Virus record (IMG/VR): IMGVR_UViG_3300025010_000041
Length of the DNA stretch: 32,908 nt
DNA from: an uncultured virus (IMG/VR IMGVR_UViG_3300025010_000041)
Taxonomy: Duplodnaviria; Heunggongvirae; Uroviricota; Caudoviricetes
Strand: one strand, 5' to 3'
Shown: one piece after another, positions 1-32,908 of the stretch
How the letters are laid out: each line of letters begins with the position of its first letter
How positions within the stretch are numbered: position 1 is the stretch's first letter
Made by a program: the position numbers and the translations under genes
The notes under the pieces: generated by a model
Told to the model about the DNA's origin: nothing
Databases searched by the model: none
Seen by the model: the letters and a program-made list of their open reading frames with translations, nothing else

Positions 1-999
1 GCTCTTGATGGATCGTGGCAGCGGGTAAACGAGGGCTATACAAAAGGCAGTGCAGTTAGAACAGCCCTGGAGAAAGCCGAAAACGGCTATGCGAACAGCG
101 GAGACGCCAAAACCGCCATGCGTTACTTGCGCGCCCAATCTAAACAGTACCGAGAGAAACTTGCTAAAGACATTGAGAAAGTTGCCAAACTGGAGCGCGA
201 GGCAGACCAGTTACTTAGCGCCCGAACCGAGACTCGCAAAGAAATTGCCAAGAAGTTAGGCAAAGACGAATGGGATAGCGAGGTATTGAATAGTCCGGAT
301 TACGAGTCTGTTCGGGCAAAGTCTCAGGCTGTGTCTATTGCCCTAAACAAAGAAAGCGCCCAACTAAGCGAATCTTTGCGCAGCACGCTTGCTGCAAAGA
401 ACCCGCTAAAAGTGGACGTGGATTACGACCAATATCAGGAGTCGCCCGGCGAGACGTATTACACCGCAGAGCGAGTTGCGGAGGCGCGTGTAGGCGGCAT
501 GGAAAGTATGTCGAAATTAGTTCCCCACAACCCGCTGGTGGCGTCAGAGCGCATTGGCGTCAGAAATCTTGTCAAGCAAAACGAAGATGACCGCGCCCAC
601 GGATCAAGAGAGGGGATGCACTTGCAGAACAGCGATTCCGCATGGACGGTTGTACACGAAATGGGACACGTTATCGAGGGCCGCGACCCGTTGATTTTGC
701 GCCAGAGCGTGGCGTTCTTGGGACGCAGGACAAAAGGCTATAAGCAAGAAAAGTTATCCGACCTGAATCCAGGAGCCGGTTATCGAGAAAGCGAGGTGAC
801 GGTCAAAGACAAGTTTGCCGACGATTATATAGGCAAACAATACTCGTACACAACAATGGGCGGCAAGCGAGTTACCTACGCAACCGAAGTCTTGAGCATG
901 GGTATTCAGGACTTTTTCCAAAACCCCGCCAGGCTCGCCGCCAAAGACCCGGATATGTTTGATTACATTTTTGCCGTTTTACGGCTGGGGAGCGATTGA
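1..999 (+). CDS. 5'-truncated head-associated protein with C-terminal zincin-like metallopeptidase domain
   Basis: Frame is open from position 1 through the ATG at 118 to TGA 999; HEMGH (HExxH) motif with downstream TEVLSMG; coiled-coil-like N-terminal part; lies upstream of head genes. Confidence 0.6.
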   Translation, partial: ALDGSWQRVNEGYTKGSAVRTALEKAENGYANSGDAKTAMRYLRAQSKQYREKLAKDIEKVAKLEREADQLLSARTETRKEIAKKLGKDEWDSEVLNSPDYESVRAKSQAVSIALNKESAQLSESLRSTLAAKNPLKVDVDYDQYQESPGETYYTAERVAEARVGGMESMSKLVPHNPLVASERIGVRNLVKQNEDDRAHGSREGMHLQNSDSAWTVVHEMGHVIEGRDPLILRQSVAFLGRRTKGYKQEKLSDLNPGAGYRESEVTVKDKFADDYIGKQYSYTTMGGKRVTYATEVLSMGIQDFFQNPARLAAKDPDMFDYIFAVLRLGSD

Positions 1000-1274
1000 C
1001 AATGGGCAAGAGACTTGTTTTGCTGGTACATAAGCCCGCAGTGAACCGCGTGGCGATACTCTACGATACCGGTTGGGAAATCAGCCCGCCTGACGCTGAG
1101 TTGGAAAAGAAACTGACCGCGCTTATGCAGTCACCCCTGCCGGACGGTTATCACCCCAATTTCTACGCCGCGAAAGCCGACCAGATCGCCGCCGAAATGG
1201 ACAACGTGCAGGTGCTTGAAGTTGTGCTACCCGCGGCGACGGCTGAGACCGGGAAACGCCAGACGGTCTACTAA
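996..1274 (+). CDS. hypothetical protein
   Basis: 92-aa ORF abutting both neighbours; start may be ATG 1002; stop overlaps the next ATG. Confidence 0.6.
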   Translation: MTMGKRLVLLVHKPAVNRVAILYDTGWEISPPDAELEKKLTALMQSPLPDGYHPNFYAAKADQIAAEMDNVQVLEVVLPAATAETGKRQTVY

Positions 1275-1702
1275 TGCGCGCAATCATTCCGACCCGCTTT
1301 CTTACCTCTCCCGTCCGGATCGCCGCCGCAATTGAGTCCGCCCTGGATGAGCAAGCCGACGCACTGCAAGACGATCTGCTCAAGCCGACCCGCACCTGGA
1401 GACGCCGCCCGGCGTTTACGATTATTCGCGCTACCGGTAGGCGGATCGTCCAGACAGACTCACGCATCTACCTCTTTCTGACCCGAGGCACCAGGGTTCG
1501 CTACGCCGTCATGTCGCTTGACTTTATGGCAAAAACCACTCCCAGAGTCTTAGGCGCAGGCCCCGGTAGAGGCGGCATGGTCTTTGTCGGTAAGAAGCCG
1601 CTGCCAGGCATTGAGGCGCGTGAGTTCGAGGAAGTGGCAAGCGAGAATACCAACCGTGACTTTCCGCGGGTGATGAACCGCCATTTAGGGAGCGCACTGT
1701 GA
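1274..1702 (+). CDS. HK97 gp10-like neck/tail-completion protein (putative)
   Basis: 142-aa basic protein with IYLFLTRGTR and PGIEAREF motifs resembling the Y..GT...PG pattern of this family; coupled to both neighbours. Confidence 0.5.
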   Translation: MRAIIPTRFLTSPVRIAAAIESALDEQADALQDDLLKPTRTWRRRPAFTIIRATGRRIVQTDSRIYLFLTRGTRVRYAVMSLDFMAKTTPRVLGAGPGRGGMVFVGKKPLPGIEAREFEEVASENTNRDFPRVMNRHLGSAL

Positions 1703-1920
1703 ACGAAATCAAGCCATTCCGCTGCAAAGGCTGTCACCTGCCGTTGGGCGATACGGACGGTCTACGGCTGACCATTGGTCGGGCAATCTTCACTCTGCCG
1801 GTCACAATCCTGTGCAAAGACTGTGGCGGCGTGCGAGTTTGGCGCCCTGTGCTTGCCACTGCCCCGGCCCCGGTATTCGTAGAAGCTGAAACCGTAATTG
1901 AGGAAGTACAAGCACAATAA
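1699..1920 (+). CDS. Mu Com-like zinc-ribbon protein
   Basis: FRCKGCHLPLG ... LCKDCG: two CxxC pairs in 73 aa; GTGA overlap with the upstream stop. Confidence 0.6.
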   Translation: MNEIKPFRCKGCHLPLGDTDGLRLTIGRAIFTLPVTILCKDCGGVRVWRPVLATAPAPVFVEAETVIEEVQAQ

Positions 1921-1922
1921 TT

Positions 1923-2004
1923 TGTGCTAAAATAAGAGTAGTTAGCGTTCGTGTAGACGAACGGATAATCGCGAAATTGACGACGCGACAGAGGGCAGTT
2001 GTCA
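1923..2004 (+). promoter_or_regulatory. extended -10 promoter plus structured leader of head operon
   Basis: TGCTAAAAT 1925-1933; hairpin CGTTCGT-GTAG-ACGAACG 1946-1963; CGCGAAATTGACG 1970-1982; the same layout recurs at 22412-22497. Confidence 0.6.
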
Positions 2005-2022
2005 TACCACTTAGGAGCGATT

Positions 2023-2523
2023 ATGCTGCAAATGGACGCTAACCTACAGACAGTTTTTCTCTCTCAGTTCAACTTCGAGCGGTTCTCCGCTGACGTTTAT
2101 CAGGCAATGGCCGCCGCCCTGGACACGATCAACCTCGTGGGCTTCGCGGCCTATTTGCGTCACCGCGGCGAAGAAGAACGCACCCACGCACAAAAGTTCT
2201 CTGACCACCTCTCAGACCGGAATATCACCCCGGTCTTTGACGCGTTACCCGCCCAAGAGCTTCCGACCTGGACAGGCGCGCCGGACGCCGGAGCCGCTTG
2301 TTTCCGCAAAGCCCACGCTCATGAAGTGCTGGTTACAGAGCGAATCTATGCCCTGTACGAACTGTCCGAGGAAATCGGCGACCACCAGGCTTGCGAATTT
2401 CTGCGCTGGTTTATCGCCGAACAGTTGGAAGAACTGAAAAGCCTCGATGAGTGGCTGACCCGCTTCGATCTGGCGCGTGGCGACGGCGCGGCAGTCCTGC
2501 TTCTTGACAAGGAATTGCAATGA
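2023..2523 (+). CDS. ferritin (non-heme, FtnA-like)
   Basis: Ferroxidase-centre pattern E(RFSADV)Y, EEERTH, HE, EQLEE; GFAAYL and EFLRWFIAEQ typical of bacterial ferritin; AGGAG RBS before ATG 2023. Confidence 0.9.
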   Translation: MLQMDANLQTVFLSQFNFERFSADVYQAMAAALDTINLVGFAAYLRHRGEEERTHAQKFSDHLSDRNITPVFDALPAQELPTWTGAPDAGAACFRKAHAHEVLVTERIYALYELSEEIGDHQACEFLRWFIAEQLEELKSLDEWLTRFDLARGDGAAVLLLDKELQ

Positions 2524-3965
2524 CCCATACCGGCGTTATGGTGGCGTTTTTCTTACCTCCCGATCTGGCGGGTCGAATCGCCGCGCCGGGTGGCGAGCCT
2601 GCAAGCGACTTGCACGTTACCCTCGCTTACCTGGGCGAAAACGCAACCACCCGGCTTGACAAAGCCAGGCTGCTCTCTGTGTTAGGCGGGTTTGCCGCTT
2701 ACCAGTTCGAGATAGAGGGGCAGTTCAACGGTGTGGCGCAGTTTGTCAACGGCGAAGAACGGGCATTCGTGACGCTTTTAGACGCCCCCGCTCTCTCGAA
2801 ATTCCGGCAGCGATTGGTTGAGTGTCTTGAGCAAAACCGCATGGGAGTGGCATACGACCACGGATTTATTCCGCATGTCACGCTGGCCTACAATCAGGCC
2901 CCGGAATACACCGCTGTCGCGGCAGAGTTTGGCAAGCCGATCCTGTTTAGCGAAATTACACTCGCTTGGGGTGATGAACGGGTTACGTTCAAACTACAAG
3001 CGCAGCCGATCATTGAGGCCAAAGAAATCTCAACTACCCCGCCGCAGGCAGTTCGAGACGCCGCAAAGCGCGGCCTGGAATTGCGCGAGAAGTATGGACG
3101 CGGCGGGCTGTCTACGCAAGAGGCCGGCAAACAGGGGATTGGCAGCGGAGTTGCGAGGGCCGTCAGTCTGAGCAAGGGCCAGGCCCAAAGCATGAATACG
3201 ATCAAACGCATGAGTGCGTTTTTCAGCCGTCACGAAAAGAATAAAAACACCCCGCCCGAAAAAGGCAATGGCATGATCGCCTGGTTGATGTGGGGTGGCG
3301 ACCCCGGCAAAGAGTGGGCTGAGGGCTTATTGGCGAAGCGCAAAGAAGTCTCAACCACCCCAACCGGAGTTATGTTGACCGGGCCAGGGAGTCTATTTGG
3401 CGGCACGGCGCTTGCCAATACGATTAGCGCAACGATCTTGAAGCGCAAGCAATTGAGAGCATCCAAACGGACGGCCCCGTTTTCGCAGAGCAAAGAGATC
3501 AACGACTCTTACAAAGAGTTCACCGCGTCGGGCAAGTCTGCCGGTATTTACGTGTTCAAAGAGAATGGCACCTGGCGCTGGGTTACGTTTTCCAGCAACC
3601 CCTACCGCGACAGAGACCGCGAGATTGTCAGTCTGAAAGCTCTGGAAGTGGACGTTTCCAGAGCCGACGCCGATGGCAAGTTCGGCCCGTTGCGCTGGTG
3701 GCATGTGCCGAGGCTGGATTTGGGGGACTGTGATTTCAATATGATGCACGGGCGAATTTTGGTTGAAAGCGGTACATTCCGCACGCCCGAAATAGCAGAA
3801 GCAATCAAGGAGGTCGCTAACGATTTAGAAGTTTCTATCGGGTTTGTTCACCCCCCCTCAGAACCGGACGGTGACGGCGTGTTCCACACTATCCGCAGGT
3901 TTGAACGCTCCCTGTGTCCAAAAGGCCGGGTGAGCAATCTCTTTACCAGGTTCATGGTCGGCTAG
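2520..3965 (+). CDS. fusion: 2H phosphoesterase + unknown helical domain + putative prohead protease
   Basis: Two HxT motifs (LHVTLAY, PHVTLAY) in the first 160 aa; middle domain ending IAWLMWGGDPG; C-terminal RDRDREIV, PLRWWH, VSIGF, ERSL..SN motifs resembling HK97-type maturation proteases; directly upstream of scaffold and capsid. Confidence 0.7.
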   Translation: MTHTGVMVAFFLPPDLAGRIAAPGGEPASDLHVTLAYLGENATTRLDKARLLSVLGGFAAYQFEIEGQFNGVAQFVNGEERAFVTLLDAPALSKFRQRLVECLEQNRMGVAYDHGFIPHVTLAYNQAPEYTAVAAEFGKPILFSEITLAWGDERVTFKLQAQPIIEAKEISTTPPQAVRDAAKRGLELREKYGRGGLSTQEAGKQGIGSGVARAVSLSKGQAQSMNTIKRMSAFFSRHEKNKNTPPEKGNGMIAWLMWGGDPGKEWAEGLLAKRKEVSTTPTGVMLTGPGSLFGGTALANTISATILKRKQLRASKRTAPFSQSKEINDSYKEFTASGKSAGIYVFKENGTWRWVTFSSNPYRDRDREIVSLKALEVDVSRADADGKFGPLRWWHVPRLDLGDCDFNMMHGRILVESGTFRTPEIAEAIKEVANDLEVSIGFVHPPSEPDGDGVFHTIRRFERSLCPKGRVSNLFTRFMVG

Positions 3966-3988
3966 AAGCGACCGAAGGAGTTTTAGAA

Positions 3989-4708
3989 ATGCCTACGTTC
4001 CAAGAGAAAGTGGCAAAGTTTTTACACATGACCGGCCCCGCTGGGGAGGCCATTGCTGAGGCGGCAGAGGCCGTCCAGAAACAGGCCGACGAAGTTTCCG
4101 AGTGGAAAGAATTGGCAGAGAACACGCCTGCCGATGAAACCGCCGAAACCGTCAAGGCGAAGAAAGCCGAAGCGAAAGCCCCCGTCCAGGTCGAGATCGA
4201 AGTCGAGGAAGATGACGAAGAGTCTGATGCCGAAGTCGAGGAAGATGAGGACGAGGAAGAAAAAGAGGCCGGTGACGAATACTTCGCCCTGGGCGACGTG
4301 GACATGAAAGAGTACGGTACTCTGATGTCCGGCGTTCTGGCTGAAGCCGTGCGCCCGCTCAGCGAAGAACTGGCCGCGCTGAAAGAGTTCATCGCTGAAA
4401 CTTTCGGCACCACCAAAGAGCATGACGCCCACCGCGACGAGGGTGTAGTGCTGGCGCTGGAAGCAGCTAAAGAGCATGACGAACGGATCGCCGCACTCGA
4501 AAAAGAGAACCGCGCCCTCAAGACTACGGTCAAAGAGGCGCGTGATTTGCTCTCGCAATTGCAGTCTGACCTGCCGCGTGGCATGGGTGGATTTGTCGCC
4601 TCCACCTCAAAAGAAACTGAACTCGATGAGAACGACCCGCGCCTCAAAGAAGGCCCGCAGGCCGATCCGATGGGTTCGTTCCTCAACGATTTTGTGATGA
4701 AGAAGTAG
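3989..4708 (+). CDS. capsid scaffolding protein (putative)
   Basis: AAGGAG RBS before ATG 3989; very acidic, coiled-coil-like; between protease and capsid genes. Confidence 0.7.
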   Translation: MPTFQEKVAKFLHMTGPAGEAIAEAAEAVQKQADEVSEWKELAENTPADETAETVKAKKAEAKAPVQVEIEVEEDDEESDAEVEEDEDEEEKEAGDEYFALGDVDMKEYGTLMSGVLAEAVRPLSEELAALKEFIAETFGTTKEHDAHRDEGVVLALEAAKEHDERIAALEKENRALKTTVKEARDLLSQLQSDLPRGMGGFVASTSKETELDENDPRLKEGPQADPMGSFLNDFVMKK

Positions 4709-4720
4709 GAGGTTACTACC

Positions 4721-6178
4721 ATGTCTGATATCAACTACCAACAGCTTGCGCAGGCCCTGCTGGCCGAGAATTTTGCCGGCAACGTGCGCACCAAAGCCGT
4801 GTCGAGTACGCCGAACGCGTCCTACGGTCACGGTGGCAAAGGCGGCCTCTTTAGCGCCCCCGGCATGAGCCGCCCGTTATTCTCCGCTCTGATCCTGCCC
4901 AACACTGGCCTCGCCTCGAAGTTGCCCGTGCGCACCAGCACTGAAACCAACCCGCTTTACGGTATCATCACCGGCGTGACCGCCTCCGAGGGCGAAGAAG
5001 CGACCGGCGTCTGCGATGATCCCCCGCAGGCCGGGTTGACCAAACTCTGCACCCACACGTTCGTTTTTGGGCGCTTCTCCCGTGCGAGCAAAGTCTTTGA
5101 CATTGACCGCGCCGGAAAGAACATCAACCGCAGCGACTTCATGGACTTCCAGTTGTACGGCAACGCCCTGGATACCGGCAACCCGCTGGCTCCCTCCGGC
5201 ATGACTGACGCCGCCTCAATTGCCAAGAACGAAGTCGCTAAAGCGATGTTCGAGATGGGTGTGGCCTGGTCGCGCGACTTCGCCAAGAAACTCTACACCG
5301 GCAGTCCGGCGAACAACACCGCTGGTGGCGGGCACATGGAGTTCTACGGCCTCGAAACCCTGGTCAATGACGGCTATCGCGACGCCCTGACCGGCATCGC
5401 CTGCCCCGCCGCTGACGCCACGGTGGTGGACTTCGGCAGCCTGGACATTCGCGACAACGCCAATGCCATCCTGCGCCAGATCACCTACACCTATCGCAAC
5501 CTGCGCTTCCTGGCACGCCGAGCCGGACTTGACCCCGTCCAGTGGACGCTGGTCATGCCCTTCGGCCTGTTCTATGACCTGACCGAGATTTGGCCCATCG
5601 CCTACAACACCACCGCCGCCTCGGTCGTCCCGACCGGCGCGACCCTGTTTGTCGGCAGCGAAGGCCAGATCACGGCCCGCGACGCCATGCGCGGTGACAT
5701 GTACAACTACACCGGCCAGTACCTGATGATCGACGGCCAGGCTGTCCCGGTCACGATTGACGACTCTATCCCTGAAACTCAGGACGGCGTGTCGTTCACC
5801 TCGGACGTTTACTTCATTCCGCTGACCGTCCTGGGCGCGATCCCCGTCACTTACTGGGAAACCGTCAACTATGACGGCCCCGCAGGCCCGGTTGAAATGG
5901 CGCGTGCTTTCGCCCCTGGCGACAGCTACTACACCACGGACGGCGGGCGCTTCCTGTGGCACAAGAAACCCCCGACCAACTTCTGCGTTCAGGTCATCTC
6001 GAAGATGGAACCACGCCTGCTGCTGCTGACGCCCTATTTGAGCGCCCGCATCCAGAACGTCAAGTACATCCCGATCCAGCACGAACGCCAGTGGGACCCG
6101 ACTGACCCCTACTATGTCAATGGTGGGCGGACTTCTCAGGACACCACGGTGCCGAGCTACTACAGCCCGACCGCGTAA
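4721..6178 (+). CDS. major capsid protein (putative)
   Basis: AGGAGG RBS, strong C-ending codon bias, 485 aa, follows the scaffold, EFYGLETLV motif like HK97-fold capsids, followed by a terminator. Confidence 0.8.
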   Translation: MSDINYQQLAQALLAENFAGNVRTKAVSSTPNASYGHGGKGGLFSAPGMSRPLFSALILPNTGLASKLPVRTSTETNPLYGIITGVTASEGEEATGVCDDPPQAGLTKLCTHTFVFGRFSRASKVFDIDRAGKNINRSDFMDFQLYGNALDTGNPLAPSGMTDAASIAKNEVAKAMFEMGVAWSRDFAKKLYTGSPANNTAGGGHMEFYGLETLVNDGYRDALTGIACPAADATVVDFGSLDIRDNANAILRQITYTYRNLRFLARRAGLDPVQWTLVMPFGLFYDLTEIWPIAYNTTAASVVPTGATLFVGSEGQITARDAMRGDMYNYTGQYLMIDGQAVPVTIDDSIPETQDGVSFTSDVYFIPLTVLGAIPVTYWETVNYDGPAGPVEMARAFAPGDSYYTTDGGRFLWHKKPPTNFCVQVISKMEPRLLLLTPYLSARIQNVKYIPIQHERQWDPTDPYYVNGGRTSQDTTVPSYYSPTA

Positions 6179-6200
6179 CTTCAACCAATCTCAACTAGCA

Positions 6201-6253
6201 CCATGCGGGTGGGCGGCAAGACTACTTGCTTATCCCGCCCGCATGGCTTTTTT
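6201..6253 (+). terminator. intrinsic terminator after capsid gene
   Basis: CCATGCGGGTGGG ... CCCGCCCGCATGG stem followed by CTTTTTT. Confidence 0.7.
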
Positions 6254-6272
6254 CACCGAAAGATGAGGCGCT

Positions 6273-7055
6273 ATGGATATCGAACAAATTGACAGTTGGC
6301 TGGAAACGCATAAGCACCTGACCGGACGCCATAACCAAAAGCGACACGGGTGGAGAGGTGGTGGAATTGATAGCGCAAAACGGGCTATGCGCTCTGGCGT
6401 CTCTGATGACGTGAAAGGCAAAATCACGCCGGAGTCAGAACGTGACGCCGCAAGAGCAAAGTATGGGCTTGCGAAGATTGACCGTGAGGCGCAGGCCGTT
6501 GCAAGAGCAAACGCCCGCACAGAAGCGGAAAAGCGTTTTGAGAAAGAAGTCGGCGGGAAGATTACCAAACTCTATGCCGAAATGGATAATCTCACTCGCG
6601 ATATTCACAAATATTCCGCTCACGCCTCAAATAGTACAACGTATAATCCAGCTTACCGCAAAGAAGCCGAGGCAAAAGCAAAAGAATTGTCCAGAAAAAT
6701 GGCACAGGCAATTATCGAGAAAGACAAACTTTCTATGAGCCTGATGCGAACCGAAGCCGACCTCAAAATGTACGCCCAAAATATGGGCCTCTCTCTGCAA
6801 AAGTCACGCGGCGAAATCTCAAAACGCTATCCGTATGTTCTGCGCGGGAAGAAAGGCAGCGGAGGACACTATTTTAAAGACCTCAAGGGAGTTCTACGCG
6901 GTATGCGCAAACAACAATACGATGACGAAATCTCAAAAGTGCGCAGCGAGATTGACGCCATGAAAGCGAAAGAACCTAAGACCCGCAAGTGGACGGGAAC
7001 AACGTCTCTCGAATGGTATTTAGGCGCTATCAATCAGGCCGCGGCCGCGCTATGA
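6273..7055 (+). CDS. basic protein with KH..G.HNQ..HG leader (paralog of 13949..14692)
   Basis: N-terminal about 70 aa (WLETHKHLTGRHNQKRHGWRGG ... ERDAARAKYGL) nearly identical to the 13949 ORF; GAGG RBS. Confidence 0.75.
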   Translation: MDIEQIDSWLETHKHLTGRHNQKRHGWRGGGIDSAKRAMRSGVSDDVKGKITPESERDAARAKYGLAKIDREAQAVARANARTEAEKRFEKEVGGKITKLYAEMDNLTRDIHKYSAHASNSTTYNPAYRKEAEAKAKELSRKMAQAIIEKDKLSMSLMRTEADLKMYAQNMGLSLQKSRGEISKRYPYVLRGKKGSGGHYFKDLKGVLRGMRKQQYDDEISKVRSEIDAMKAKEPKTRKWTGTTSLEWYLGAINQAAAAL

Positions 7056-7786
7056 CCCAACCCCCCGTTGTTATCCTCACTTCCGACCACCACGCCTGGA
7101 TTATCCCGGCGATGCTGGCGCAAATGGAACGTCACTGGCGACCACTGCCTGAGCGGGTGATTGTGGCTGGATTTACGCCCCCGCCGTTCCTACTCCCAGC
7201 ATGGGTAGAGTGGTACAGCATAGGCGAGTTCGCAAACTACCCGGCGGACAAATGGAGCGACGGCCTGCGAGACTTCCTCAAAGCGCACCGCGAGCTTACG
7301 CACTTTATCCTGCTGCTGGAAGATTACCTGTGCACCCGGACGGTAGACGTTGAGGCAGTCGAAATGCTCTATCAACTGGCCCAAAATAACCCCGGCGTCT
7401 TGCGAGTTGACCTGTGTTCTGACCGGGCCGGCAACAGCGCCCCCAAAGTCGAGGTCGGTTATTTGGGCCGCTTAGACCTGATTGAGATACCGCCGCCTGC
7501 CGAGTATCACGTCTCAACCCAGCCGTCTATCTGGAACCGTGACCGGCTGGCGGAAATCTTGAAGCGCAATGAGAGCGCCTGGCAGTTCGAGCTTGACGGC
7601 ACCAACCGCGCCAACCACCTCAACCAGCGAGTGATCGGCACGCGCCAAGCGCCGATGCGGATTAAGATCGCTATCAACAAGGGACACTTTGACCTGGAAA
7701 CGCCCTGGCAATGGCCCCCGACTAACCTGACCGCAGAGGATACGGCGGACTTACGAAGGCGAAAATTGATACCAGACGGGGTATAA
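7052..7786 (+). CDS. GT-A-like glycosyltransferase (putative)
   Basis: ATGA-coupled start at 7052; VVILTSD N-terminal strand, ILLLEDY acidic motif, QPSIWN and ESAWQFE motifs; first gene of a glycan cluster. Confidence 0.55.
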   Translation: MTQPPVVILTSDHHAWIIPAMLAQMERHWRPLPERVIVAGFTPPPFLLPAWVEWYSIGEFANYPADKWSDGLRDFLKAHRELTHFILLLEDYLCTRTVDVEAVEMLYQLAQNNPGVLRVDLCSDRAGNSAPKVEVGYLGRLDLIEIPPPAEYHVSTQPSIWNRDRLAEILKRNESAWQFELDGTNRANHLNQRVIGTRQAPMRIKIAINKGHFDLETPWQWPPTNLTAEDTADLRRRKLIPDGV

Positions 7787-7793
7787 TCAGACT

Positions 7794-8345
7794 ATGACAA
7801 AAGCAAGCGACCTATCCCACGCATTCGGCTTTTTGAAGCAGGCAGAAGTATCTCTGCTGACCCGCCTGGCCGAAAGCCTACCCGACGGAGCCGTGTTTAT
7901 CAACGTTGGAGCCGGAGTGGGCACGTCTGCTCTGACCGTAGCCGAAGCGCGGCCCGATGTGAAGATTTACACCGTTGATATTTCCGAGGGCGGGCCGGAG
8001 GGCGGGCTTGAGAACGAGCGCAACGCATTCACTCACGCCGGACTGTCGGAAAGTCTACCAACGCAAGTATTGGGCGATTCGCGGGCAGTCGGTAGAGACT
8101 GGCAGTTCGAGAGCGCCGACCTGCTGATGATTGACGCCGATCATGCCTACGCTTCTTGCCGCGGCGACCTGGAAGTCTGGACGCCACACCTGAAAGCGGG
8201 CGGCGTGCTGCTGATCCATGACTACGAACCGAAAATATGGCCCGACGTGTTCAAAGCGACGGGCGATTTTATCCGCTCCCAGCCTGAAAGTTGGGAGTTT
8301 ATCGAAGTGCAACATACGCTGATTGCGTATAGGAGTAAGTCATGA
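7794..8345 (+). CDS. class I SAM-dependent methyltransferase (Methyltransf_24-like)
   Basis: INVGAGVGTS motif I, YTVD, GDS, DLLMIDADH, LKAGGVLLIHDY. Confidence 0.88.
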   Translation: MTKASDLSHAFGFLKQAEVSLLTRLAESLPDGAVFINVGAGVGTSALTVAEARPDVKIYTVDISEGGPEGGLENERNAFTHAGLSESLPTQVLGDSRAVGRDWQFESADLLMIDADHAYASCRGDLEVWTPHLKAGGVLLIHDYEPKIWPDVFKATGDFIRSQPESWEFIEVQHTLIAYRSKS

Positions 8346-9013
8346 AAATTCTAAAAACTGAGGGTGACGTAAAGCTGCCCGCCTCTGCTTATCTGGTAGT
8401 TGAGGATGCCGAAAAGCCGTCCACCTGGCACTTGCGCATTGGCGGCGAATCGGGCCTTCCTGACCCCGCTCACATGGGCGCAGCCTGGGCAGCACTGCAC
8501 GAGGGATACCGCGGCGAGAAGTACGCAGGCCCGCAAAAAGAGGAGGCCCTGGCGAAGTTGAAGAAACTCTACGCCGCGCTGAAACGCGACACCCCCGATG
8601 TTGAGAAGAAAGAGTATGACGGGTCATGGAGCGAACTCACCTGGAAAGAAGCGCCCTCGTTTGGTGAATGGCTGATCCGCTCCAAAGAAGATGCTCCGGT
8701 TGAACCAAACGAAGCCGTTGATCCCAAAGCCCTGCACTTACGCGTGGGACGGGCGCTGGCAAAGTTTGGCTTGAAGCCCTCGAAAGCCATTGACACCGGC
8801 GAACACGCCGAGGCGCACGGGTCGGCCTGGGTTGCACCCAAAACCGACTTCGAGAAGATCAAAACCGGCTTGTGGGACTTGGGTTATCGGCCCAAAGGCA
8901 AAGGCAAGTATTTCCGCGGCCCGGTCATGATCGAAACCGGACAGGACGCCGAGAACCTGTACCTGTATATCACAGACGACAACGGCCCTGCCCAAAAGAA
9001 GGCGGCGGCATGA
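8342..9013 (+). CDS. hypothetical two-domain protein
   Basis: 223-aa ORF with ATGA overlaps at both ends; the N-terminal PASAYLVV..PSTWHL..GAAWAAL..GYRG domain resembles modules I associate with phage head proteins, function unknown. Confidence 0.65.
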   Translation: MKILKTEGDVKLPASAYLVVEDAEKPSTWHLRIGGESGLPDPAHMGAAWAALHEGYRGEKYAGPQKEEALAKLKKLYAALKRDTPDVEKKEYDGSWSELTWKEAPSFGEWLIRSKEDAPVEPNEAVDPKALHLRVGRALAKFGLKPSKAIDTGEHAEAHGSAWVAPKTDFEKIKTGLWDLGYRPKGKGKYFRGPVMIETGQDAENLYLYITDDNGPAQKKAAA

Positions 9014-9636
9014 GTGTCTCGCGCAAACAGCAGGCGCTAAAGCGACGTCTTGCGATTGCGTTTGGCGCGCCACTGCTGCCCGATGAAATGCCAACTACGC
9101 CCCCGGTCAAAGCGAGGGCATTGGCGGCGGCGTTCGGCTACCTCTTTCCAGAGGAAGTCACGCTGCTGTCTGTCCTGGCCGAAAGCCTGCCCGCCGGAGC
9201 CGTGTTTGTCAACATTGGAGCGGGGTCTGGAACGAGTTCGCTTTGCGTGACAGAAACCAATCCGGCAGTGAAAGCCTACACAGTAGATATTTCTGACGGT
9301 GGCCCATTTGGCGGACTGGAAAACGAGCGCAACGCCTTCGCTGAAACCGGACTGCCGCTGCCGTCACAAATTTTAGGCGACTCGCACGCCGCGGGTAAAC
9401 TGTGGATCGGCGGCAAAGTAGACATGCTATTTGTGGACGCCGACCACAGCTTCGAGGGGTGCAACGGTGATATTGAGGCGTGGCACCCGCACGTTGTGGC
9501 GGGCGGGATCATTGTCTTTCATGATTACGAACGAGACTTCTGGCCCGAAGTGAAACAGGCCGTAGACGCCGCGGCTGAGCGGTATGGTTGGGAGTTGATT
9601 GAACAGCGCGGCACCATGATCGCATTCAGGAAGTGA
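9010..9636 (+). CDS. class I SAM-dependent methyltransferase, paralog of 7794..8345
   Basis: ATGA-coupled start 9010; VNIGAGSGTS, YTVDISDGGPFGGLENERNAF (nearly identical to paralog), FVDADH, GGIIVFHDY. Confidence 0.88.
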   Translation: MSVSRKQQALKRRLAIAFGAPLLPDEMPTTPPVKARALAAAFGYLFPEEVTLLSVLAESLPAGAVFVNIGAGSGTSSLCVTETNPAVKAYTVDISDGGPFGGLENERNAFAETGLPLPSQILGDSHAAGKLWIGGKVDMLFVDADHSFEGCNGDIEAWHPHVVAGGIIVFHDYERDFWPEVKQAVDAAAERYGWELIEQRGTMIAFRK

Positions 9637-9637
9637 C

Positions 9638-12571
9638 ATGAAAATCTACATCGAACCGACGCCGGGGAATGCCCCGCCGAGCAACGGGATCGGGCGCGTT
9701 GTTCACGCCCAATTTGAACACCTGCCAAAGTTAGGGATTGAGATCGTCAAAACCTACCGCAAAGCAGACGTGATCGCTTCTCACGTGGAGCAGTTCAATT
9801 TGCCACGCGTAGACGTGCTGCACTCCCACGGTCTCTATTTTGACGATATTCCCAACGCCGGTTATGACGCCTGGCAGTACACCGCCAATGCCCACATTGC
9901 CCAAGCTGTGCGCAGAGCTAAGATTCTAACCGTCCCTGCCCCCTGGGTTGCGATGCCGTTCAAGCGAGATATGCACCTAAGCCCGTGGATCGTCCCGCAT
10001 GGAATTGACTTTGCCGATTGGAACCCCGGCGAGAATCGGGGCTATCTATTCTGGAATAAAGGCCGCGCCAATGACGTCTGTGACCCCGTCCCGGCATGGG
10101 AGTTGGCAGAAGCAGGTCTGCCGGTGGTATCGACGTTCAACCCATTGAACCGTCCAACCGGAAAGTTGAAAGTGGTCGGGGCACAATCGTTCGAGAAGAT
10201 GCGCCTGCTGATCCAATCGGCGGATATTTACCTCGCCACTACCCCCGAAACTTTCGGGATCGGCACCCTCGAAGCAATGGCCTGTGGCTTGCCCGTCCTG
10301 GGCTACCGTTGGGCAGGAACCGCCGATATCGTTCAGCACATGGAAACCGGGTATCTGGTTGAGCCGGGCGACGTCAACGGGCTAAAAGTCGGCTACCAGT
10401 GGTTGAAAGCCAACCGCGAGGCCGTGGGCGCGGCGGCCAGAGAGTTCGCTTCGCGCTTCGATTGGCCCAATGTGATCGGGGAGTACGCCAAAGTCTATCA
10501 AGCGGCCATGTCCATTCCAGACGAAAAGACCGTCGCGGTTGGGATTATCTCTTACAACTATGCGCAATATTTACCGAAAGCGATAGAGTCTGTCCTGGCC
10601 CAATCGCGCGCGCCAAACGAGATTGTGGTGATAGATGACGGGTCAACCGATAACACCGCCGAAGTCGTTTCCCGCTATTCTGACCGGGTGCGTTATATCC
10701 GGCAGGAAAACCAGGGGGTTGCCGCGGCCCGCATGAACGCAATTGCGGCGACCAAGTCAGACTTTTTGACCCTGCTTGACGCCGACGATTGGTTGGAGCC
10801 GTCATTTGTGCTGGCAATGGAGCGGGCGCTTGTGGCTGACCGTGGACTTGGGATCGCTTACGCCGGGTTTATGAGTTGCAACAGCGAGGGCAAAAAGAGC
10901 GGTACGGTCTACGGAACGCCGTTCGATTGGGAAATCCAGGCGCGTGGTGGTGTGCCCCCGGCGACGGCAGTTCCTACGCCGTCCGCTTGCATGTTCAGGC
11001 GCAGAATGTTCGAGCGGGCCGGCAGTAAAATCTATCAAGAGTTCGCACCCGGCGAGGATGCTGAGTTTTGGGCACGCGGGCTGTCTACCGGCTTCACGGC
11101 GCAACTGGTGACAAGCGAGGCGCTGACCAATTACCGGATGCACGCTGAGGGCGCAAGTAAAAAGCGCAAGTACGTTCGGGTGGACACCTGGCTGCCGTGG
11201 ATGCGTGACAAAATCTACCCGTTCGCTGCCCCGGTCAAGTCACAGATACGCGTACGCTCTTACATGCTGCCGCGCGTATCCGTGATTATTCCAGTTGGGC
11301 CGGGGCACGAGAAACTCTTGCTTGACGCGGTGCGCTCTTTAGAAGGGCAAAGCGAACGACTGTGGGAGTTGATCGTGGTCGCCGATACCGACCTGCCTGA
11401 ATCGGATATACGCACCGTTTACCCGTTCGCAACGGTTGTACCGGGGCGCAGGTTAGGCGCTGGCGCGGCCCGTAATGACGGGTTGAAAGAGGCCAGAGGG
11501 ACATTCGTCGTCTTTCTTGACGCCGATGATTACCTGCACCCGGAGGCGCTTGAGAAATTACTTGCCGCCTATGACCAAAGCGGGTATGTCTACTCGGACT
11601 GGTACGCCGTCACCGGAGCGTCCGCCGAAGTGAAACAGTTGAAAGAGTACGATCCTAACAGTGACAATCTTCAACACGCCGTGACCGTACTCATGCCAAC
11701 GGTCTGGGCCAAGCGGCTGAAATTTGACGAATCTCTCCCGGCGTGGGAGGATGTGGAATATTACAACCAGGCGCGCTCTCTTGGCTTCTGCGGGAAGCGT
11801 GTAGCCGAACCTCTGTTATACTATCGGTTAGAGACTGGGAAGCGCAGAGCCGCGGCCCTGAAAGAGAAAAAGAAACTTGCCGCCTATATTGAGAAGCGGC
11901 AAAAAGCGAGGCATATTATGGCTTGTGGATCATGCCCCTCCCCCGCGGGCGGGGTGATTATGAAAGCAAAGAAGGAGTTGAATCCAATGGGAAACCAAAC
12001 CGAACCAATCGCCTCCCCGCAAGACGGGGTGGTCAGAATGATATACACCGGCGGTGGGCGCGGCGTGCGCACCTATATCGCCAACAAACGCACCTACCGC
12101 GCCGGCGACTCTGACGGGAGCCGAGCTATCAATGCTCACCCCGCCGACGTTGAACGACTGCGGGCGCTGGGCTTCGAGGTGGTGGCGCGTCCACTGCCCC
12201 AGGCGCAGCCGTTGGTGACGGCCCCTATCCCCGCACCTGAACCCGCTCTCGCGCCCGCGCCGATGCCCACTCCGGCAGTTGAAAAGACGGTGGTGACGGC
12301 CAAGCCGATGGCGACCAATGCCCACGTTCCCGCACCGGCAGTGACCCCGGTCAAGAAGCAAGCGCCGAAACCCGCCGATCCGCTGCCCATACCGGAGGAA
12401 GTGACGGAAATCCCGCCTATGCCTGAGACGGTGCGCGGACTGCGGGCGGCCATTGCTGCCGGAGTTGGCGAAAGCGTGATCCGCTCATGGGAATACGATG
12501 AGCGCGCCAAAGGCGATAGCGCCCGCAAAGAGTACCTGAAAATCTTACGTCAAGCCAAACAGGGTGCGTAA
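9638..12571 (+). CDS. multidomain glycosyltransferase (GT4 + GT2 + GT2 + Pro/Ala-rich C-terminus)
   Basis: ETFGIGTLEAMACGLPV (GT-B/GT4); YN..YLPKAIESVLAQ..VIDDGSTD..LLDADD (GT2); VSVIIPV..AARN.G..FLDADD (second GT2). Confidence 0.92.
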   Translation: MKIYIEPTPGNAPPSNGIGRVVHAQFEHLPKLGIEIVKTYRKADVIASHVEQFNLPRVDVLHSHGLYFDDIPNAGYDAWQYTANAHIAQAVRRAKILTVPAPWVAMPFKRDMHLSPWIVPHGIDFADWNPGENRGYLFWNKGRANDVCDPVPAWELAEAGLPVVSTFNPLNRPTGKLKVVGAQSFEKMRLLIQSADIYLATTPETFGIGTLEAMACGLPVLGYRWAGTADIVQHMETGYLVEPGDVNGLKVGYQWLKANREAVGAAAREFASRFDWPNVIGEYAKVYQAAMSIPDEKTVAVGIISYNYAQYLPKAIESVLAQSRAPNEIVVIDDGSTDNTAEVVSRYSDRVRYIRQENQGVAAARMNAIAATKSDFLTLLDADDWLEPSFVLAMERALVADRGLGIAYAGFMSCNSEGKKSGTVYGTPFDWEIQARGGVPPATAVPTPSACMFRRRMFERAGSKIYQEFAPGEDAEFWARGLSTGFTAQLVTSEALTNYRMHAEGASKKRKYVRVDTWLPWMRDKIYPFAAPVKSQIRVRSYMLPRVSVIIPVGPGHEKLLLDAVRSLEGQSERLWELIVVADTDLPESDIRTVYPFATVVPGRRLGAGAARNDGLKEARGTFVVFLDADDYLHPEALEKLLAAYDQSGYVYSDWYAVTGASAEVKQLKEYDPNSDNLQHAVTVLMPTVWAKRLKFDESLPAWEDVEYYNQARSLGFCGKRVAEPLLYYRLETGKRRAAALKEKKKLAAYIEKRQKARHIMACGSCPSPAGGVIMKAKKELNPMGNQTEPIASPQDGVVRMIYTGGGRGVRTYIANKRTYRAGDSDGSRAINAHPADVERLRALGFEVVARPLPQAQPLVTAPIPAPEPALAPAPMPTPAVEKTVVTAKPMATNAHVPAPAVTPVKKQAPKPADPLPIPEEVTEIPPMPETVRGLRAAIAAGVGESVIRSWEYDERAKGDSARKEYLKILRQAKQGA

Positions 12572-12574
12572 ACC

Positions 12575-13231
12575 GTGACCAACCTATTCATCACCGGCTA
12601 CCCGCGCAGCGGGAATACCTGGACTAACCGGCTGCTCTCGGATATTCTGGATTCGCCGCTGCAAAACACCCCTGATATGGAGCCGATCTACTACGGCGAA
12701 ACGGGCGGCAAATACGTCATTCTCAAGCGCCACTCGAAGGTGCGAGAGGGGCTGACGCTCTTTGTCTACCGTGACCCGCGTGACGTGGCGGTATCTCGAC
12801 TGTTTTACTACCGACTGTCCGGTCTGACCACCGCGATTGACGGCATGCTGGGAATCAATGGTGACACCGTGGACGCGGTCGGGTCAGTGATTGGCGAGTA
12901 CAACGGGTTCGTTCGCACCTGGTACAACCGGGCCGATGCGCAGATTCGCTATGAAGATTTGCACGCCTCCCCGGTTGAAACTCTCTCGCTGGCAATCTTG
13001 GGCCTGACCGGCGAAACGATTGACCCCGACAAAATCAGGCTGGCGGTAGAGCGGCAATCGTTCGCAGCGACAGTTGAGCGCAACGGGCCGGAACACGCCA
13101 TGCGGCGCGGTCAAGTCGGTGACTGGCGCAACCACTTCAACCGCGAGAACAGCGAACACATCACCCGTCTGTTTGGCGAGTTGATGCTTGAACAGGGCTA
13201 TATTGACAGCCTGGATTGGTGGCAGAAATGA
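12575..13231 (+). CDS. PAPS-dependent sulfotransferase
   Basis: GYPRSGNTW (5'-PSB loop), YRDPRDVAVS (3'-PB), RYEDL, RRGQVGDWRNHF. Confidence 0.92.
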   Translation: MTNLFITGYPRSGNTWTNRLLSDILDSPLQNTPDMEPIYYGETGGKYVILKRHSKVREGLTLFVYRDPRDVAVSRLFYYRLSGLTTAIDGMLGINGDTVDAVGSVIGEYNGFVRTWYNRADAQIRYEDLHASPVETLSLAILGLTGETIDPDKIRLAVERQSFAATVERNGPEHAMRRGQVGDWRNHFNRENSEHITRLFGELMLEQGYIDSLDWWQK

Positions 13232-13515
13232 CCCTACTTCTCGCGATACTATCCGCCTACCGCCTGGCACAAATGATCGCCCTGGAAGATGGCCCGTTCG
13301 ATCTGCTGGCAAAGTGGCGCGAGATGATCGGCGCCGACAAACAGAGCAATTGGCTGCAGCGCGGCTTTAGCTGCCCCGACTGTATCTCGTTCTGGACGGC
13401 GCTATTCGTGGCGCTGCTGCTGCCGGTTCAATGGCCCCAGTTCGCGCTGAATTGGTTGGGGATTGCCGGGGCGTGTCTGATCTTGAACCGGATCACAGCC
13501 CGCTTGACATACTGA
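13228..13515 (+). CDS. DUF1360-like small membrane protein
   Basis: ATGA-coupled start 13228; YRLAQMIALEDGPF and FSCPDCISFW motifs; hydrophobic segments. Confidence 0.7.
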   Translation: MTLLLAILSAYRLAQMIALEDGPFDLLAKWREMIGADKQSNWLQRGFSCPDCISFWTALFVALLLPVQWPQFALNWLGIAGACLILNRITARLTY

Positions 13516-13552
13516 GTTGATTAGGGTACCTCTTCTCTAAGAGGTAAAAACT

Positions 13553-13933
13553 ATGGACGCTAAACAGATTGACAATGCGATTGAAACCCTGAAACACGGG
13601 AGTCATAACCAGTTGACGCACGGACGGAGCGGTGGCGGGGCGTCTATTCCGGTCTCTACCAGAGCGCAGGCAGGTGAGCGATTGACCACTGCTGGTTACG
13701 CTCAAAACCCACGTGACAAAAACGAGTATCGGCGCGAGTTTCACCCATCGCATATGCCCAATCAATCTGTGAAACCCGGTCATAACCCGCGACGCTTTAT
13801 GTCTATCGCAATCGGCGGCAAAGACGGCGCACTGGAATACTTCACGAAAAGCCCGTCCGGTTATGTCAGGCGTCACTCCGATCTGAACGCGGCGATTGAA
13901 AGCATGAACCACTGGACTGAACCAGCTAAATAG
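13553..13933 (+). CDS. small basic protein with KHG.HNQ..HG leader
   Basis: GAGG RBS; MDAKQIDNAIETLKHGSHNQLTHG resembles the leaders of the 6273 and 13949 ORFs. Confidence 0.7.
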   Translation: MDAKQIDNAIETLKHGSHNQLTHGRSGGGASIPVSTRAQAGERLTTAGYAQNPRDKNEYRREFHPSHMPNQSVKPGHNPRRFMSIAIGGKDGALEYFTKSPSGYVRRHSDLNAAIESMNHWTEPAK

Positions 13934-13948
13934 CGGTAGGAGACTAAT

Positions 13949-14692
13949 ATGACAAACTTATCACTCAGGATCAACGGTTGGCTGCGGGTACACAAGCACC
14001 TGTCGGGCCGCCACAATCAGAAACGACACGGCTGGCGCGGTGGTTCGCTTGAAGCGGTCAGGCGCGCCATGAGAAGCGGAGTATCCGCAGATTACGAGGG
14101 CAAGACGACTCTCGCTGCGGAAAGAGACGCAGCAAGAGCGAAGTACGGGTTAAGCAAGGTTGACCGGGTACAACAGGCGGCGATAAGAGCTGCGCAAGCC
14201 GAGAAGAAGAAACTCCCGAAAACAGAGGCCGAAAAAATAGAAAGCAGTGACGGTAAGTGGTGGATAATGGACAGTCACGGAAAACTAGCCACCCCCGAAA
14301 AAAGAGCCAAACAGCGCGCAGAAGAAACAAAATTTCTCGACATTACAGTTGGCACAGATAAACAAATTCAATTTGCCAAAGATTTGCGTTCTGATTTCTT
14401 GATTGACATAAAAAACAAAGCCGGCGATGCCAACGTTCGATGGGCGGTAGTGAAGCAAACCGAAAGAAACGAAAAACTAAACGACCTGGATATTTCTTAT
14501 TTGGCAAGAGACGCGTGGAATAGACGGTCTTTGAATATCCTAAACACGAACGACGCGAAGAAGATCATAGACTTTTTCAAATCTATAGACGGTCAAGTGA
14601 AAATGAATAACGCCATTACTCGCTATCAGGGCATTATCAGATCGCCCGAAAAGTGGACATATAGCGAAACGGGCGGATGGAAAAGAAAATAA
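13949..14692 (+). CDS. basic protein with KH..G.HNQ..HG leader (paralog of 6273..7055)
   Basis: AGGAG RBS; shared N-terminus, unrelated Lys-rich C-terminus. Confidence 0.75.
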   Translation: MTNLSLRINGWLRVHKHLSGRHNQKRHGWRGGSLEAVRRAMRSGVSADYEGKTTLAAERDAARAKYGLSKVDRVQQAAIRAAQAEKKKLPKTEAEKIESSDGKWWIMDSHGKLATPEKRAKQRAEETKFLDITVGTDKQIQFAKDLRSDFLIDIKNKAGDANVRWAVVKQTERNEKLNDLDISYLARDAWNRRSLNILNTNDAKKIIDFFKSIDGQVKMNNAITRYQGIIRSPEKWTYSETGGWKRK

Positions 14693-14737
14693 TTGCCTCT
14701 TGACTTTCTGTCTTGAATATAGTAAACTGTATTTATC
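14693..14737 (+). promoter_or_regulatory. sigma70-type promoter (copy 1)
   Basis: TTGACT 14700-14705, 17-nt spacer, TAAACT 14723-14728; near-duplicate at 16481-16525. Confidence 0.75.
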
Positions 14738-14767
14738 AATCAAAACCAGATAGGAAAAGAGGACAAC

Positions 14768-14968
14768 ATGAACAAAATTGAAATCACCAAGATAGAAATC
14801 ATCAAAAACCCGCCCGACAACGCGCTGGACATTCTCGGATTTGATGATCTTCCTGGCGGGCCAAAAGCCTACACCGCCTGCAAGATCGAAAACAACCGGA
14901 TCGTAGACTCTGCCGAGGGCGATACCCCGAAAGAGGCTGTCGCTAATCTCATGGCGAAAATTAGCTAA
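14768..14968 (+). CDS. small hypothetical protein in a self-contained (moron-like) unit
   Basis: AGAGGA RBS, own promoter and terminator, 66 aa. Confidence 0.75.
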   Translation: MNKIEITKIEIIKNPPDNALDILGFDDLPGGPKAYTACKIENNRIVDSAEGDTPKEAVANLMAKIS

Positions 14969-15002
14969 ATAATTCGTTTGGGCAGACCCAACTTATACGA
15001 AT

Positions 15003-15038
15003 AGCACCCCCGACATTTGAGCCGGGGGTGCTGCTTTT
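15003..15038 (+). terminator. intrinsic terminator
   Basis: AGCACCCCCG ... CGGGGGTGCT stem followed by GCTTTT. Confidence 0.7.
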
Positions 15039-15068
15039 CGGTTATAATGGGAGCGGAGGAACCAACCT

Positions 15069-16343
15069 ATGCTTTTACCTCTTGATACCTGGCGCTCAAT
15101 TTTAGGTGTAAATCCTTGGCACTTTTTTCAGTTTGCGGACGATTCAATCGTTCCGCTGACCTCAAGCTGCTCCGATCTGGTTTATAAATACGACTGGCAG
15201 GGCACCGGCGCTGCCGGTAGAGAGGGGATTATCCGGGCGATTGAACAGGCGGAAACCCGCCTGATCGACTTCCTCAGTTACTCCCCTGCACCTCACTTTA
15301 TCACCGAAGAACACCGCTTCCCCGTTTACCCGGACGTGCGCTTTGACCAGTTGGGATATGCTGGTGCTGATGGGCGCTGGCGCGGCTTGCAGTTGAAAGA
15401 AGGTTATATCCAGAAGATCGGGATCGAAAAGCGCGACCTGATTAGCGCCGTCAACCTGACCTATTCCGATGAGGACGGCGACGGGCTGGACGAGACCTGG
15501 ACGGCGACCGCCAATGTCACGTTCACCGATATAACCCAAGTCGCCTGTTACGTGCCTGCGGCTGACCGGCTGGACAGCGACGCGGTCAGTGAGGAATATC
15601 GCATACTGCCGATCAAAGTCACGATCTCCGGCGGCGTGGCGACGATCACCGGTAAAGCCTGGCTGATGGCGCTACCCGTTCTCTACGAAGGCGCGGCAGT
15701 GGCTCCGCTTGACCCGACAGACTCTACTAACTTTCTCACAACCATCGAGGTCTATCACCTCTACTGTGACCCGACTGGAACCACTTACGACACTTCGCAG
15801 GCGAAGCTGATCTGGGAAACGCGTCCGCACCCGTATTGGTGCTACTGCGGCGTCTGTAATTCCAGCACCAACCCGGCGAACTCGTATGATCCGGCTGCTG
15901 AGGGTTACGCAATGGCGAGAGTGTCACTGAGAGACCCGCAAGCGGGGCTGGCCGGAATTGGTGAAGCGCAGTACAACTCGACCAGCGGGCAATATTACAG
16001 CGTCAACTGGCTACAATGCCGGCCACCCGACAGGGTGGTAGTTCGTTATCAGGCGGGTGTACCACTGGAAACGAACGGGCAAATGTCAAAACGCTGGCAG
16101 CAGATTGTCGCCCGTTTTGCGGCGGCAGAACTCGCTCACCCAATCTGTGCCTGTCAGGACGCCAATCGGGAGTTGTATCACTGGCAATTTGACCTGGCCC
16201 GGACGGGCGGCGCGGACGGCGAGAGTTACGGCGCTATCTCACAAGAAACGGTCAATAACCCATTTGGCACACGCCGGGGCGCTTACTACGCCTGGCAGCA
16301 AGTGGGTAATTTGTTCCAGGGCCGCGGGTTTGCGGTAGGATAA
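15069..16343 (+). CDS. virion structural protein, possibly head-tail adaptor
   Basis: GGAGG RBS and upstream TATAAT; 424 aa; N- and C-terminal parts (IEQAETRLIDFL, VVVRYQAG, NPFGTRRG) resemble connector proteins with a beta-rich insertion; function tentative. Confidence 0.55.
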   Translation: MLLPLDTWRSILGVNPWHFFQFADDSIVPLTSSCSDLVYKYDWQGTGAAGREGIIRAIEQAETRLIDFLSYSPAPHFITEEHRFPVYPDVRFDQLGYAGADGRWRGLQLKEGYIQKIGIEKRDLISAVNLTYSDEDGDGLDETWTATANVTFTDITQVACYVPAADRLDSDAVSEEYRILPIKVTISGGVATITGKAWLMALPVLYEGAAVAPLDPTDSTNFLTTIEVYHLYCDPTGTTYDTSQAKLIWETRPHPYWCYCGVCNSSTNPANSYDPAAEGYAMARVSLRDPQAGLAGIGEAQYNSTSGQYYSVNWLQCRPPDRVVVRYQAGVPLETNGQMSKRWQQIVARFAAAELAHPICACQDANRELYHWQFDLARTGGADGESYGAISQETVNNPFGTRRGAYYAWQQVGNLFQGRGFAVG

Positions 16344-16345
16344 TC

Positions 16346-16465
16346 ATGGACAAAGAGAAAAAGCGCGCAATTCACCGCTGGCTGCGGGTGCATAAGCAGC
16401 AAAAGTCACGCCCCAGACCAAAGCGGCGCAAGAATAACCCGCGTTCAGCCACTGCCCCCGAATAA
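16346..16465 (+). CDS. 39-aa basic peptide with WLRVHK motif (not in ORF track)
   Basis: AGGA RBS, ATG 16346; MDKEKKRAIHRWLRVHKQQKSRPRPKRRKNNPRSATAPE; WLRVHK is identical to the 13949 ORF leader. Confidence 0.65.
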   Translation: MDKEKKRAIHRWLRVHKQQKSRPRPKRRKNNPRSATAPE

Positions 16466-16478
16466 CGGGGGCTTTTTT
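16454..16478 (+). terminator. intrinsic terminator
   Basis: GCCCCCG-AATAA-CGGGGGC followed by TTTTTT. Confidence 0.85.
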
Positions 16479-16480
16479 AT

Positions 16481-16525
16481 TTGCCTCTTGACAGGCTATC
16501 TTGAATAGGGTACACTATATCTATC
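16481..16525 (+). promoter_or_regulatory. sigma70-type promoter (copy 2)
   Basis: TTGACA 16488-16493, 17-nt spacer, TACACT 16511-16516. Confidence 0.8.
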
Positions 16526-16551
16526 TTTAGAAAGCGAGAGGACAAATAGCC

Positions 16552-16896
16552 ATGACCCTGCAAGAATTTACCGCCCGTTATGCCCGCAAGTTTATTTTTG
16601 AACACCTCTGCCCGTGGGGGCCGCTCTTTCACAAGATTTTGACCCCCGACCAGACCTGGGCCTGCTTCTGCCTGGGCGACGGGTTTGGCAAAATGATTCC
16701 CGACCAATTGGCGCAGATCAACTCCGGCTATGACTGGAGCCACGTGCGAGACTCCAGCGACCAGGCGGCAACGGAAATCGCCGCAAAGATCGTGGAGTTA
16801 GGACATTGGGCGCTGCCGATTGACCGGATAGCGAAGAAAACTTACAACCAACTCAACCGGCAGGGACTTGACCCGGCCACCTTGTTTCAGAACTAA
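16552..16896 (+). CDS. hypothetical protein
   Basis: AGAGGA RBS, first gene after the promoter, 114 aa. Confidence 0.75.
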   Translation: MTLQEFTARYARKFIFEHLCPWGPLFHKILTPDQTWACFCLGDGFGKMIPDQLAQINSGYDWSHVRDSSDQAATEIAAKIVELGHWALPIDRIAKKTYNQLNRQGLDPATLFQN

Positions 16897-16909
16897 GAGG
16901 ACTAATACC

Positions 16910-17326
16910 ACGCGATGCCCAGACTGTAGCAAATTTGTTTCCCACGATCACGCCGTAGAATGGTCGGAAGAACCCGACGAAAACTGCGAAACAGGCACAA
17001 TCACCATGCGCCTGGAATGCGCCGAATGCGGCAGCGAATTGGCGACTTACGAATCCGAAGCAACCGTTGAAGTTGACGGCGAGTTTGATATCACCGCTCA
17101 CCAGGGCGAAGGCCACGAATTGACCGTTTCCTGGGACGAACCGAACCCCGAAGATCGTTATCAGGATAAAGACCGGCACGGCAAGCCGATCAAGAATTTC
17201 CGCTACATGAAGCACTTGTACTATGCCACCGCAACCGGCAAAGTCGAATGCTCTTGCGGCGCAGAAGCCGACTTGACTGCCACCACCGACGAGGCAAGCG
17301 GGTCTGATTTTGACCTGTCATACTAA
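16910..17326 (+). CDS. acidic Cys-rich (zinc-ribbon-like) hypothetical protein; start uncertain
   Basis: CPDC, CAEC and CSC motifs; the AGAGG RBS at 16896-16900 is followed by in-frame ACG 16910 rather than ATG; alternative TTG 16868. Confidence 0.65.
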   Translation, partial: TRCPDCSKFVSHDHAVEWSEEPDENCETGTITMRLECAECGSELATYESEATVEVDGEFDITAHQGEGHELTVSWDEPNPEDRYQDKDRHGKPIKNFRYMKHLYYATATGKVECSCGAEADLTATTDEASGSDFDLSY

Positions 17327-17330
17327 CACC

Positions 17331-17598
17331 ATGACCCCAGAAGAAAAAGAGGCCCACAAAGCACTTGACGCCCGCGGGAGTGCAAAAGACCCGGCAGGGA
17401 AAGCGTCTCGCCCTGCCTGAGCGGATCGCCATGCTTGCCGCAAAAGCAGAACGGTACGCGGAAATCGCCGGGATGGAGTACGGAATCCGAACACCGGCGC
17501 AGGCGAAAAAAGACTGGCAGGAATGGCAAGAGTCGGAGGCGAAGCGGAAAGCTGAAGAAGCCGAGGCCGACTATCTGCTAGACGATGAATATTTTTAA
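17331..17598 (+). pseudogene. small hypothetical gene apparently split by a 1-nt frameshift
   Basis: ATG 17331 reads MTPEEKEAHKALDA then stops early; deleting one C near 17369-17372 joins it to the 17365..17598 frame (AGVQKTRQGKRLALPERI...). Confidence 0.45.
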
Positions 17599-17618
17599 TC
17601 AGCTTGAAAGAGGACACC

Positions 17619-18044
17619 ATGAGCGACCTGTTTATTTCACTTCCACCCTGTCCGCGGGCATTCCCCGCCTACGCCACTTATTTTCGCACCTCAGACGTGA
17701 CCCCGTTCGTTGAGAACGGCAAGATCAACGTCTACAACGGCGAAGGTCAACGGCGCAGTTGGGGGTCGCCAAACGTCAAAAGCACCTGTGTCATGTTGAC
17801 CCGGACCTGCGCCAAAGTCACCGTCACCGGCTGGCATAAGCACTCCCCCGGCCCGGTTGGGGGTGAATATTACTTCTGCCCGCTTGACGGGCAATGGACG
17901 CGCTGTCTGAAATCCAACAAATTGGTCAAGGCGGCAATCGTAGAAGCTGAGGCGGTGAAAGAGGCAGCGGCGATAAGCGGCCACCCGTTCAAAGCGCAAG
18001 CGAACTCGAACGCCTGTGGGGTATGCGGTTACAAGCATGAATGA
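17619..18044 (+). CDS. hypothetical protein
   Basis: AGAGGA RBS before ATG 17619; C-terminal H...CGVC...H metal-binding-like tail. Confidence 0.7.
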   Translation: MSDLFISLPPCPRAFPAYATYFRTSDVTPFVENGKINVYNGEGQRRSWGSPNVKSTCVMLTRTCAKVTVTGWHKHSPGPVGGEYYFCPLDGQWTRCLKSNKLVKAAIVEAEAVKEAAAISGHPFKAQANSNACGVCGYKHE

Positions 18045-18336
18045 CGAGAACCAGCACCGCTGGGCGATTGTCAAGCGCACCGCCACTGCCGGAAGCGTGC
18101 AGTTAGTCAACGTCTGCCAGGGACGGGTCTACTCGCGCCGCGACAACGCTCTGCGGGGGCTTGATGAACTGCGGCAGGAATGGGAAACCAACTGCCGCAA
18201 AGGTTACTACCTGCGTTCGCTTGCCGGTCAGTTCGATCAGCACCATTGGTTGATCGAAGTGCAAGCCGGACAGCGGATCGCAGAAGCGGTCAATCTAATT
18301 CCAGGACTGAGGCACAAAGAAACGAGGCGAAAATGA
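18037..18336 (+). CDS. hypothetical protein
   Basis: ATG 18037 overlapping the upstream gene end; stop overlaps the next ATG. Confidence 0.6.
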   Translation: MNDENQHRWAIVKRTATAGSVQLVNVCQGRVYSRRDNALRGLDELRQEWETNCRKGYYLRSLAGQFDQHHWLIEVQAGQRIAEAVNLIPGLRHKETRRK

Positions 18337-18869
18337 GTACAACTTCTCTCTTAGCAATTCCAAAGCGCGGCGAAATATACACCGTTGAAGAATATCGCAA
18401 CAGCCATTTGTGGGGCCCATTGGTTTGGGATAAATTGGCGACAGACTATTTGAAATGGCAGCGTTTCGGTATGGGTTTTGATCTGCAACCGGTCTGGAAC
18501 CTGTACAAAGCGCCTCCAAGCGTTTTTGACAATCGCCTGCGCCTGGCGCTGATGGCGACGTTTGATTGGGCAGTCTGTGAACGGAAAGACCTGCTGGCGC
18601 TGGCGGACGGTCTGGAATATTTCCATAAGCGGTATCCGGCAGAGCAAGTCGAATATAGCAGCCACTGCCTACGAATGGCATTTGATATTCGTAAACTCGC
18701 CAAAAAGAATATCTTTGGTATCTGCTGGCAGGGAACCAGCACTTGCGAGGATTTTTGGTATCTGGACAAAGAAGAACGCATGGCGAAACTTTCGGATATC
18801 CGGGCCGGAAGATTTGACCGTTTGTTTATTTTCAGCCCGGATAAAAAGTATTGGGAAGGTGAGGAATGA
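18333..18869 (+). CDS. hypothetical protein
   Basis: GAGG RBS and ATGA-coupled start at 18333; ATGA overlap at the end. Confidence 0.7.
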   Translation: MSTTSLLAIPKRGEIYTVEEYRNSHLWGPLVWDKLATDYLKWQRFGMGFDLQPVWNLYKAPPSVFDNRLRLALMATFDWAVCERKDLLALADGLEYFHKRYPAEQVEYSSHCLRMAFDIRKLAKKNIFGICWQGTSTCEDFWYLDKEERMAKLSDIRAGRFDRLFIFSPDKKYWEGEE

Positions 18870-19081
18870 TCTACGAGGAAGTCAACGGCATAATCATTGG
18901 CGGCGACACCTGGCCCTACGAATTTTGGATTACCCACCCTACCGGACACGTTTTGGCGGGTCTGCATGATCGGGTTGCACGCGGCCACTTTTCCTCAGAC
19001 GCCGAAGCGATTGACTGGTTCAAGAGTAACTACCCGGAGCAGTTTGCGGCGGGGGTAGAAATGCGAGTGTTTGACAGATGA
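18866..19081 (+). CDS. hypothetical protein
   Basis: ATGA-coupled, GGTGAGG upstream, 71 aa. Confidence 0.65.
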   Translation: MIYEEVNGIIIGGDTWPYEFWITHPTGHVLAGLHDRVARGHFSSDAEAIDWFKSNYPEQFAAGVEMRVFDR

Positions 19082-19247
19082 CGCGACACAGCGAAATTTA
19101 CCCCCTGGATGCCCACAGGAAGCCCGTAGCGACGTTTTACCGTGAAATAGGTAATTCCCCCATGAGTGAAGCGCAGTCAATCGCCAAAATCGGCTTGCGG
19201 GCAATCGGCGTTCTTGCTGGTAAACTCGCATACGCTATTCAAGAAAG

Positions 19248-19258
19248 TGTGGTAGAAT
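19248..19258 (+). promoter_or_regulatory. extended -10 promoter of the Y RNA cluster
   Basis: TGTGGTAGAAT; expected +1 (about 19265) coincides with the first base of Y RNA 1. Confidence 0.7.
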
Positions 19259-19264
19259 ATCTTT

Positions 19265-19328
19265 GTCGGCGGCGAATGAAACGGTTACTTCTTTTGGTGA
19301 AAAACACCGTTCCAGTCAGTTCCCCGAC
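19265..19328 (+). ncRNA. Y RNA-like 1 (minimal)
   Basis: 5' GTCGGCGGCGAA pairs with 3' TTCCCCGAC leaving bulged C residues (Ro60-binding-like stem); inner stem AACGGT/ACCGTT; TACTT motif; upstream of the TROVE gene. Confidence 0.75.
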
Positions 19329-19349
19329 GAATATTGCACCTTGAAATCA

Positions 19350-19432
19350 TTGGCGGCGAATGTAGCAGATACTTAGGCTCATATCCTGAATTGGCCCCGT
19401 GCCAATCAATTCTGCTGCAACTTGTTCCCCAA
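19350..19432 (+). ncRNA. Y RNA-like 2
   Basis: TTGGCGGCGAA / TTCCCCAA closing stem; TGTAGCAGA/TCTGCTGCA inner stem; TACTT then AGG-CTCATAT-CCT hairpin and TTGGC/GCCAA hairpin. Confidence 0.78.
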
Positions 19433-19446
19433 GTAGTTTATAAACA

Positions 19447-19577
19447 ATCGGCGGCGATAGAAACAGTTACTTCGGCTGTTAACCGGGTTGTTGCAGGTTC
19501 GAGTCCTGTCAGAACGGGAAACCGTTTTGTAGCTCAATTGGTAGAGCACCTACGTTCTGTTTCGCATGTTCCCCGAT
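19447..19577 (+). ncRNA. Y RNA-like 3, YrlA-type with permuted tRNA domain
   Basis: ATCGGCGGCGA / TTCCCCGAT closing stem; GAAACAG/CTGTTTC; T arm GCAGG-TTCGAGT-CCTGT precedes acceptor stem CAGAACGG-GAAA-CCGTTTTG and D arm GCTC-AATTGGTA-GAGC. Confidence 0.88.
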
Positions 19578-19591
19578 GAATGCAATCAAAG

Positions 19592-19627
19592 AAGCCTGGG
19601 GTTTGTCTCTCAGGCTTTTATTTTTTT
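19592..19627 (+). terminator. intrinsic terminator after Y RNA cluster
   Basis: AAGCCTG ... CAGGCTT stem followed by TTATTTTTTT. Confidence 0.8.
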
Positions 19628-19644
19628 AGACAGTGGAGGCACAA

Positions 19645-21069
19645 ATGTCAAGTACGAATGTCAAACGACCTGATACCCGTTTCTCAAATGATCGGCTGGC
19701 CGGCGGATACGGCGCGCTGGCGGCCACGCAAGACTCTCTGGCGCTCTTGCGCCGGGCGGTTCTCGCCAATCTGTTGTGGGAAAATATCGCCTACGAGGAC
19801 GGCGAGTCTGTAGTGGCGAATATCACCCGGCTTGTGCCGCTGTGCAAGCCCGAAGATGTGGCGACCCTGGCAATCGAGGCCCGCACCCAGCAGAAGTTGC
19901 GCCACGTGCCGTTGTTCCTGGCGCTGCAAATGGCCGAACACAAAACCCACCTGCCGCTTGTCGGGAGTCTGTTACCGAAGATTTGTCTGCGGCCCGATGA
20001 TCTGACTGAGTTCGTTGCGCTCTACTGGAAAGAGAAAAAGCGCCCGCTGGCAAAGCAGATCAAGATCGGCCTGGCGGCGGCTTTCCAGAAGTTTGACGCT
20101 TACCAGTTGGGCAAGTACAAAGCCGATGGCAAGACCGTCTCTCTGCGCGACGTGATGTTCCTGGTTCACCCGACCCCTGCGAACGACGCTCAGGCGGGAG
20201 TCTGGAAACAGTTTGCCGATCAGACTCTACCCGCTCCCGATACCTGGGAAGTGGCGCTCTCCACCGGCAAAGACAAGAAAGCCACCTGGGAGCGTCTGAT
20301 TTTGGAAAACAAGTTAGGCGGCTTGGCGTTCCTGCGCAACTTGAAGAACATGCAAGCGGCGGGAGTTTCTCGCACGACTCTGGCGCATGGGTTTACTCAT
20401 GTCAAAACCGGCTGGCTCTTACCGCTGGACTTTTTGAAGGCAGTCAAAATGGCTCCCGAATATGTGCGCGAGATCGAAACTATGATGCTGAATACGCTTC
20501 GGAATATGCCCAAGCTGACCGGGCGCACGATCATGGTGGTGGACGTTTCCGGCTCTATGGCGAGTAAGATTTCAGAGAAAAGCGATTTTACTCGCATGGA
20601 CGCGGCCCTGGCAATGGCGATGTTAGCCGCCGAAGTCTGCGAATCGGTTGCAATTTACGCCACCGCCGGCAGTGATAGAGACCGCCAGCACAACACGGCG
20701 AAAGTTTCCGCCTATCACGGTTTTGGGTTGATCGAGTCCATTATGGGCGTTGGGAAGCAATTGGGCGGCGGCGGTATCTTTACTCGCCAGTGCCTGGAAT
20801 ATATCAAAGAGCAAGAGAAAGAGACCCCAGACCGGGTTATTATTTTCTCCGACTCTCAGGACTGCGATTTCCCTGATAAGCGCACGCCGCGCCCGATTGG
20901 TGAGCGCAACTATATCTGTGACGTTTCAGCCAATGCGCACGGGGTCGCTTACAAGAGCGTTTGGTCGGCTGAGATTTCGGGCTTTAGCGAACACTTCCTG
21001 AGCTTCATCATGGCCCTGGAGGGCTTGCGGGTAGAAGTTGGAGCAGACGACGAATTGCAAACTCAATAG
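19645..21069 (+). CDS. Ro60/Rsr-like TROVE + vWA domain RNA-binding protein
   Basis: GGAGG RBS before ATG 19645; TROVE motifs LRHVP, RPDDLTE, FDAYQLGKY, LRDVMFLVHP, PDTWE, AFLRNL; vWA MIDAS VDVSGSM, GGGIF, IIFSDSQ. Confidence 0.92.
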   Translation: MSSTNVKRPDTRFSNDRLAGGYGALAATQDSLALLRRAVLANLLWENIAYEDGESVVANITRLVPLCKPEDVATLAIEARTQQKLRHVPLFLALQMAEHKTHLPLVGSLLPKICLRPDDLTEFVALYWKEKKRPLAKQIKIGLAAAFQKFDAYQLGKYKADGKTVSLRDVMFLVHPTPANDAQAGVWKQFADQTLPAPDTWEVALSTGKDKKATWERLILENKLGGLAFLRNLKNMQAAGVSRTTLAHGFTHVKTGWLLPLDFLKAVKMAPEYVREIETMMLNTLRNMPKLTGRTIMVVDVSGSMASKISEKSDFTRMDAALAMAMLAAEVCESVAIYATAGSDRDRQHNTAKVSAYHGFGLIESIMGVGKQLGGGGIFTRQCLEYIKEQEKETPDRVIIFSDSQDCDFPDKRTPRPIGERNYICDVSANAHGVAYKSVWSAEISGFSEHFLSFIMALEGLRVEVGADDELQTQ

Positions 21070-21082
21070 TTTTTCAAAACGG

Positions 21083-21118
21083 AAAGAGCGGGTCAGAATC
21101 AATCTGGCTCGCTCTTTT
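21083..21118 (+). terminator. intrinsic terminator after TROVE gene
   Basis: AAAGAGCGGGTCAGA / TCTGGCTCGCTCTTT stem ending in a T run. Confidence 0.7.
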
Positions 21119-21237
21119 GTATACGCTAATCAACCTTTTTGTGACATTCTCCTTAATACAATATGTATTAAGTAAAGTGCATAAAAACATTTTACTATAC
21201 GAAAGAAAAGCGGCGATTTTCGCCAGAAATGGGGAAT

Positions 21238-21330
21238 TGTGGTATACTAATATTGTCGAAGTGCAGTTCGGCACATGGTATAATCAACCCGTCCCCGCTA
21301 ATCTGCTGCACACAGATTAGCGGGGATTTT
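21238..21330 (+). promoter_or_regulatory. tandem extended -10 promoters and 14-bp leader hairpin of the Cas7-like gene
   Basis: TGTGGTATACT 21238-21248, TGGTATAAT 21276-21284, perfect stem TCCCCGCTAATCTG/CAGATTAGCGGGGA 21292-21326 followed by TTTT. Confidence 0.65.
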
Positions 21331-21349
21331 CGTAACTTAGGAGGTTCGC

Positions 21350-21925
21350 ATGTATGTCGTTTCAATCACGGTTAAGGGCGTTTGTCCGTTACTTCAAAAC
21401 CGCTTCCCCATGCCAGAGTTCGGAGACCTGAGCAAGGGCGGCAAGAAGTCAACCGGCTCTCCTGACTATTCGCAAGAATGGCGCAGCCACCTGTACGCGG
21501 CTGGTGGAAAGATTTACCAGCCGTCCAGCCACTTCGAGGGCGCGATTATCAAAGCCGGGGCCAGCTTCAAAATCCAGGGCAAGCGCGGCAAAACTTATCG
21601 CGACTTACTCGCCGCGTCTATCATCATTGATCCCGAACAGATTCCCCACAATATGGACGTTCCCGAAGAACTGGATGCTGACGCCGACAAGCCGCTTTAT
21701 CTGGACGTGCGCCCGGTGGTTATTCAGCGGGCGCGCATTGTGCGCGTGCGCCCGGCGTTCAAGGCGGGTTGGGAATTGTCTTTCGAGATCGCGGTCGGTG
21801 ACGACGAAATCCAGCCCGACTTACTCCAGGACATTCTGGCAATGGCAGGAAAAAGCATTGGTATTGGCGACTTTCGCCCACGGTTTGGCCGCTTCAATGT
21901 GATTAACTTCGCGGTTCACAAATAA
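21350..21925 (+). CDS. stand-alone Cas7/RAMP-like RNA-binding protein
   Basis: AGGAGG RBS; RAMP layout: N-terminal strand ITVKGVCPLL, IYQPSSHFEGAI (equivalent to YIPGSSxKG), RP..W.LSFEI strand, C-terminal Gly-rich loop GIGDFRPRFGRF; no other cas genes in the window. Confidence 0.75.
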   Translation: MYVVSITVKGVCPLLQNRFPMPEFGDLSKGGKKSTGSPDYSQEWRSHLYAAGGKIYQPSSHFEGAIIKAGASFKIQGKRGKTYRDLLAASIIIDPEQIPHNMDVPEELDADADKPLYLDVRPVVIQRARIVRVRPAFKAGWELSFEIAVGDDEIQPDLLQDILAMAGKSIGIGDFRPRFGRFNVINFAVHK

Positions 21926-22035
21926 CTTTGTGGCGAGGGCAAGGTCAGGTCAGGAACGGCGCGGTCTGGCGTGGCGCGGTCTGGTCTGGCACGGATCGGC
22001 CCGGCACGGTAAGGTATGGCACGGTATGGATTTTT
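21926..22035 (+). repeat. GG(Y/A)-NN pentamer array 1 (putative guide RNA)
   Basis: Leader CTTTGTGGCGAG, then 19 GGH triplets in exact 5-nt phase (21938-22030) separated by 18 variable dinucleotides, ending GGTATGGA-TTTTT. Confidence 0.9.
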
Positions 22036-22135
22036 CTTTGCGGAGCGGGCAAGGTAAGCCGTGGCACGGTAGGGTGAGGCGAGGCATGGCGTGGTACGGT
22101 CAGGTAAGGTAAGGTATGGTATGGCTAACTTTTTT
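22036..22135 (+). repeat. GG(Y)-NN pentamer array 2 (putative guide RNA)
   Basis: Leader CTTTGCGGAGCG, then 16 triplets (15 GGY, one GCC) in 5-nt phase (22048-22125) with 15 variable dinucleotides, ending GGTATGGC then a T run. Confidence 0.9.
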
Positions 22136-22411
22136 GAGTTAGAAAACTTTCCGGGGGTGAAATTTCCCTGGTTTTCTCGTATGAGTCTTAGCGCCTGGAT
22201 ACCGCTTAAGCAATATGTTTATCTGCGCGACGGTGGCAAATGTCGCTATTGCGAAAAACCTACACTCTACGAGGAAACTCACTGTCACCACGTTTTAGAG
22301 TTATCAGAGGGGGGCACTAACCATCCCTCGAATCTAAAGACGCTTTGCAAAACGTGTCATAAAAAGCGCCACCCGTTTATGCTATCAGTGAGGGACAAAC
22401 TAAAAAAATAA
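22121..22411 (+). CDS. HNH endonuclease
   Basis: RDGGKCRYC ... HCHHVLELSEGGTNHPSNLKTLCKTCHKKRH; likely start ATG 22121 in the last unit of array 2. Confidence 0.92.
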   Translation: MANFFELENFPGVKFPWFSRMSLSAWIPLKQYVYLRDGGKCRYCEKPTLYEETHCHHVLELSEGGTNHPSNLKTLCKTCHKKRHPFMLSVRDKLKK

Positions 22412-22497
22412 TGCTATAATACAAGTGTCGGGCCTACTGTAGAGTAGGCCAGTCACGCGGAAATTGACGCCCGTTGCGATAACGGACGTCTTTTTTT
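22412..22497 (+). promoter_or_regulatory. extended -10 promoter, structured leader and attenuator-like terminator of tail operon
   Basis: TGCTATAAT 22412-22420; GGCCTACT-GTAG-AGTAGGCC 22431-22450; CGCGGAAATTGACG 22456-22469; GACGCCCGTT/AACGGACGTC stem followed by T7. Confidence 0.7.
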
Positions 22498-22521
22498 GTT
22501 TACACACAAGGAAGGTTTGAA

Positions 22522-24060
22522 ATGACGAATAAAATCACGACCGACGAGATCGTCAGTCAGCGGCATAAACGGAATTTTCTCCAGTGGGGCGGCCCCTATC
22601 CCGGCAACCGCCTGACCTATGCCGGCGTAGACGGCCAGTATGCCGCGGTGGACGGCGTGACTGTCCCCGAAGCGGGCGGGATTGACCCGATCTGGGTGCC
22701 CAACCCGTTTGTCCCTGGGCGCTACCGCCTGGTAGGCCGCTCAATTACCCCGCCTGATCTGGCGTCTATGACTCTGATGCTGAAAGAAAAGCACCGCTTT
22801 ATCCCGAAGCAGTTGAAGCCGATCAAATGCCCGATCAACATTTACGAACCGACCGGCACCTGCAAGAACCCGTCCGACTTCTTGCGCGGCTGGTCGGATT
22901 ACGTGCTGATCTACTCCCTGGGCCTGGTCTCCGAAAAAGACTTGGGTACTCGCACCACCTGGGACAGTGACGATGCGATGGAAGATTCGCTCTCGTTGAC
23001 CCTGGTCTCGATCTACCCGATTGGCTCTCTGGCGTTCTGCCAGGAAGCGAGTTCGGAGATCGACCGGCAGGTGGTGGACGTGGTCTTTGGTTCGGTTGAG
23101 CAATGCTCAGGCTGCGGCGCTGAGGATGACGGCACAAAGCGGATTTACGCCGTCACCAAATCCAGCGGCGGCTCGCCCGGTTTGCCGTCCGAGATTGTCT
23201 ACTCGCTCGATGGCGGGTTGACCTGGTCTCAGGCCAATATCGACGGCATGACCGTTGCGGAAGATGCCCTGGCAATCGAAGTCGCCGGGCAGTATGTGAT
23301 TGTGATCGGCGCGGGCGCGGTCTACTACTCCGAGTTGAACGCAGAAACCGGCGTCCCCGGAACGTTCACCAAAGTCACTACCGGGATCGTTGATGCCGGC
23401 ACCCCCCGCGACCTGTATGTCGCTTCTCCGCGTGAAATCTGGATGTGCGGCGACGGCGGCTATGTCTACAAGTCAACCGACGTCACTGCCGGATTTACTG
23501 CCGTTCTGGACGGTGGCGTCTACACCGACGATCTGAAACGGATCAGCGGCGACGATGACGGCACGATTGTTGCTGTGGGCGCAAACGGGCAAATCCTGTA
23601 CTCGACCAATCGCGGCGCGACCTGGACGAGTTCGGCGACCACCCCGACTGCTGCCACCCTGCAAGCGATCAACGCCAAGTCCGACCGCCTGTGGTGGATC
23701 GGCACCGCCACCGGGCTGGTCTACTACACGCAAAATGGCGGCGCTTCCTGGTCGCAACTGACTTTCAGCGGATCGGGCACCGGTCAAATCTATGACATTG
23801 TGTCAGCCACCGAAGAAGTCATGTACATCGCCAAAGACGACGCCACCCCCACCGCTTCGATCCTGGCGAGTTGGAACGGCGGGCAGGACTGGACAACCAG
23901 CAGCCCCCGGATCGTAGGCTTACCGGTCTTTGACTCGCCCACCCGGCTGGCCGTTCCCGACGCCGAGCCCGGTACCGCCGCCAACACCCTGGCCGTGGGC
24001 GGGATCGCAGGCGACGCCACTGACGGCATTCTGCTGATCGCCGTCGCTGCCTCTCTGTAA
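22522..24060 (+). CDS. putative major tail (tube) protein with C-terminal BNR/Asp-box beta-propeller
   Basis: Directly upstream of chaperone and tape measure genes; capsid-like codon bias; Asp-boxes YSLDGGLTW, YSTNRGATW, YTQNGGASW, ASWNGGQDW. Confidence 0.7.
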   Translation: MTNKITTDEIVSQRHKRNFLQWGGPYPGNRLTYAGVDGQYAAVDGVTVPEAGGIDPIWVPNPFVPGRYRLVGRSITPPDLASMTLMLKEKHRFIPKQLKPIKCPINIYEPTGTCKNPSDFLRGWSDYVLIYSLGLVSEKDLGTRTTWDSDDAMEDSLSLTLVSIYPIGSLAFCQEASSEIDRQVVDVVFGSVEQCSGCGAEDDGTKRIYAVTKSSGGSPGLPSEIVYSLDGGLTWSQANIDGMTVAEDALAIEVAGQYVIVIGAGAVYYSELNAETGVPGTFTKVTTGIVDAGTPRDLYVASPREIWMCGDGGYVYKSTDVTAGFTAVLDGGVYTDDLKRISGDDDGTIVAVGANGQILYSTNRGATWTSSATTPTAATLQAINAKSDRLWWIGTATGLVYYTQNGGASWSQLTFSGSGTGQIYDIVSATEEVMYIAKDDATPTASILASWNGGQDWTTSSPRIVGLPVFDSPTRLAVPDAEPGTAANTLAVGGIAGDATDGILLIAVAASL

Positions 24061-24127
24061 CGAATAAGCGGGTGCCACCCTGTAAGTGACGCCCGTCAAT
24101 TGTAAAACTTGTTTTGAGGACTGAGAA

Positions 24128-24625
24128 ATGACCAAAGAAAACGAATTGACCCCGTTCCTGTTCAAAGATACCGGCAAGCTGGTACATATCCGCAAAGTGT
24201 CGCCCATGCTGGCGATGCAACTGCGGCGTGACTTCCCGCCTCCCCAACCCCCGCTGGTGCAGGTCTCGATTGGCGAGGATGACAAGCCCGTCTTAGAGTC
24301 CAACCCCGCCGACCCTGACTTCGCCCGCCAGTTGCAAGAGTACGACCTGGACTTCAACCAGAAGAGTCAATCGCTGATGATTAAGCGCGGCGTGTCAGTG
24401 ACCATGACCGCCGAAATCAAAGCCGAAATTGACGAATTGCGTGAGTTCTACCGCGCTGAGTACGCCAAAGAAATCTCCGTTGACGACCACACCCTGTATG
24501 TGACCATGATCTGTGTCGGTACCGGTGACGATCTGCAAGAGTTGATACAGGCGATTATGTCCCGCAGCCAACCCACGGAGGAAGCGGTCGCTCTGGCAAC
24601 TGCCACATTTCCAGGTAAGGTTTAG
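24128..24625 (+). CDS. tail assembly chaperone (lambda G-like position)
   Basis: GAGG RBS, 165 aa, between tail tube and tape measure genes. Confidence 0.7.
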   Translation: MTKENELTPFLFKDTGKLVHIRKVSPMLAMQLRRDFPPPQPPLVQVSIGEDDKPVLESNPADPDFARQLQEYDLDFNQKSQSLMIKRGVSVTMTAEIKAEIDELREFYRAEYAKEISVDDHTLYVTMICVGTGDDLQELIQAIMSRSQPTEEAVALATATFPGKV

Positions 24626-24845
24626 GGGTCGCGATGTTTTCTCGATATCCACTGCCAGGAGCGGGGTCAGTTACGCTCCGATCCTGGAGTGGGTACTGGC
24701 GGCACGCTGGGCCGGTTATACCTATGAGCAGTTTGAGAAAATGGACGGTGACAGGCAGTCGTTCTATGTCGCCGCCAGACGCGCTGAGTTGCAAATAGAG
24801 GCCGTAATGACCAAAGAAGCGAACAAGAAGGCGAAACAGAAATGA
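24609..24845 (+). CDS. frameshift extension of tail assembly chaperone (lambda T-like; not in ORF track)
   Basis: +1 frame is open across the gap: FQVRFRGRDVF...LEWVLAARWAGYTYEQFEKMDGDRQSFYVAARR...KAKQK; its TGA overlaps the tape measure ATG; no start codon with RBS at its 5' end. Confidence 0.7.
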   Translation, partial: FQVRFRGRDVFSISTARSGVSYAPILEWVLAARWAGYTYEQFEKMDGDRQSFYVAARRAELQIEAVMTKEANKKAKQK

Positions 24846-27800
24846 GCGGAATGCCTCTTGCCGGCGTTCAACTGGTGGCGCAAGACTACGCGCCGTTTAT
24901 GGCTGCAATGCAAAATGCAACCAAAGCGGTCGAAGCGTTTGGCGCGGCGACCACCAACAGCGGCAAGACCGCTATGCCTGCGCTTGCCGACGGTGCGAAA
25001 AGCGCCGCCAGTGGTCTGGACGGGCTGAACGTCCAGAGTCTGATCGGCGCGAACGTGGTCGGAAATTTATTGACCGGGGCTATTACAACCGCCTGGGATA
25101 AACTAACCGGATTTATCACGGCTGCGGCGAGTGGAACAGAGGCTCTCCAGGACTTGACCATTAATCTGGAAACGCTGGCGGCTCGCGAAATCCTCTATTC
25201 CGGTGCAACCGACAACATGAGCGAAGCCCTCGAAATGGGGGCAAGCAACGCTGCCGGGATGTTCGAGGAACTGGAAAAACTCTCAATTGCCAGCCCGTTC
25301 CCCTACCAGTCGGTTGTCAGCGTCTTTCAAATGGGGATGCAGTTCGGCCAAACGTCTGAAATGGCGATGAAACTGACCGGGGCAATTACCGACCTGGCCG
25401 CGGTCAATAAGGGCATTCCCGGTATCATGCAGCGTCTGAGTTACAACTTTTCGCAAATGAGCATGACCGGAAAAATCATGGGCCGCGATATTCGCGACTT
25501 GGCAATGGCCGGCCTCGACCTCAACAAAGTACTTAAGTTGCAATTGGGCCAGACGGTCAAAGAGGTCAATGCCGACCTATCCTCTGGCAAAATAATCTTT
25601 GAGGATGTTGCACAGGCACTGGTAGATTACACGGATAAATACATTGGCCCGGCGGCCAAGCGCGCCAGCCGGACGCTCGGCGGTTTGAAGTCCACTTTTA
25701 TGGACGTTTCGTTCTTTGCTGGTAAAAACCTGTTTCTCCCGGCTGCAAACGCTTTGTCTGAGGCGCTGGGAACGATGCTTGACAAAGCCCTGATGGTGAC
25801 AAATTCAAAAGCGTTTACCAACATTGGACTCGCTCTCGAATATGCCACAAAGGCAATGCTGGGGCTGAACAACGTCCACCAGAAAGTATTCGCGGCGGGA
25901 GATAAAATCTGGCAGGAGTACGGCAGTGCGGCGGAAGCGGCTGCGGACGGAATTTATGCCACAGAAATAGAGATGAACGCCGCTCAACAAAAATCCATTG
26001 ACGATATGCTGAGCGGCTGGTTAGAGGGCGCGGCTAATGCGCTTGAGTGGGGCGTAAAAACAATGGTTCAGTTTGCAGACGGGCTGATTGAAGGCGCCGG
26101 GACCGCAATCAACGACGCGCTGGACTGGATCAACGGGCTTTTAGAGTGGTGGTTGGCTCCTGGTTCTCCCCCGCGGGTTGCCCCAGACATTGACTCTTGG
26201 GGCGCTTCAACGATCAACGAATGGCTCAAGGGCTTTACTGAGGCCGACTTTGACTTAGTGGACGCTATCTCGAAGCCGCTCAAAGCGGCGCTCTCTCTCG
26301 CCGCCGACATGGGCGCGATTGGCGAGGGCGATATCAATGCAATCCTCTCTGACATTATCAAGAGTGCCATTGCCGCCGCCTCTGGAGTTGGTGGCATAGA
26401 AGAAGTTTTAGCAAAAATCCGCGCCACCGCCGGCCCGTTTGCCAACGAAGTTGCCGACCTGGCCGAAAAGCAGTTTTATCTTGCCGAAGCATCGAAAGAA
26501 GTTACTTACTGGCAGAACGAGTTGAACGCTGCCCAACAGCGGGCATTTACCGCCGGAAAAGCGGTCTCGAAGGGCGTGCAGGAGTACAACGACCTGCTGC
26601 GCAACGGAGCAAGCAAAGAGGTACTCAAGGCGAAACTGGCAGAAATCAACGCCAACCGCGAGGCCCAAAAAATCGCTGTCGGCGAGGCTCGAACGGCAGA
26701 GGAAAACGCCAGGGTTGCCGGCGAGGGTATCGACACAATCAAAGAGCAAATCAGCCTGCAAAGTCAACTGATTGAGCAAATGACGGAACTGGCGCGCCTG
26801 CAAATTCTACCCGCCGAAACAGGAAAAGGCGGGGGTGGTGAAGGCGGGGCTGCGGGGGCGGGCGGCGGCGGGGCCAGCGGCGGTAGCACCGTCAACGAAA
26901 TGCTGGAGAAAATGCGGTTGCAAGTCGAGGAAAAAGCCGCTGCAATCTGGAAGCCCATCAAAGATAAGTGGGACGAATCTTGGGGGCCGATCTACACGAG
27001 TGTTGCAGAGAAACTAGGCACTTTATGGGATAACCTTGTCTTAATCGCCGGCGAGTTGTGGAACTTTGCGGGTCTGGTTGTTACCGCAATTCAGACCGGC
27101 GATTGGCTCCCGGTTCAAACAGCCGTCACCACGAAACTAACCGAAGTCTGGGCCGCAATGAAGATCGCCATGCTGCACTCCGACAATCCGGTAGTGAGCG
27201 GCCTCGCCCAATCTATCCTGACCGGGAACTGGGAGTTTTTTAGAGCAAATCTATTGAGCGCGATCAACAAAACGATAGGCGAAACCAAAGACCAATTAGT
27301 GACATTCCTGACTGCTACAGGAAATCCTATTGCAGTTGCGCTTGGGGCGGGCATTGCGACGGCAGACTGGAAGCCGTTCCAGGATGCGGTATCGGAAGAA
27401 GTGAATACCGCCGTTGAGGCCGCAGGGGAATCGGCAGTTGAGGTTCTTTGGAGCAATTTGACAAATGCCGAAACCTGGGGAAAAACAATCGGAACGGGTA
27501 CCGAAACATTCCTGGCTGTCGGCGCTGATATTGCGGCGGGCATTATCAACGGGTTATATGACGCGGTTATGAATCCGGAAAATCCAACCTGGCTAAAAGC
27601 CACGTCTGATTGGCTTGGCGCCATCAAGACCGCTCTATTCGCCAATATGGTAACTTTTGTGGCGGCGTTTGCGGGAGAATTGACCAACAAGTCTGCCGTC
27701 GAAATTCTCAAGTCATGGTCTGCGATATGGACAAACGCTGTAAACCTGGCGAAGTTTTTCACCTACTTCATTGGGCCGATTGGGTTATTCTTTGACGAAA

Positions 27801-28297
27801 ACTTCAAAGCCGCTGCACAGGGGATTGTTGACACAATCGTAGCGAAATTCAATGAGTTGATATACTCGAAAGACTCTCCGTTTGACGATATTGGACAAGG
27901 TATCGTCAAGGGAATTATCGCCGGGATTACAGCCACCGCCACCACCCTAGCCGAAGCGGCAATATCAGCGGCGAAAGGAGCGGTAGACGCAGTGCTGGAA
28001 TATCTCGGTATTAAGTCGCCCTCGAAACTGTTTATGGATATCGGCGCGAACGTCTCACTCGGCATGGGCAAAGGCATTGAACAGGCCGCCAACGAACCGG
28101 CGCAATCGGCCAATCAAATGGCTGCCGGAACCGTCAAAGCCGTGCGCCCCCCGTCTACCAGTCGCGTCCAGCCACCCGCGACCCGCGCCGGAGTCAGCGT
28201 CCAGATTGGTGACGTGTATATCTCGGACGCGCAAGAGGGACAAATGTTCGAGGCCAGAGTTGAGCGGGCCGTGATGAAAGCACTAGGAGCAGTCTAA
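24842..28297 (+). CDS. tape measure protein
   Basis: 1151 aa, Ala/Gly-rich helical; tape-measure motif (SPF.Y ... NFSQM..TGKIMGRDIRDL); C-terminal LGIKSPSKLFMDIG. Confidence 0.92.
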   Translation: MSGMPLAGVQLVAQDYAPFMAAMQNATKAVEAFGAATTNSGKTAMPALADGAKSAASGLDGLNVQSLIGANVVGNLLTGAITTAWDKLTGFITAAASGTEALQDLTINLETLAAREILYSGATDNMSEALEMGASNAAGMFEELEKLSIASPFPYQSVVSVFQMGMQFGQTSEMAMKLTGAITDLAAVNKGIPGIMQRLSYNFSQMSMTGKIMGRDIRDLAMAGLDLNKVLKLQLGQTVKEVNADLSSGKIIFEDVAQALVDYTDKYIGPAAKRASRTLGGLKSTFMDVSFFAGKNLFLPAANALSEALGTMLDKALMVTNSKAFTNIGLALEYATKAMLGLNNVHQKVFAAGDKIWQEYGSAAEAAADGIYATEIEMNAAQQKSIDDMLSGWLEGAANALEWGVKTMVQFADGLIEGAGTAINDALDWINGLLEWWLAPGSPPRVAPDIDSWGASTINEWLKGFTEADFDLVDAISKPLKAALSLAADMGAIGEGDINAILSDIIKSAIAAASGVGGIEEVLAKIRATAGPFANEVADLAEKQFYLAEASKEVTYWQNELNAAQQRAFTAGKAVSKGVQEYNDLLRNGASKEVLKAKLAEINANREAQKIAVGEARTAEENARVAGEGIDTIKEQISLQSQLIEQMTELARLQILPAETGKGGGGEGGAAGAGGGGASGGSTVNEMLEKMRLQVEEKAAAIWKPIKDKWDESWGPIYTSVAEKLGTLWDNLVLIAGELWNFAGLVVTAIQTGDWLPVQTAVTTKLTEVWAAMKIAMLHSDNPVVSGLAQSILTGNWEFFRANLLSAINKTIGETKDQLVTFLTATGNPIAVALGAGIATADWKPFQDAVSEEVNTAVEAAGESAVEVLWSNLTNAETWGKTIGTGTETFLAVGADIAAGIINGLYDAVMNPENPTWLKATSDWLGAIKTALFANMVTFVAAFAGELTNKSAVEILKSWSAIWTNAVNLAKFFTYFIGPIGLFFDENFKAAAQGIVDTIVAKFNELIYSKDSPFDDIGQGIVKGIIAGITATATTLAEAAISAAKGAVDAVLEYLGIKSPSKLFMDIGANVSLGMGKGIEQAANEPAQSANQMAAGTVKAVRPPSTSRVQPPATRAGVSVQIGDVYISDAQEGQMFEARVERAVMKALGAV

Positions 28298-30363
28298 TGG
28301 GACAGTACACGCTTGCAGAACTGGTTATCACAGACGGCTCGAACCTGGTCGATTTGCTCTATCACTTCAAATTGGCCGGCTGGCAACCCGCCACCGCCAC
28401 CTACAAAGACGGCGGTGTGTTTCAAGATTCGCCAATCGCGGACGGCAGGCGGCTGGTGCAGCGGTACTACCAGAACCTGACCGAAACCTTCCAGTTGGCA
28501 ATCAAAGCGGGTAAGATCAACTCCGCTATCAGCGACTTGAACCGGCTGCGCTCGATGCTCGAATCGGCGGCTGATTATTGGGCCTCGGACTGGAATGACA
28601 CGAAAGTCTGGATCGAAGCGCGCGGAGTTGGAGAGACCAACCGGCGCTATGCCCTGGTAGTTGCAGGCCAGGCTCCCAACGATCCTAACCCGTATGCCTC
28701 ACCGTTTGCCGGGCCGTTTGGGAATGTGGGGTTGGTTGAGGTGATGATCGAACACCTGATCTGGCTGGACGTCAAGCCGACCAGTTGGAACGAAACGCCG
28801 GTCTCTGCTATGCGCAACCTGGGCGGCGGGTTTGCGGTTGGAAACGTAGACGAAAACGGAGCGCGGGCAACCGAAACAGACGGCACGGTCTTTTTCTCCA
28901 ACTCGGACGCCAATTACAACGACTTGGATACGGTCAATTTTGATCTTGGCGGCTATATTACCCATGTCGCCAGCGACACGTTCGCTGCGCCTGCAAATTT
29001 GGTCAACGAATCGGTATCATTGGCCACCACGCTGATTGACACCACCGGGATCGCAGTTGACAAGGCAATCTATTTCGGTAGTACAGTGGCGGCGTTTAGT
29101 AACCTGATCTTGAACCTGTCTGTGGCAAGAGTCAATTTCACTATCGGCACGTGGGAATATTGGAGTTCGGCGGCGGGCGGATCGTGGGTTGCGCTCTCGA
29201 ACGTGATTGACAAAACCAGCGGTCTTTCCTTGACCGGCGTCAAAGAGGTCAACTGGACATTCCCATCGACGTGGGTGCAAACAGCGGTCACGGTAGACGG
29301 CGGGGCGGTCAATGGCTGGTGGGTTCGGGTGCGCATTACTGTCGCTCCCGTTGCCGCCTACACCGCTCCCGTGCAGGCGGCGCAAGTGATTTACACCGCC
29401 AATTGGCCGTTCGTGGAAGTGCAAGAGGAAGATGTGTCCGGGACGCTGCCTGCGTTACTGAGGGCGATTATGCAGCGCTACAACACGAATACGGACATTG
29501 ACCGGATTTTAGTTGGTCTGCGCTCAATGGATCGCGGGATTGATTTTAGTCACATGATTGACCTGGGTGTGAGCGCCAGCGGCGGCGGCGGCACACTTAC
29601 ACAAGCCGATCAAATTAGTTTCAGCGCCGGGATCGTCTCGGAGGCGTATGTCGGGCCGTCCGGCTACCGGTTGAAATACGCACCCGTCGCGGCAGGCAGT
29701 GAAACAATCACTATCGACTGGAGTAGCACGGATCGTAACATCCAGTGGTTGGGTCGCTTCCGGGTGCTAATACGCTACACCACCACCGATAATGTTGCGG
29801 GTTATTTCGCGGCAGAGGTGGTGACTTTGCGCGGATCGGCTACCAGCGCCACCACCGGCTCTGCGTTCCTGAATAACACTACCGACGATTATGCCGTTGC
29901 CGGGATCGGGACGCTCGACACGAAAGGCGCTACCGCTATCAGCGAATCAAGTACATTCCAAGTTCAAATCACGTTGACTGCTACACAGGGAGCGGTAGAC
30001 GACGGGGCGATTTTGTACCTGTATGACCTGATCTTGCTGCCGATTGACGAATATTCAGCCGACATCAAGATTGATGACGCCACCGCCGCTTTGTCGCGGT
30101 TGGCAATCGTTCTGGACAGCTTGCAGGGTCGCTGGCAATCGCGCTCTTACGCCAACAGCGGCTCAACATTCAACACGCAAATTGAAATTATCGGGCAGTC
30201 TATTTCTCCAGGGCCGGCAATCCTACAGAAACAGGCGCGCCAACGGTTGCACTTTGTCCTGATTGACACCAGTTCCAGCCACCCAACCGCGCCGCCTCAC
30301 CTGATGATGGCGGTCAAGTTGCAGCACCAGTCCCGTTACCACGGCATGAGAGGTGATGAATGA
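28297..30363 (+). CDS. distal tail / baseplate protein with beta-rich accessory domains (putative)
   Basis: Follows tape measure with TAATG overlap; 688 aa, Thr/Ser/Gly beta-rich. Confidence 0.6.
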   Translation: MGQYTLAELVITDGSNLVDLLYHFKLAGWQPATATYKDGGVFQDSPIADGRRLVQRYYQNLTETFQLAIKAGKINSAISDLNRLRSMLESAADYWASDWNDTKVWIEARGVGETNRRYALVVAGQAPNDPNPYASPFAGPFGNVGLVEVMIEHLIWLDVKPTSWNETPVSAMRNLGGGFAVGNVDENGARATETDGTVFFSNSDANYNDLDTVNFDLGGYITHVASDTFAAPANLVNESVSLATTLIDTTGIAVDKAIYFGSTVAAFSNLILNLSVARVNFTIGTWEYWSSAAGGSWVALSNVIDKTSGLSLTGVKEVNWTFPSTWVQTAVTVDGGAVNGWWVRVRITVAPVAAYTAPVQAAQVIYTANWPFVEVQEEDVSGTLPALLRAIMQRYNTNTDIDRILVGLRSMDRGIDFSHMIDLGVSASGGGGTLTQADQISFSAGIVSEAYVGPSGYRLKYAPVAAGSETITIDWSSTDRNIQWLGRFRVLIRYTTTDNVAGYFAAEVVTLRGSATSATTGSAFLNNTTDDYAVAGIGTLDTKGATAISESSTFQVQITLTATQGAVDDGAILYLYDLILLPIDEYSADIKIDDATAALSRLAIVLDSLQGRWQSRSYANSGSTFNTQIEIIGQSISPGPAILQKQARQRLHFVLIDTSSSHPTAPPHLMMAVKLQHQSRYHGMRGDE

Positions 30364-31346
30364 CACGTATTTTCGACAGCGGCGCAGAATGGGGTGATAC
30401 CCTGGATTTTGACACAGTCGCCGGGACGGCAGTCGCCAGCGCGGCCCAAAAGTACACCGGCAGTTACAGCTACCTGCTGCCCGGAAACGGCGCCAACCTG
30501 GGCAAGAATTTCAGCGCATTGAGTGAGTTGTACTTCCGGGCGCGGGTGCTGATTACCGCCATTTCAACAGAGCGGGACATTATTATTATCCGCAACAGCA
30601 CCACCACCCTGGCGAAAGTGGCCTACGATCCGTCTGTCTCTCTGCTGAAATTGTATATCAGCACCAACTTGGTCGCTACCGCCGGCGAATCCTGGCCGGT
30701 CAGCACCTGGGGGCGGCTGGAGTTGCGCTATAAGATCGACAACACCGTGGGAGTCTTTACCCTACTGCATGACGGGGCAGAAGTGGTGACCTTCACCGGT
30801 GACACCCAACCGGGAGCGGCTACCACCGCCGATAATATTTTGCTCCAGGGCGCGACTTCGATGTCGATCTACTATGACGATATCGCCCTCAACGACACCG
30901 CTGGACTGGCAGACAATTCTTACCCCGGCAATGGACGCTGCCTGCTGATCGTGGGCGACGCGGACGGCGACAGTTCGCAGTGGACAAACTCAGCCGGGAC
31001 AAGTGTCAACAACTACGACTATACGAACAATATTCCGCCCAACCCGGCTGTTTACGTGCAAGACTCAGTTGTTGGACACCAAGACCTGTACAACCTGGCG
31101 GCGTCTGGCTTGCTAAACGCTACGATCCGGCGGACGCGCGTCTCAGGGCGGGGGCTAGATACCGTGGGCGGCAACTCGATCATACTCAACCTGAAAGCGA
31201 CCACGCTGCACGCTTCGGGCGCGCTCCCGCTTACTACCAGTCTCGCCCGCGTGGCTGGGCCGGACTACACCACCAATCCCGATACCGGGCTGGCCTGGAC
31301 TATCAGTGACTTAGACGCGGTGCAAGTTGGGCCGGAGGTTGCATAG
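30360..31346 (+). CDS. minor tail protein with ConA/LamG-like beta-sandwich (putative)
   Basis: TWGRLELRY...FTLLHDG...IYYDDIALND pattern; ATGA-coupled. Confidence 0.6.
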   Translation: MTRIFDSGAEWGDTLDFDTVAGTAVASAAQKYTGSYSYLLPGNGANLGKNFSALSELYFRARVLITAISTERDIIIIRNSTTTLAKVAYDPSVSLLKLYISTNLVATAGESWPVSTWGRLELRYKIDNTVGVFTLLHDGAEVVTFTGDTQPGAATTADNILLQGATSMSIYYDDIALNDTAGLADNSYPGNGRCLLIVGDADGDSSQWTNSAGTSVNNYDYTNNIPPNPAVYVQDSVVGHQDLYNLAASGLLNATIRRTRVSGRGLDTVGGNSIILNLKATTLHASGALPLTTSLARVAGPDYTTNPDTGLAWTISDLDAVQVGPEVA

Positions 31347-32908
31347 TTGGCTCGACAGGTTAACGCCGCCGGGTTGGAGATCGAAACCAGCGATATTATC
31401 GCTTATCGCCGCGCGGCTGCGATTGGCCTGGAGGTCGAGACATTCGACGGGCGGGCGGTCAATGCGGTCGGGCTGGAGATTGAATACACCGACGATTACG
31501 TCCGGCCCGAACCGGTAGTAGAGTGCGCACCGGAGGTCGATTCATCGCACAGCCCGGTCGCTGTAGCCGACAACGCCGGGGCAATGCTTTTCGCGCTCCC
31601 CGAAACGGACACTGTTTCGGCAAGCGACAACGCCGGGGCAATGATTGCTGCCAACGACTCCACGAGTGAGGTTGACGCGGCGGACAATTACGGCCCGACG
31701 ATCTGGGGAGCGGCTCCACTGTCTACGGCGGACGCCACCCCCAACAGCGGCGCAACCGTCAGTGGCGAGTTCACACCCCCACTTGCCGCGGCCAGTGATA
31801 ACAGCGGCCCGCTTCTGCTGGCGGGTATTCCGCTTTCTGAGGTAGACGCCACAGATAACACCGGGGCAATGGTGACGGGCGAAATCACGACCCTGGAAGT
31901 GGACGCTACCCCCAACGCAGGGGCAATGGTCAGCGGAGAGGCGCAAATAGCGGAAACCGCCACAAGCCCCAACACGGGGCCTTTTGTGTCCGGGGATATC
32001 GGGATACCTGTTTTGCCAGTAACGCCCAATGTAGGCCCGCTGGTGGGCATACAGGGCGCTTCTGACCAGGCTTCCACAACCGATAATTCAGGCCCGCTTG
32101 TTTTGGGTGAAATCGCACCCGCAGAGGCCGCGGCAAGCGATAATTCAGGGCCAACCGTGGCGGCGGGAACCCCCGAAACAGCGGCGGCGAGTTCGGATAA
32201 TTCGGGGCCGGTGATCCTCTCGCCCGAAACAAGCGCCGAAGTGACAGGGACAGATAATTCCGGCCCAACCGTCTGGGGTGAATTTGCACCCGCCGAAGCG
32301 GACACCTCGGACAACAGCGGCCCGCTTGTGCTTGCACTGCCTGAGACCGGAGAGGTTGACGCGATTGATAATTCGGGGCCGGAGCTTTGCGATACTTCGG
32401 GCGACAGCGCGCATATTCCGGCAGTGGTCACGCCACAGACTCAGACGCCGATCAAGACCTATGACCCGTCTCACTACAGTTCGCAGGGCATGACGATAGC
32501 GGTCTATCGCCCGTCGATTGCGGCGGGAAGCTACAGTCCGGAGGCGTTGTTCCTGTTCAACCTGGAAAGCATATCAAGCGGCTGGACTCACTCAATCAGC
32601 ATTGACGGCGGTTACACCACGGCGCAGTTGACGCTCAATGTCTCAGACGTGGATTTGAGCGATTGGTTGGAGAGCGGAATAGGCCGTCACATTGTCGCTT
32701 TTGGAGATGCCAACGACAGACTCTGGGAGGGGTTTGTCAACCAGGTCGAGGTGCGGATCGGGGCGCTGGTATTCACGCGCGGCCCGCTGATGGACGTGGC
32801 GAACCGGGTCTTGGTCAACTACAGCCCATTGGACACGTCAATCTACCCGCCGGTTACGGGATCGACTACCGAAACGGAGCTTGCAGAGGATACCGCTTCT
32901 CAGGCCAT
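31347..32908 (+). CDS. 3'-truncated minor tail protein with 15 x 19-aa repeats (not in ORF track)
   Basis: GGAGG 31334-31338 then TTG 31347; by my translation the frame is open to the window end: MARQVNAAGLEIE ... repeats ... WTHSISIDGGY ... LWEGFVNQVE (tail-tip/hub-like). Confidence 0.8.
   Translation, partial: MARQVNAAGLEIETSDIIAYRRAAAIGLEVETFDGRAVNAVGLEIEYTDDYVRPEPVVECAPEVDSSHSPVAVADNAGAMLFALPETDTVSASDNAGAMIAANDSTSEVDAADNYGPTIWGAAPLSTADATPNSGATVSGEFTPPLAAASDNSGPLLLAGIPLSEVDATDNTGAMVTGEITTLEVDATPNAGAMVSGEAQIAETATSPNTGPFVSGDIGIPVLPVTPNVGPLVGIQGASDQASTTDNSGPLVLGEIAPAEAAASDNSGPTVAAGTPETAAASSDNSGPVILSPETSAEVTGTDNSGPTVWGEFAPAEADTSDNSGPLVLALPETGEVDAIDNSGPELCDTSGDSAHIPAVVTPQTQTPIKTYDPSHYSSQGMTIAVYRPSIAAGSYSPEALFLFNLESISSGWTHSISIDGGYTTAQLTLNVSDVDLSDWLESGIGRHIVAFGDANDRLWEGFVNQVEVRIGALVFTRGPLMDVANRVLVNYSPLDTSIYPPVTGSTTETELAEDTASQA
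31569..32381 (+). repeat. 57-bp-period coding tandem repeat
   Basis: (D/P)N(S/A/T/Y/V)G(P/A) recurs 15 times; first at 31569, last at 32367 = 14 x 57 nt later. Confidence 0.85.

Follow-up and report, generated by a model that had tools for sequence, protein, structure and literature searches.

Does a phage that encodes its own Ro60 protein also encode RNAs that imitate the anticodon arms of tRNAs? This question is raised by the window analyzed here, a stretch of 32,908 nucleotides from an uncultured virus (Caudoviricetes), in which three Y-RNA units lie upstream of a TROVE/Ro60 gene (Table 1). The initial annotation had read TACTT, three nucleotides, a 7-nt loop and three further nucleotides in every unit, with T33 and a purine at 37 as in tRNA, and proposed a panel of anticodon mimics acting as decoys or sensors of host anticodon nucleases. 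Direct reading of the sequence confirmed the spacing in Y1, Y2 and Y3, and in each loop the second nucleotide is T and the sixth a purine. The product of the downstream gene matched Pfam TROVE (2.1e-18) and phrog_850 (6e-36), its homologs carry the source annotation 60 kDa SS-A/Ro, and the open reading frame starts 67 nt after the end of the cluster, thus adjoining it as Ro60 adjoins YrlA. The units were also rightly called Ro60-associated Y RNAs, as indicated by the TROVE gene, a partial match to the Rfam YrlA family and the detection of all three units by the family model R1. The phage thus encodes a Ro60 protein and, next to its gene, a dedicated cluster of three Y RNAs.

Table 1. Features of the Y-RNA cluster and the Ro60 gene, in window positions
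Feature	Position	Strand	Evidence
Extended -10-like element TGGTAGAAT, 7 nt upstream of Y1	19250..19258	+	sequence reading
Y1, minimal Y RNA: Ro60-type stem and apical loop	19265..19329	+	R1 37.1 bits, E 2.8e-7; MFE fold
Y1 5'-strand motif GGCGAAUG; UUACUU	19271-78; 19285-90		
Y1 TACTT; CTT; loop TTGGTGA (UUGGUGA); AAA	19286-19290; 19291-93; 19294-19300; 19301-03		
Y2, short Y RNA	19349..19434	+	R1 35.5 bits, E 7.3e-7
Y2 5'-strand motif GGCGAAUG; AUACUU	19355-62; 19369-74		
Y2 TACTT; AGG; loop CTCATAT; CCT	19370-74; 19375-77; 19378-84; 19385-87		
Y2 anticodon-like hairpin UUAGG-CUCAUAU-CCUGA (loop 19378-84)	19373-19389	+	in MFE fold
Y2 second hairpin AUUGGC-CCCGU-GCCAAU	19390-19406	+	in MFE fold
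Y3, YrlA-class permuted tRNA-like Y RNA	19447..19578	+	R1 109.6 bits
Y3 counterpart of the 5'-strand motif, GGCGAUAG	19453-60		one mismatch
Y3 UUACUU linker motif	19467..19472	+	conserved in three units and family
Y3 TACTT; CGG; CTGTTAA; CCG	19468-72; 19473-75; 19476-82; 19483-85		
Y3 anticodon-arm mimic: CGG (nt 29-31), CUGUUAA (32-38, Asn GUU-like), CCG (39-41)	19473..19485	+	
G42, G43 paired with C28, C27 (19550, 19549); variable loop nt 44-48 UUGUU (19488-92)	19486..19492	+	
T arm GCAGG-UUCGAGU-CCUGU	19493..19509	+	covariance-model helix 99.8% paired
Closed acceptor-like stem CAGAACGG-GAAA-CCGUUUUG	19510..19529	+	
U8, A9, D arm GCUC-AAUUGGUA-GAGC, then A26, C27, C28	19530..19550	+	
Intrinsic-terminator-like hairpin and T run, 3' of the Y cluster	19590..19628	+	
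Ro60 (TROVE) gene, 474 aa	19645..21069	+	GGAGG 6 nt upstream

The extended -10-like element is, judged by its sequence, a possible promoter of the cluster; a consensus sigma-70 scan found no two-hexamer promoter, and comparable elements (TGnTATAAT or TTGACA-N17-TAATAT) lie upstream of the clusters in loci L108/L111 and L003/L065. The layout of a terminator-like hairpin followed by a T run is also found in L108/L111. Among the 20 Ro60 loci examined, no conserved protein partner adjoined Ro60, and neither these loci nor a domain search of the window revealed a linked nuclease or defense gene. A single-protein scan of viral contigs returned no relative, and L104, the one locus close to the window, shows no difference from it across 411 aligned bases and thus adds no information for short-range comparison. 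Y1, Y2 and Y3 have in common a Ro60-type basal stem and the UUACUU linker (AUACUU in Y2), which among 125 distinct units reads TTACTT in 82, ATACTT in 15, CTACTT in 8, TTTCAT in 8 and otherwise in 12. The 5'-strand motif GNCGAAN0-1G is present in Y1 and Y2, with a one-mismatch counterpart in Y3, and is replaced by GGUGNAG in most relatives.

A T arm, a closed acceptor-like stem and a D arm, in YrlA order and with tRNA tertiary pairs, were found in Y3 only; Y1 and Y2 lack all three. The Rfam YrlA model (RF02553) matched 19486-19550 with 40.3 bits (E 2.4e-7), short of its gathering score of 69, at which a search of the window gave zero matches; six relatives scored 38.4-50.1 bits, also below this value. 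Anchoring on the T loop fixed the tRNA register of Y3 and placed the hairpin at nt 29-41, exactly 7 nt (2 + 5) ahead of the T stem. The three pairs of this hairpin covary, with 84.9% of cells paired and changes on both sides for all three. The two nucleotides that follow pair with nt 27 and 28, located 3' of the D arm, so that Y3 has a composite 5-bp anticodon stem (three local pairs plus 27:43 and 28:42) located 5 nt before the T stem. In the homologs, 27:43 is CG in 21, AU in 6, GC in 3, UA in 2 and UG in 1, and 28:42 is UA in 15, CG in 12, GC in 5, UG in 2 and AU in 1; the two pairs covary and are both formed in 32/39. U44 pairs with A26 (19548), a position pair that in homologs is mainly G.A, A.G or A-U, as in tRNA. 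The Levitt pair 15:48 is A:U in Y3 and holds in 32 of 33 homologs (G:C 24, A:U 8, other 1), and in the acceptor-like stem a natural variant preserves pairing by the joint changes 19511 A>G and 19528 T>C. The structure as a whole has 93.3% of its cells paired, compared to 61.6% when shuffled. Folding energies do not single out the proposed fold (-38.6 kcal/mol, versus -41.9 for the MFE structure and -40.3 for a local 5-bp hairpin), and the z-scores of the three window units are just -1.1 to -1.9. The local 5-bp hairpin, which uses the invariant UU, was considered as the main form of YrlA-type units and rejected, since the UU pairs in 17/39 units and the junction pairs in 32/39.

The hairpin at nt 29-41 and the pairs 27:43 and 28:42 together make up a whole anticodon arm, into which the predicted Ro60-binding stem of Y3 is inserted between nt 28 and 29, at a three-way junction. 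Taken with the 5-nt variable loop and the T, acceptor and D arms, this makes Y3 a near-complete circularly permuted tRNA mimic, and we consider it very probable that the Y-RNA hairpin corresponds to the distal part of an anticodon arm. The claim of an anticodon-like hairpin after UACUU in each unit stands for Y3 and Y2 and is not borne out in that form for Y1. Y2 has a hairpin of the Y3 kind, 5 bp with a CUCAUAU loop, without the tRNA body; the stem is lengthened to 5 bp (UUAGG/CCUGA) in its MFE fold, hairpins of this type also occur in short units of other loci, and a local 5-bp hairpin is likely in such short units. Y1 does not clearly fit the anticodon-arm pattern. Its stem, already flagged as weak, forms only two of the three pairs (C.A mismatch), and its loop motif UUACUUCUUUUGGUGAAA, or an insertion variant, was found again in three distant loci: CUUUUGGUGAAA is shared by L018 and L049, and the insertion variant is that of L067. 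Strain variants alter Y1 at 19294, 19297 and 19298. Recurring in this way, the Y1 loop looks like a conserved motif rather than a free 'anticodon'.

Homologous Y-RNA units were collected with a covariance model, which gave 125 distinct related units. Since an energy-based choice of hairpins extends stems into the loop, as it does with real tRNAs, a fixed-register test was used instead. The pattern exceeds chance: 38 of the 125 distinct units have a 7-nt loop on a 3-bp stem that begins right behind UU, versus 5.6 in shuffles, and the remaining loop lengths between 3 and 12 occurred 1-12 times each in the same register; these counts, and the p values given below, ignore kinship, as the units are related and not independent. 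With offsets of 1-3, the hairpin was present in 28/41 YrlA-type units (shuffle mean 9.4), 12/27 T-arm-only units (5.5) and 22/57 short units (8.5), the last possibly slightly over-sampled for the hairpin because the collecting model contained it. Hairpins with both U33 and R37 numbered 18, 11 and 12 in these classes, compared to shuffle means of 1.2, 0.8 and 1.2, and 0/2000 shuffles attained the observed value in any class. Among the 62 hairpins, U33 was found in 47, R37 in 50 and A38 in 46 (binomial p 5e-15, 1e-6 and 5e-15); several of the 15 loops without U33 are probably chance hairpins. In exact tRNA numbering, the inner 3 bp are present in 19/33 T-loop-anchored homologs, of which 16 have U33 and 17 have R37; in the other 14 the hairpin is shifted by one nucleotide in some and missing in others.

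The loops also follow a finer rule of tRNAs: where nt 37 is G, it comes after G36 in 10/11 hairpins (Fisher 1.4e-5) and in 13/15 cases among the 87 real tRNAs of the same loci. Loops differ within the locus in 10/10 loci having two or more, and other loops, CUUGAAA and AUGCUAA, are present in the nearest cluster that is arranged as three RNAs like that of the window. Across the family, U33, R37, A38 and the G36-G37 coupling of real tRNAs are kept and the triplet varies, so that the check proposed in the initial annotation, a search of related clusters for varying 7-nt loops that keep U33/R37, has a positive outcome. At least six rows combine Ser- or Leu-type loops (CUUGAAA, AUGCUAA, CUGCUCA, CUCAGGA, CUUAGGC) with bodies that have a short variable loop. 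As the variable arm is long in tRNA-Ser and tRNA-Leu of bacteria, these units are not plain copies of tRNA halves.

Y3 also resembles tRNA genes in sequence. Positions 19473-19548 are 81.6% identical to nt ~28-72 of tRNA-Asn followed by nt 1-26 of tRNA-Trp from mycobacteriophage Gladiator, 19473..19485 are identical to the loop and inner stem of Gladiator tRNA-Asn(GTT), and 19471-19508 show 2-8 differences from bacterial tRNA-Asn-like contigs of the same habitats. Y3 is itself no cloverleaf with a chargeable, paired acceptor end, as its acceptor stem is closed by GAAA; ARAGORN found 0 tRNAs in the window, and the Rfam tRNA model reached 14.3 bits (E 8.1). Elsewhere, in 7 YrlA units, ARAGORN reported the 5' portion as a tRNA, and some Y scaffolds enclose a whole tRNA-Gln, or a tRNA-Lys or tRNA-Arg plus a second D arm. 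Y3 shares with circularly permuted tRNA genes and tandem tRNA transcripts the order 3' half, closed acceptor stem, 5' half, and with the latter its alignment to tRNA-Asn and then tRNA-Trp. It differs from both in that it gives no sign of processing into a tRNA, and in that its break lies inside the anticodon stem (28/29) and bears the putative Ro60-binding stem.

Such likeness to tRNA genes could mean that the hairpin is a relic, either left over from the anticodon arm of the first of two tandem tRNAs or refreshed by recombination with tRNA genes, with no anticodon-specific role and with function confined to the elbow (T and D arms) and the Ro60 stem. A dimeric-tRNA origin of Y RNAs has been proposed in print (bioRxiv 10.1101/312249), and the Y scaffolds that still enclose whole tRNAs fit with it, as do the lack of the exact-register hairpin in 14 of the 33 homologs and the fact that YrlA of the Salmonella type functions although it lacks the hairpin. 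Loops resembling those of tRNAs could also be maintained, without selection on them, by repeated gene conversion with tRNA genes. However, relatives whose Ro60 proteins are ~50-60% identical keep positions 33, 37 and 38 and a covarying stem while 34-36 vary freely, whereas neutral decay would blur every loop position equally. The persistence of the G36-G37 coupling, the Ser- and Leu-type loops on short-variable-loop bodies, and the U33/R37 hairpins on short Y RNAs without a body likewise argue against a relic. We regard a relic as rather unlikely, and put selection acting on the loop at about even chances.

In the published view, YrlA-type Y RNAs imitate nothing of a tRNA beyond its elbow and are devoid of an anticodon loop, and the structure paper states the lack of this loop for YrlA (bioRxiv 10.1101/312249). 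Y3 resembles YrlA (RF02553; Chen et al. 2014, PMC4201824; bioRxiv 10.1101/312249) in the adjacent Ro60 gene, the 5' GNCGAA-type motif, the permuted T arm, closed acceptor stem and D arm, and the Levitt pair. In the Rfam consensus, which is of the Salmonella type, CUA runs straight into the 4-bp stem without a hairpin, whereas Y3 has its 3-bp/7-nt anticodon-type hairpin at this very point, creating the three-way junction. Many YrlA RNAs have a less conserved 'V' stem-loop just upstream of the T arm, after a conserved UA (Chen et al. 2014), which is probably the same element; it was published as a counterpart of the tRNA variable arm, whereas register, covariation and loop grammar place it here as anticodon-arm nt 29-41. 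For Deinococcus radiodurans Yrn1, Chen et al. also modeled an 'anticodon arm' that may form on a stem of 5 bp (PMC4201824), but its loop has 6 nt and its T and D arms are oriented otherwise, unlike the 7-nt loops with tRNA grammar described here. Y1 and Y2 resemble Salmonella YrlB and other short bacterial Y RNAs in being short, without a tRNA body and encoded together with a YrlA-type RNA and Ro60; as these are described, they differ from Y2 and 11 other short units, which have an anticodon-type hairpin directly after UACUU. The literature searched contains no prior statement of a YrlA anticodon loop or of a Y RNA decoy, although figures or supplements of PMC4201824 may show such loops.

Y RNAs might instead serve as a Ro60 handle for tRNA-derived cargo, with the loop recruiting tRNA enzymes for modification, repair (RtcB) or processing, or the ribosomal decoding site, so that Ro60 and any exonuclease bound to it are brought to tRNA metabolism without any blocking of nucleases. 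YrlA is a substrate for modification by DusA and TruB, and in M. smegmatis it is cleaved by RNase P and receives CCA (PMC4201824), which would suit such a tether, as would the tRNA-Gln, tRNA-Lys and tRNA-Arg bodies enclosed by some Y scaffolds and the presence of RtcB next to Ro60 in 2/20 loci. The loops also satisfy the determinants of TrmD (G36-G37) and Tgt (U33-G34-U35). Since the cluster has no conserved enzyme neighbor in the 20 loci, RtcB is missing in 18/20 loci and Y3 offers no acceptor end, we consider a tether improbable. That the Y stem is instead the anticodon stem and that 'V' corresponds to the variable arm of class II tRNAs, as Chen et al. (2014) read it, is extremely improbable, and we rejected it on position. 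The partners of nt 27-28 come 3' of the hairpin, whereas a true variable arm is 3' of nt 43-45; they are followed by a variable loop of the usual 5 nt, in which the Levitt pair covaries; and 7-nt U33/R37 loops are not a feature of variable arms.

The explanation that we favor, with somewhat more confidence than doubt, is a phage Ro60 Y-RNA cluster whose anticodon-arm mimics would serve a loop-reading effector. In line with the dimeric-tRNA model, the hairpin would go back to the leading one of two tandem tRNAs, to its anticodon arm, and would be kept by selection because an effector engaged by Ro60 RNPs reads the anticodon loop. Its most likely action would be that of a Ro60-stabilized competitor or bait for enzymes recognizing anticodon loops, with host anticodon nucleases as first candidates and tRNA-modifying or repair enzymes as second. 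A role as nuclease decoy or sensor, as initially proposed, seems doubtful to us. Phage tRNAs have been proposed to evade host anticodon nucleases (van den Berg et al. 2023, PMC10264068); these, too, are anticodon loops encoded by phages that would be exposed to VapC, PrrC and colicin-type tRNases, but they belong to decoding tRNAs meant to replace cut host tRNAs, whereas the Y RNAs described here are unchargeable and tied to Ro60. YrlA has been suggested as a possible competitive inhibitor of an anticodon nuclease, and Salmonella YrlA was not cut by a DNA-damage-induced anticodon nuclease (PMC7790460), which bears only weakly against a decoy role as this YrlA has no such loop. A tentative and rather unlikely extension is that Ro60 phages and bacteria hold a diversifiable set of Ro60-stabilized anticodon stem-loops, each copying the loop of one tRNA, some on a full tRNA-shaped body and others bare, which would act as decoys or as sensors triggered by cleavage. 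If so, the Y scaffold would be a general handle that turns any part of a tRNA into a Ro60 RNP.

The conserved hairpin of Y2 and Y3, with the form of an anticodon-arm tip, was taken in published descriptions for a variable arm, or was said to be lacking. The search for effectors is narrowed to proteins that read anticodon loops by a widespread subfamily whose anticodon arm is complete, follows tRNA loop rules and varies in its triplet within one locus. The loop-reading explanation predicts that Tgt acts on the U33-G34-U35 loop of Y3 and TrmD on G36-G37 loops, and that loop-matched anticodon nucleases cut the Y RNAs or are inhibited by them. These Y RNAs also supply intermediates for the dimeric-tRNA origin model, and they are a warning that tRNA finders miscall such RNAs as tRNAs. 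A link to tRNA damage also speaks for the loop-reading explanation: RtcB is encoded beside Ro60 in two of the 20 loci, and inhibition of an anticodon nuclease by YrlA has been suggested (PMC7790460).

The window is phage-like, encoding a tape measure protein, an HNH endonuclease, a minor-head-like protein and other phage families, and its three Y RNA units (Y1 to Y3) precede a Ro60 gene, the product of which has homologs carrying the source name 60 kDa SS-A/Ro. All three units share a 5' strand GGCGGCGA..., a UUACUU or AUACUU motif and a 3' strand GUUCCCC. The initial annotation had read the loops after this linker as anticodon mimics; the strings that it quoted are present exactly in place in Y1, Y2 and Y3, and 3/3 loops have T as their second and a purine as their sixth nucleotide. 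The structural half of this proposal is supported for Y2 and Y3, their 3-nt stems being fully paired, and fits Y1 poorly, where 2/3 pairs form. An 88-codon ORF (19078-19344, + strand), which begins on the stop codon of the gene before it (ATGA overlap), crosses the promoter-like element and the whole of Y1 before its stop; either Y1 lies within the end of this gene, or the ORF is non-coding towards its 3' end.

Table. Elements of the Y RNA cluster and tRNA-related features at related Ro60 loci (L numbers)
Feature	Coordinates	tRNA numbering	Sequence or remark
Extended -10-like element	19250-58		TGGTAGAAT; upstream edge of three-unit cluster
Y1	19265-19329		minimal unit
Y2	19349-19434		short unit
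Y3	19447-19578		YrlA class
Y3 U8 and A9		8-9	UA
Y3 D arm			GCUC-AAUUGGUA-GAGC
Y3 A, then CC		26, then 27-28
Y3 stem, 5' side		29-31	CGG
Y3 loop		32-38	CUGUUAA
Y3 stem, 3' side		39-41	CCG
Y3 upper stem		42-43	GG
Y3 variable loop		44-48	UUGUU
Y3 T arm			GCAGG-UUCGAGU-CCUGU
Y3 closed acceptor stem			CAGAACGG-GAAA-CCGUUUUG
Terminator-like hairpin	19590-19628		downstream edge of three-unit cluster
TROVE/Ro60 protein	19645-21069		474 aa; Pfam TROVE 2.1e-18; phrog_850 6e-36
ARAGORN tRNA calls on YrlA units	L002:2058-2134, L026:1892-1966, L047:2138-2207, L065:1969-2037, L066:549-617, L067:213-287, L094:2297-2372
Scaffold enclosing tRNA-Gln(UUG)	L041:1891-2024, L029:685-818
Scaffold with complete tRNA-Lys or tRNA-Arg	L053:3925-4132, L028:3922-4122		then spacer and second D arm

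No Rfam family matched the window at its gathering score, and ARAGORN called no tRNA in it. At relaxed thresholds, Y3 gave a match to the core of Rfam YrlA, the tRNA-like bacterial Y RNA (40.3 bits, E 2.4e-7, model positions 24-84 of 114), below the gathering score of 69 bits, and six relatives scored 38-50 bits, all below 69. The Rfam YrlA consensus differs from Y3 in lacking a hairpin at the point where Y3 has one. The tRNA numbering of Y3 was set by counting backwards from the T loop. Along Y3 itself the elements are permuted, the hairpin (nt 29-41) coming first, then nt 42-43, the variable loop, the T arm, the closed acceptor stem, UA, the D arm and nt 26-28. A blastn match to mycobacteriophage Gladiator (81.6% identity to 19473-19548) runs from roughly nt 28 of its tRNA-Asn(GTT) across the spacer into the tRNA-Trp gene that follows, of which it takes in the first 26 nt. 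Many groundwater and soil metagenome contigs match 19471-19508 with 2-8 differences, and on either side these contigs read as normal tRNA genes, a D arm preceding the stretch and an acceptor strand with CCA following it. Therefore, the part of the Y3 module that begins with the anticodon arm and ends with the T arm is tRNA-Asn-like.

In the YrlA-type units (n=39), the dinucleotide directly 3' of the hairpin pairs with the dinucleotide that follows A/G26 past the D arm. Pair 27:43 is CG in 21 units, AU in 6, GC in 3, UA in 2 and UG in 1, pair 28:42 is UA in 15, CG in 12, GC in 5, UG in 2 and AU in 1, and both are formed in 32/39; the alternative pairing of nt 42-43 with the invariant linker UU is possible in only 17/39. 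Position 26:44 is mostly G.A, A.G or A-U, which is tRNA-like, and the Levitt pair 15:48 is kept (G:C 24, A:U 8, other 1; n=33), showing that the 5-nt stretch is the true variable loop. The junction pairs and the local hairpin thus make the anticodon arm complete but composite. Judged from the sequence, the top two pairs of the Y3 arm would come from the D-arm strand, the lower three pairs and the loop would form the local hairpin, and the Ro60-binding stem is predicted to be inserted between nt 28 and 29. In a model-fitted alignment, which is biased towards the structure used for fitting, 93.3% of the cells were paired for the whole structure, versus 61.6% when shuffled, and 84.9% for the hairpin helix, with both-side changes in 3/3 pairs. 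One strain variant carries a compensatory change in the acceptor-like stem (19511 A>G with 19528 T>C). Nearest-neighbour energies do not tell the Y3 folds apart (proposed -38.6, local 5-bp version -40.3, without hairpin -35.3, MFE -41.9 kcal/mol).

Relatives were gathered by alignment of Ro60 homologs, yielding 63 viral, 39 genome (MAG) and 8 metagenome loci; locus L104 is identical to the window across 411 aligned bases. A covariance model trained on 18 YrlA-like sequences gave 188 matches in 100 sources and 17 further matches in the remaining 11, and scored 109.6 bits for Y3, 37.1 bits for Y1 (E 2.8e-7) and 35.5 bits for Y2 (E 7.3e-7). The best 150 matches contained 125 distinct units bearing the linker motif (TTACTT 82, ATACTT 15, others 28). 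When the 3-nt stem was taken directly after UU and the loop length was scanned, a 7-nt loop with a complementary stem was found in 38/125 units versus 5.6 in shuffles, and every other length within 3-12 in 1-12 of the 125. With stem offsets of 1-3 allowed, the hairpin was present in 28/41 YrlA-type (shuffle mean 9.4), 12/27 T-arm-only (5.5) and 22/57 short units (8.5), and U33 together with R37 in 18, 11 and 12 units, respectively (shuffle means 1.2, 0.8 and 1.2), counts matched by 0/2000 shuffles in every class. These 62 hairpins have U33 in 47, R37 in 50, both in 41 and A38 in 46, and positions 34-36 vary, so that related clusters keep the 7-nt U33/R37 loop, the comparison by which the initial annotation was to be checked. 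U33 is absent from 15/62 loops, several of which (e.g., AGGAACT, AAACTTT and TAACTAA) probably arise from chance pairing or belong to other elements. Anchored on the T loop, the inner three base pairs are in exact tRNA numbering in 19/33 YrlA-type units (16 with U33, 17 with R37), and the remaining 14 have a one-nucleotide shift or no such hairpin. The hairpin is real and reaches far beyond the window, and it very probably represents an anticodon-arm hairpin.

The comparison establishes the architecture and conservation of this hairpin and a tRNA-like grammar of its loop. Among 51 distinct loops, G37 is preceded by G36 in 10/11 cases (Fisher p 1.4e-5), and no comparable coupling was found at other adjacent loop positions in this set. 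For the real tRNAs in related loci (ARAGORN, n=87), G37 follows G36 in 13/15, and U33 is present in 82/87. TrmD makes m1G37 on G36-G37 loops, and Tgt requires U33-G34-U35, which is present in the Y3 loop. Loops differ inside the locus in 10/10 loci having at least two such hairpins. The nearest cluster with the layout of the window (L108/L111, Ro60 57-60% identical) comprises a short unit whose hairpin carries CUUGAAA, one minimal unit, and a YrlA that carries AUGCUAA. Long variable arms are typical of bacterial tRNA-Ser and tRNA-Leu, and Ser-/Leu-type loops occur on a short-variable-loop body in at least six cases, which argues that these are not copied tRNA halves. The main rival explanation, a relic kept up through exchange with tRNA genes, we consider rather unlikely; whether selection acts on the loop is evenly poised. 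ARAGORN takes the 5' part of seven YrlA units for a tRNA (Pro, Ser, Lys, etc.), and such miscalls probably give rise to false tRNA annotations among phage and MAG records.

In its MFE fold, Y2 closes the 7-nt loop CUCAUAU with a 5-bp stem. Of the three units, Y1 is the weak one. Its apical sequence UUACUUCUUUUGGUGAAA (19285-19305) recurs in the distant loci L018 (3986) and L049 (4847), and with an insertion in L067 (80), which favours a conserved motif over a free triplet. Two low-depth strain variants, counted against the conserved-motif reading, change loop positions 32/35 (19294 T>A, 19297 G>C) and 36 (19298 T>C) and keep U33 and G37. The UGGUG of UUACUUCUUUUGGUGAAA appears complementary to the CACCA tRNA 3' end. 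Strain variants in groundwater and soil runs lie at few sites (19411, 19446, 19509-19528 and 19581), 19509 T>C turning a T-stem G.U pair into G-C, and the Y2 and Y3 loops are without change across the four runs compared.

What these units add to the known YrlA class is a form of the Y RNA whose anticodon arm is complete and diversified. Chen et al. (PMC4201824) equated, in their text on the V region, this region with the tRNA variable arm. The text of a structure preprint (10.1101/312249) describes the anticodon loop as absent from Salmonella YrlA, assigns the conserved UA of most YrlAs to their variable loop, and cites a dimeric-tRNA origin model. Searches of the running text of articles, the figures and supplements of which may show such loops, yielded no statement of an anticodon loop in YrlA-type RNAs or of Y RNAs as nuclease decoys. 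A passage in Hughes et al. 2020 (PMC7790460) suggests that YrlA might competitively inhibit an anticodon nuclease, and one in van den Berg et al. 2023 (PMC10264068) proposes that phage tRNAs resist anticodon nucleases.

The hairpin module may derive from a tandem tRNA pair, as the former anticodon arm of its first member, and would be retained because a partner of Ro60 RNPs reads the anticodon loop. Its most likely action would be that of a competitor or bait for anticodon-loop enzymes, and the phage setting would make host anticodon nucleases the most attractive targets. The decoy role put forward in the initial annotation is in our judgement improbable. RtcB RNA ligase genes adjoin Ro60 and Y RNAs in 2/20 loci examined (L091:988-2415 and L056:570-1622).

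Elsewhere in the window, a 481-aa protein (2520-3965, + strand) has an N-terminal 2H phosphoesterase domain (2_5_RNA_ligase2, 1.3e-9), weak LigT and Acb1 matches below cut-offs, and phrog 'RNA ligase' matches; from its sequence, it could have a role in RNA end healing or cyclic-nucleotide degradation. Two Methyltransf_24 proteins, a 977-aa multi-domain glycosyltransferase and a sulfotransferase lie in one run (7794-13231, + strand), which is an auxiliary surface-modification block of the phage. At some related loci, Y-type scaffolds (5' GUGGUG...UUACUU, 3' ...UUCCC) surround a complete cloverleaf tRNA, and these look like intermediates of a dimeric-tRNA origin, or pre-tRNAs with a Ro60-binding leader-trailer stem. 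Locus L066 has two tandem TROVE genes, with YrlA units at each. In L026 (2040-2450), the interval separating the Y RNAs from the Ro60 gene contains about six direct repeats of AAUGGAGAAUAGCGUUCGUUCCCAGG..., and each repeat ends in a Y-RNA-like 3' GUUCCC motif.

Follow-up and report, generated by a model that had tools for sequence, protein, structure and literature searches.

A VIPR cassette with a linked HNH nuclease gene on an uncultured groundwater phage

Introduction

VIPR (Viral Interference Programmable Repeat) systems came to light very recently, in a bioRxiv preprint (10.64898/2026.04.26.720920) and two follow-ups, and only silencing type II systems have been experimentally tested so far. 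The type II system of Escherichia phage SUSP1 comprises Vipr, vap1 and four vrRNAs (10.64898/2026.04.26.720920, 10.64898/2026.04.26.720927, 10.64898/2026.10.15.759431). Cryo-EM of SUSP1, as presented in one of the preprints, places one protomer on each repeat, with the GGY sequestered and the NN displayed; the residues that hold the GGY are given as R138, D177, R179, W178 and H17 (10.64898/2026.04.26.720927). VIPR types III and V, which the first preprint describes as having predicted nuclease Vaps, are enriched in host defence islands and are ascribed there to host immunity (10.64898/2026.04.26.720920).

Here we analysed a 32,908-nt stretch of DNA from an uncultured groundwater phage (the window). 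Taken whole, the locus at 21220..22497 is best explained as a VIPR cassette, a reading to which we assign a probability of about 0.88. This kind of system is already in print and the locus itself is not new in principle, because sequence homology to SUSP1 Vipr, the RAMP fold and the array-bearing homologues place it in the published VIPR family; the known VIPR principle is left unchanged. What the locus adds is a phage-carried, nuclease-linked clade composed of Vipr, leader-type vrRNAs and a 96-aa HNH protein, which could show whether VIPR destroys DNA besides silencing it. The predicted target and the variable cassette go beyond the text of the VIPR preprints.

Results

A Vipr-family protein in a non-CRISPR context

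The features of the locus are collected in Table 1. Every element listed in an initial annotation, which had been made from the letters and the open reading frames, was present where that annotation had placed it, including the plus-strand open reading frame of 191 aa that it had called Cas7/RAMP-like and had proposed to compare with Cas7/Csm3 by structure. The AlphaFold2 model of this protein (pLDDT 93.4) indeed has a Cas7/Csm3-like RAMP fold, its best Foldseek matches being Cas7, Csm3 and type VII Cas7 (E about 2e-6, TM 0.5-0.6). In sequence searches the protein matched PDB entry 36pp_D, 'SUSP1 Vipr protein' (E 8.3e-11), and phrog_4652 (E 1.8e-18), and gave no match in Pfam; at E<=1e-3, its homologues number 2446 cluster representatives. 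The protein belongs to the Vipr family of RAMPs, its gene is followed by two GGY/NN repeat units, and the small HNH gene is a fixed neighbour within the clade.

The locus resembles the SUSP1 type II system in having a homologous Vipr with GGY/NN vrRNAs beside its gene, and in being phage-borne and free of cas genes, although the identity to SUSP1 Vipr is only about 28%; the wV8 homologue is 28% identical to the window protein over 194 columns. Of the GGY-holding residues, SUSP1 R138, D177 and R179 are kept as R134, D174 and R176, whereas W178 is changed to F175 and H17 to N17. Across 77 sequences R134 never varies, and conservation of both D174 and R176 is 90% or higher. Position 17, which contacts G1, is an H in SUSP1 and in more than 90% of close relatives. 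The G-loop of the window protein reads GIGDFRPRFGRF.

In common with the backbone of Class 1 CRISPR-Cas (Cas7/Csm3/Cmr4 and type VII Cas7), the protein has an RRM core, a glycine-rich loop and a thumb. Polymerization on guide RNA at a fixed periodicity, which VIPR shares with the Class 1 backbone, would by analogy also apply to the copy in the window. Unlike in Class 1 CRISPR-Cas, the periodicity is 5 nt rather than 6 nt and the code is a gapped NN. None of the 32 open reading frames of the window matched a Cas family in PADLOC, Tandem Repeats Finder detected no CRISPR-like repeat in the 32.9-kb window, and neither adaptation genes nor the parts of a Class 1 effector (repeat-spacer array, Cas5, Cas6, large subunit, Cas10) were found in it. 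This agrees with the absence of cas1/2/5/6 and of a CRISPR repeat noted initially. Of the description as a 'candidate non-CRISPR RNA-guided system', the non-CRISPR context therefore stands and the candidate status does not, since the locus is a member of the published VIPR family. The likeness to VIPR had in fact been pointed out in the annotation, and it is borne out by homology to the solved SUSP1 Vipr, by the RAMP fold and by the arrays beside the homologues. The locus combines what is expected of VIPR: a Vipr homologue with a RAMP fold, adjacent arrays, a non-CRISPR context and a linked candidate vap gene. Rfam at the gathering threshold and a tRNA scan yielded nothing in the window, and no hammerhead lies between the vrRNAs. 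The one weak PADLOC match concerned TniQ_IF, which is encoded by CRISPR-associated transposons.

Table 1. Coordinates of the features of the locus and its surroundings in the window
Feature	Position	Strand	Basis or remark
Promoter-like site, TCGCCA-17-TATACT with TG	21220..21248	+	9/12 consensus matches
Second promoter-like site, TGGTATAAT	21276..21284	+	Read from the sequence; absent from promoter scan output; consensus match only
15-bp hairpin followed by AUUUUCG, between promoter and vipr RBS (GGAGG, 21340..21344)	21291..21334	+	Fold
vipr, 191-aa RAMP (Cas7-like), guide-RNA-binding subunit	21350..21925	+	PDB 36pp_D, phrog_4652, AlphaFold2, Foldseek
vrRNA1: leader CTTTGTGGCGAG, 19 GGY/NN units (21938..22032), tail GGTATGG and T run	21926..22035	+	
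vrRNA2: leader CTTTGCGGAGCG, 16 units (22048..22127), one of them a GCC unit, tail GGTAAGGTAAGGTATGGTATGG overlapping the HNH start	22036..22127	+	
HNH nuclease gene, 96 aa, candidate vipr-accessory (vap)	22121..22411	+	PF01844, phrog_589, conserved synteny
Terminator-like hairpin and T run in the 5' part of the HNH reading frame	22151..22179	+	Terminator scan
Promoter-like site, GGGACA-17-TATAAT with TG, then two hairpins	22392..22497	+	10/12 matches; fold z -3.97
Gene for a 512-aa BNR/beta-propeller protein, at the head of the tail-gene block	22522..24060	+	Pfam, phrog_8700
Near-match to vrRNA2 units 1-11 under the 1-nt-skip rule	22528..22559	+	Codons 3-13 of the 512-aa gene

Two pentamer arrays follow the vipr gene

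Both arrays lie 3' of the vipr stop codon. All 19 pentamers of the first begin with GG (8 GGC, 8 GGT and 3 GGA), as do 15 of the 16 pentamers of the second (9 GGT and 6 GGC), the exception being the single GCC unit. The strict 5-nt phase described initially is confirmed in 19/19 and 15/16 units, the GCC unit of array 2 having gone unmentioned; the dinucleotide lists given for the NN positions were identical to the recomputed ones. The leaders CTTTGTGGCGAGGGCAAGGT (21926) and CTTTGCGGAGCGGGCAAGGT (22036) fit the shared consensus proposed at the outset, and GGTATGG followed by a T run closes both arrays, as had also been noticed. The array criterion of the first preprint is at least four YNNGG (GGY/NN) units (10.64898/2026.04.26.720920). 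In the whole window, on both strands, these two were the only arrays of at least six units. The longest run of GG-phase units was 7 when the whole window was shuffled 200 times and 8 when the G-rich array region was shuffled 2000 times, with 23 of these 2000 shuffles reaching at least six units. Tandem Repeats Finder detected the arrays in part only, with periods of 15, 10 and 5. The units here hold 16-19 pentamers, against 9-16 in the published descriptions, and the conserved vrRNA element is a 5' leader (yTTTGnGG..GGG) with a short GGTATGG tail, whereas in SUSP1 it is described as a 3' pseudoknot tail.

Homologues gathered with an alignment query gave 119 related loci (a single-protein query gave 1), and these were inspected for GGY-NN arrays, as had been suggested. 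In 112 of the 119 a same-strand array lies no more than 1.5 kb from vipr; in total, 350 arrays were near vipr, 6 were farther off and 3 were on the opposite strand. Open reading frames of 49-60 aa traverse the arrays of the window and the sequence is G-rich, so the repeats might be taken for coding sequence, a G-rich DNA structure or protein-binding DNA repeats rather than for guide RNAs. We consider this highly improbable, given that conserved GG and hypervariable NN recur beside vipr in so many loci, on the same strand bar the 3 cases, that the NN differ between sibling alleles while the GGY scaffold is retained, and that the arrays of SUSP1 and P. fulva are reported to be transcribed and Vipr-bound (10.64898/2026.04.26.720920). 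Folding of the array RNAs points to guides as well: neither has a stable fold compared with shuffles (z +0.49 for vrRNA1 and -0.82 for vrRNA2), as would be expected of a displayed guide.

If the SUSP1 findings carry over, the repeats would be transcribed as vrRNAs of roughly 100 nt, and one Vipr protomer would bind each pentamer, sequestering GGY and displaying NN. No RNA run containing the stretch was found. The protomer arrangement, proposed for the locus from its letters, agrees with the cryo-EM findings on SUSP1 (10.64898/2026.04.26.720927). The Vipr filament would then read double-stranded DNA with a one-base skip after each NN, and its binding would block transcription.

An HNH gene begins inside the last repeat

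The 96-aa protein matches the Pfam HNH family (PF01844, E 7.5e-12) and phrog_589 (E 3.6e-16). Its ATG, at 22121, lies within the final GGTATGG repeat, as the initial annotation had pointed out, and an HNH ATG is found inside a GGYATGG tail in at least 9 loci. The HNH gene stands 3' of vipr in 19 of the 119 loci of relatives, whose Vipr proteins are 51-65% identical, and also in the sibling contigs L128 and L138. HNH co-diverges with Vipr (43-64% identity), vrRNA units flank it on both sides in relatives, and its catalytic and zinc residues (CxxC, HH, N, CxxCH and H) are invariant in 16/16 aligned sequences. The accessory gene of SUSP1, in contrast, encodes the DNA-binding Vap1. Vipr and vrRNA together with a predicted HNH-type nuclease recall VIPR types III and V as these are described in print; unlike them, the cassette of the window and those of 14 relatives are located on viral contigs beside tail genes.

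It could be argued that the system only silences and that HNH is an unrelated passenger, for instance an endonuclease of the homing or packaging kind that lies beside vipr by chance. The characterised SUSP1 and P. fulva systems are reported to repress transcription without a nuclease (10.64898/2026.04.26.720920), phages often carry HNH genes as mobile passengers, and this protein matches 34 PHROG families, one of which is annotated as terminase small subunit. Prediction of a Vipr-HNH complex gave weak support, with a score of 0.39 versus 0.15 for the best control, run agreement of at least 34% and partner pLDDT of at least 67; of the reference pairs, 116 of the 157 solved complexes and 2 of the 215 mismatched pairs attain the mark used, and at scores of 0.60 or under only 18 of the 157 solved complexes do so, along with both mismatches. 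However, the gene is found directly 3' of vipr in the 19 loci across different phage contexts, where the TROVE gene is absent and the 512-aa gene occurs only in L004 and L005. The co-divergence with Vipr, the vrRNA units on either side, the start codon built into the vrRNA tail and the invariant catalytic residues likewise argue against a passenger, and HNH is listed among the Vap domains in the legend to Fig. S21 of the preprint (10.64898/2026.04.26.720920). We therefore regard a passenger as rather unlikely and favour a nuclease that belongs to the VIPR cassette. Of the initial proposal that HNH is a possible effector, the link to vipr is upheld by the conserved synteny, and HNH stays a putative effector.

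Signals around the genes

The promoter proposed initially corresponds to the first promoter-like site of Table 1, which is a consensus match only. The hairpin between this site and the vipr gene has an MFE of -28.1 kcal/mol (z -4.7; 0/200 shuffles as stable), and its stem is retained in the sibling L128 with changes on both arms; a 5' stabiliser or an attenuator are its candidate roles. Most vrRNA transcripts may terminate at the hairpin at 22151..22179. The window shares this hairpin with L128, L003 and L012 but not with all 16 aligned loci, and we claim no conservation for it, because it is missing from some relatives and is confounded by Pro-Gly/Pro-Trp codons. At the 3' end of the cassette, the second of the two hairpins is an intrinsic-terminator-like stem with U7 (terminator at 22471..22485); in relatives the position of 22392..22497 is occupied by a further vrRNA. 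A single contig joint (X13), of depth 4 and with 30 letters on its shorter side, skips 21249..22404, and may represent a cassette-less variant or a repeat artefact, the latter because the promoters at the two ends are alike; it was left out of the evidence.

vrRNA2 nearly matches the start of the adjoining tail-block gene

The 512-aa protein encoded just past the cassette (Pfam Sortilin-Vps10 and PSII_BNR, E about 7e-9; phrog_8700) has 70 homologues with a conserved N-terminus, and its gene is followed by the tape-measure gene at 24842..28297. Comparison with the Protein Atlas gave scores of only 0.83-0.84, to viral PSII_BNR-like clusters, which is a lead and not a function.

Units 1-11 of vrRNA2 agree with 22528..22559 at 19 of 22 guide positions, and the skipped base coincides with the wobble position. 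The runner-up place in the window scored 15, and none of 2000 shuffled guides reached 19 (maximum 18). The 11-unit guide was picked after the data had been seen, by dropping four tail units, on the ground that relatives repeatedly end in the same units; when all 15 units are scored, 21/30 positions agree, which is within the null range (maximum 23). As for SUSP1, the predicted target falls within a gene and places the skipped base at the wobble position, and rival mobile elements are the presumed targets.

The sibling allele points to the same site. The core GT AC xx GA GA AT GT AC CA is common to vrRNA2 of the window and of L128, and the sibling guide reads VTADEIVTQKHKR, the consensus N-terminus of the 512-aa family. 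Its best match is the same site, in register (20/26; 1 of 500 shuffles as good), and it agrees at 21/26 with this site in L121, a homologue that was fetched independently. At the protein level, P0272, from the closest relative, fits the window guide at 10/11 residues and the protein of the phage itself at 8/11, and by hand count the sibling guide fits several homologues at 12 of 13 residues versus 9 of 13 for the phage's own gene. Each of the three guide mismatches in the phage's own copy alters an amino acid, toward residues absent from relatives. Judged from these sequences, vrRNA2 appears to target the opening codons of the 512-aa gene as carried by rival phages, and the carrier's own copy, with its three mismatches, may be spared. 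The predicted target would thus provide a built-in self/non-self contrast, in which relatives fit better than the own site.

The same match could alternatively serve self-regulation, with Vipr-vrRNA2 binding the phage's own tail-gene block and timing its late expression. The NN identity to the own gene (86%) is above the 80% target threshold of the preprint (10.64898/2026.04.26.720920), the site is in the first gene past the cassette terminator, and both sibling alleles retain a guide to it. However, the target sets described in that preprint are without self-targets at 80% or more (10.64898/2026.04.26.720920), and the uniformly amino-acid-changing mismatches look like escape. The sibling guide, moreover, fits the family consensus better than it fits the phage's own gene, and with a linked nuclease self-binding would be dangerous. 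Self-regulation is thus improbable in our judgement, and targeting of rivals is preferred.

Searches beyond the adjoining gene were run on viral and metagenome contigs. In neither scan was there a perfect or better DNA match to vrRNA2 of the window. A 9-unit seed of vrRNA2 had 1 match in viral contigs, which lacked extension, was antisense to a tail-fibre-like open reading frame and was judged to be chance. A relaxed vrRNA2 pattern had 21 matches in metagenome contigs, of which 2 were self-sites of the siblings, 16 were copies of a conserved but unrelated peptide motif and 3 were singletons; none was a 512-aa gene homologue that fits the guide better. The seed of the sibling guide gave 0 matches in viral contigs. 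For vrRNA1, searches of the window and of contigs gave chance-level matches only, the seed searches yielding 5 matches (best 26/36, none at 80% or more) and 0 matches. When 212 ten-unit sub-guides of the HNH clade were compared all against all over 1.96 million positions, 27 matches of at least 18/20 were obtained versus 2 for shuffled guides. Twenty-four of the 27 were discarded as circular, the loci having been fetched with the same patterns, and 2 more were array-to-array; the match of the L128 guide to L121 was the only survivor.

The cassette varies between sibling phages

Sibling phages share 60-89% identity in the cassette, whereas its flanks are 100% identical, and both alleles occur in the same runs, a signature of an arms race. 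The whole cassette, from the 5' hairpin through vipr and the guides to the HNH start, may be swapped or diversified as a unit. A natural pair of alleles in identical backgrounds is evidence for the cassette as a hot spot of phage-phage conflict.

In the favoured reading of the locus, vrRNA2 would direct Vipr to the first codons of the rivals' 512-aa gene, and since this gene is the head of the tail-gene block, a block or a cut there would disable the tail-gene block. HNH would probably be recruited to bound targets and cut them, turning silencing into destruction; this is the least supported step. A further-reaching model, possible but in its entirety doubtful, is that of a phage-borne, nuclease-armed VIPR, whose guide is a copy of, or has been tuned to, the opening 11-13 codons of the adjoining gene and hits the head of the tail-gene block in rivals, while three amino-acid-changing mismatches spare the carrier's own copy and the cassette is exchanged or diversified as a whole. 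Both the start codon of HNH and a Shine-Dalgarno-like AAGG are inside the vrRNA tail, so that in this model loading of Vipr on the guide could gate the amount of nuclease produced.

A VIPR locus in the window

Re-reading of the sequence confirmed the layout that the initial annotation had described at 21238..22411, in which a 191-aa gene (vipr) is followed by two pentamer arrays (vrRNA1 and vrRNA2) and an HNH nuclease gene. The leader CTTTGTGGCGAG begins one base past the vipr stop codon and array 1 terminates in GGTATGG and a T run; the second unit begins at 22036 with the leader CTTTGCGGAGCG, and the ATG of the HNH gene sits within its last GGTATGG. Independent extraction returned the same variable dinucleotides for both arrays. 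No further array of at least 6 units was found in the 32,908 bases, scanned in five phases on both strands; shuffling gave runs of at most 7 units for the whole window (200 shuffles) and of at most 8 units for the G-rich array region (2000 shuffles).

Coordinates of the cassette and of other features of the window
Feature	Position	Strand	Details
Two ORFs	7794..8345; 8872..9636	+	mad2-like methyltransferase matches (PADLOC)
152-aa ORF	16868..17326	+	weak PADLOC match to TniQ_IF, E 5e-5
YrlA (Y RNA-like) match	19486..19550	+	Rfam, sub-threshold: 40.3 bits (gathering 69), E 1.1e-6
TROVE/Ro60-like gene	19633..21069	+	vWA domain
Probable repeated element	21124..21204		includes palindrome CTTAATACA-TAT-GTATTAAG
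Hairpin module 1	21276..21334		precedes vipr; z -4.7
vipr	21350..21925	+	191-aa ORF
Array 1 (vrRNA1)	21938..22032	+	19/19 pentamers GG-initial: GGC 8, GGT 8, GGA 3
Array 2 (vrRNA2)	22048..22127	+	16 pentamers: 15 GG-initial, 1 GCC
HNH gene	22121..22411	+	PF01844, E 7.5e-12
Hairpin module 2	22392..22497		precedes tail-gene block; z -4.0
512-aa BNR gene	22522..24060	+	directly downstream of cassette
Predicted vrRNA2 site	22528..22559		codons 3-13 of the 512-aa gene

The 191-aa protein has no family in Pfam or PADLOC and falls into phrog_4652 (E 1.8e-18), a PHROGs family without assigned function. Its sole match among sequences of solved structures was 36pp_D, 'SUSP1 Vipr protein' (E 8.3e-11), from the VIPR (Viral Interference Programmable Repeat) system of Escherichia phage SUSP1, and a homologue from Felixounavirus wV8 aligned over the full length with 28% identity. 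An AlphaFold2 model (77 sequences; mean pLDDT 93.4) found its best Foldseek matches in Cas7-family subunits (type VII Cas7, Csm3 and Cmr4; E about 2e-6, TM 0.5-0.6). The Cas7/RAMP-like identity proposed initially is thus upheld by the predicted structure and by the SUSP1 match. When the GGY-holding residues of SUSP1 Vipr were mapped by alignment, R138 corresponded to R134 (invariant in 77 sequences), D177 and R179 to D174 and R176 (each conserved in at least 90%), W178 to F175 (aromatic retained) and H17 to N17, a position that is H in over 90% of close relatives. A search at E<=1e-3 recovered 2446 cluster representatives (50% clusters), which marks a large family.

VIPR systems are the subject of three bioRxiv preprints (10.64898/2026.04.26.720920, 10.64898/2026.04.26.720927, 10.64898/2026.10.15.759431), and their arrays are recoverable through language-model entropy (10.64898/2026.10.21.760802). 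The vrRNAs are described as 9-16 YNNGG repeats bound by the stand-alone RAMP protein Vipr, one protomer per repeat (10.64898/2026.04.26.720920, 10.64898/2026.04.26.720927). According to the VIPR preprints, the protein holds GGY and NN pairs with double-stranded DNA, every third base being skipped; binding silences transcription, and the targets are for the most part rival phages and satellites. Seven types are distinguished; in types III-V the products of the vipr-accessory (vap) genes are predicted to be enzymes, and the legend of Fig. S21 mentions an HNH domain (10.64898/2026.04.26.720920).

At the level of sequence, the window locus has every defining feature of VIPR that sequence can test, and the SUSP1 match together with the GGY/NN arrays bears out the likeness to VIPR that the initial annotation had noted. 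The finding is genuine and was correctly read; the kind of system, put forward as a candidate non-CRISPR RNA-guided system, has been known since the 2026 preprints. Window-clade vrRNA units have a conserved 5′ leader, whereas those of SUSP1 are described with a 3′ pseudoknot tail. Three points appear to go beyond the text of the preprints: a phage-borne HNH clade with leader-type vrRNAs (which supplementary tables S1-S3 and data S1-S4 may already cover), a guide apparently aimed at a neighbouring gene family, and an allele swap between identical backgrounds.

Arrays and HNH genes in relatives

With the homologue alignment as query, we retrieved 119 Vipr loci from viral and genome collections. 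The initial annotation had proposed searching homologues for pentamer arrays; indeed, 112 loci carried at least one same-strand array of at least 6 units within 1.5 kb of vipr. Altogether, 350 arrays fell within this distance; the 446 kb of sequence farther out held 6, and the opposite strand 3. By the same threshold, L014, L035, L077, L081, L098, L103 and L109 had no array; in L014, degenerate repeats were visible by eye.

Of the 119 loci, 19 (L002-L014, L016, L082-L085, L107) had a homologue of the window HNH directly 3′ of vipr; their Vipr proteins are 51-65% identical to that of the window. The sibling contigs L128 and L138 show this arrangement too. In this clade the vrRNA units sit between vipr and HNH, and every unit has the same kind of conserved start, a leader reading yTTTGnGG and then GGG; many relatives have an extra unit 3′ of HNH that ends with a hairpin terminator. 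The ATG of the GGYATGG tail is the HNH start codon in the window, L128, L002, L003, L009, L010, L011, L012 and L107. In the AT-rich loci L006, L008 and L014, the HNH frame has no ATG, GTG or TTG ahead of the conserved N-terminal motif, and the gene may use a non-canonical start or be translated differently. An alignment of 16 HNH proteins showed no variation at the two CxxC pairs, HH, N or the last H. Neighbouring genes other than HNH are not conserved: by tblastn, the TROVE gene was absent from all 119 loci and the 512-aa gene was found in L004 and L005 only.

We take HNH as the vap of the window clade, and it would be recruited to Vipr-bound targets. Complex prediction for Vipr and HNH gave weak support, with a score of 0.39 where the best control reached 0.15, a run agreement of 34% or more and a partner pLDDT of 67 or more; by calibration, such a pass is wrong more often than right unless pairing is likely beforehand.

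Predicted target of vrRNA2

We searched both strands by the published rule, NN pairs spaced by one free base. Units 1-11 of vrRNA2 (AA AA GT AC AG GA GA AT GT AC CA) matched 19 of 22 positions at the start of the 512-aa gene, the skipped bases falling on the wobble position; the runner-up within the window reached 15, and the best of 2000 shuffled guides stopped at 18. The last four units were omitted because the GGTAAGGTATGG-type tail recurs in relatives; this 11-unit guide was chosen post hoc, and all 15 units gave 21/30, inside the null range. No target was detectable for vrRNA1 in these searches.

L128 and L138 differ from the window in their vipr allele and in their guides, yet share the vrRNA2 core with it. 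Read by codon, their vrRNA2 gives V T A D/E D/E I/M V T H/Q K/N H/Q K/N R/S, and across the 70 homologues found for the 512-aa protein, N-termini centre on (L/I/V)TADEI(V/I)TQKHKR. The top site of the sibling guide in the window was the same site, in register, at 20/26 (1 of 500 shuffles equal), and in L121, a viral contig fetched via the protein alone (52% identity), it was the homologous site at 21/26.

Among homologues of the 512-aa protein, the closest, P0272 (77% identity), has the N-terminus NKITSDEIVTQ, which at the protein level fits the window guide at 10 of 11 residues; the phage's own NKITTDEIVSQ fits at 8 of 11. These comparisons support a reading in which vrRNA2 would be aimed at rivals' copies, the own copy being spared by three amino-acid-changing mismatches. 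Self-regulation, with vrRNA2 acting on the own copy just downstream, is a minor rival. Scans of viral and metagenome contigs found no DNA matching vrRNA2 better, and the rival-targeting reading is therefore supported, short of proof.

Separately, 16 metagenome contigs (L123, L126, L127, L129-L137, L139-L142) share the peptide AEANN(I/V)T(S/T)(E/D)(E/D)IVSQI(I/L)N, which agrees with vrRNA2 units 1-11 in 18-21 of the 22 positions. The peptide does not come from a homologue of the 512-aa gene, and the agreement probably reflects how loosely the search pattern was set.

A variable cassette in an identical background

Over the 6 kb compared, identity between the window and L128 is 100% across 19526..21225 and across 22406..23105 but drops to 60-89% between about 21226 and 22205. 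This divergent stretch spans the 5′ hairpin, vipr (its protein is 75% identical), both vrRNAs and the beginning of the HNH gene. The stem of the hairpin ahead of vipr (fold z -4.7) is kept in L128 despite changes on both arms. In four public groundwater or soil runs, contigs with both alleles occur together; one of these contigs, of the same length, diverges over 21832..22103. This divergence fits either diversification or exchange under conflict. One low-depth contig (run X13) joins 21248 to 22405, skipping the whole cassette (21249..22404); it reflects either a phage variant that lacks the cassette or misassembly between the two similar promoters.

Hairpin modules 1 and 2 are similar, each combining a TG-bearing, promoter-like -10 with a strong hairpin and a U run just 5′ of a ribosome-binding site, and could be attenuators or antitermination-dependent promoters.

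Genomic context

The window is a phage or prophage stretch, present in groundwater and soil metagenome runs. Its genes, all on the + strand, include RNA ligase-like, methyltransferase, large glycosyltransferase and TROVE/Ro60-like genes, the cassette, the 512-aa BNR gene and a tape-measure gene. The YrlA match lies just upstream of the TROVE/Ro60-like gene, and the two resemble a pair of Ro60 and Y RNA carried by the phage. At 21124..21204, contig word depth was 5-7 times that of the flanks in 4 of 4 runs, with numerous loose contig ends at 21136, 21160 and 21187; the stretch is probably a short element that recurs in several contexts.

Follow-up and report, generated by a model that had tools for sequence, protein, structure and literature searches.

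The tract at 21938–22029 on the + strand of the DNA analysed here (a stretch of 32,908 nt, hereafter the window), termed array 1, is very probably the repeat tract of a VIPR guide RNA (vrRNA), carried by an uncultured groundwater phage. The locus is a further example of a kind of VIPR that has already been published and is not new in itself. VIPR was first described in 2026 as a CRISPR-like phage weapon (10.64898/2026.04.26.720920), in which Vipr, a minimal RAMP, is reported to polymerise on a vrRNA made of YNNGG repeats, with one protomer per repeat (10.64898/2026.04.26.720920, 10.64898/2026.04.26.720927, 10.64898/2026.10.15.759431). By the 1-nt skip rule given for the system, the NN dinucleotides are read against double-stranded DNA and each third target base stays unread (10.64898/2026.04.26.720920).

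Array 1 was composed of 18 phased GGYNN units, equivalent to YNNGG units counted from 21940, followed by a closing GG. GG was present in 18/18 units, the third base was C or T in 16/18 and A in the other two, and the NN string was AA CA CA AC GC CT GT GC CT CT AC TC CC AC AA AT AC AT. In a period scan of the 32,908 nt, runs of at least five GG at period 5 were obtained only twice, namely at array 1 and at a second array (array 2), and no period-5 run of CC, TT, GC or CG was present in the window; both GG runs lie at this one locus, and the periodicity is far above chance. Array 2 (22048–22124, +) holds 15 units, of which unit 3 (GCCGT) is degenerate, and the ATG start codon of a gene for a small HNH nuclease overlaps the closing GG of the array. 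The inter-array spacer at 22030–22047 (+), ATTTTTCTTTGCGGAGCG, would combine the U-rich end of vrRNA 1 with the boundary motif TTTGCGG of vrRNA 2 (22037–22043). The corresponding motif before array 1, TTTGTGG, is located at 21927–21933 (+) and was assigned from the TTGNGG enrichment described below. Ends of the type GG-TTTYTT, like that of array 1, were also present in the relatives L001, L002 and L081.

Array 1 begins 13 nt past the stop codon of the vipr gene at 21350–21925 (+), the product of which is a Vipr homologue that models as a Cas7-like RAMP. The protein (P0001, 191 aa, single RRM, G-loop GIGDFRPRFGRF) was assigned by its PDB 36pp_D match, an AF2 model and Foldseek. Residues 64–184 matched PDB 36pp chain D, 'SUSP1 Vipr protein', at E 8.3e-11; the family assignment was phrog_4652, function unknown, and no Pfam family was found for the 191-aa product. 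For SUSP1 Vipr, contacts to G1, G2 and Y3 are reported for R138, D177, W178 and R179 (10.64898/2026.04.26.720927). Counted on the 36pp_D alignment, these residues correspond to R134, D174, F175 and R176 of the window protein, with F as the aromatic residue replacing W, and R134, D174 and R176 were invariant across an alignment of 30 homologues. AF2 prediction from the single sequence was useless (pLDDT 31); from the 30-homologue alignment a model with pLDDT 81.8 and pTM 0.77 was obtained. The best Foldseek matches of this model in the PDB were Cas7/Csm3 of type VII and type III-A complexes (E 7e-6 to 1e-4, TM 0.5–0.6).

In metagenomes, 462 proteins were homologous to Vipr at E ≤1e-3, and the best 120 of the 462 showed 59–99% identity. 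Relatives in the phage collection were those of Felixounaviruses (27.8% identity) and of phage DSL-LC04 (34.5%), and no near phage relative of the window was found. Among 401 genomes of the order around a Janthinobacterium genome, homologues were encoded in only 3, and these were distant (35–39% identity).

The window is phage DNA, encoding a minor head protein, a tape measure protein, tail proteins and auxiliary genes, with all plausible genes on the + strand. The VIPR locus is flanked by a Ro60-like gene on one side and by the tail module on the other. The product of the Ro60-like gene (19633–21069), which lies shortly before the VIPR unit, is of the Ro60/TROVE type and includes a vWA domain (Pfam TROVE, E 2e-18; phrog_850 'RNA-binding protein', E 6e-36). 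Rfam searches of the whole window at gathering score, and of 20900–22600 at E ≤1, revealed neither a Y RNA nor a YrlA-like RNA. Two further gene regions of the phage were recorded. At 2520–3965 lies a gene whose 481-aa product carries a 2'-5' RNA ligase/LigT-like phosphoesterase domain at the N-terminus (Pfam 2_5_RNA_ligase2, E 1.3e-9); its match to the anti-CBASS Acb1 family was sub-threshold (E 3.5e-5, 24 bits versus a cut-off of 27), and it may be a candidate cyclic-nucleotide-degrading counter-defence gene. At 1999–2523 and 7794–13231, genes unusual for a phage are located, comprising a Dps/ferritin-like gene, two Methyltransf_24 genes, a 977-aa multi-domain glycosyltransferase and a sulfotransferase, and these auxiliary genes look like a surface-glycan modification cassette.

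Consensus scans returned two promoter-like sites upstream of vipr, TCGCCA-17-TATACT with a TG element at 21220–21248 (+) and TGgTATAAT at 21276–21284 (+), to which a promoter function is ascribed by inference. Between these sites and the ribosome-binding site of vipr, a putative 13-bp hairpin followed by a U-run (ATTTTCG) is placed at 21293–21332 (+), which possibly controls the VIPR unit as an attenuator or terminator. In Rfam this hairpin had weak similarity to CopA (E 0.18, 24 bits versus a gathering score of 60); at gathering score, the whole window gave no Rfam match, and near the VIPR locus two sub-threshold matches were obtained. A terminator-like hairpin with a T-run, predicted after the HNH gene at 22471–22500 (+), is the probable end of a vipr-vrRNA-HNH unit. 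Upstream of the promoter-like sites, an AT-rich segment at 21114–21191 with the palindrome TTAATACAATATGTATTAA was common to many other contigs in four groundwater/soil runs. Its summed depth in run X5 was about 90–158, compared to about 11–16 in the flanks, and contigs ended at 21136, 21160, 21187 and 21191. The segment may represent a regulatory cassette of wide distribution or else a small mobile element, and the 67-aa ORF at 21117–21320 is probably spurious.

For comparison with relatives, 80 loci from an alignment-based IMG/VR scan were combined with L001 and L002 to a set of 82 loci. The HNH gene at 22121–22411 (+), encoding 96 aa (Pfam HNH, E 7e-12), had a homologue (54–64% identity) downstream on the same strand in 14/14 loci with a Vipr 56–65% identical to that of the window, and in 0/68 of the more distant loci; the HNH gene is therefore taken as the clade's specific accessory gene (vap) and not as a passenger. 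Its N-terminus was conserved from residue 1 in L076, L077, L079, L085 and L124 (L077 duplicates L076). Flanking GGYNN arrays accompanied vipr in all 14 close relatives as well as in L001 and L002, whose Vipr is 33–35% identical, and in the 14 close relatives the arrays were located between vipr and the HNH gene or directly after the latter. In one of them, L085, a 15-unit GGYNN array at 1439–1510 on the minus strand lies opposite the vipr strand and about 1 kb upstream, unlike in the other 13 clade loci. The presence of an HNH partner makes target cutting, and not just silencing, a candidate role.

Unit statistics were calculated from a pool of 37 arrays with 488 units, taken from 13 close loci plus the window; L077 was excluded as the duplicate, as were arrays located before position 2000 in all loci but L074 and L086. 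Over the 488 units, the fixed positions were G in 93%, G in 91% and C/T in 89%, and NN comprised all 16 dinucleotides. TTGNGG occurred ≤30 nt upstream of 24/37 clade arrays, its background frequency being 1 per 519 nt. Of the 111 NN in the three closing units of these arrays, 79 were AA, AT or GA, compared to 38% overall, and the closing units are probably a conserved AA/AT/GA end and not guide. Units 15–18 of array 1 (within 21938–22029, +) are accordingly annotated as the conserved AA/AT-type 3' end and units 1–14 as the likely guide core. The boundaries of guides in this clade, with TTTGYGG on the 5' side and the AA/AT/GA end on the 3' side, are thus now visible, and the latter is best omitted from target searches.

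The original prediction had taken the array as a guide in which NN alone is informative and one base is skipped per unit, and this agrees both with the published VIPR code and with the Vipr homologue encoded upstream. It had arrived at that code from the raw sequence alone; as that code was published in April 2026, the decoding is not in itself a new finding. Its reading of the NN pairs as codon positions 1 and 2, (K/N)(Q/H)(Q/H)TALVALLTSPT(K/N)(I/M)T(I/M), was correctly transcribed from the + strand. The proposed coincidence of the skip with the wobble position is likewise on record: the skip in natural VIPR targets is reported to fall mostly on the codon wobble position, and most targets are in coding sequence (10.64898/2026.04.26.720920, 10.64898/2026.10.15.759431). 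The proposal that the guide is aimed at a different mobile element matches, in kind, the targets published, which are usually other mobile elements, with rival satellites, prophages and other VIPR loci among them (10.64898/2026.04.26.720920, 10.64898/2026.04.26.720927, 10.64898/2026.10.15.759431).

Other parts of the peptide reading stood only in part, and its likeness to the N-termini of HTH or small-terminase proteins is putative. Units 1–14 are the likely core, but the tail (K/N)(I/M)T(I/M) is probably unread and not target-specifying, because the last three to four units (AA AT AC AT) lie within the conserved 3' end. The count of stop-compatible units was right (TA/TG in 0/18), but its absence is no evidence for coding, because the TA+TG share in the 488 clade units was 7.6%, compared to 7.5% expected from base marginals, and the probability of finding no TA/TG in 18 units was about 0.24 with clade NN frequencies (0.09 under uniform dinucleotides). 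The forward direction, finally, is one of two possibilities: published targets are on either strand (10.64898/2026.04.26.720920), so that the reverse-complement reading is a priori as likely as KQQTALVALLTSPT. Either the sense peptide (..QQTALVALLTSPT) or its reverse complement may apply.

The principal alternative accepts array 1 as a true vrRNA and places its site not in the sense strand of an HTH/small-terminase gene, as originally proposed, but antisense to a gene or in non-coding or host DNA, and its chance is only somewhat short of even. In its favour are, besides the targets on both strands and the non-significant TA/TG absence, the antisense orientation of the positive control to vipr (see below) and the satellite vrRNAs directed at host REP decoys (10.64898/2026.10.15.759431). 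Against it stand the published targets, most of which are coding with the skip on the wobble position, and, weakly, the forward reading itself, which is hydrophobic, helix-like and free of stop-compatible units.

As a positive control, every called array of the 82 loci and the window was run against each other. Several guides of a third clade, with a Vipr about 30% identical to that of the window, matched related phages. The 10-unit guide at L140:2306–2360 matched the vipr gene of another locus (L138:2678–2706) at 20/20 NN positions, antisense and with the skip on the wobble position, so that the wobble rule was reproduced here too. The homologous vipr site of nine further loci was matched at 18–19/20, again antisense with the skip on wobble, whereas the guide matched its own vipr at 14/20; the best of 200 shuffled guides reached 17/20. 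The pair L140/L138 is a self/non-self example inside the Vipr family, and reproduces both the published skip rule and the idea of guides aimed at the VIPR genes of rivals. The 1-nt skip scan is thus able to recover true targets, and guide 1 had no comparable match. For the window's own clade, a skip length of 1 nt is an assumption, because its Vipr is far from the tested proteins (27.8% identity to the Felixounavirus copies).

In the window, guide 1 had no self-target at ≤3 mismatches. With a 1-nt skip its best site there scored 20/36, compared to a shuffled-guide mean of 21, and changing the skip to 0, 2 or 3 nt likewise gave null-level scores; a peptide-level (BLOSUM) six-frame scan of the window with both readings remained below null. 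These computed scans agree with the original statement, made by eye, that the window holds no convincing match. Large collections were searched with exact blocks or at ≤3 mismatches. The exact 13-unit pattern of guide 1 gave 0 matches in IMG/VR, GTDB genomes and JGI metagenomes. With units 2–10, 5, 36 and 29 matches were obtained, about the chance level for 18 fixed bases, and at these matches the remaining four core units never exceeded 4/8. The best-looking of them, in L030, was dropped, as it fell in a high-GC ORF of about 480 aa that has a signal-peptide-like N-terminus and does not look like a phage gene. Units 6–14 gave 0 matches, and units 2–5 plus 11–14 gave 18, at which the middle five units reached ≤5/10. 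Against the 82 VIPR loci (425 kb), the best score of guide 1 was 19/28 (null 19.0), and there was no site at ≤3 mismatches in 15 related phages, scanned over their complete records, or in 5 bacterial genomes. Units 3–11 of array 2 gave one match, with the flanking units at chance. The array itself, searched as a 5-nt pattern in IMG/VR, gave 0 matches in a set that contained neither the window's contig nor the variant array. In searches with exact blocks or at ≤3 mismatches, matches to the guide pattern thus did not stand out from background, an outcome that the original prediction had named as counting against it.

The natural variation of the locus was followed in metagenomes. The window stretch was found in 19 listed run rows from 10 studies, mostly of groundwater, and contigs of four runs were compared with the VIPR locus. 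All 19 are presumed DNA runs and no RNA run is among them, which says nothing for or against expression of the arrays. A contig of run X5 matched the end of vipr and the start of the HNH gene with 15 and 11 differences; the 270 nt between these flanks, covering both arrays (window 21832–22103), were 'same length, diverged', and the contig is a sister strain with other guides. Another contig, present in X5, X9 and X12 and at about 10x the phage depth in X5, shared only 21947–21989, that is array 1 from unit 2/3 to unit 10, and both of its flanks differed yet again consisted of YNNGG units. A second array elsewhere therefore shares the core CA AC GC CT GT GC CT CT and then differs.

This second array, found in the same metagenome runs in another context, also bears on the possibility that array 1 is a decoy or sponge, for example a captured or solo vrRNA that redirects the Vipr of a rival phage. 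Such a role is reported for solo vrRNAs of satellites and VIPR-null phages, which redirect rival Vipr (10.64898/2026.10.15.759431). For array 1 it is improbable: the array lies directly behind a vipr gene of its own, and this position and the boundary motif are common to all 14 close relatives.

That the tract is instead a gene for a glycine/tryptophan-rich peptide (ORF 21930–22112, 60 aa) or structural DNA such as a G-quadruplex or packaging site, with no RNA guide, is scarcely credible: the ORF exists, and GG every 5 nt could give two-tetrad quadruplexes, but stops occur in all three + frames in 12/37 clade arrays, which rules out a peptide gene, NN is hypervariable and GGY fixed, the opposite of coding or motif constraint on NN, and the close linkage to Vipr explains the pattern fully.

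With array 1 read as a vrRNA, the following mechanism is proposed. Transcription would start from the promoter-like sites at 21220–21284 and end at the terminator past the HNH gene, and both arrays would be freed as vrRNAs bounded by the TTTGYGG motif and a U-rich end. By analogy with the SUSP1 and P. fulva systems, each unit would be bound by one Vipr protomer with GGY buried and NN displayed, and the NN would pair with double-stranded DNA, every third target base being skipped. The 13–14 core NN of guide 1, (AA) CA CA AC GC CT GT GC CT CT AC TC CC AC, would then specify a site of about 41 bp, most likely within a protein-coding gene that belongs to a competing phage or satellite, the skipped position being the wobble base. 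The linked HNH protein may, as a conjecture, cut at the site specified by the guide.

The locus represents the HNH-linked clade cleanly in a phage from groundwater. It also hints at guides with a shared core circulating among the loci of one community. A more far-reaching interpretation is that the HNH-linked Vipr clade, here seen only in uncultured phages, cuts its targets, and that the two aquifer loci with a shared guide core of 8–9 units and different ends reflect several phages targeting one conserved site of a common rival and tracking its variants; this is put forward tentatively and regarded as rather unlikely. If the HNH protein does cut guide-specified DNA, the clade would be a natural test of how a silencing system became a destroying one.

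Compared to type II VIPR (SUSP1, P. fulva prophage), the locus is alike in being phage-borne, in its single small RAMP with a D-aromatic-R G-loop and a thumb arginine, and in its YNNGG guide genes in intergenic DNA by vipr with GGY fixed and NN hypervariable. It is also alike in that there is no self-target in the window; the 2026 VIPR preprints report no self-targeting. It differs in its accessory gene, an HNH nuclease in the window and the DNA-binding vap1 in type II. Sequence identity between the window's Vipr and the Felixounavirus copies is about 28%, and the arrays comprise 18 and 15 units compared to the 9–16 reported for type II. Unlike in the SUSP1 model, in which the guide carries a pseudoknot tail of about 40 nt, no such tail is evident here, where only about 18 nt separate the arrays; the boundaries of the window arrays consist of TTTGYGG on the 5' side of each and an AA/AT/GA end with a U-run, and array 2 enters the HNH start codon.

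Nuclease vaps are reported from VIPR types III–V, and an HNH-domain Vap is mentioned in the legend of fig. S21 (10.64898/2026.04.26.720920). The combination of Vipr, YNNGG vrRNAs and a predicted nuclease as accessory is shared with these types; types III and V are described as enriched in cellular defence islands, whereas the window locus is in a phage (10.64898/2026.04.26.720920). Unlike class 1 CRISPR systems, the window lacks a repeat-spacer array, adaptation genes and any further cas genes. With Cas7/Csm3 of type III-A and type VII, Vipr shares the RRM fold, the G-loop, the thumb, one subunit per fixed guide step and bases flipped at each step, and it differs from them in the step itself, which is 5 nt with 3 buried in Vipr and 6 nt with 1 flipped in Cas7/Csm3.

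Follow-up and report, generated by a model that had tools for sequence, protein, structure and literature searches.

The question raised by this locus is why an array of five-base repeats in an uncultured phage should spell, at two bases of every three, something close to the opening codons of a gene beside it. The window, by which we mean the whole stretch of 32,908 nucleotides analysed (IMG/VR record IMGVR_UViG_3300025010_000041), carries two such arrays between a gene for a 191-aa protein and a small HNH gene, and the gene that the second array resembles lies just beyond. A preliminary description, made from the letters alone, had proposed that this array is a guide read with a gap of one base and aimed at the corresponding gene of related phages.

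A VIPR locus in a phage structural module

VIPR (Viral Interference Programmable Repeat) systems combine a small RAMP protein with vrRNAs made of YNNGG repeats. According to the available part of their description, they read double-stranded DNA on either strand, without a PAM, by a code that skips one nucleotide and places the skip at the wobble base; members are recognised by at least four YNNGG units (9-16 in a typical vrRNA) flanking vipr, and most targets are coding (10.64898/2026.04.26.720920). Structures are the subject of a separate preprint (10.64898/2026.04.26.720927), likewise available in part. Judged from its sequence, the window, which comes from a groundwater phage, holds a VIPR system with all parts present, and the guide, the nuclease, the target gene and the putative immune allele all lie within 1.3 kb. 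Its features are listed here.

21350..21925, + strand: vipr gene, encoding a 191-aa RAMP (Cas7-like) protein with a C-terminal G-rich loop, GIGDFRPRFGRF (ORF, homologues and fold model)
21929..22039, + strand: putative vrRNA 1 (unit parsing and handle consensus of the clade)
21929-21939, + strand: 5' handle of vrRNA 1, TGTGG-CGAGG-G
21940-22029, + strand: 18 YNNGG units of vrRNA 1, the last four or so being the shared AA/AT-rich 3' handle
22030-22039, + strand: T-rich end of vrRNA 1
22039..22178, + strand: putative vrRNA 2, with predicted 3' end (unit parsing and handle consensus of the clade)
22039-22049, + strand: 5' handle of vrRNA 2, TGCGG-AGCGG-G
22050-22109, + strand: 12 guide units of vrRNA 2
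22110-22124, + strand: 3' handle of vrRNA 2, TAAGG TATGG TATGG
downstream of this 3' handle, + strand: small hairpin of vrRNA 2, CUAACU..AGUUAG
22151-22171, + strand: terminator-like hairpin of vrRNA 2, followed by TTTTCTC
22121..22411, + strand: HNH accessory gene, 96 aa from the ATG at 22121 (Pfam HNH PF01844, 9.4e-12)
22392..22497, + strand: predicted regulatory region upstream of the targeted gene
22392-22420, + strand: promoter-like site GGGACA-17-TG-TATAAT, followed by a short structured leader
about 22466-22497, + strand: intrinsic-terminator-like hairpin, followed by a T run
22522..24060, + strand: putatively targeted gene, encoding a 512-aa structural-module protein with a BNR/Ycf48-like propeller
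22528..22562, + strand: self near-target of vrRNA 2, codons 3-14 of that gene (NKITTDEIVSQR)
between the targeted gene and the tape-measure gene: a 165-aa ORF
24842-28297: tape-measure gene

The 191-aa protein matches phrog_4652 (1.8e-18) and no Pfam family. A Foldseek search of the PDB with its AF2 model (pLDDT 94.9, pTM 0.88) returned 104 chains at E<=0.001, the best being Cas7/Csm3/Cmr4 at about 3e-6, and on this model the protein is a Vipr homologue with a Cas7-like RAMP fold. Residues G171, G173, D174, R176, P177, G180 and F182 are nearly invariant among 144 homologues and mark the G-rich loop. The Vipr family of the window protein comprises 2446 representatives at E<=0.001, YNNGG arrays lie within 2.5 kb of 120 of the 126 vipr homologues, and GenBank phages yielded one distant Vipr match. 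Likeness to Cas7 filaments (Csm3, Cmr4 and type VII Cas7; Foldseek E 3e-6 to 1e-4, TM about 0.5-0.6) extends to the pairing of guide and target, which in both Cas7 filaments and VIPR is periodically interrupted by a thumb. Class 1 Cas7 filaments, in contrast, are multi-subunit assemblies with a 6-nt period, one flipped base and contiguous CRISPR spacers, whereas the window has neither cas genes nor a CRISPR array, CRISPR-like repeats being absent from the TRF output and Cas families from its annotated ORFs.

Directly 3' of vipr stand 18 in-phase YNNGG units (array 1) and a further 15 (array 2), the latter beginning at 22050 and carrying the NN series AA AA GT AC AG GA GA AT GT AC CA AA AA AT AT. 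Of 661 units in the clade, 543 begin with T or C, and 620 and 622 have G at the fourth and fifth positions, respectively; in the last three units, AA and AT together make up 72 of the NN pairs and the other listed dinucleotides 59. When the window is aligned with the sister strains L003/L004, which are 90-100% identical, the units retain their GG scaffold and have hypervariable NN pairs. At the gathering threshold Rfam reported no family in the whole window, and an E-value search of 19000-22600 found nothing on the arrays. Early readings of the arrays as TRAP/CsrA-like protein-binding repeats or as G-quadruplex DNA were dropped once the VIPR description was known.

The ATG of the HNH gene falls within the final repeat unit of vrRNA 2. 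In 25 sources, 13 of them IMG/VR contigs, vipr is followed by the arrays and then by HNH, within structural-gene modules whose flanking genes are mostly unrelated from one source to the next, and the catalytic and zinc residues of the motif CxxC..HH..N..N..CxxC-H are invariant in 20 HNH sequences. Prediction of a Vipr-HNH complex gave scores of 0.00, 0.47 and 0.29 against a mark of 0.32. As a separate observation, one contig of X13 hints at a joint of 21248 to 22405 that would omit the whole cassette; only 30 letters lie to one side of it and those in the middle are unknown, which makes the hint too weak to use.

The guide of vrRNA 2 and the start of the adjoining gene

When the first 11 units of array 2 are read as NNx, 19 of the 22 NN bases and 8 of the 11 dinucleotides agree with 22528-22559 (AAT AAA ATC ACG ACC GAC GAG ATC GTC AGT CA). 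These are the figures of the preliminary description, which our recount reproduced along with the arithmetic of its binomial estimate (about 2.5e-9 per site, 2e-4 for both strands). Since codon 3 of the ORF at 22522-24060 begins at 22528, every skipped base is a codon third position, as had been claimed, and the match runs in frame through codons 3-13. The wobble-insensitive gapped code proposed there is the one-nucleotide skip rule given for VIPR in the available text of 10.64898/2026.04.26.720920. Extended to 12 units, the self match is 19/24, with mismatches in the codons for Ile5, Thr7, Ser12 and Arg14. Because unit 12 (AA) fits a Lys in relatives, the guide of vrRNA 2 probably has 12 units and the shared 3' handle three, not four, so that the earlier division into 11 guide and four tail units keeps its shared tail and loses one unit from it.

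The 19/22 agreement is the best one-gap match on both strands of the window, where the runner-up reaches 15/22. At gaps of 0 or 2 array 2 attains at most 15, and at a gap of 3 it finds only itself, leaving a gap of 1 as the sole outlier. A score of 19 was reached by none of 3000 unit-order shuffles and none of 3000 base shuffles, whose maximum of 18 appeared in 7 and 11 shuffles, respectively. When runs were scored across the whole window with free endpoints, 10 of 1500 shuffles attained the observed value, and after correction for the choice of endpoint and for the two arrays, the match has a modest p of about 0.01-0.02 from the window alone. For vrRNA 1 we obtained no significant gapped match within the window, no perfect hit to its 14-unit pattern in IMG/VR and no hit with up to three mismatches in the L002 contig.

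The matched gene had been labelled tail tube, a positional guess that we do not retain: searches of the ESM Atlas and, by sequence, of the PDB gave no tail-tube evidence, and the 512-aa product is recognised only as a BNR/Ycf48-like propeller. The gene sits two ORFs upstream of the tape-measure gene, and its product has no match among GenBank phages. The promoter-like and terminator-like elements at 22392-22497 are, from their conservation, part of this gene and not of the cassette, in that the region is 100% identical in L003/L004 and, by eye, L002, which lacks the cassette, has a similar element ahead of its homologous gene. The start of the near-target at 22528 is proximal to the promoter-like site at 22392-22420.

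Alleles of relatives fit the guide better than the carrier's own

We compared the guide with 17 homologues of the 512-aa protein. P0273, the closest of those that are not identical to the window protein, agrees with the guide in 11 of its first 12 codon classes, compared with 8 of 12 for the self allele and a background of 4-7 for other guides and frames. It is known as a protein only, so its fit presupposes that Ser is spelled AGY, and Ile stands where the guide has Val. The guide of the sister strains L003/L004 spans the same site with a two-codon shift and agrees with P0276 in 12 of 13 codon classes; the self site matches this guide at 20/26 and the window guide at 19/24. The vipr-plus-guide module of the window (21280-22190) shares 64-87% identity with that of L004 and is set, with sharp swap boundaries, in surroundings that are 100% identical over 3.7 kb plus 0.7 kb. 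As read from these comparisons, vrRNA 2 is programmed against the first 12 or so codons past Met-Thr of the downstream gene in the relatives' spelling, and the phage's own copy differs from the guide at 3-4 of 12 codons.

L002 and L006 have the target gene without a cassette, with a target protein that is only 52% identical, and the relatives recovered include no close cassette-less one. Perfect DNA targets in IMG/VR numbered zero for array 2, as an 11-unit pattern or as a 12-unit pattern with R at unit 3, and zero for the 13-unit guide of L003; the perfect variant that had been predicted in relatives' DNA did not appear in that search. The broader proposal of a guide meant for the orthologues of related phages, with mismatches protecting the self copy, is strengthened by the fits to P0273 and P0276, by near-matches at other loci of the clade and by the available part of 10.64898/2026.10.15.759431, which reports self matches poorer than rival matches for targets of another kind.

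Guides apparently directed at the flanking gene in other HNH-linked loci

In a test restricted to the flanks, p<0.05 was reached downstream of the cassette at 5 of 20 loci and in the upstream control at 1 of 21. In-frame near-matches in the downstream flank include L110 (28/34) and L055 (20/24), with mismatches that are conservative or concern the codon family, and the targets of the window, L110, L055 and L060 lie 30-600 bp past the HNH end of the cassette. Flank enrichment was absent among 278 guides of 101 non-HNH loci, and a pooled scan of all clade guides against 130 sources under a harsh mismatch penalty found nothing above shuffles. At the level of sequence, near-matches of guides to the gene directly 3' of the cassette recur within the HNH-linked clade, an aim that is not described in the available parts of the three VIPR preprints.

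One pair of loci offers an empty site. L057 and L059 have the backbone genes c33-c38 in common and carry their cassettes at different positions: in L059 the cassette sits between c34 and c35, and at that place L057 has a 107-bp spacer alone, its own cassette being elsewhere in the same backbone. The third guide of L059 matches c35 of L057 in frame at 15/16 NN (codons 14-21) and its own c35 site at 11/16. The match has p=0.02 over the whole 11.7-kb locus and is the sole cross-locus case of an empty site. The c35 of L059 keeps the peptide HSDRLY(L)RC, yet within the footprint all four of its Ser/Arg/Leu codons belong to the other codon family; beyond the footprint this holds for 2 of 5, a difference that is suggestive only (Fisher about 0.12). 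The reciprocal scan of L057 guides against L059 was not significant, nor were cross-locus scans of L056/L062 in both directions and of others. Together, the flank-directed pattern and the empty-site pair suggest that marker exclusion or RNA-guided homing may be at work.

Discussion

The explanation that we consider likely is that vrRNA 2 is directed against rival alleles of the adjoining gene, spares the phage's own copy and forms with it a linked, selfish pair that excludes the rival. By analogy with the published structures, Vipr would polymerise on each vrRNA and hide the GGY of every 5-nt unit, and the exposed NN pairs would read double-stranded DNA two bases at a time, skipping the third, wobble base. 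In a mixed infection the complex would bind the rival allele near its promoter, where the conserved HNH protein may then nick or cut, or where the complex may at least block transcription of the rival tail operon, and the own copy would be spared through its mismatches. Guide and immune allele lie side by side and are therefore inherited together, and they could act as a linked selfish pair against the rival allele. Self-immunity is something we infer, since the VIPR preprints, in their available parts, do not give the number of mismatches tolerated. The self match reaches 86% when 11 units are counted and so exceeds the 80% NN at which the VIPR authors call natural targets; this differs from their own self-searches, which in the available text gave no self hit at >=80% NN (10.64898/2026.04.26.720920).

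Several comparisons help to place the cassette. Like VIPR as described, it has a single small RAMP protein and, next to the vipr gene on a phage, arrays of YNNGG units in which GGY is conserved and NN hypervariable and whose 3' part is conserved as well; a one-nucleotide skip at the wobble base, one accessory gene and apparent targets in competing phages are further points in common. The characterised type II systems (SUSP1, P. fulva), as far as their available description goes, have a DNA-binding Vap1, a pseudoknot tail and satellite or prophage-regulator targets, whereas here we find a 96-aa HNH protein, a 3' handle of 3-4 AA/AT units, a 5' handle TGYGG-NNNGG-G and a guide that appears to target alleles of the neighbouring gene. 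In the SUSP1 family vrRNAs match relatives better than the carrier copy, avoiding autoimmunity, and homing is not mentioned in the part of that preprint available (10.64898/2026.10.15.759431). The window guide shows the same kind of discrimination, but the SUSP1-family targets reported there are rivals' vipr genes and vrRNA loci, with silencing as the outcome, and neither a nuclease nor adjacency to a structural gene is involved. Types III and V have a predicted nuclease accessory, HNH being named in the legend of Fig. S21, and vrRNA matches in viral sequences (10.64898/2026.04.26.720920, available part). The window clade shares the predicted nuclease gene with them; yet these types, on the same partial account, are enriched in cellular defence islands and serve host immunity, whereas the window clade lies in viral structural modules and, unlike them, points at alleles of its own neighbour.

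Free-standing homing endonuclease genes of T-even phages bring about intronless homing or marker exclusion by HNH or GIY-YIG enzymes. Such a gene sits between conserved genes with its target close by in the relatives' neighbouring gene; the carrier's site is resistant by substitutions, and related genomes have the gene sporadically and at differing insertion sites. The cassette resembles them in that its nuclease gene is sporadic and placed differently in related genomes (L057 versus L059; L002 and L006 without a cassette), but homing endonucleases hold their specificity in the protein, whereas this cassette would take it from a reprogrammable RNA that a separate RAMP filament reads. TnpB and IscB, the omega-RNA-guided nucleases of IS200/605, promote retention or homing of their transposon by means of a guide whose target is the element-free allele beside the insertion point; they are single RuvC/HNH effectors with contiguous pairing, a required TAM and a guide fixed by the transposon end. 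Here too there would be an RNA-guided nuclease in a putatively mobile element with a guide toward the element-free allele, although the folds are unrelated.

Among the other explanations, RNA-guided homing is a sharper form of the preferred one rather than its contradiction, and we regard it as possible, if somewhat short of an even chance. The vrRNA would lend specificity to a cassette resembling a free-standing homing endonuclease gene, and a rival, once cut, would be repaired from the cassette-bearing genome and gain both the cassette and the immune allele. The closeness of the targets to the HNH end at four loci, the fit of the L059 guide next to the empty site in L057, the four switched codon families in its own c35, the mostly unrelated genes around the cassette, the sharp-edged module swap in otherwise identical genomes and the invariant nuclease motif agree with this. 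Against it stand the singleness of the empty-site case, the L057 guides that find no match in L059, a codon-family enrichment short of significance and the lack of a close cassette-less relative; the linkage of guide and allele could also be explained, without copying, by selection against suicidal recombinants, and the available parts of the VIPR preprints demonstrate cleavage for no VIPR type. We advance as tentative, and on balance doubtful, the full version in which the cassette would be an RNA-programmed, gene-drive-like homing element of phages, with a RAMP filament that reads the rival allele, an HNH protein that cuts it and a repair that copies the cassette and the recoded immune allele. 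Immunity would then come from conservative substitutions or from a switch of codon family for Ser, Arg or Leu; no other synonymous change is visible to a one-nucleotide skip code.

Silencing alone is an unlikely account, in which the complex would block transcription at the start of the rival gene and the HNH protein would have another role, such as the processing of phage DNA, its gene accompanying the cassette for unrelated reasons. Transcriptional repression is the sole VIPR activity demonstrated in the available text and the target is promoter-proximal (22392-22420 versus 22528), but the HNH gene stays beside vipr and the arrays in 25 sources with differing neighbours, starts inside the last vrRNA unit and keeps its catalytic residues invariant, and flank-directed guides were seen only in the clade that has it. 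Homing, named as an alternative in the preliminary description, has gained ground, whereas self-regulation, named with it, has lost ground and now seems quite improbable. That a weak binding of the phage's own tail-operon start would time late gene expression accords with a self match above the 80% NN threshold and a site just past the promoter/terminator element; yet in both comparable cases (window and P0273, L059 and L057) the relatives' alleles fit better, two diverged guide modules are both mismatched to the same unchanged self site (19/24 and 20/26), a nuclease partner would make self-binding dangerous, and the VIPR authors, in the available part, report no self-hits in other clades. A chance likeness between an unrelated repeat array and its neighbour we consider extremely improbable: the 10 of 1500 free-endpoint shuffles, the A-richness of the guide and a mildly high gap-0 scan (14/400) leave it some room, but none of 6000 shuffles reaches 19/22, the match is in frame and in the adjacent gene, a sister-strain guide hits the same site, protein-level fits to relatives extend to 11-12 codons against a background of 4-7, and the pattern recurs in L110, in L055 and from L059 to L057.

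The non-contiguous VIPR code was inferred here from raw sequence alone and was published in 2026, so that the core finding is real and no longer new. The contribution of the locus is an example found in nature, in an uncultured groundwater phage, with sister strains that differ only in the vipr/guide module. If homing is true, VIPR would combine interference with mobility and self-propagation, and the cassette would be the first homing endonuclease system with its specificity in a repeat-encoded guide. The locus makes it possible to test how many NN mismatches shield a self copy, whether HNH-linked VIPR cuts and whether it spreads by homing.

Results

Downstream of the stop codon of a 191-aa ORF, and ahead of a small HNH ORF, run two head-to-tail arrays of 5-nt Y-N-N-G-G units.

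Cassette and targeted gene in the window
21350-21925, + strand: vipr, 191-aa ORF
from 21940: array 1, 18 in-phase units, 5' element TGTGG-CGAGG-G
from 22050: array 2, 15 in-phase units, 5' element TGCGG-AGCGG-G
22522-24060: targeted gene, 512-aa product, BNR/Ycf48-like propeller

Both arrays have the same kind of 5' element, and in both the terminal units carry AA or AT as NN and run into a T-rich stretch. Tandem Repeats Finder picked them up as fragments only, and Rfam holds no family for them. In array 2, the NN series is AA AA GT AC AG GA GA AT GT AC CA AA AA AT AT. Two sister strains, represented by metagenome contigs L003 and L004 (90-100% identity to the window around the locus), keep every array GG and change most NN. 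At locus L001, arrays flank the gene for a 33%-identical Vipr homologue on both sides (3647-3866 and 4548-4785), each with a T-rich end tract; the upstream arrays have 21 units apiece.

The 191-aa protein matches no Pfam family and falls in phrog_4652, a family without assigned function; its close relatives number 462, and the wider family counts 2446 at the 50%-representative level. A model built with 144 homologues is confident (pLDDT 94.9), and the PDB structures it resembles most are type VII and type III effector subunits of the Cas7 family (E 3e-6 to 1e-4, TM ~0.5-0.6). The protein carries a near-invariant C-terminal motif, GIGDFRPRFGRF. We collected loci with Vipr relatives from genome contigs (43) and viral contigs (80); a simple detector that calls an array when 7 or more GG-phased units occur within 2.5 kb of vipr found one in 120 of the 126 sources with a vipr hit.

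VIPR systems comprise a ~20-kDa RAMP protein, Vipr, and vrRNAs in which 9-16 YNNGG repeats precede a conserved tail; the NN pairs recognise dsDNA with one base skipped per unit, usually the codon wobble, on either strand and with no need for a PAM, and the natural targets lie in satellites, prophages and rival VIPR loci (10.64898/2026.04.26.720920). Further preprints describe structures of a Vipr filament on vrRNA and an R-loop triplex (10.64898/2026.04.26.720927), and phage-satellite competition in which some guides fit rivals better than the carrier's own copy (10.64898/2026.10.15.759431). Every defining feature of VIPR that can be checked in silico is present here. Since VIPR and its code are already published, the locus adds a new member to a known kind of system, and the gapped, wobble-blind reading of array 2 in the preliminary description was right but already known.

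A homologue of the HNH ORF stands downstream of vipr and arrays in 25 sources, all with a Vipr at least ~50% identical to that of the window; the remaining neighbours are mostly unrelated, and the HNH gene belongs to the cassette. In 20 aligned HNH sequences, no variation is seen in either CxxC pair, the HH, two Asn or the last two His. The likely start codon in the window, ATG at 22121, lies inside the last repeat unit. Two hairpins fall within the first 20 codons, one small and one terminator-like (22151-22171, then TTTTCTC); the terminator-like one may set the end of vrRNA 2 and hold down HNH expression. One of its pairs, G-U in the window, is G-C in L003/L004 (T to C), with the stem preserved. 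Seven VIPR types are distinguished by accessory genes, nucleases among them, and nuclease-bearing types are enriched in cellular defence islands; within the parts of the preprint consulted, an HNH domain is named only in the legend of Fig. S21 (10.64898/2026.04.26.720920).

With a one-base gap left between successive pairs, the opening 11 NN of array 2 agree with 22528-22559 at 19 of 22 bases, reproducing the match first described; because 22528 is base 1 of codon 3 in ORF 22522-24060, every skipped base is a third codon position. The match is the sole outlier across both window strands, where the runner-up with one gap reaches 15/22, gaps 0 and 2 reach 15, and gap 3 returns only the array itself. 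The permutation check proposed earlier bore it out: 19 was reached by 0/3000 unit-order and 0/3000 base shuffles of the guide (0/6000 together), and with both endpoints left free the run score was equalled in 10/1500. The window-only evidence is good, not overwhelming. For array 1 the window offers nothing comparable, 869 of 1500 shuffles doing equally well, and its vrRNA 1 (21940-22029; 14 guide units) matches nothing in the window, L003/L004, the L002 contig or IMG/VR.

The targeted gene lies two ORFs ahead of the tape-measure gene; given this place and the propeller fold, its earlier naming as tail tube is a reasonable positional guess, no more. Searching a large protein collection with the first 100 residues of its product yielded 17 homologues. 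Written as codon classes, the vrRNA 2 guide is [KN][KN] V T [RS] [DE][DE] [IM] V T [HQ] [KN]. The self protein (NKITTDEIVSQR) matches 8/12 classes and the nearest non-identical relative, P0273 (NKITSDEIVTQK), 11/12, against 4-7 at most for other guides and the antisense reading in the same proteins. The second guide of L003/L004, GT AC GC GA GA AT GT AC CA AA CA AA AG, covers the same site offset by two codons; it matches another homologue, P0276 (LTADEIVTQKHKR), at 12/13 and the unchanged self site at 20/26 bases. P0273 occurs on a single Logan contig of 12,632 nt; so does P0004, a third Vipr variant with 75% identity to each of the other two, and the two contigs are probably one. The proposal that the guide is aimed at relatives' orthologues is favoured by the protein comparison. 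Searches of IMG/VR gave no perfect DNA target.

Comparison of the window with the sister strain L004 showed that the two differ essentially by a vipr/guide module, since a diverged stretch is set in an identical backbone.

Identity between the window and L004
17520 to about 21270: upstream backbone, 100%
21280-22190: vipr, both arrays, first HNH codons, 64-87%
rest of HNH: 94-96%
22400-23100: downstream backbone, 100%

Both strains come from the same kind of groundwater samples, and both swapped modules retain a guide against the same neighbouring site. In sequencing run X13, one 4x contig seems to connect 21248 with 22405, which would drop vipr, both arrays and HNH; with just 30 letters on one side and an unspecified stretch between the ends, this joint may reflect a replaced cassette or an artefact.

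Guides directed at the flank recur. Each of the 53 HNH-clade guides was scanned against its own locus and compared with 200 shuffles.

Top own-locus matches of HNH-clade guides
W (the window): 19/22 NN, 11 units, codons 3-13 of ORF 22522-24060, p ≤0.005
L110: 28/34 NN, 17 units, minus-strand 850-aa ORF, 275 bp past last array, p ≤0.005
L055: 20/24 NN, 12 units, 228-aa ORF, about 600 bp past HNH, p 0.015

All three are in frame with the wobble base skipped, their mismatches are conservative (Val/Ile, Thr/Ser, Ala/Gly) or a Leu codon-family switch, and the L110 and L055 targets have tail-protein similarities. In the 1.2 kb downstream of the cassette, p<0.05 was reached in 5 of 20 testable loci (L110, W, L055, L060 and L003, the last sharing its target with W), and in the upstream 1.2 kb control in 1 of 21. 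Among 278 guides from 101 loci without an HNH gene there was no enrichment (10 at p≤0.049, none with a long footprint), in agreement with the authors' statement of no self hits (10.64898/2026.04.26.720920); among the loci scanned, the pattern occurs only in the HNH clade. At three non-HNH loci, the best own-locus matches fall in or just before the locus's own vipr (L125 6034-6062, L101 778-794, L040 2431-2558); individually weak (p 0.016-0.049), they recall the vipr-targeting vrRNAs of published VIPR.

Loci L057 and L059 share backbone genes (clusters c33-c38, ~70% DNA identity) and differ in cassette position. The L059 cassette sits directly upstream of the small gene c35; the corresponding position in L057 contains nothing but a 107-bp spacer. 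Against L057 4012-4034, minus strand, the third L059 guide scores 15/16 NN (p=0.02, whole locus), in frame over codons 14-21 of c35; against L059's own c35 it scores 11/16. The peptides are nearly alike (HSDRLYLRC in L059, HSDRLYIRC in L057), with codons AGC, AGA, TTA and AGA in L059 against TCT, CGT, CTT and CGC in L057. A code blind to the wobble base can see no synonymous change other than such a codon-family switch; these switches affect 4/4 eligible codons within the footprint and 2/5 outside, a difference that is suggestive, though not significant.

Elsewhere in the window, a Ro60/TROVE gene (19633-21069; Pfam TROVE 2e-18, phrog_850) follows a partial YrlA (Y RNA-like) match at 19486-19550 (40 bits, E 1e-6, below gathering), near which contig ends of sequencing runs carry tRNA-like sequence. 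Its presence is polymorphic: 19195-21085 is missing from L003, and in contigs of 3 runs 19194 is joined to 21098 through 22 letters of other sequence. Together with an RNA-ligase-like ORF at 2520-3965 (phrog_14859, 2e-21), Ro60 and the Y-like RNA suggest an RNA-repair or RNA-quality-control set on the phage. Modules of promoter-like sequence (TG-TATAAT/TATACT) and hairpin terminator, reminiscent of late-promoter/antitermination units, precede vipr (21113-21340) and the 512-aa gene (22392-22497). Over 21113-21313 the summed contig depth exceeds that of the flanks severalfold, reaching ~90 at 21157, and this element is therefore common to many other contigs. Two DNA-methyltransferase-like ORFs (7794-8345, 8872-9636) and a 977-aa multi-glycosyltransferase ORF (9638-12571) in mid-genome may have a role in DNA or surface modification.

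Discussion

Our analysis establishes the parts of the cassette, their conservation, matches that conform to the code, and relatives that fit the guides better than self. An imperfect match to its own neighbour could mean that the phage regulates that gene; we consider such self-regulation improbable, because relatives' alleles fit better and a nuclease is attached to the system. A chance resemblance of array 2 to the neighbouring gene is excluded by the comparative data to the point of being negligible.

The term "homing" is absent from the main text of all three VIPR preprints (10.64898/2026.04.26.720920, 10.64898/2026.04.26.720927, 10.64898/2026.10.15.759431), and in the text portions compared we found no description of flank-directed guides in an HNH-linked clade. 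By analogy with the VIPR literature, Vipr would assemble as a filament, read out dinucleotides and silence its target; three or four mismatched units would protect the self site, and cutting or nicking could fall to a recruited HNH protein. The close linkage between the guide and the immune allele would reflect marker exclusion or true homing. We regard it as likely that this VIPR guide acts against a rival allele of the downstream gene while sparing its own, so that the linked pair excludes the rival allele; actual copying of the cassette, that is homing, is a possible but doubtful extension of that role.
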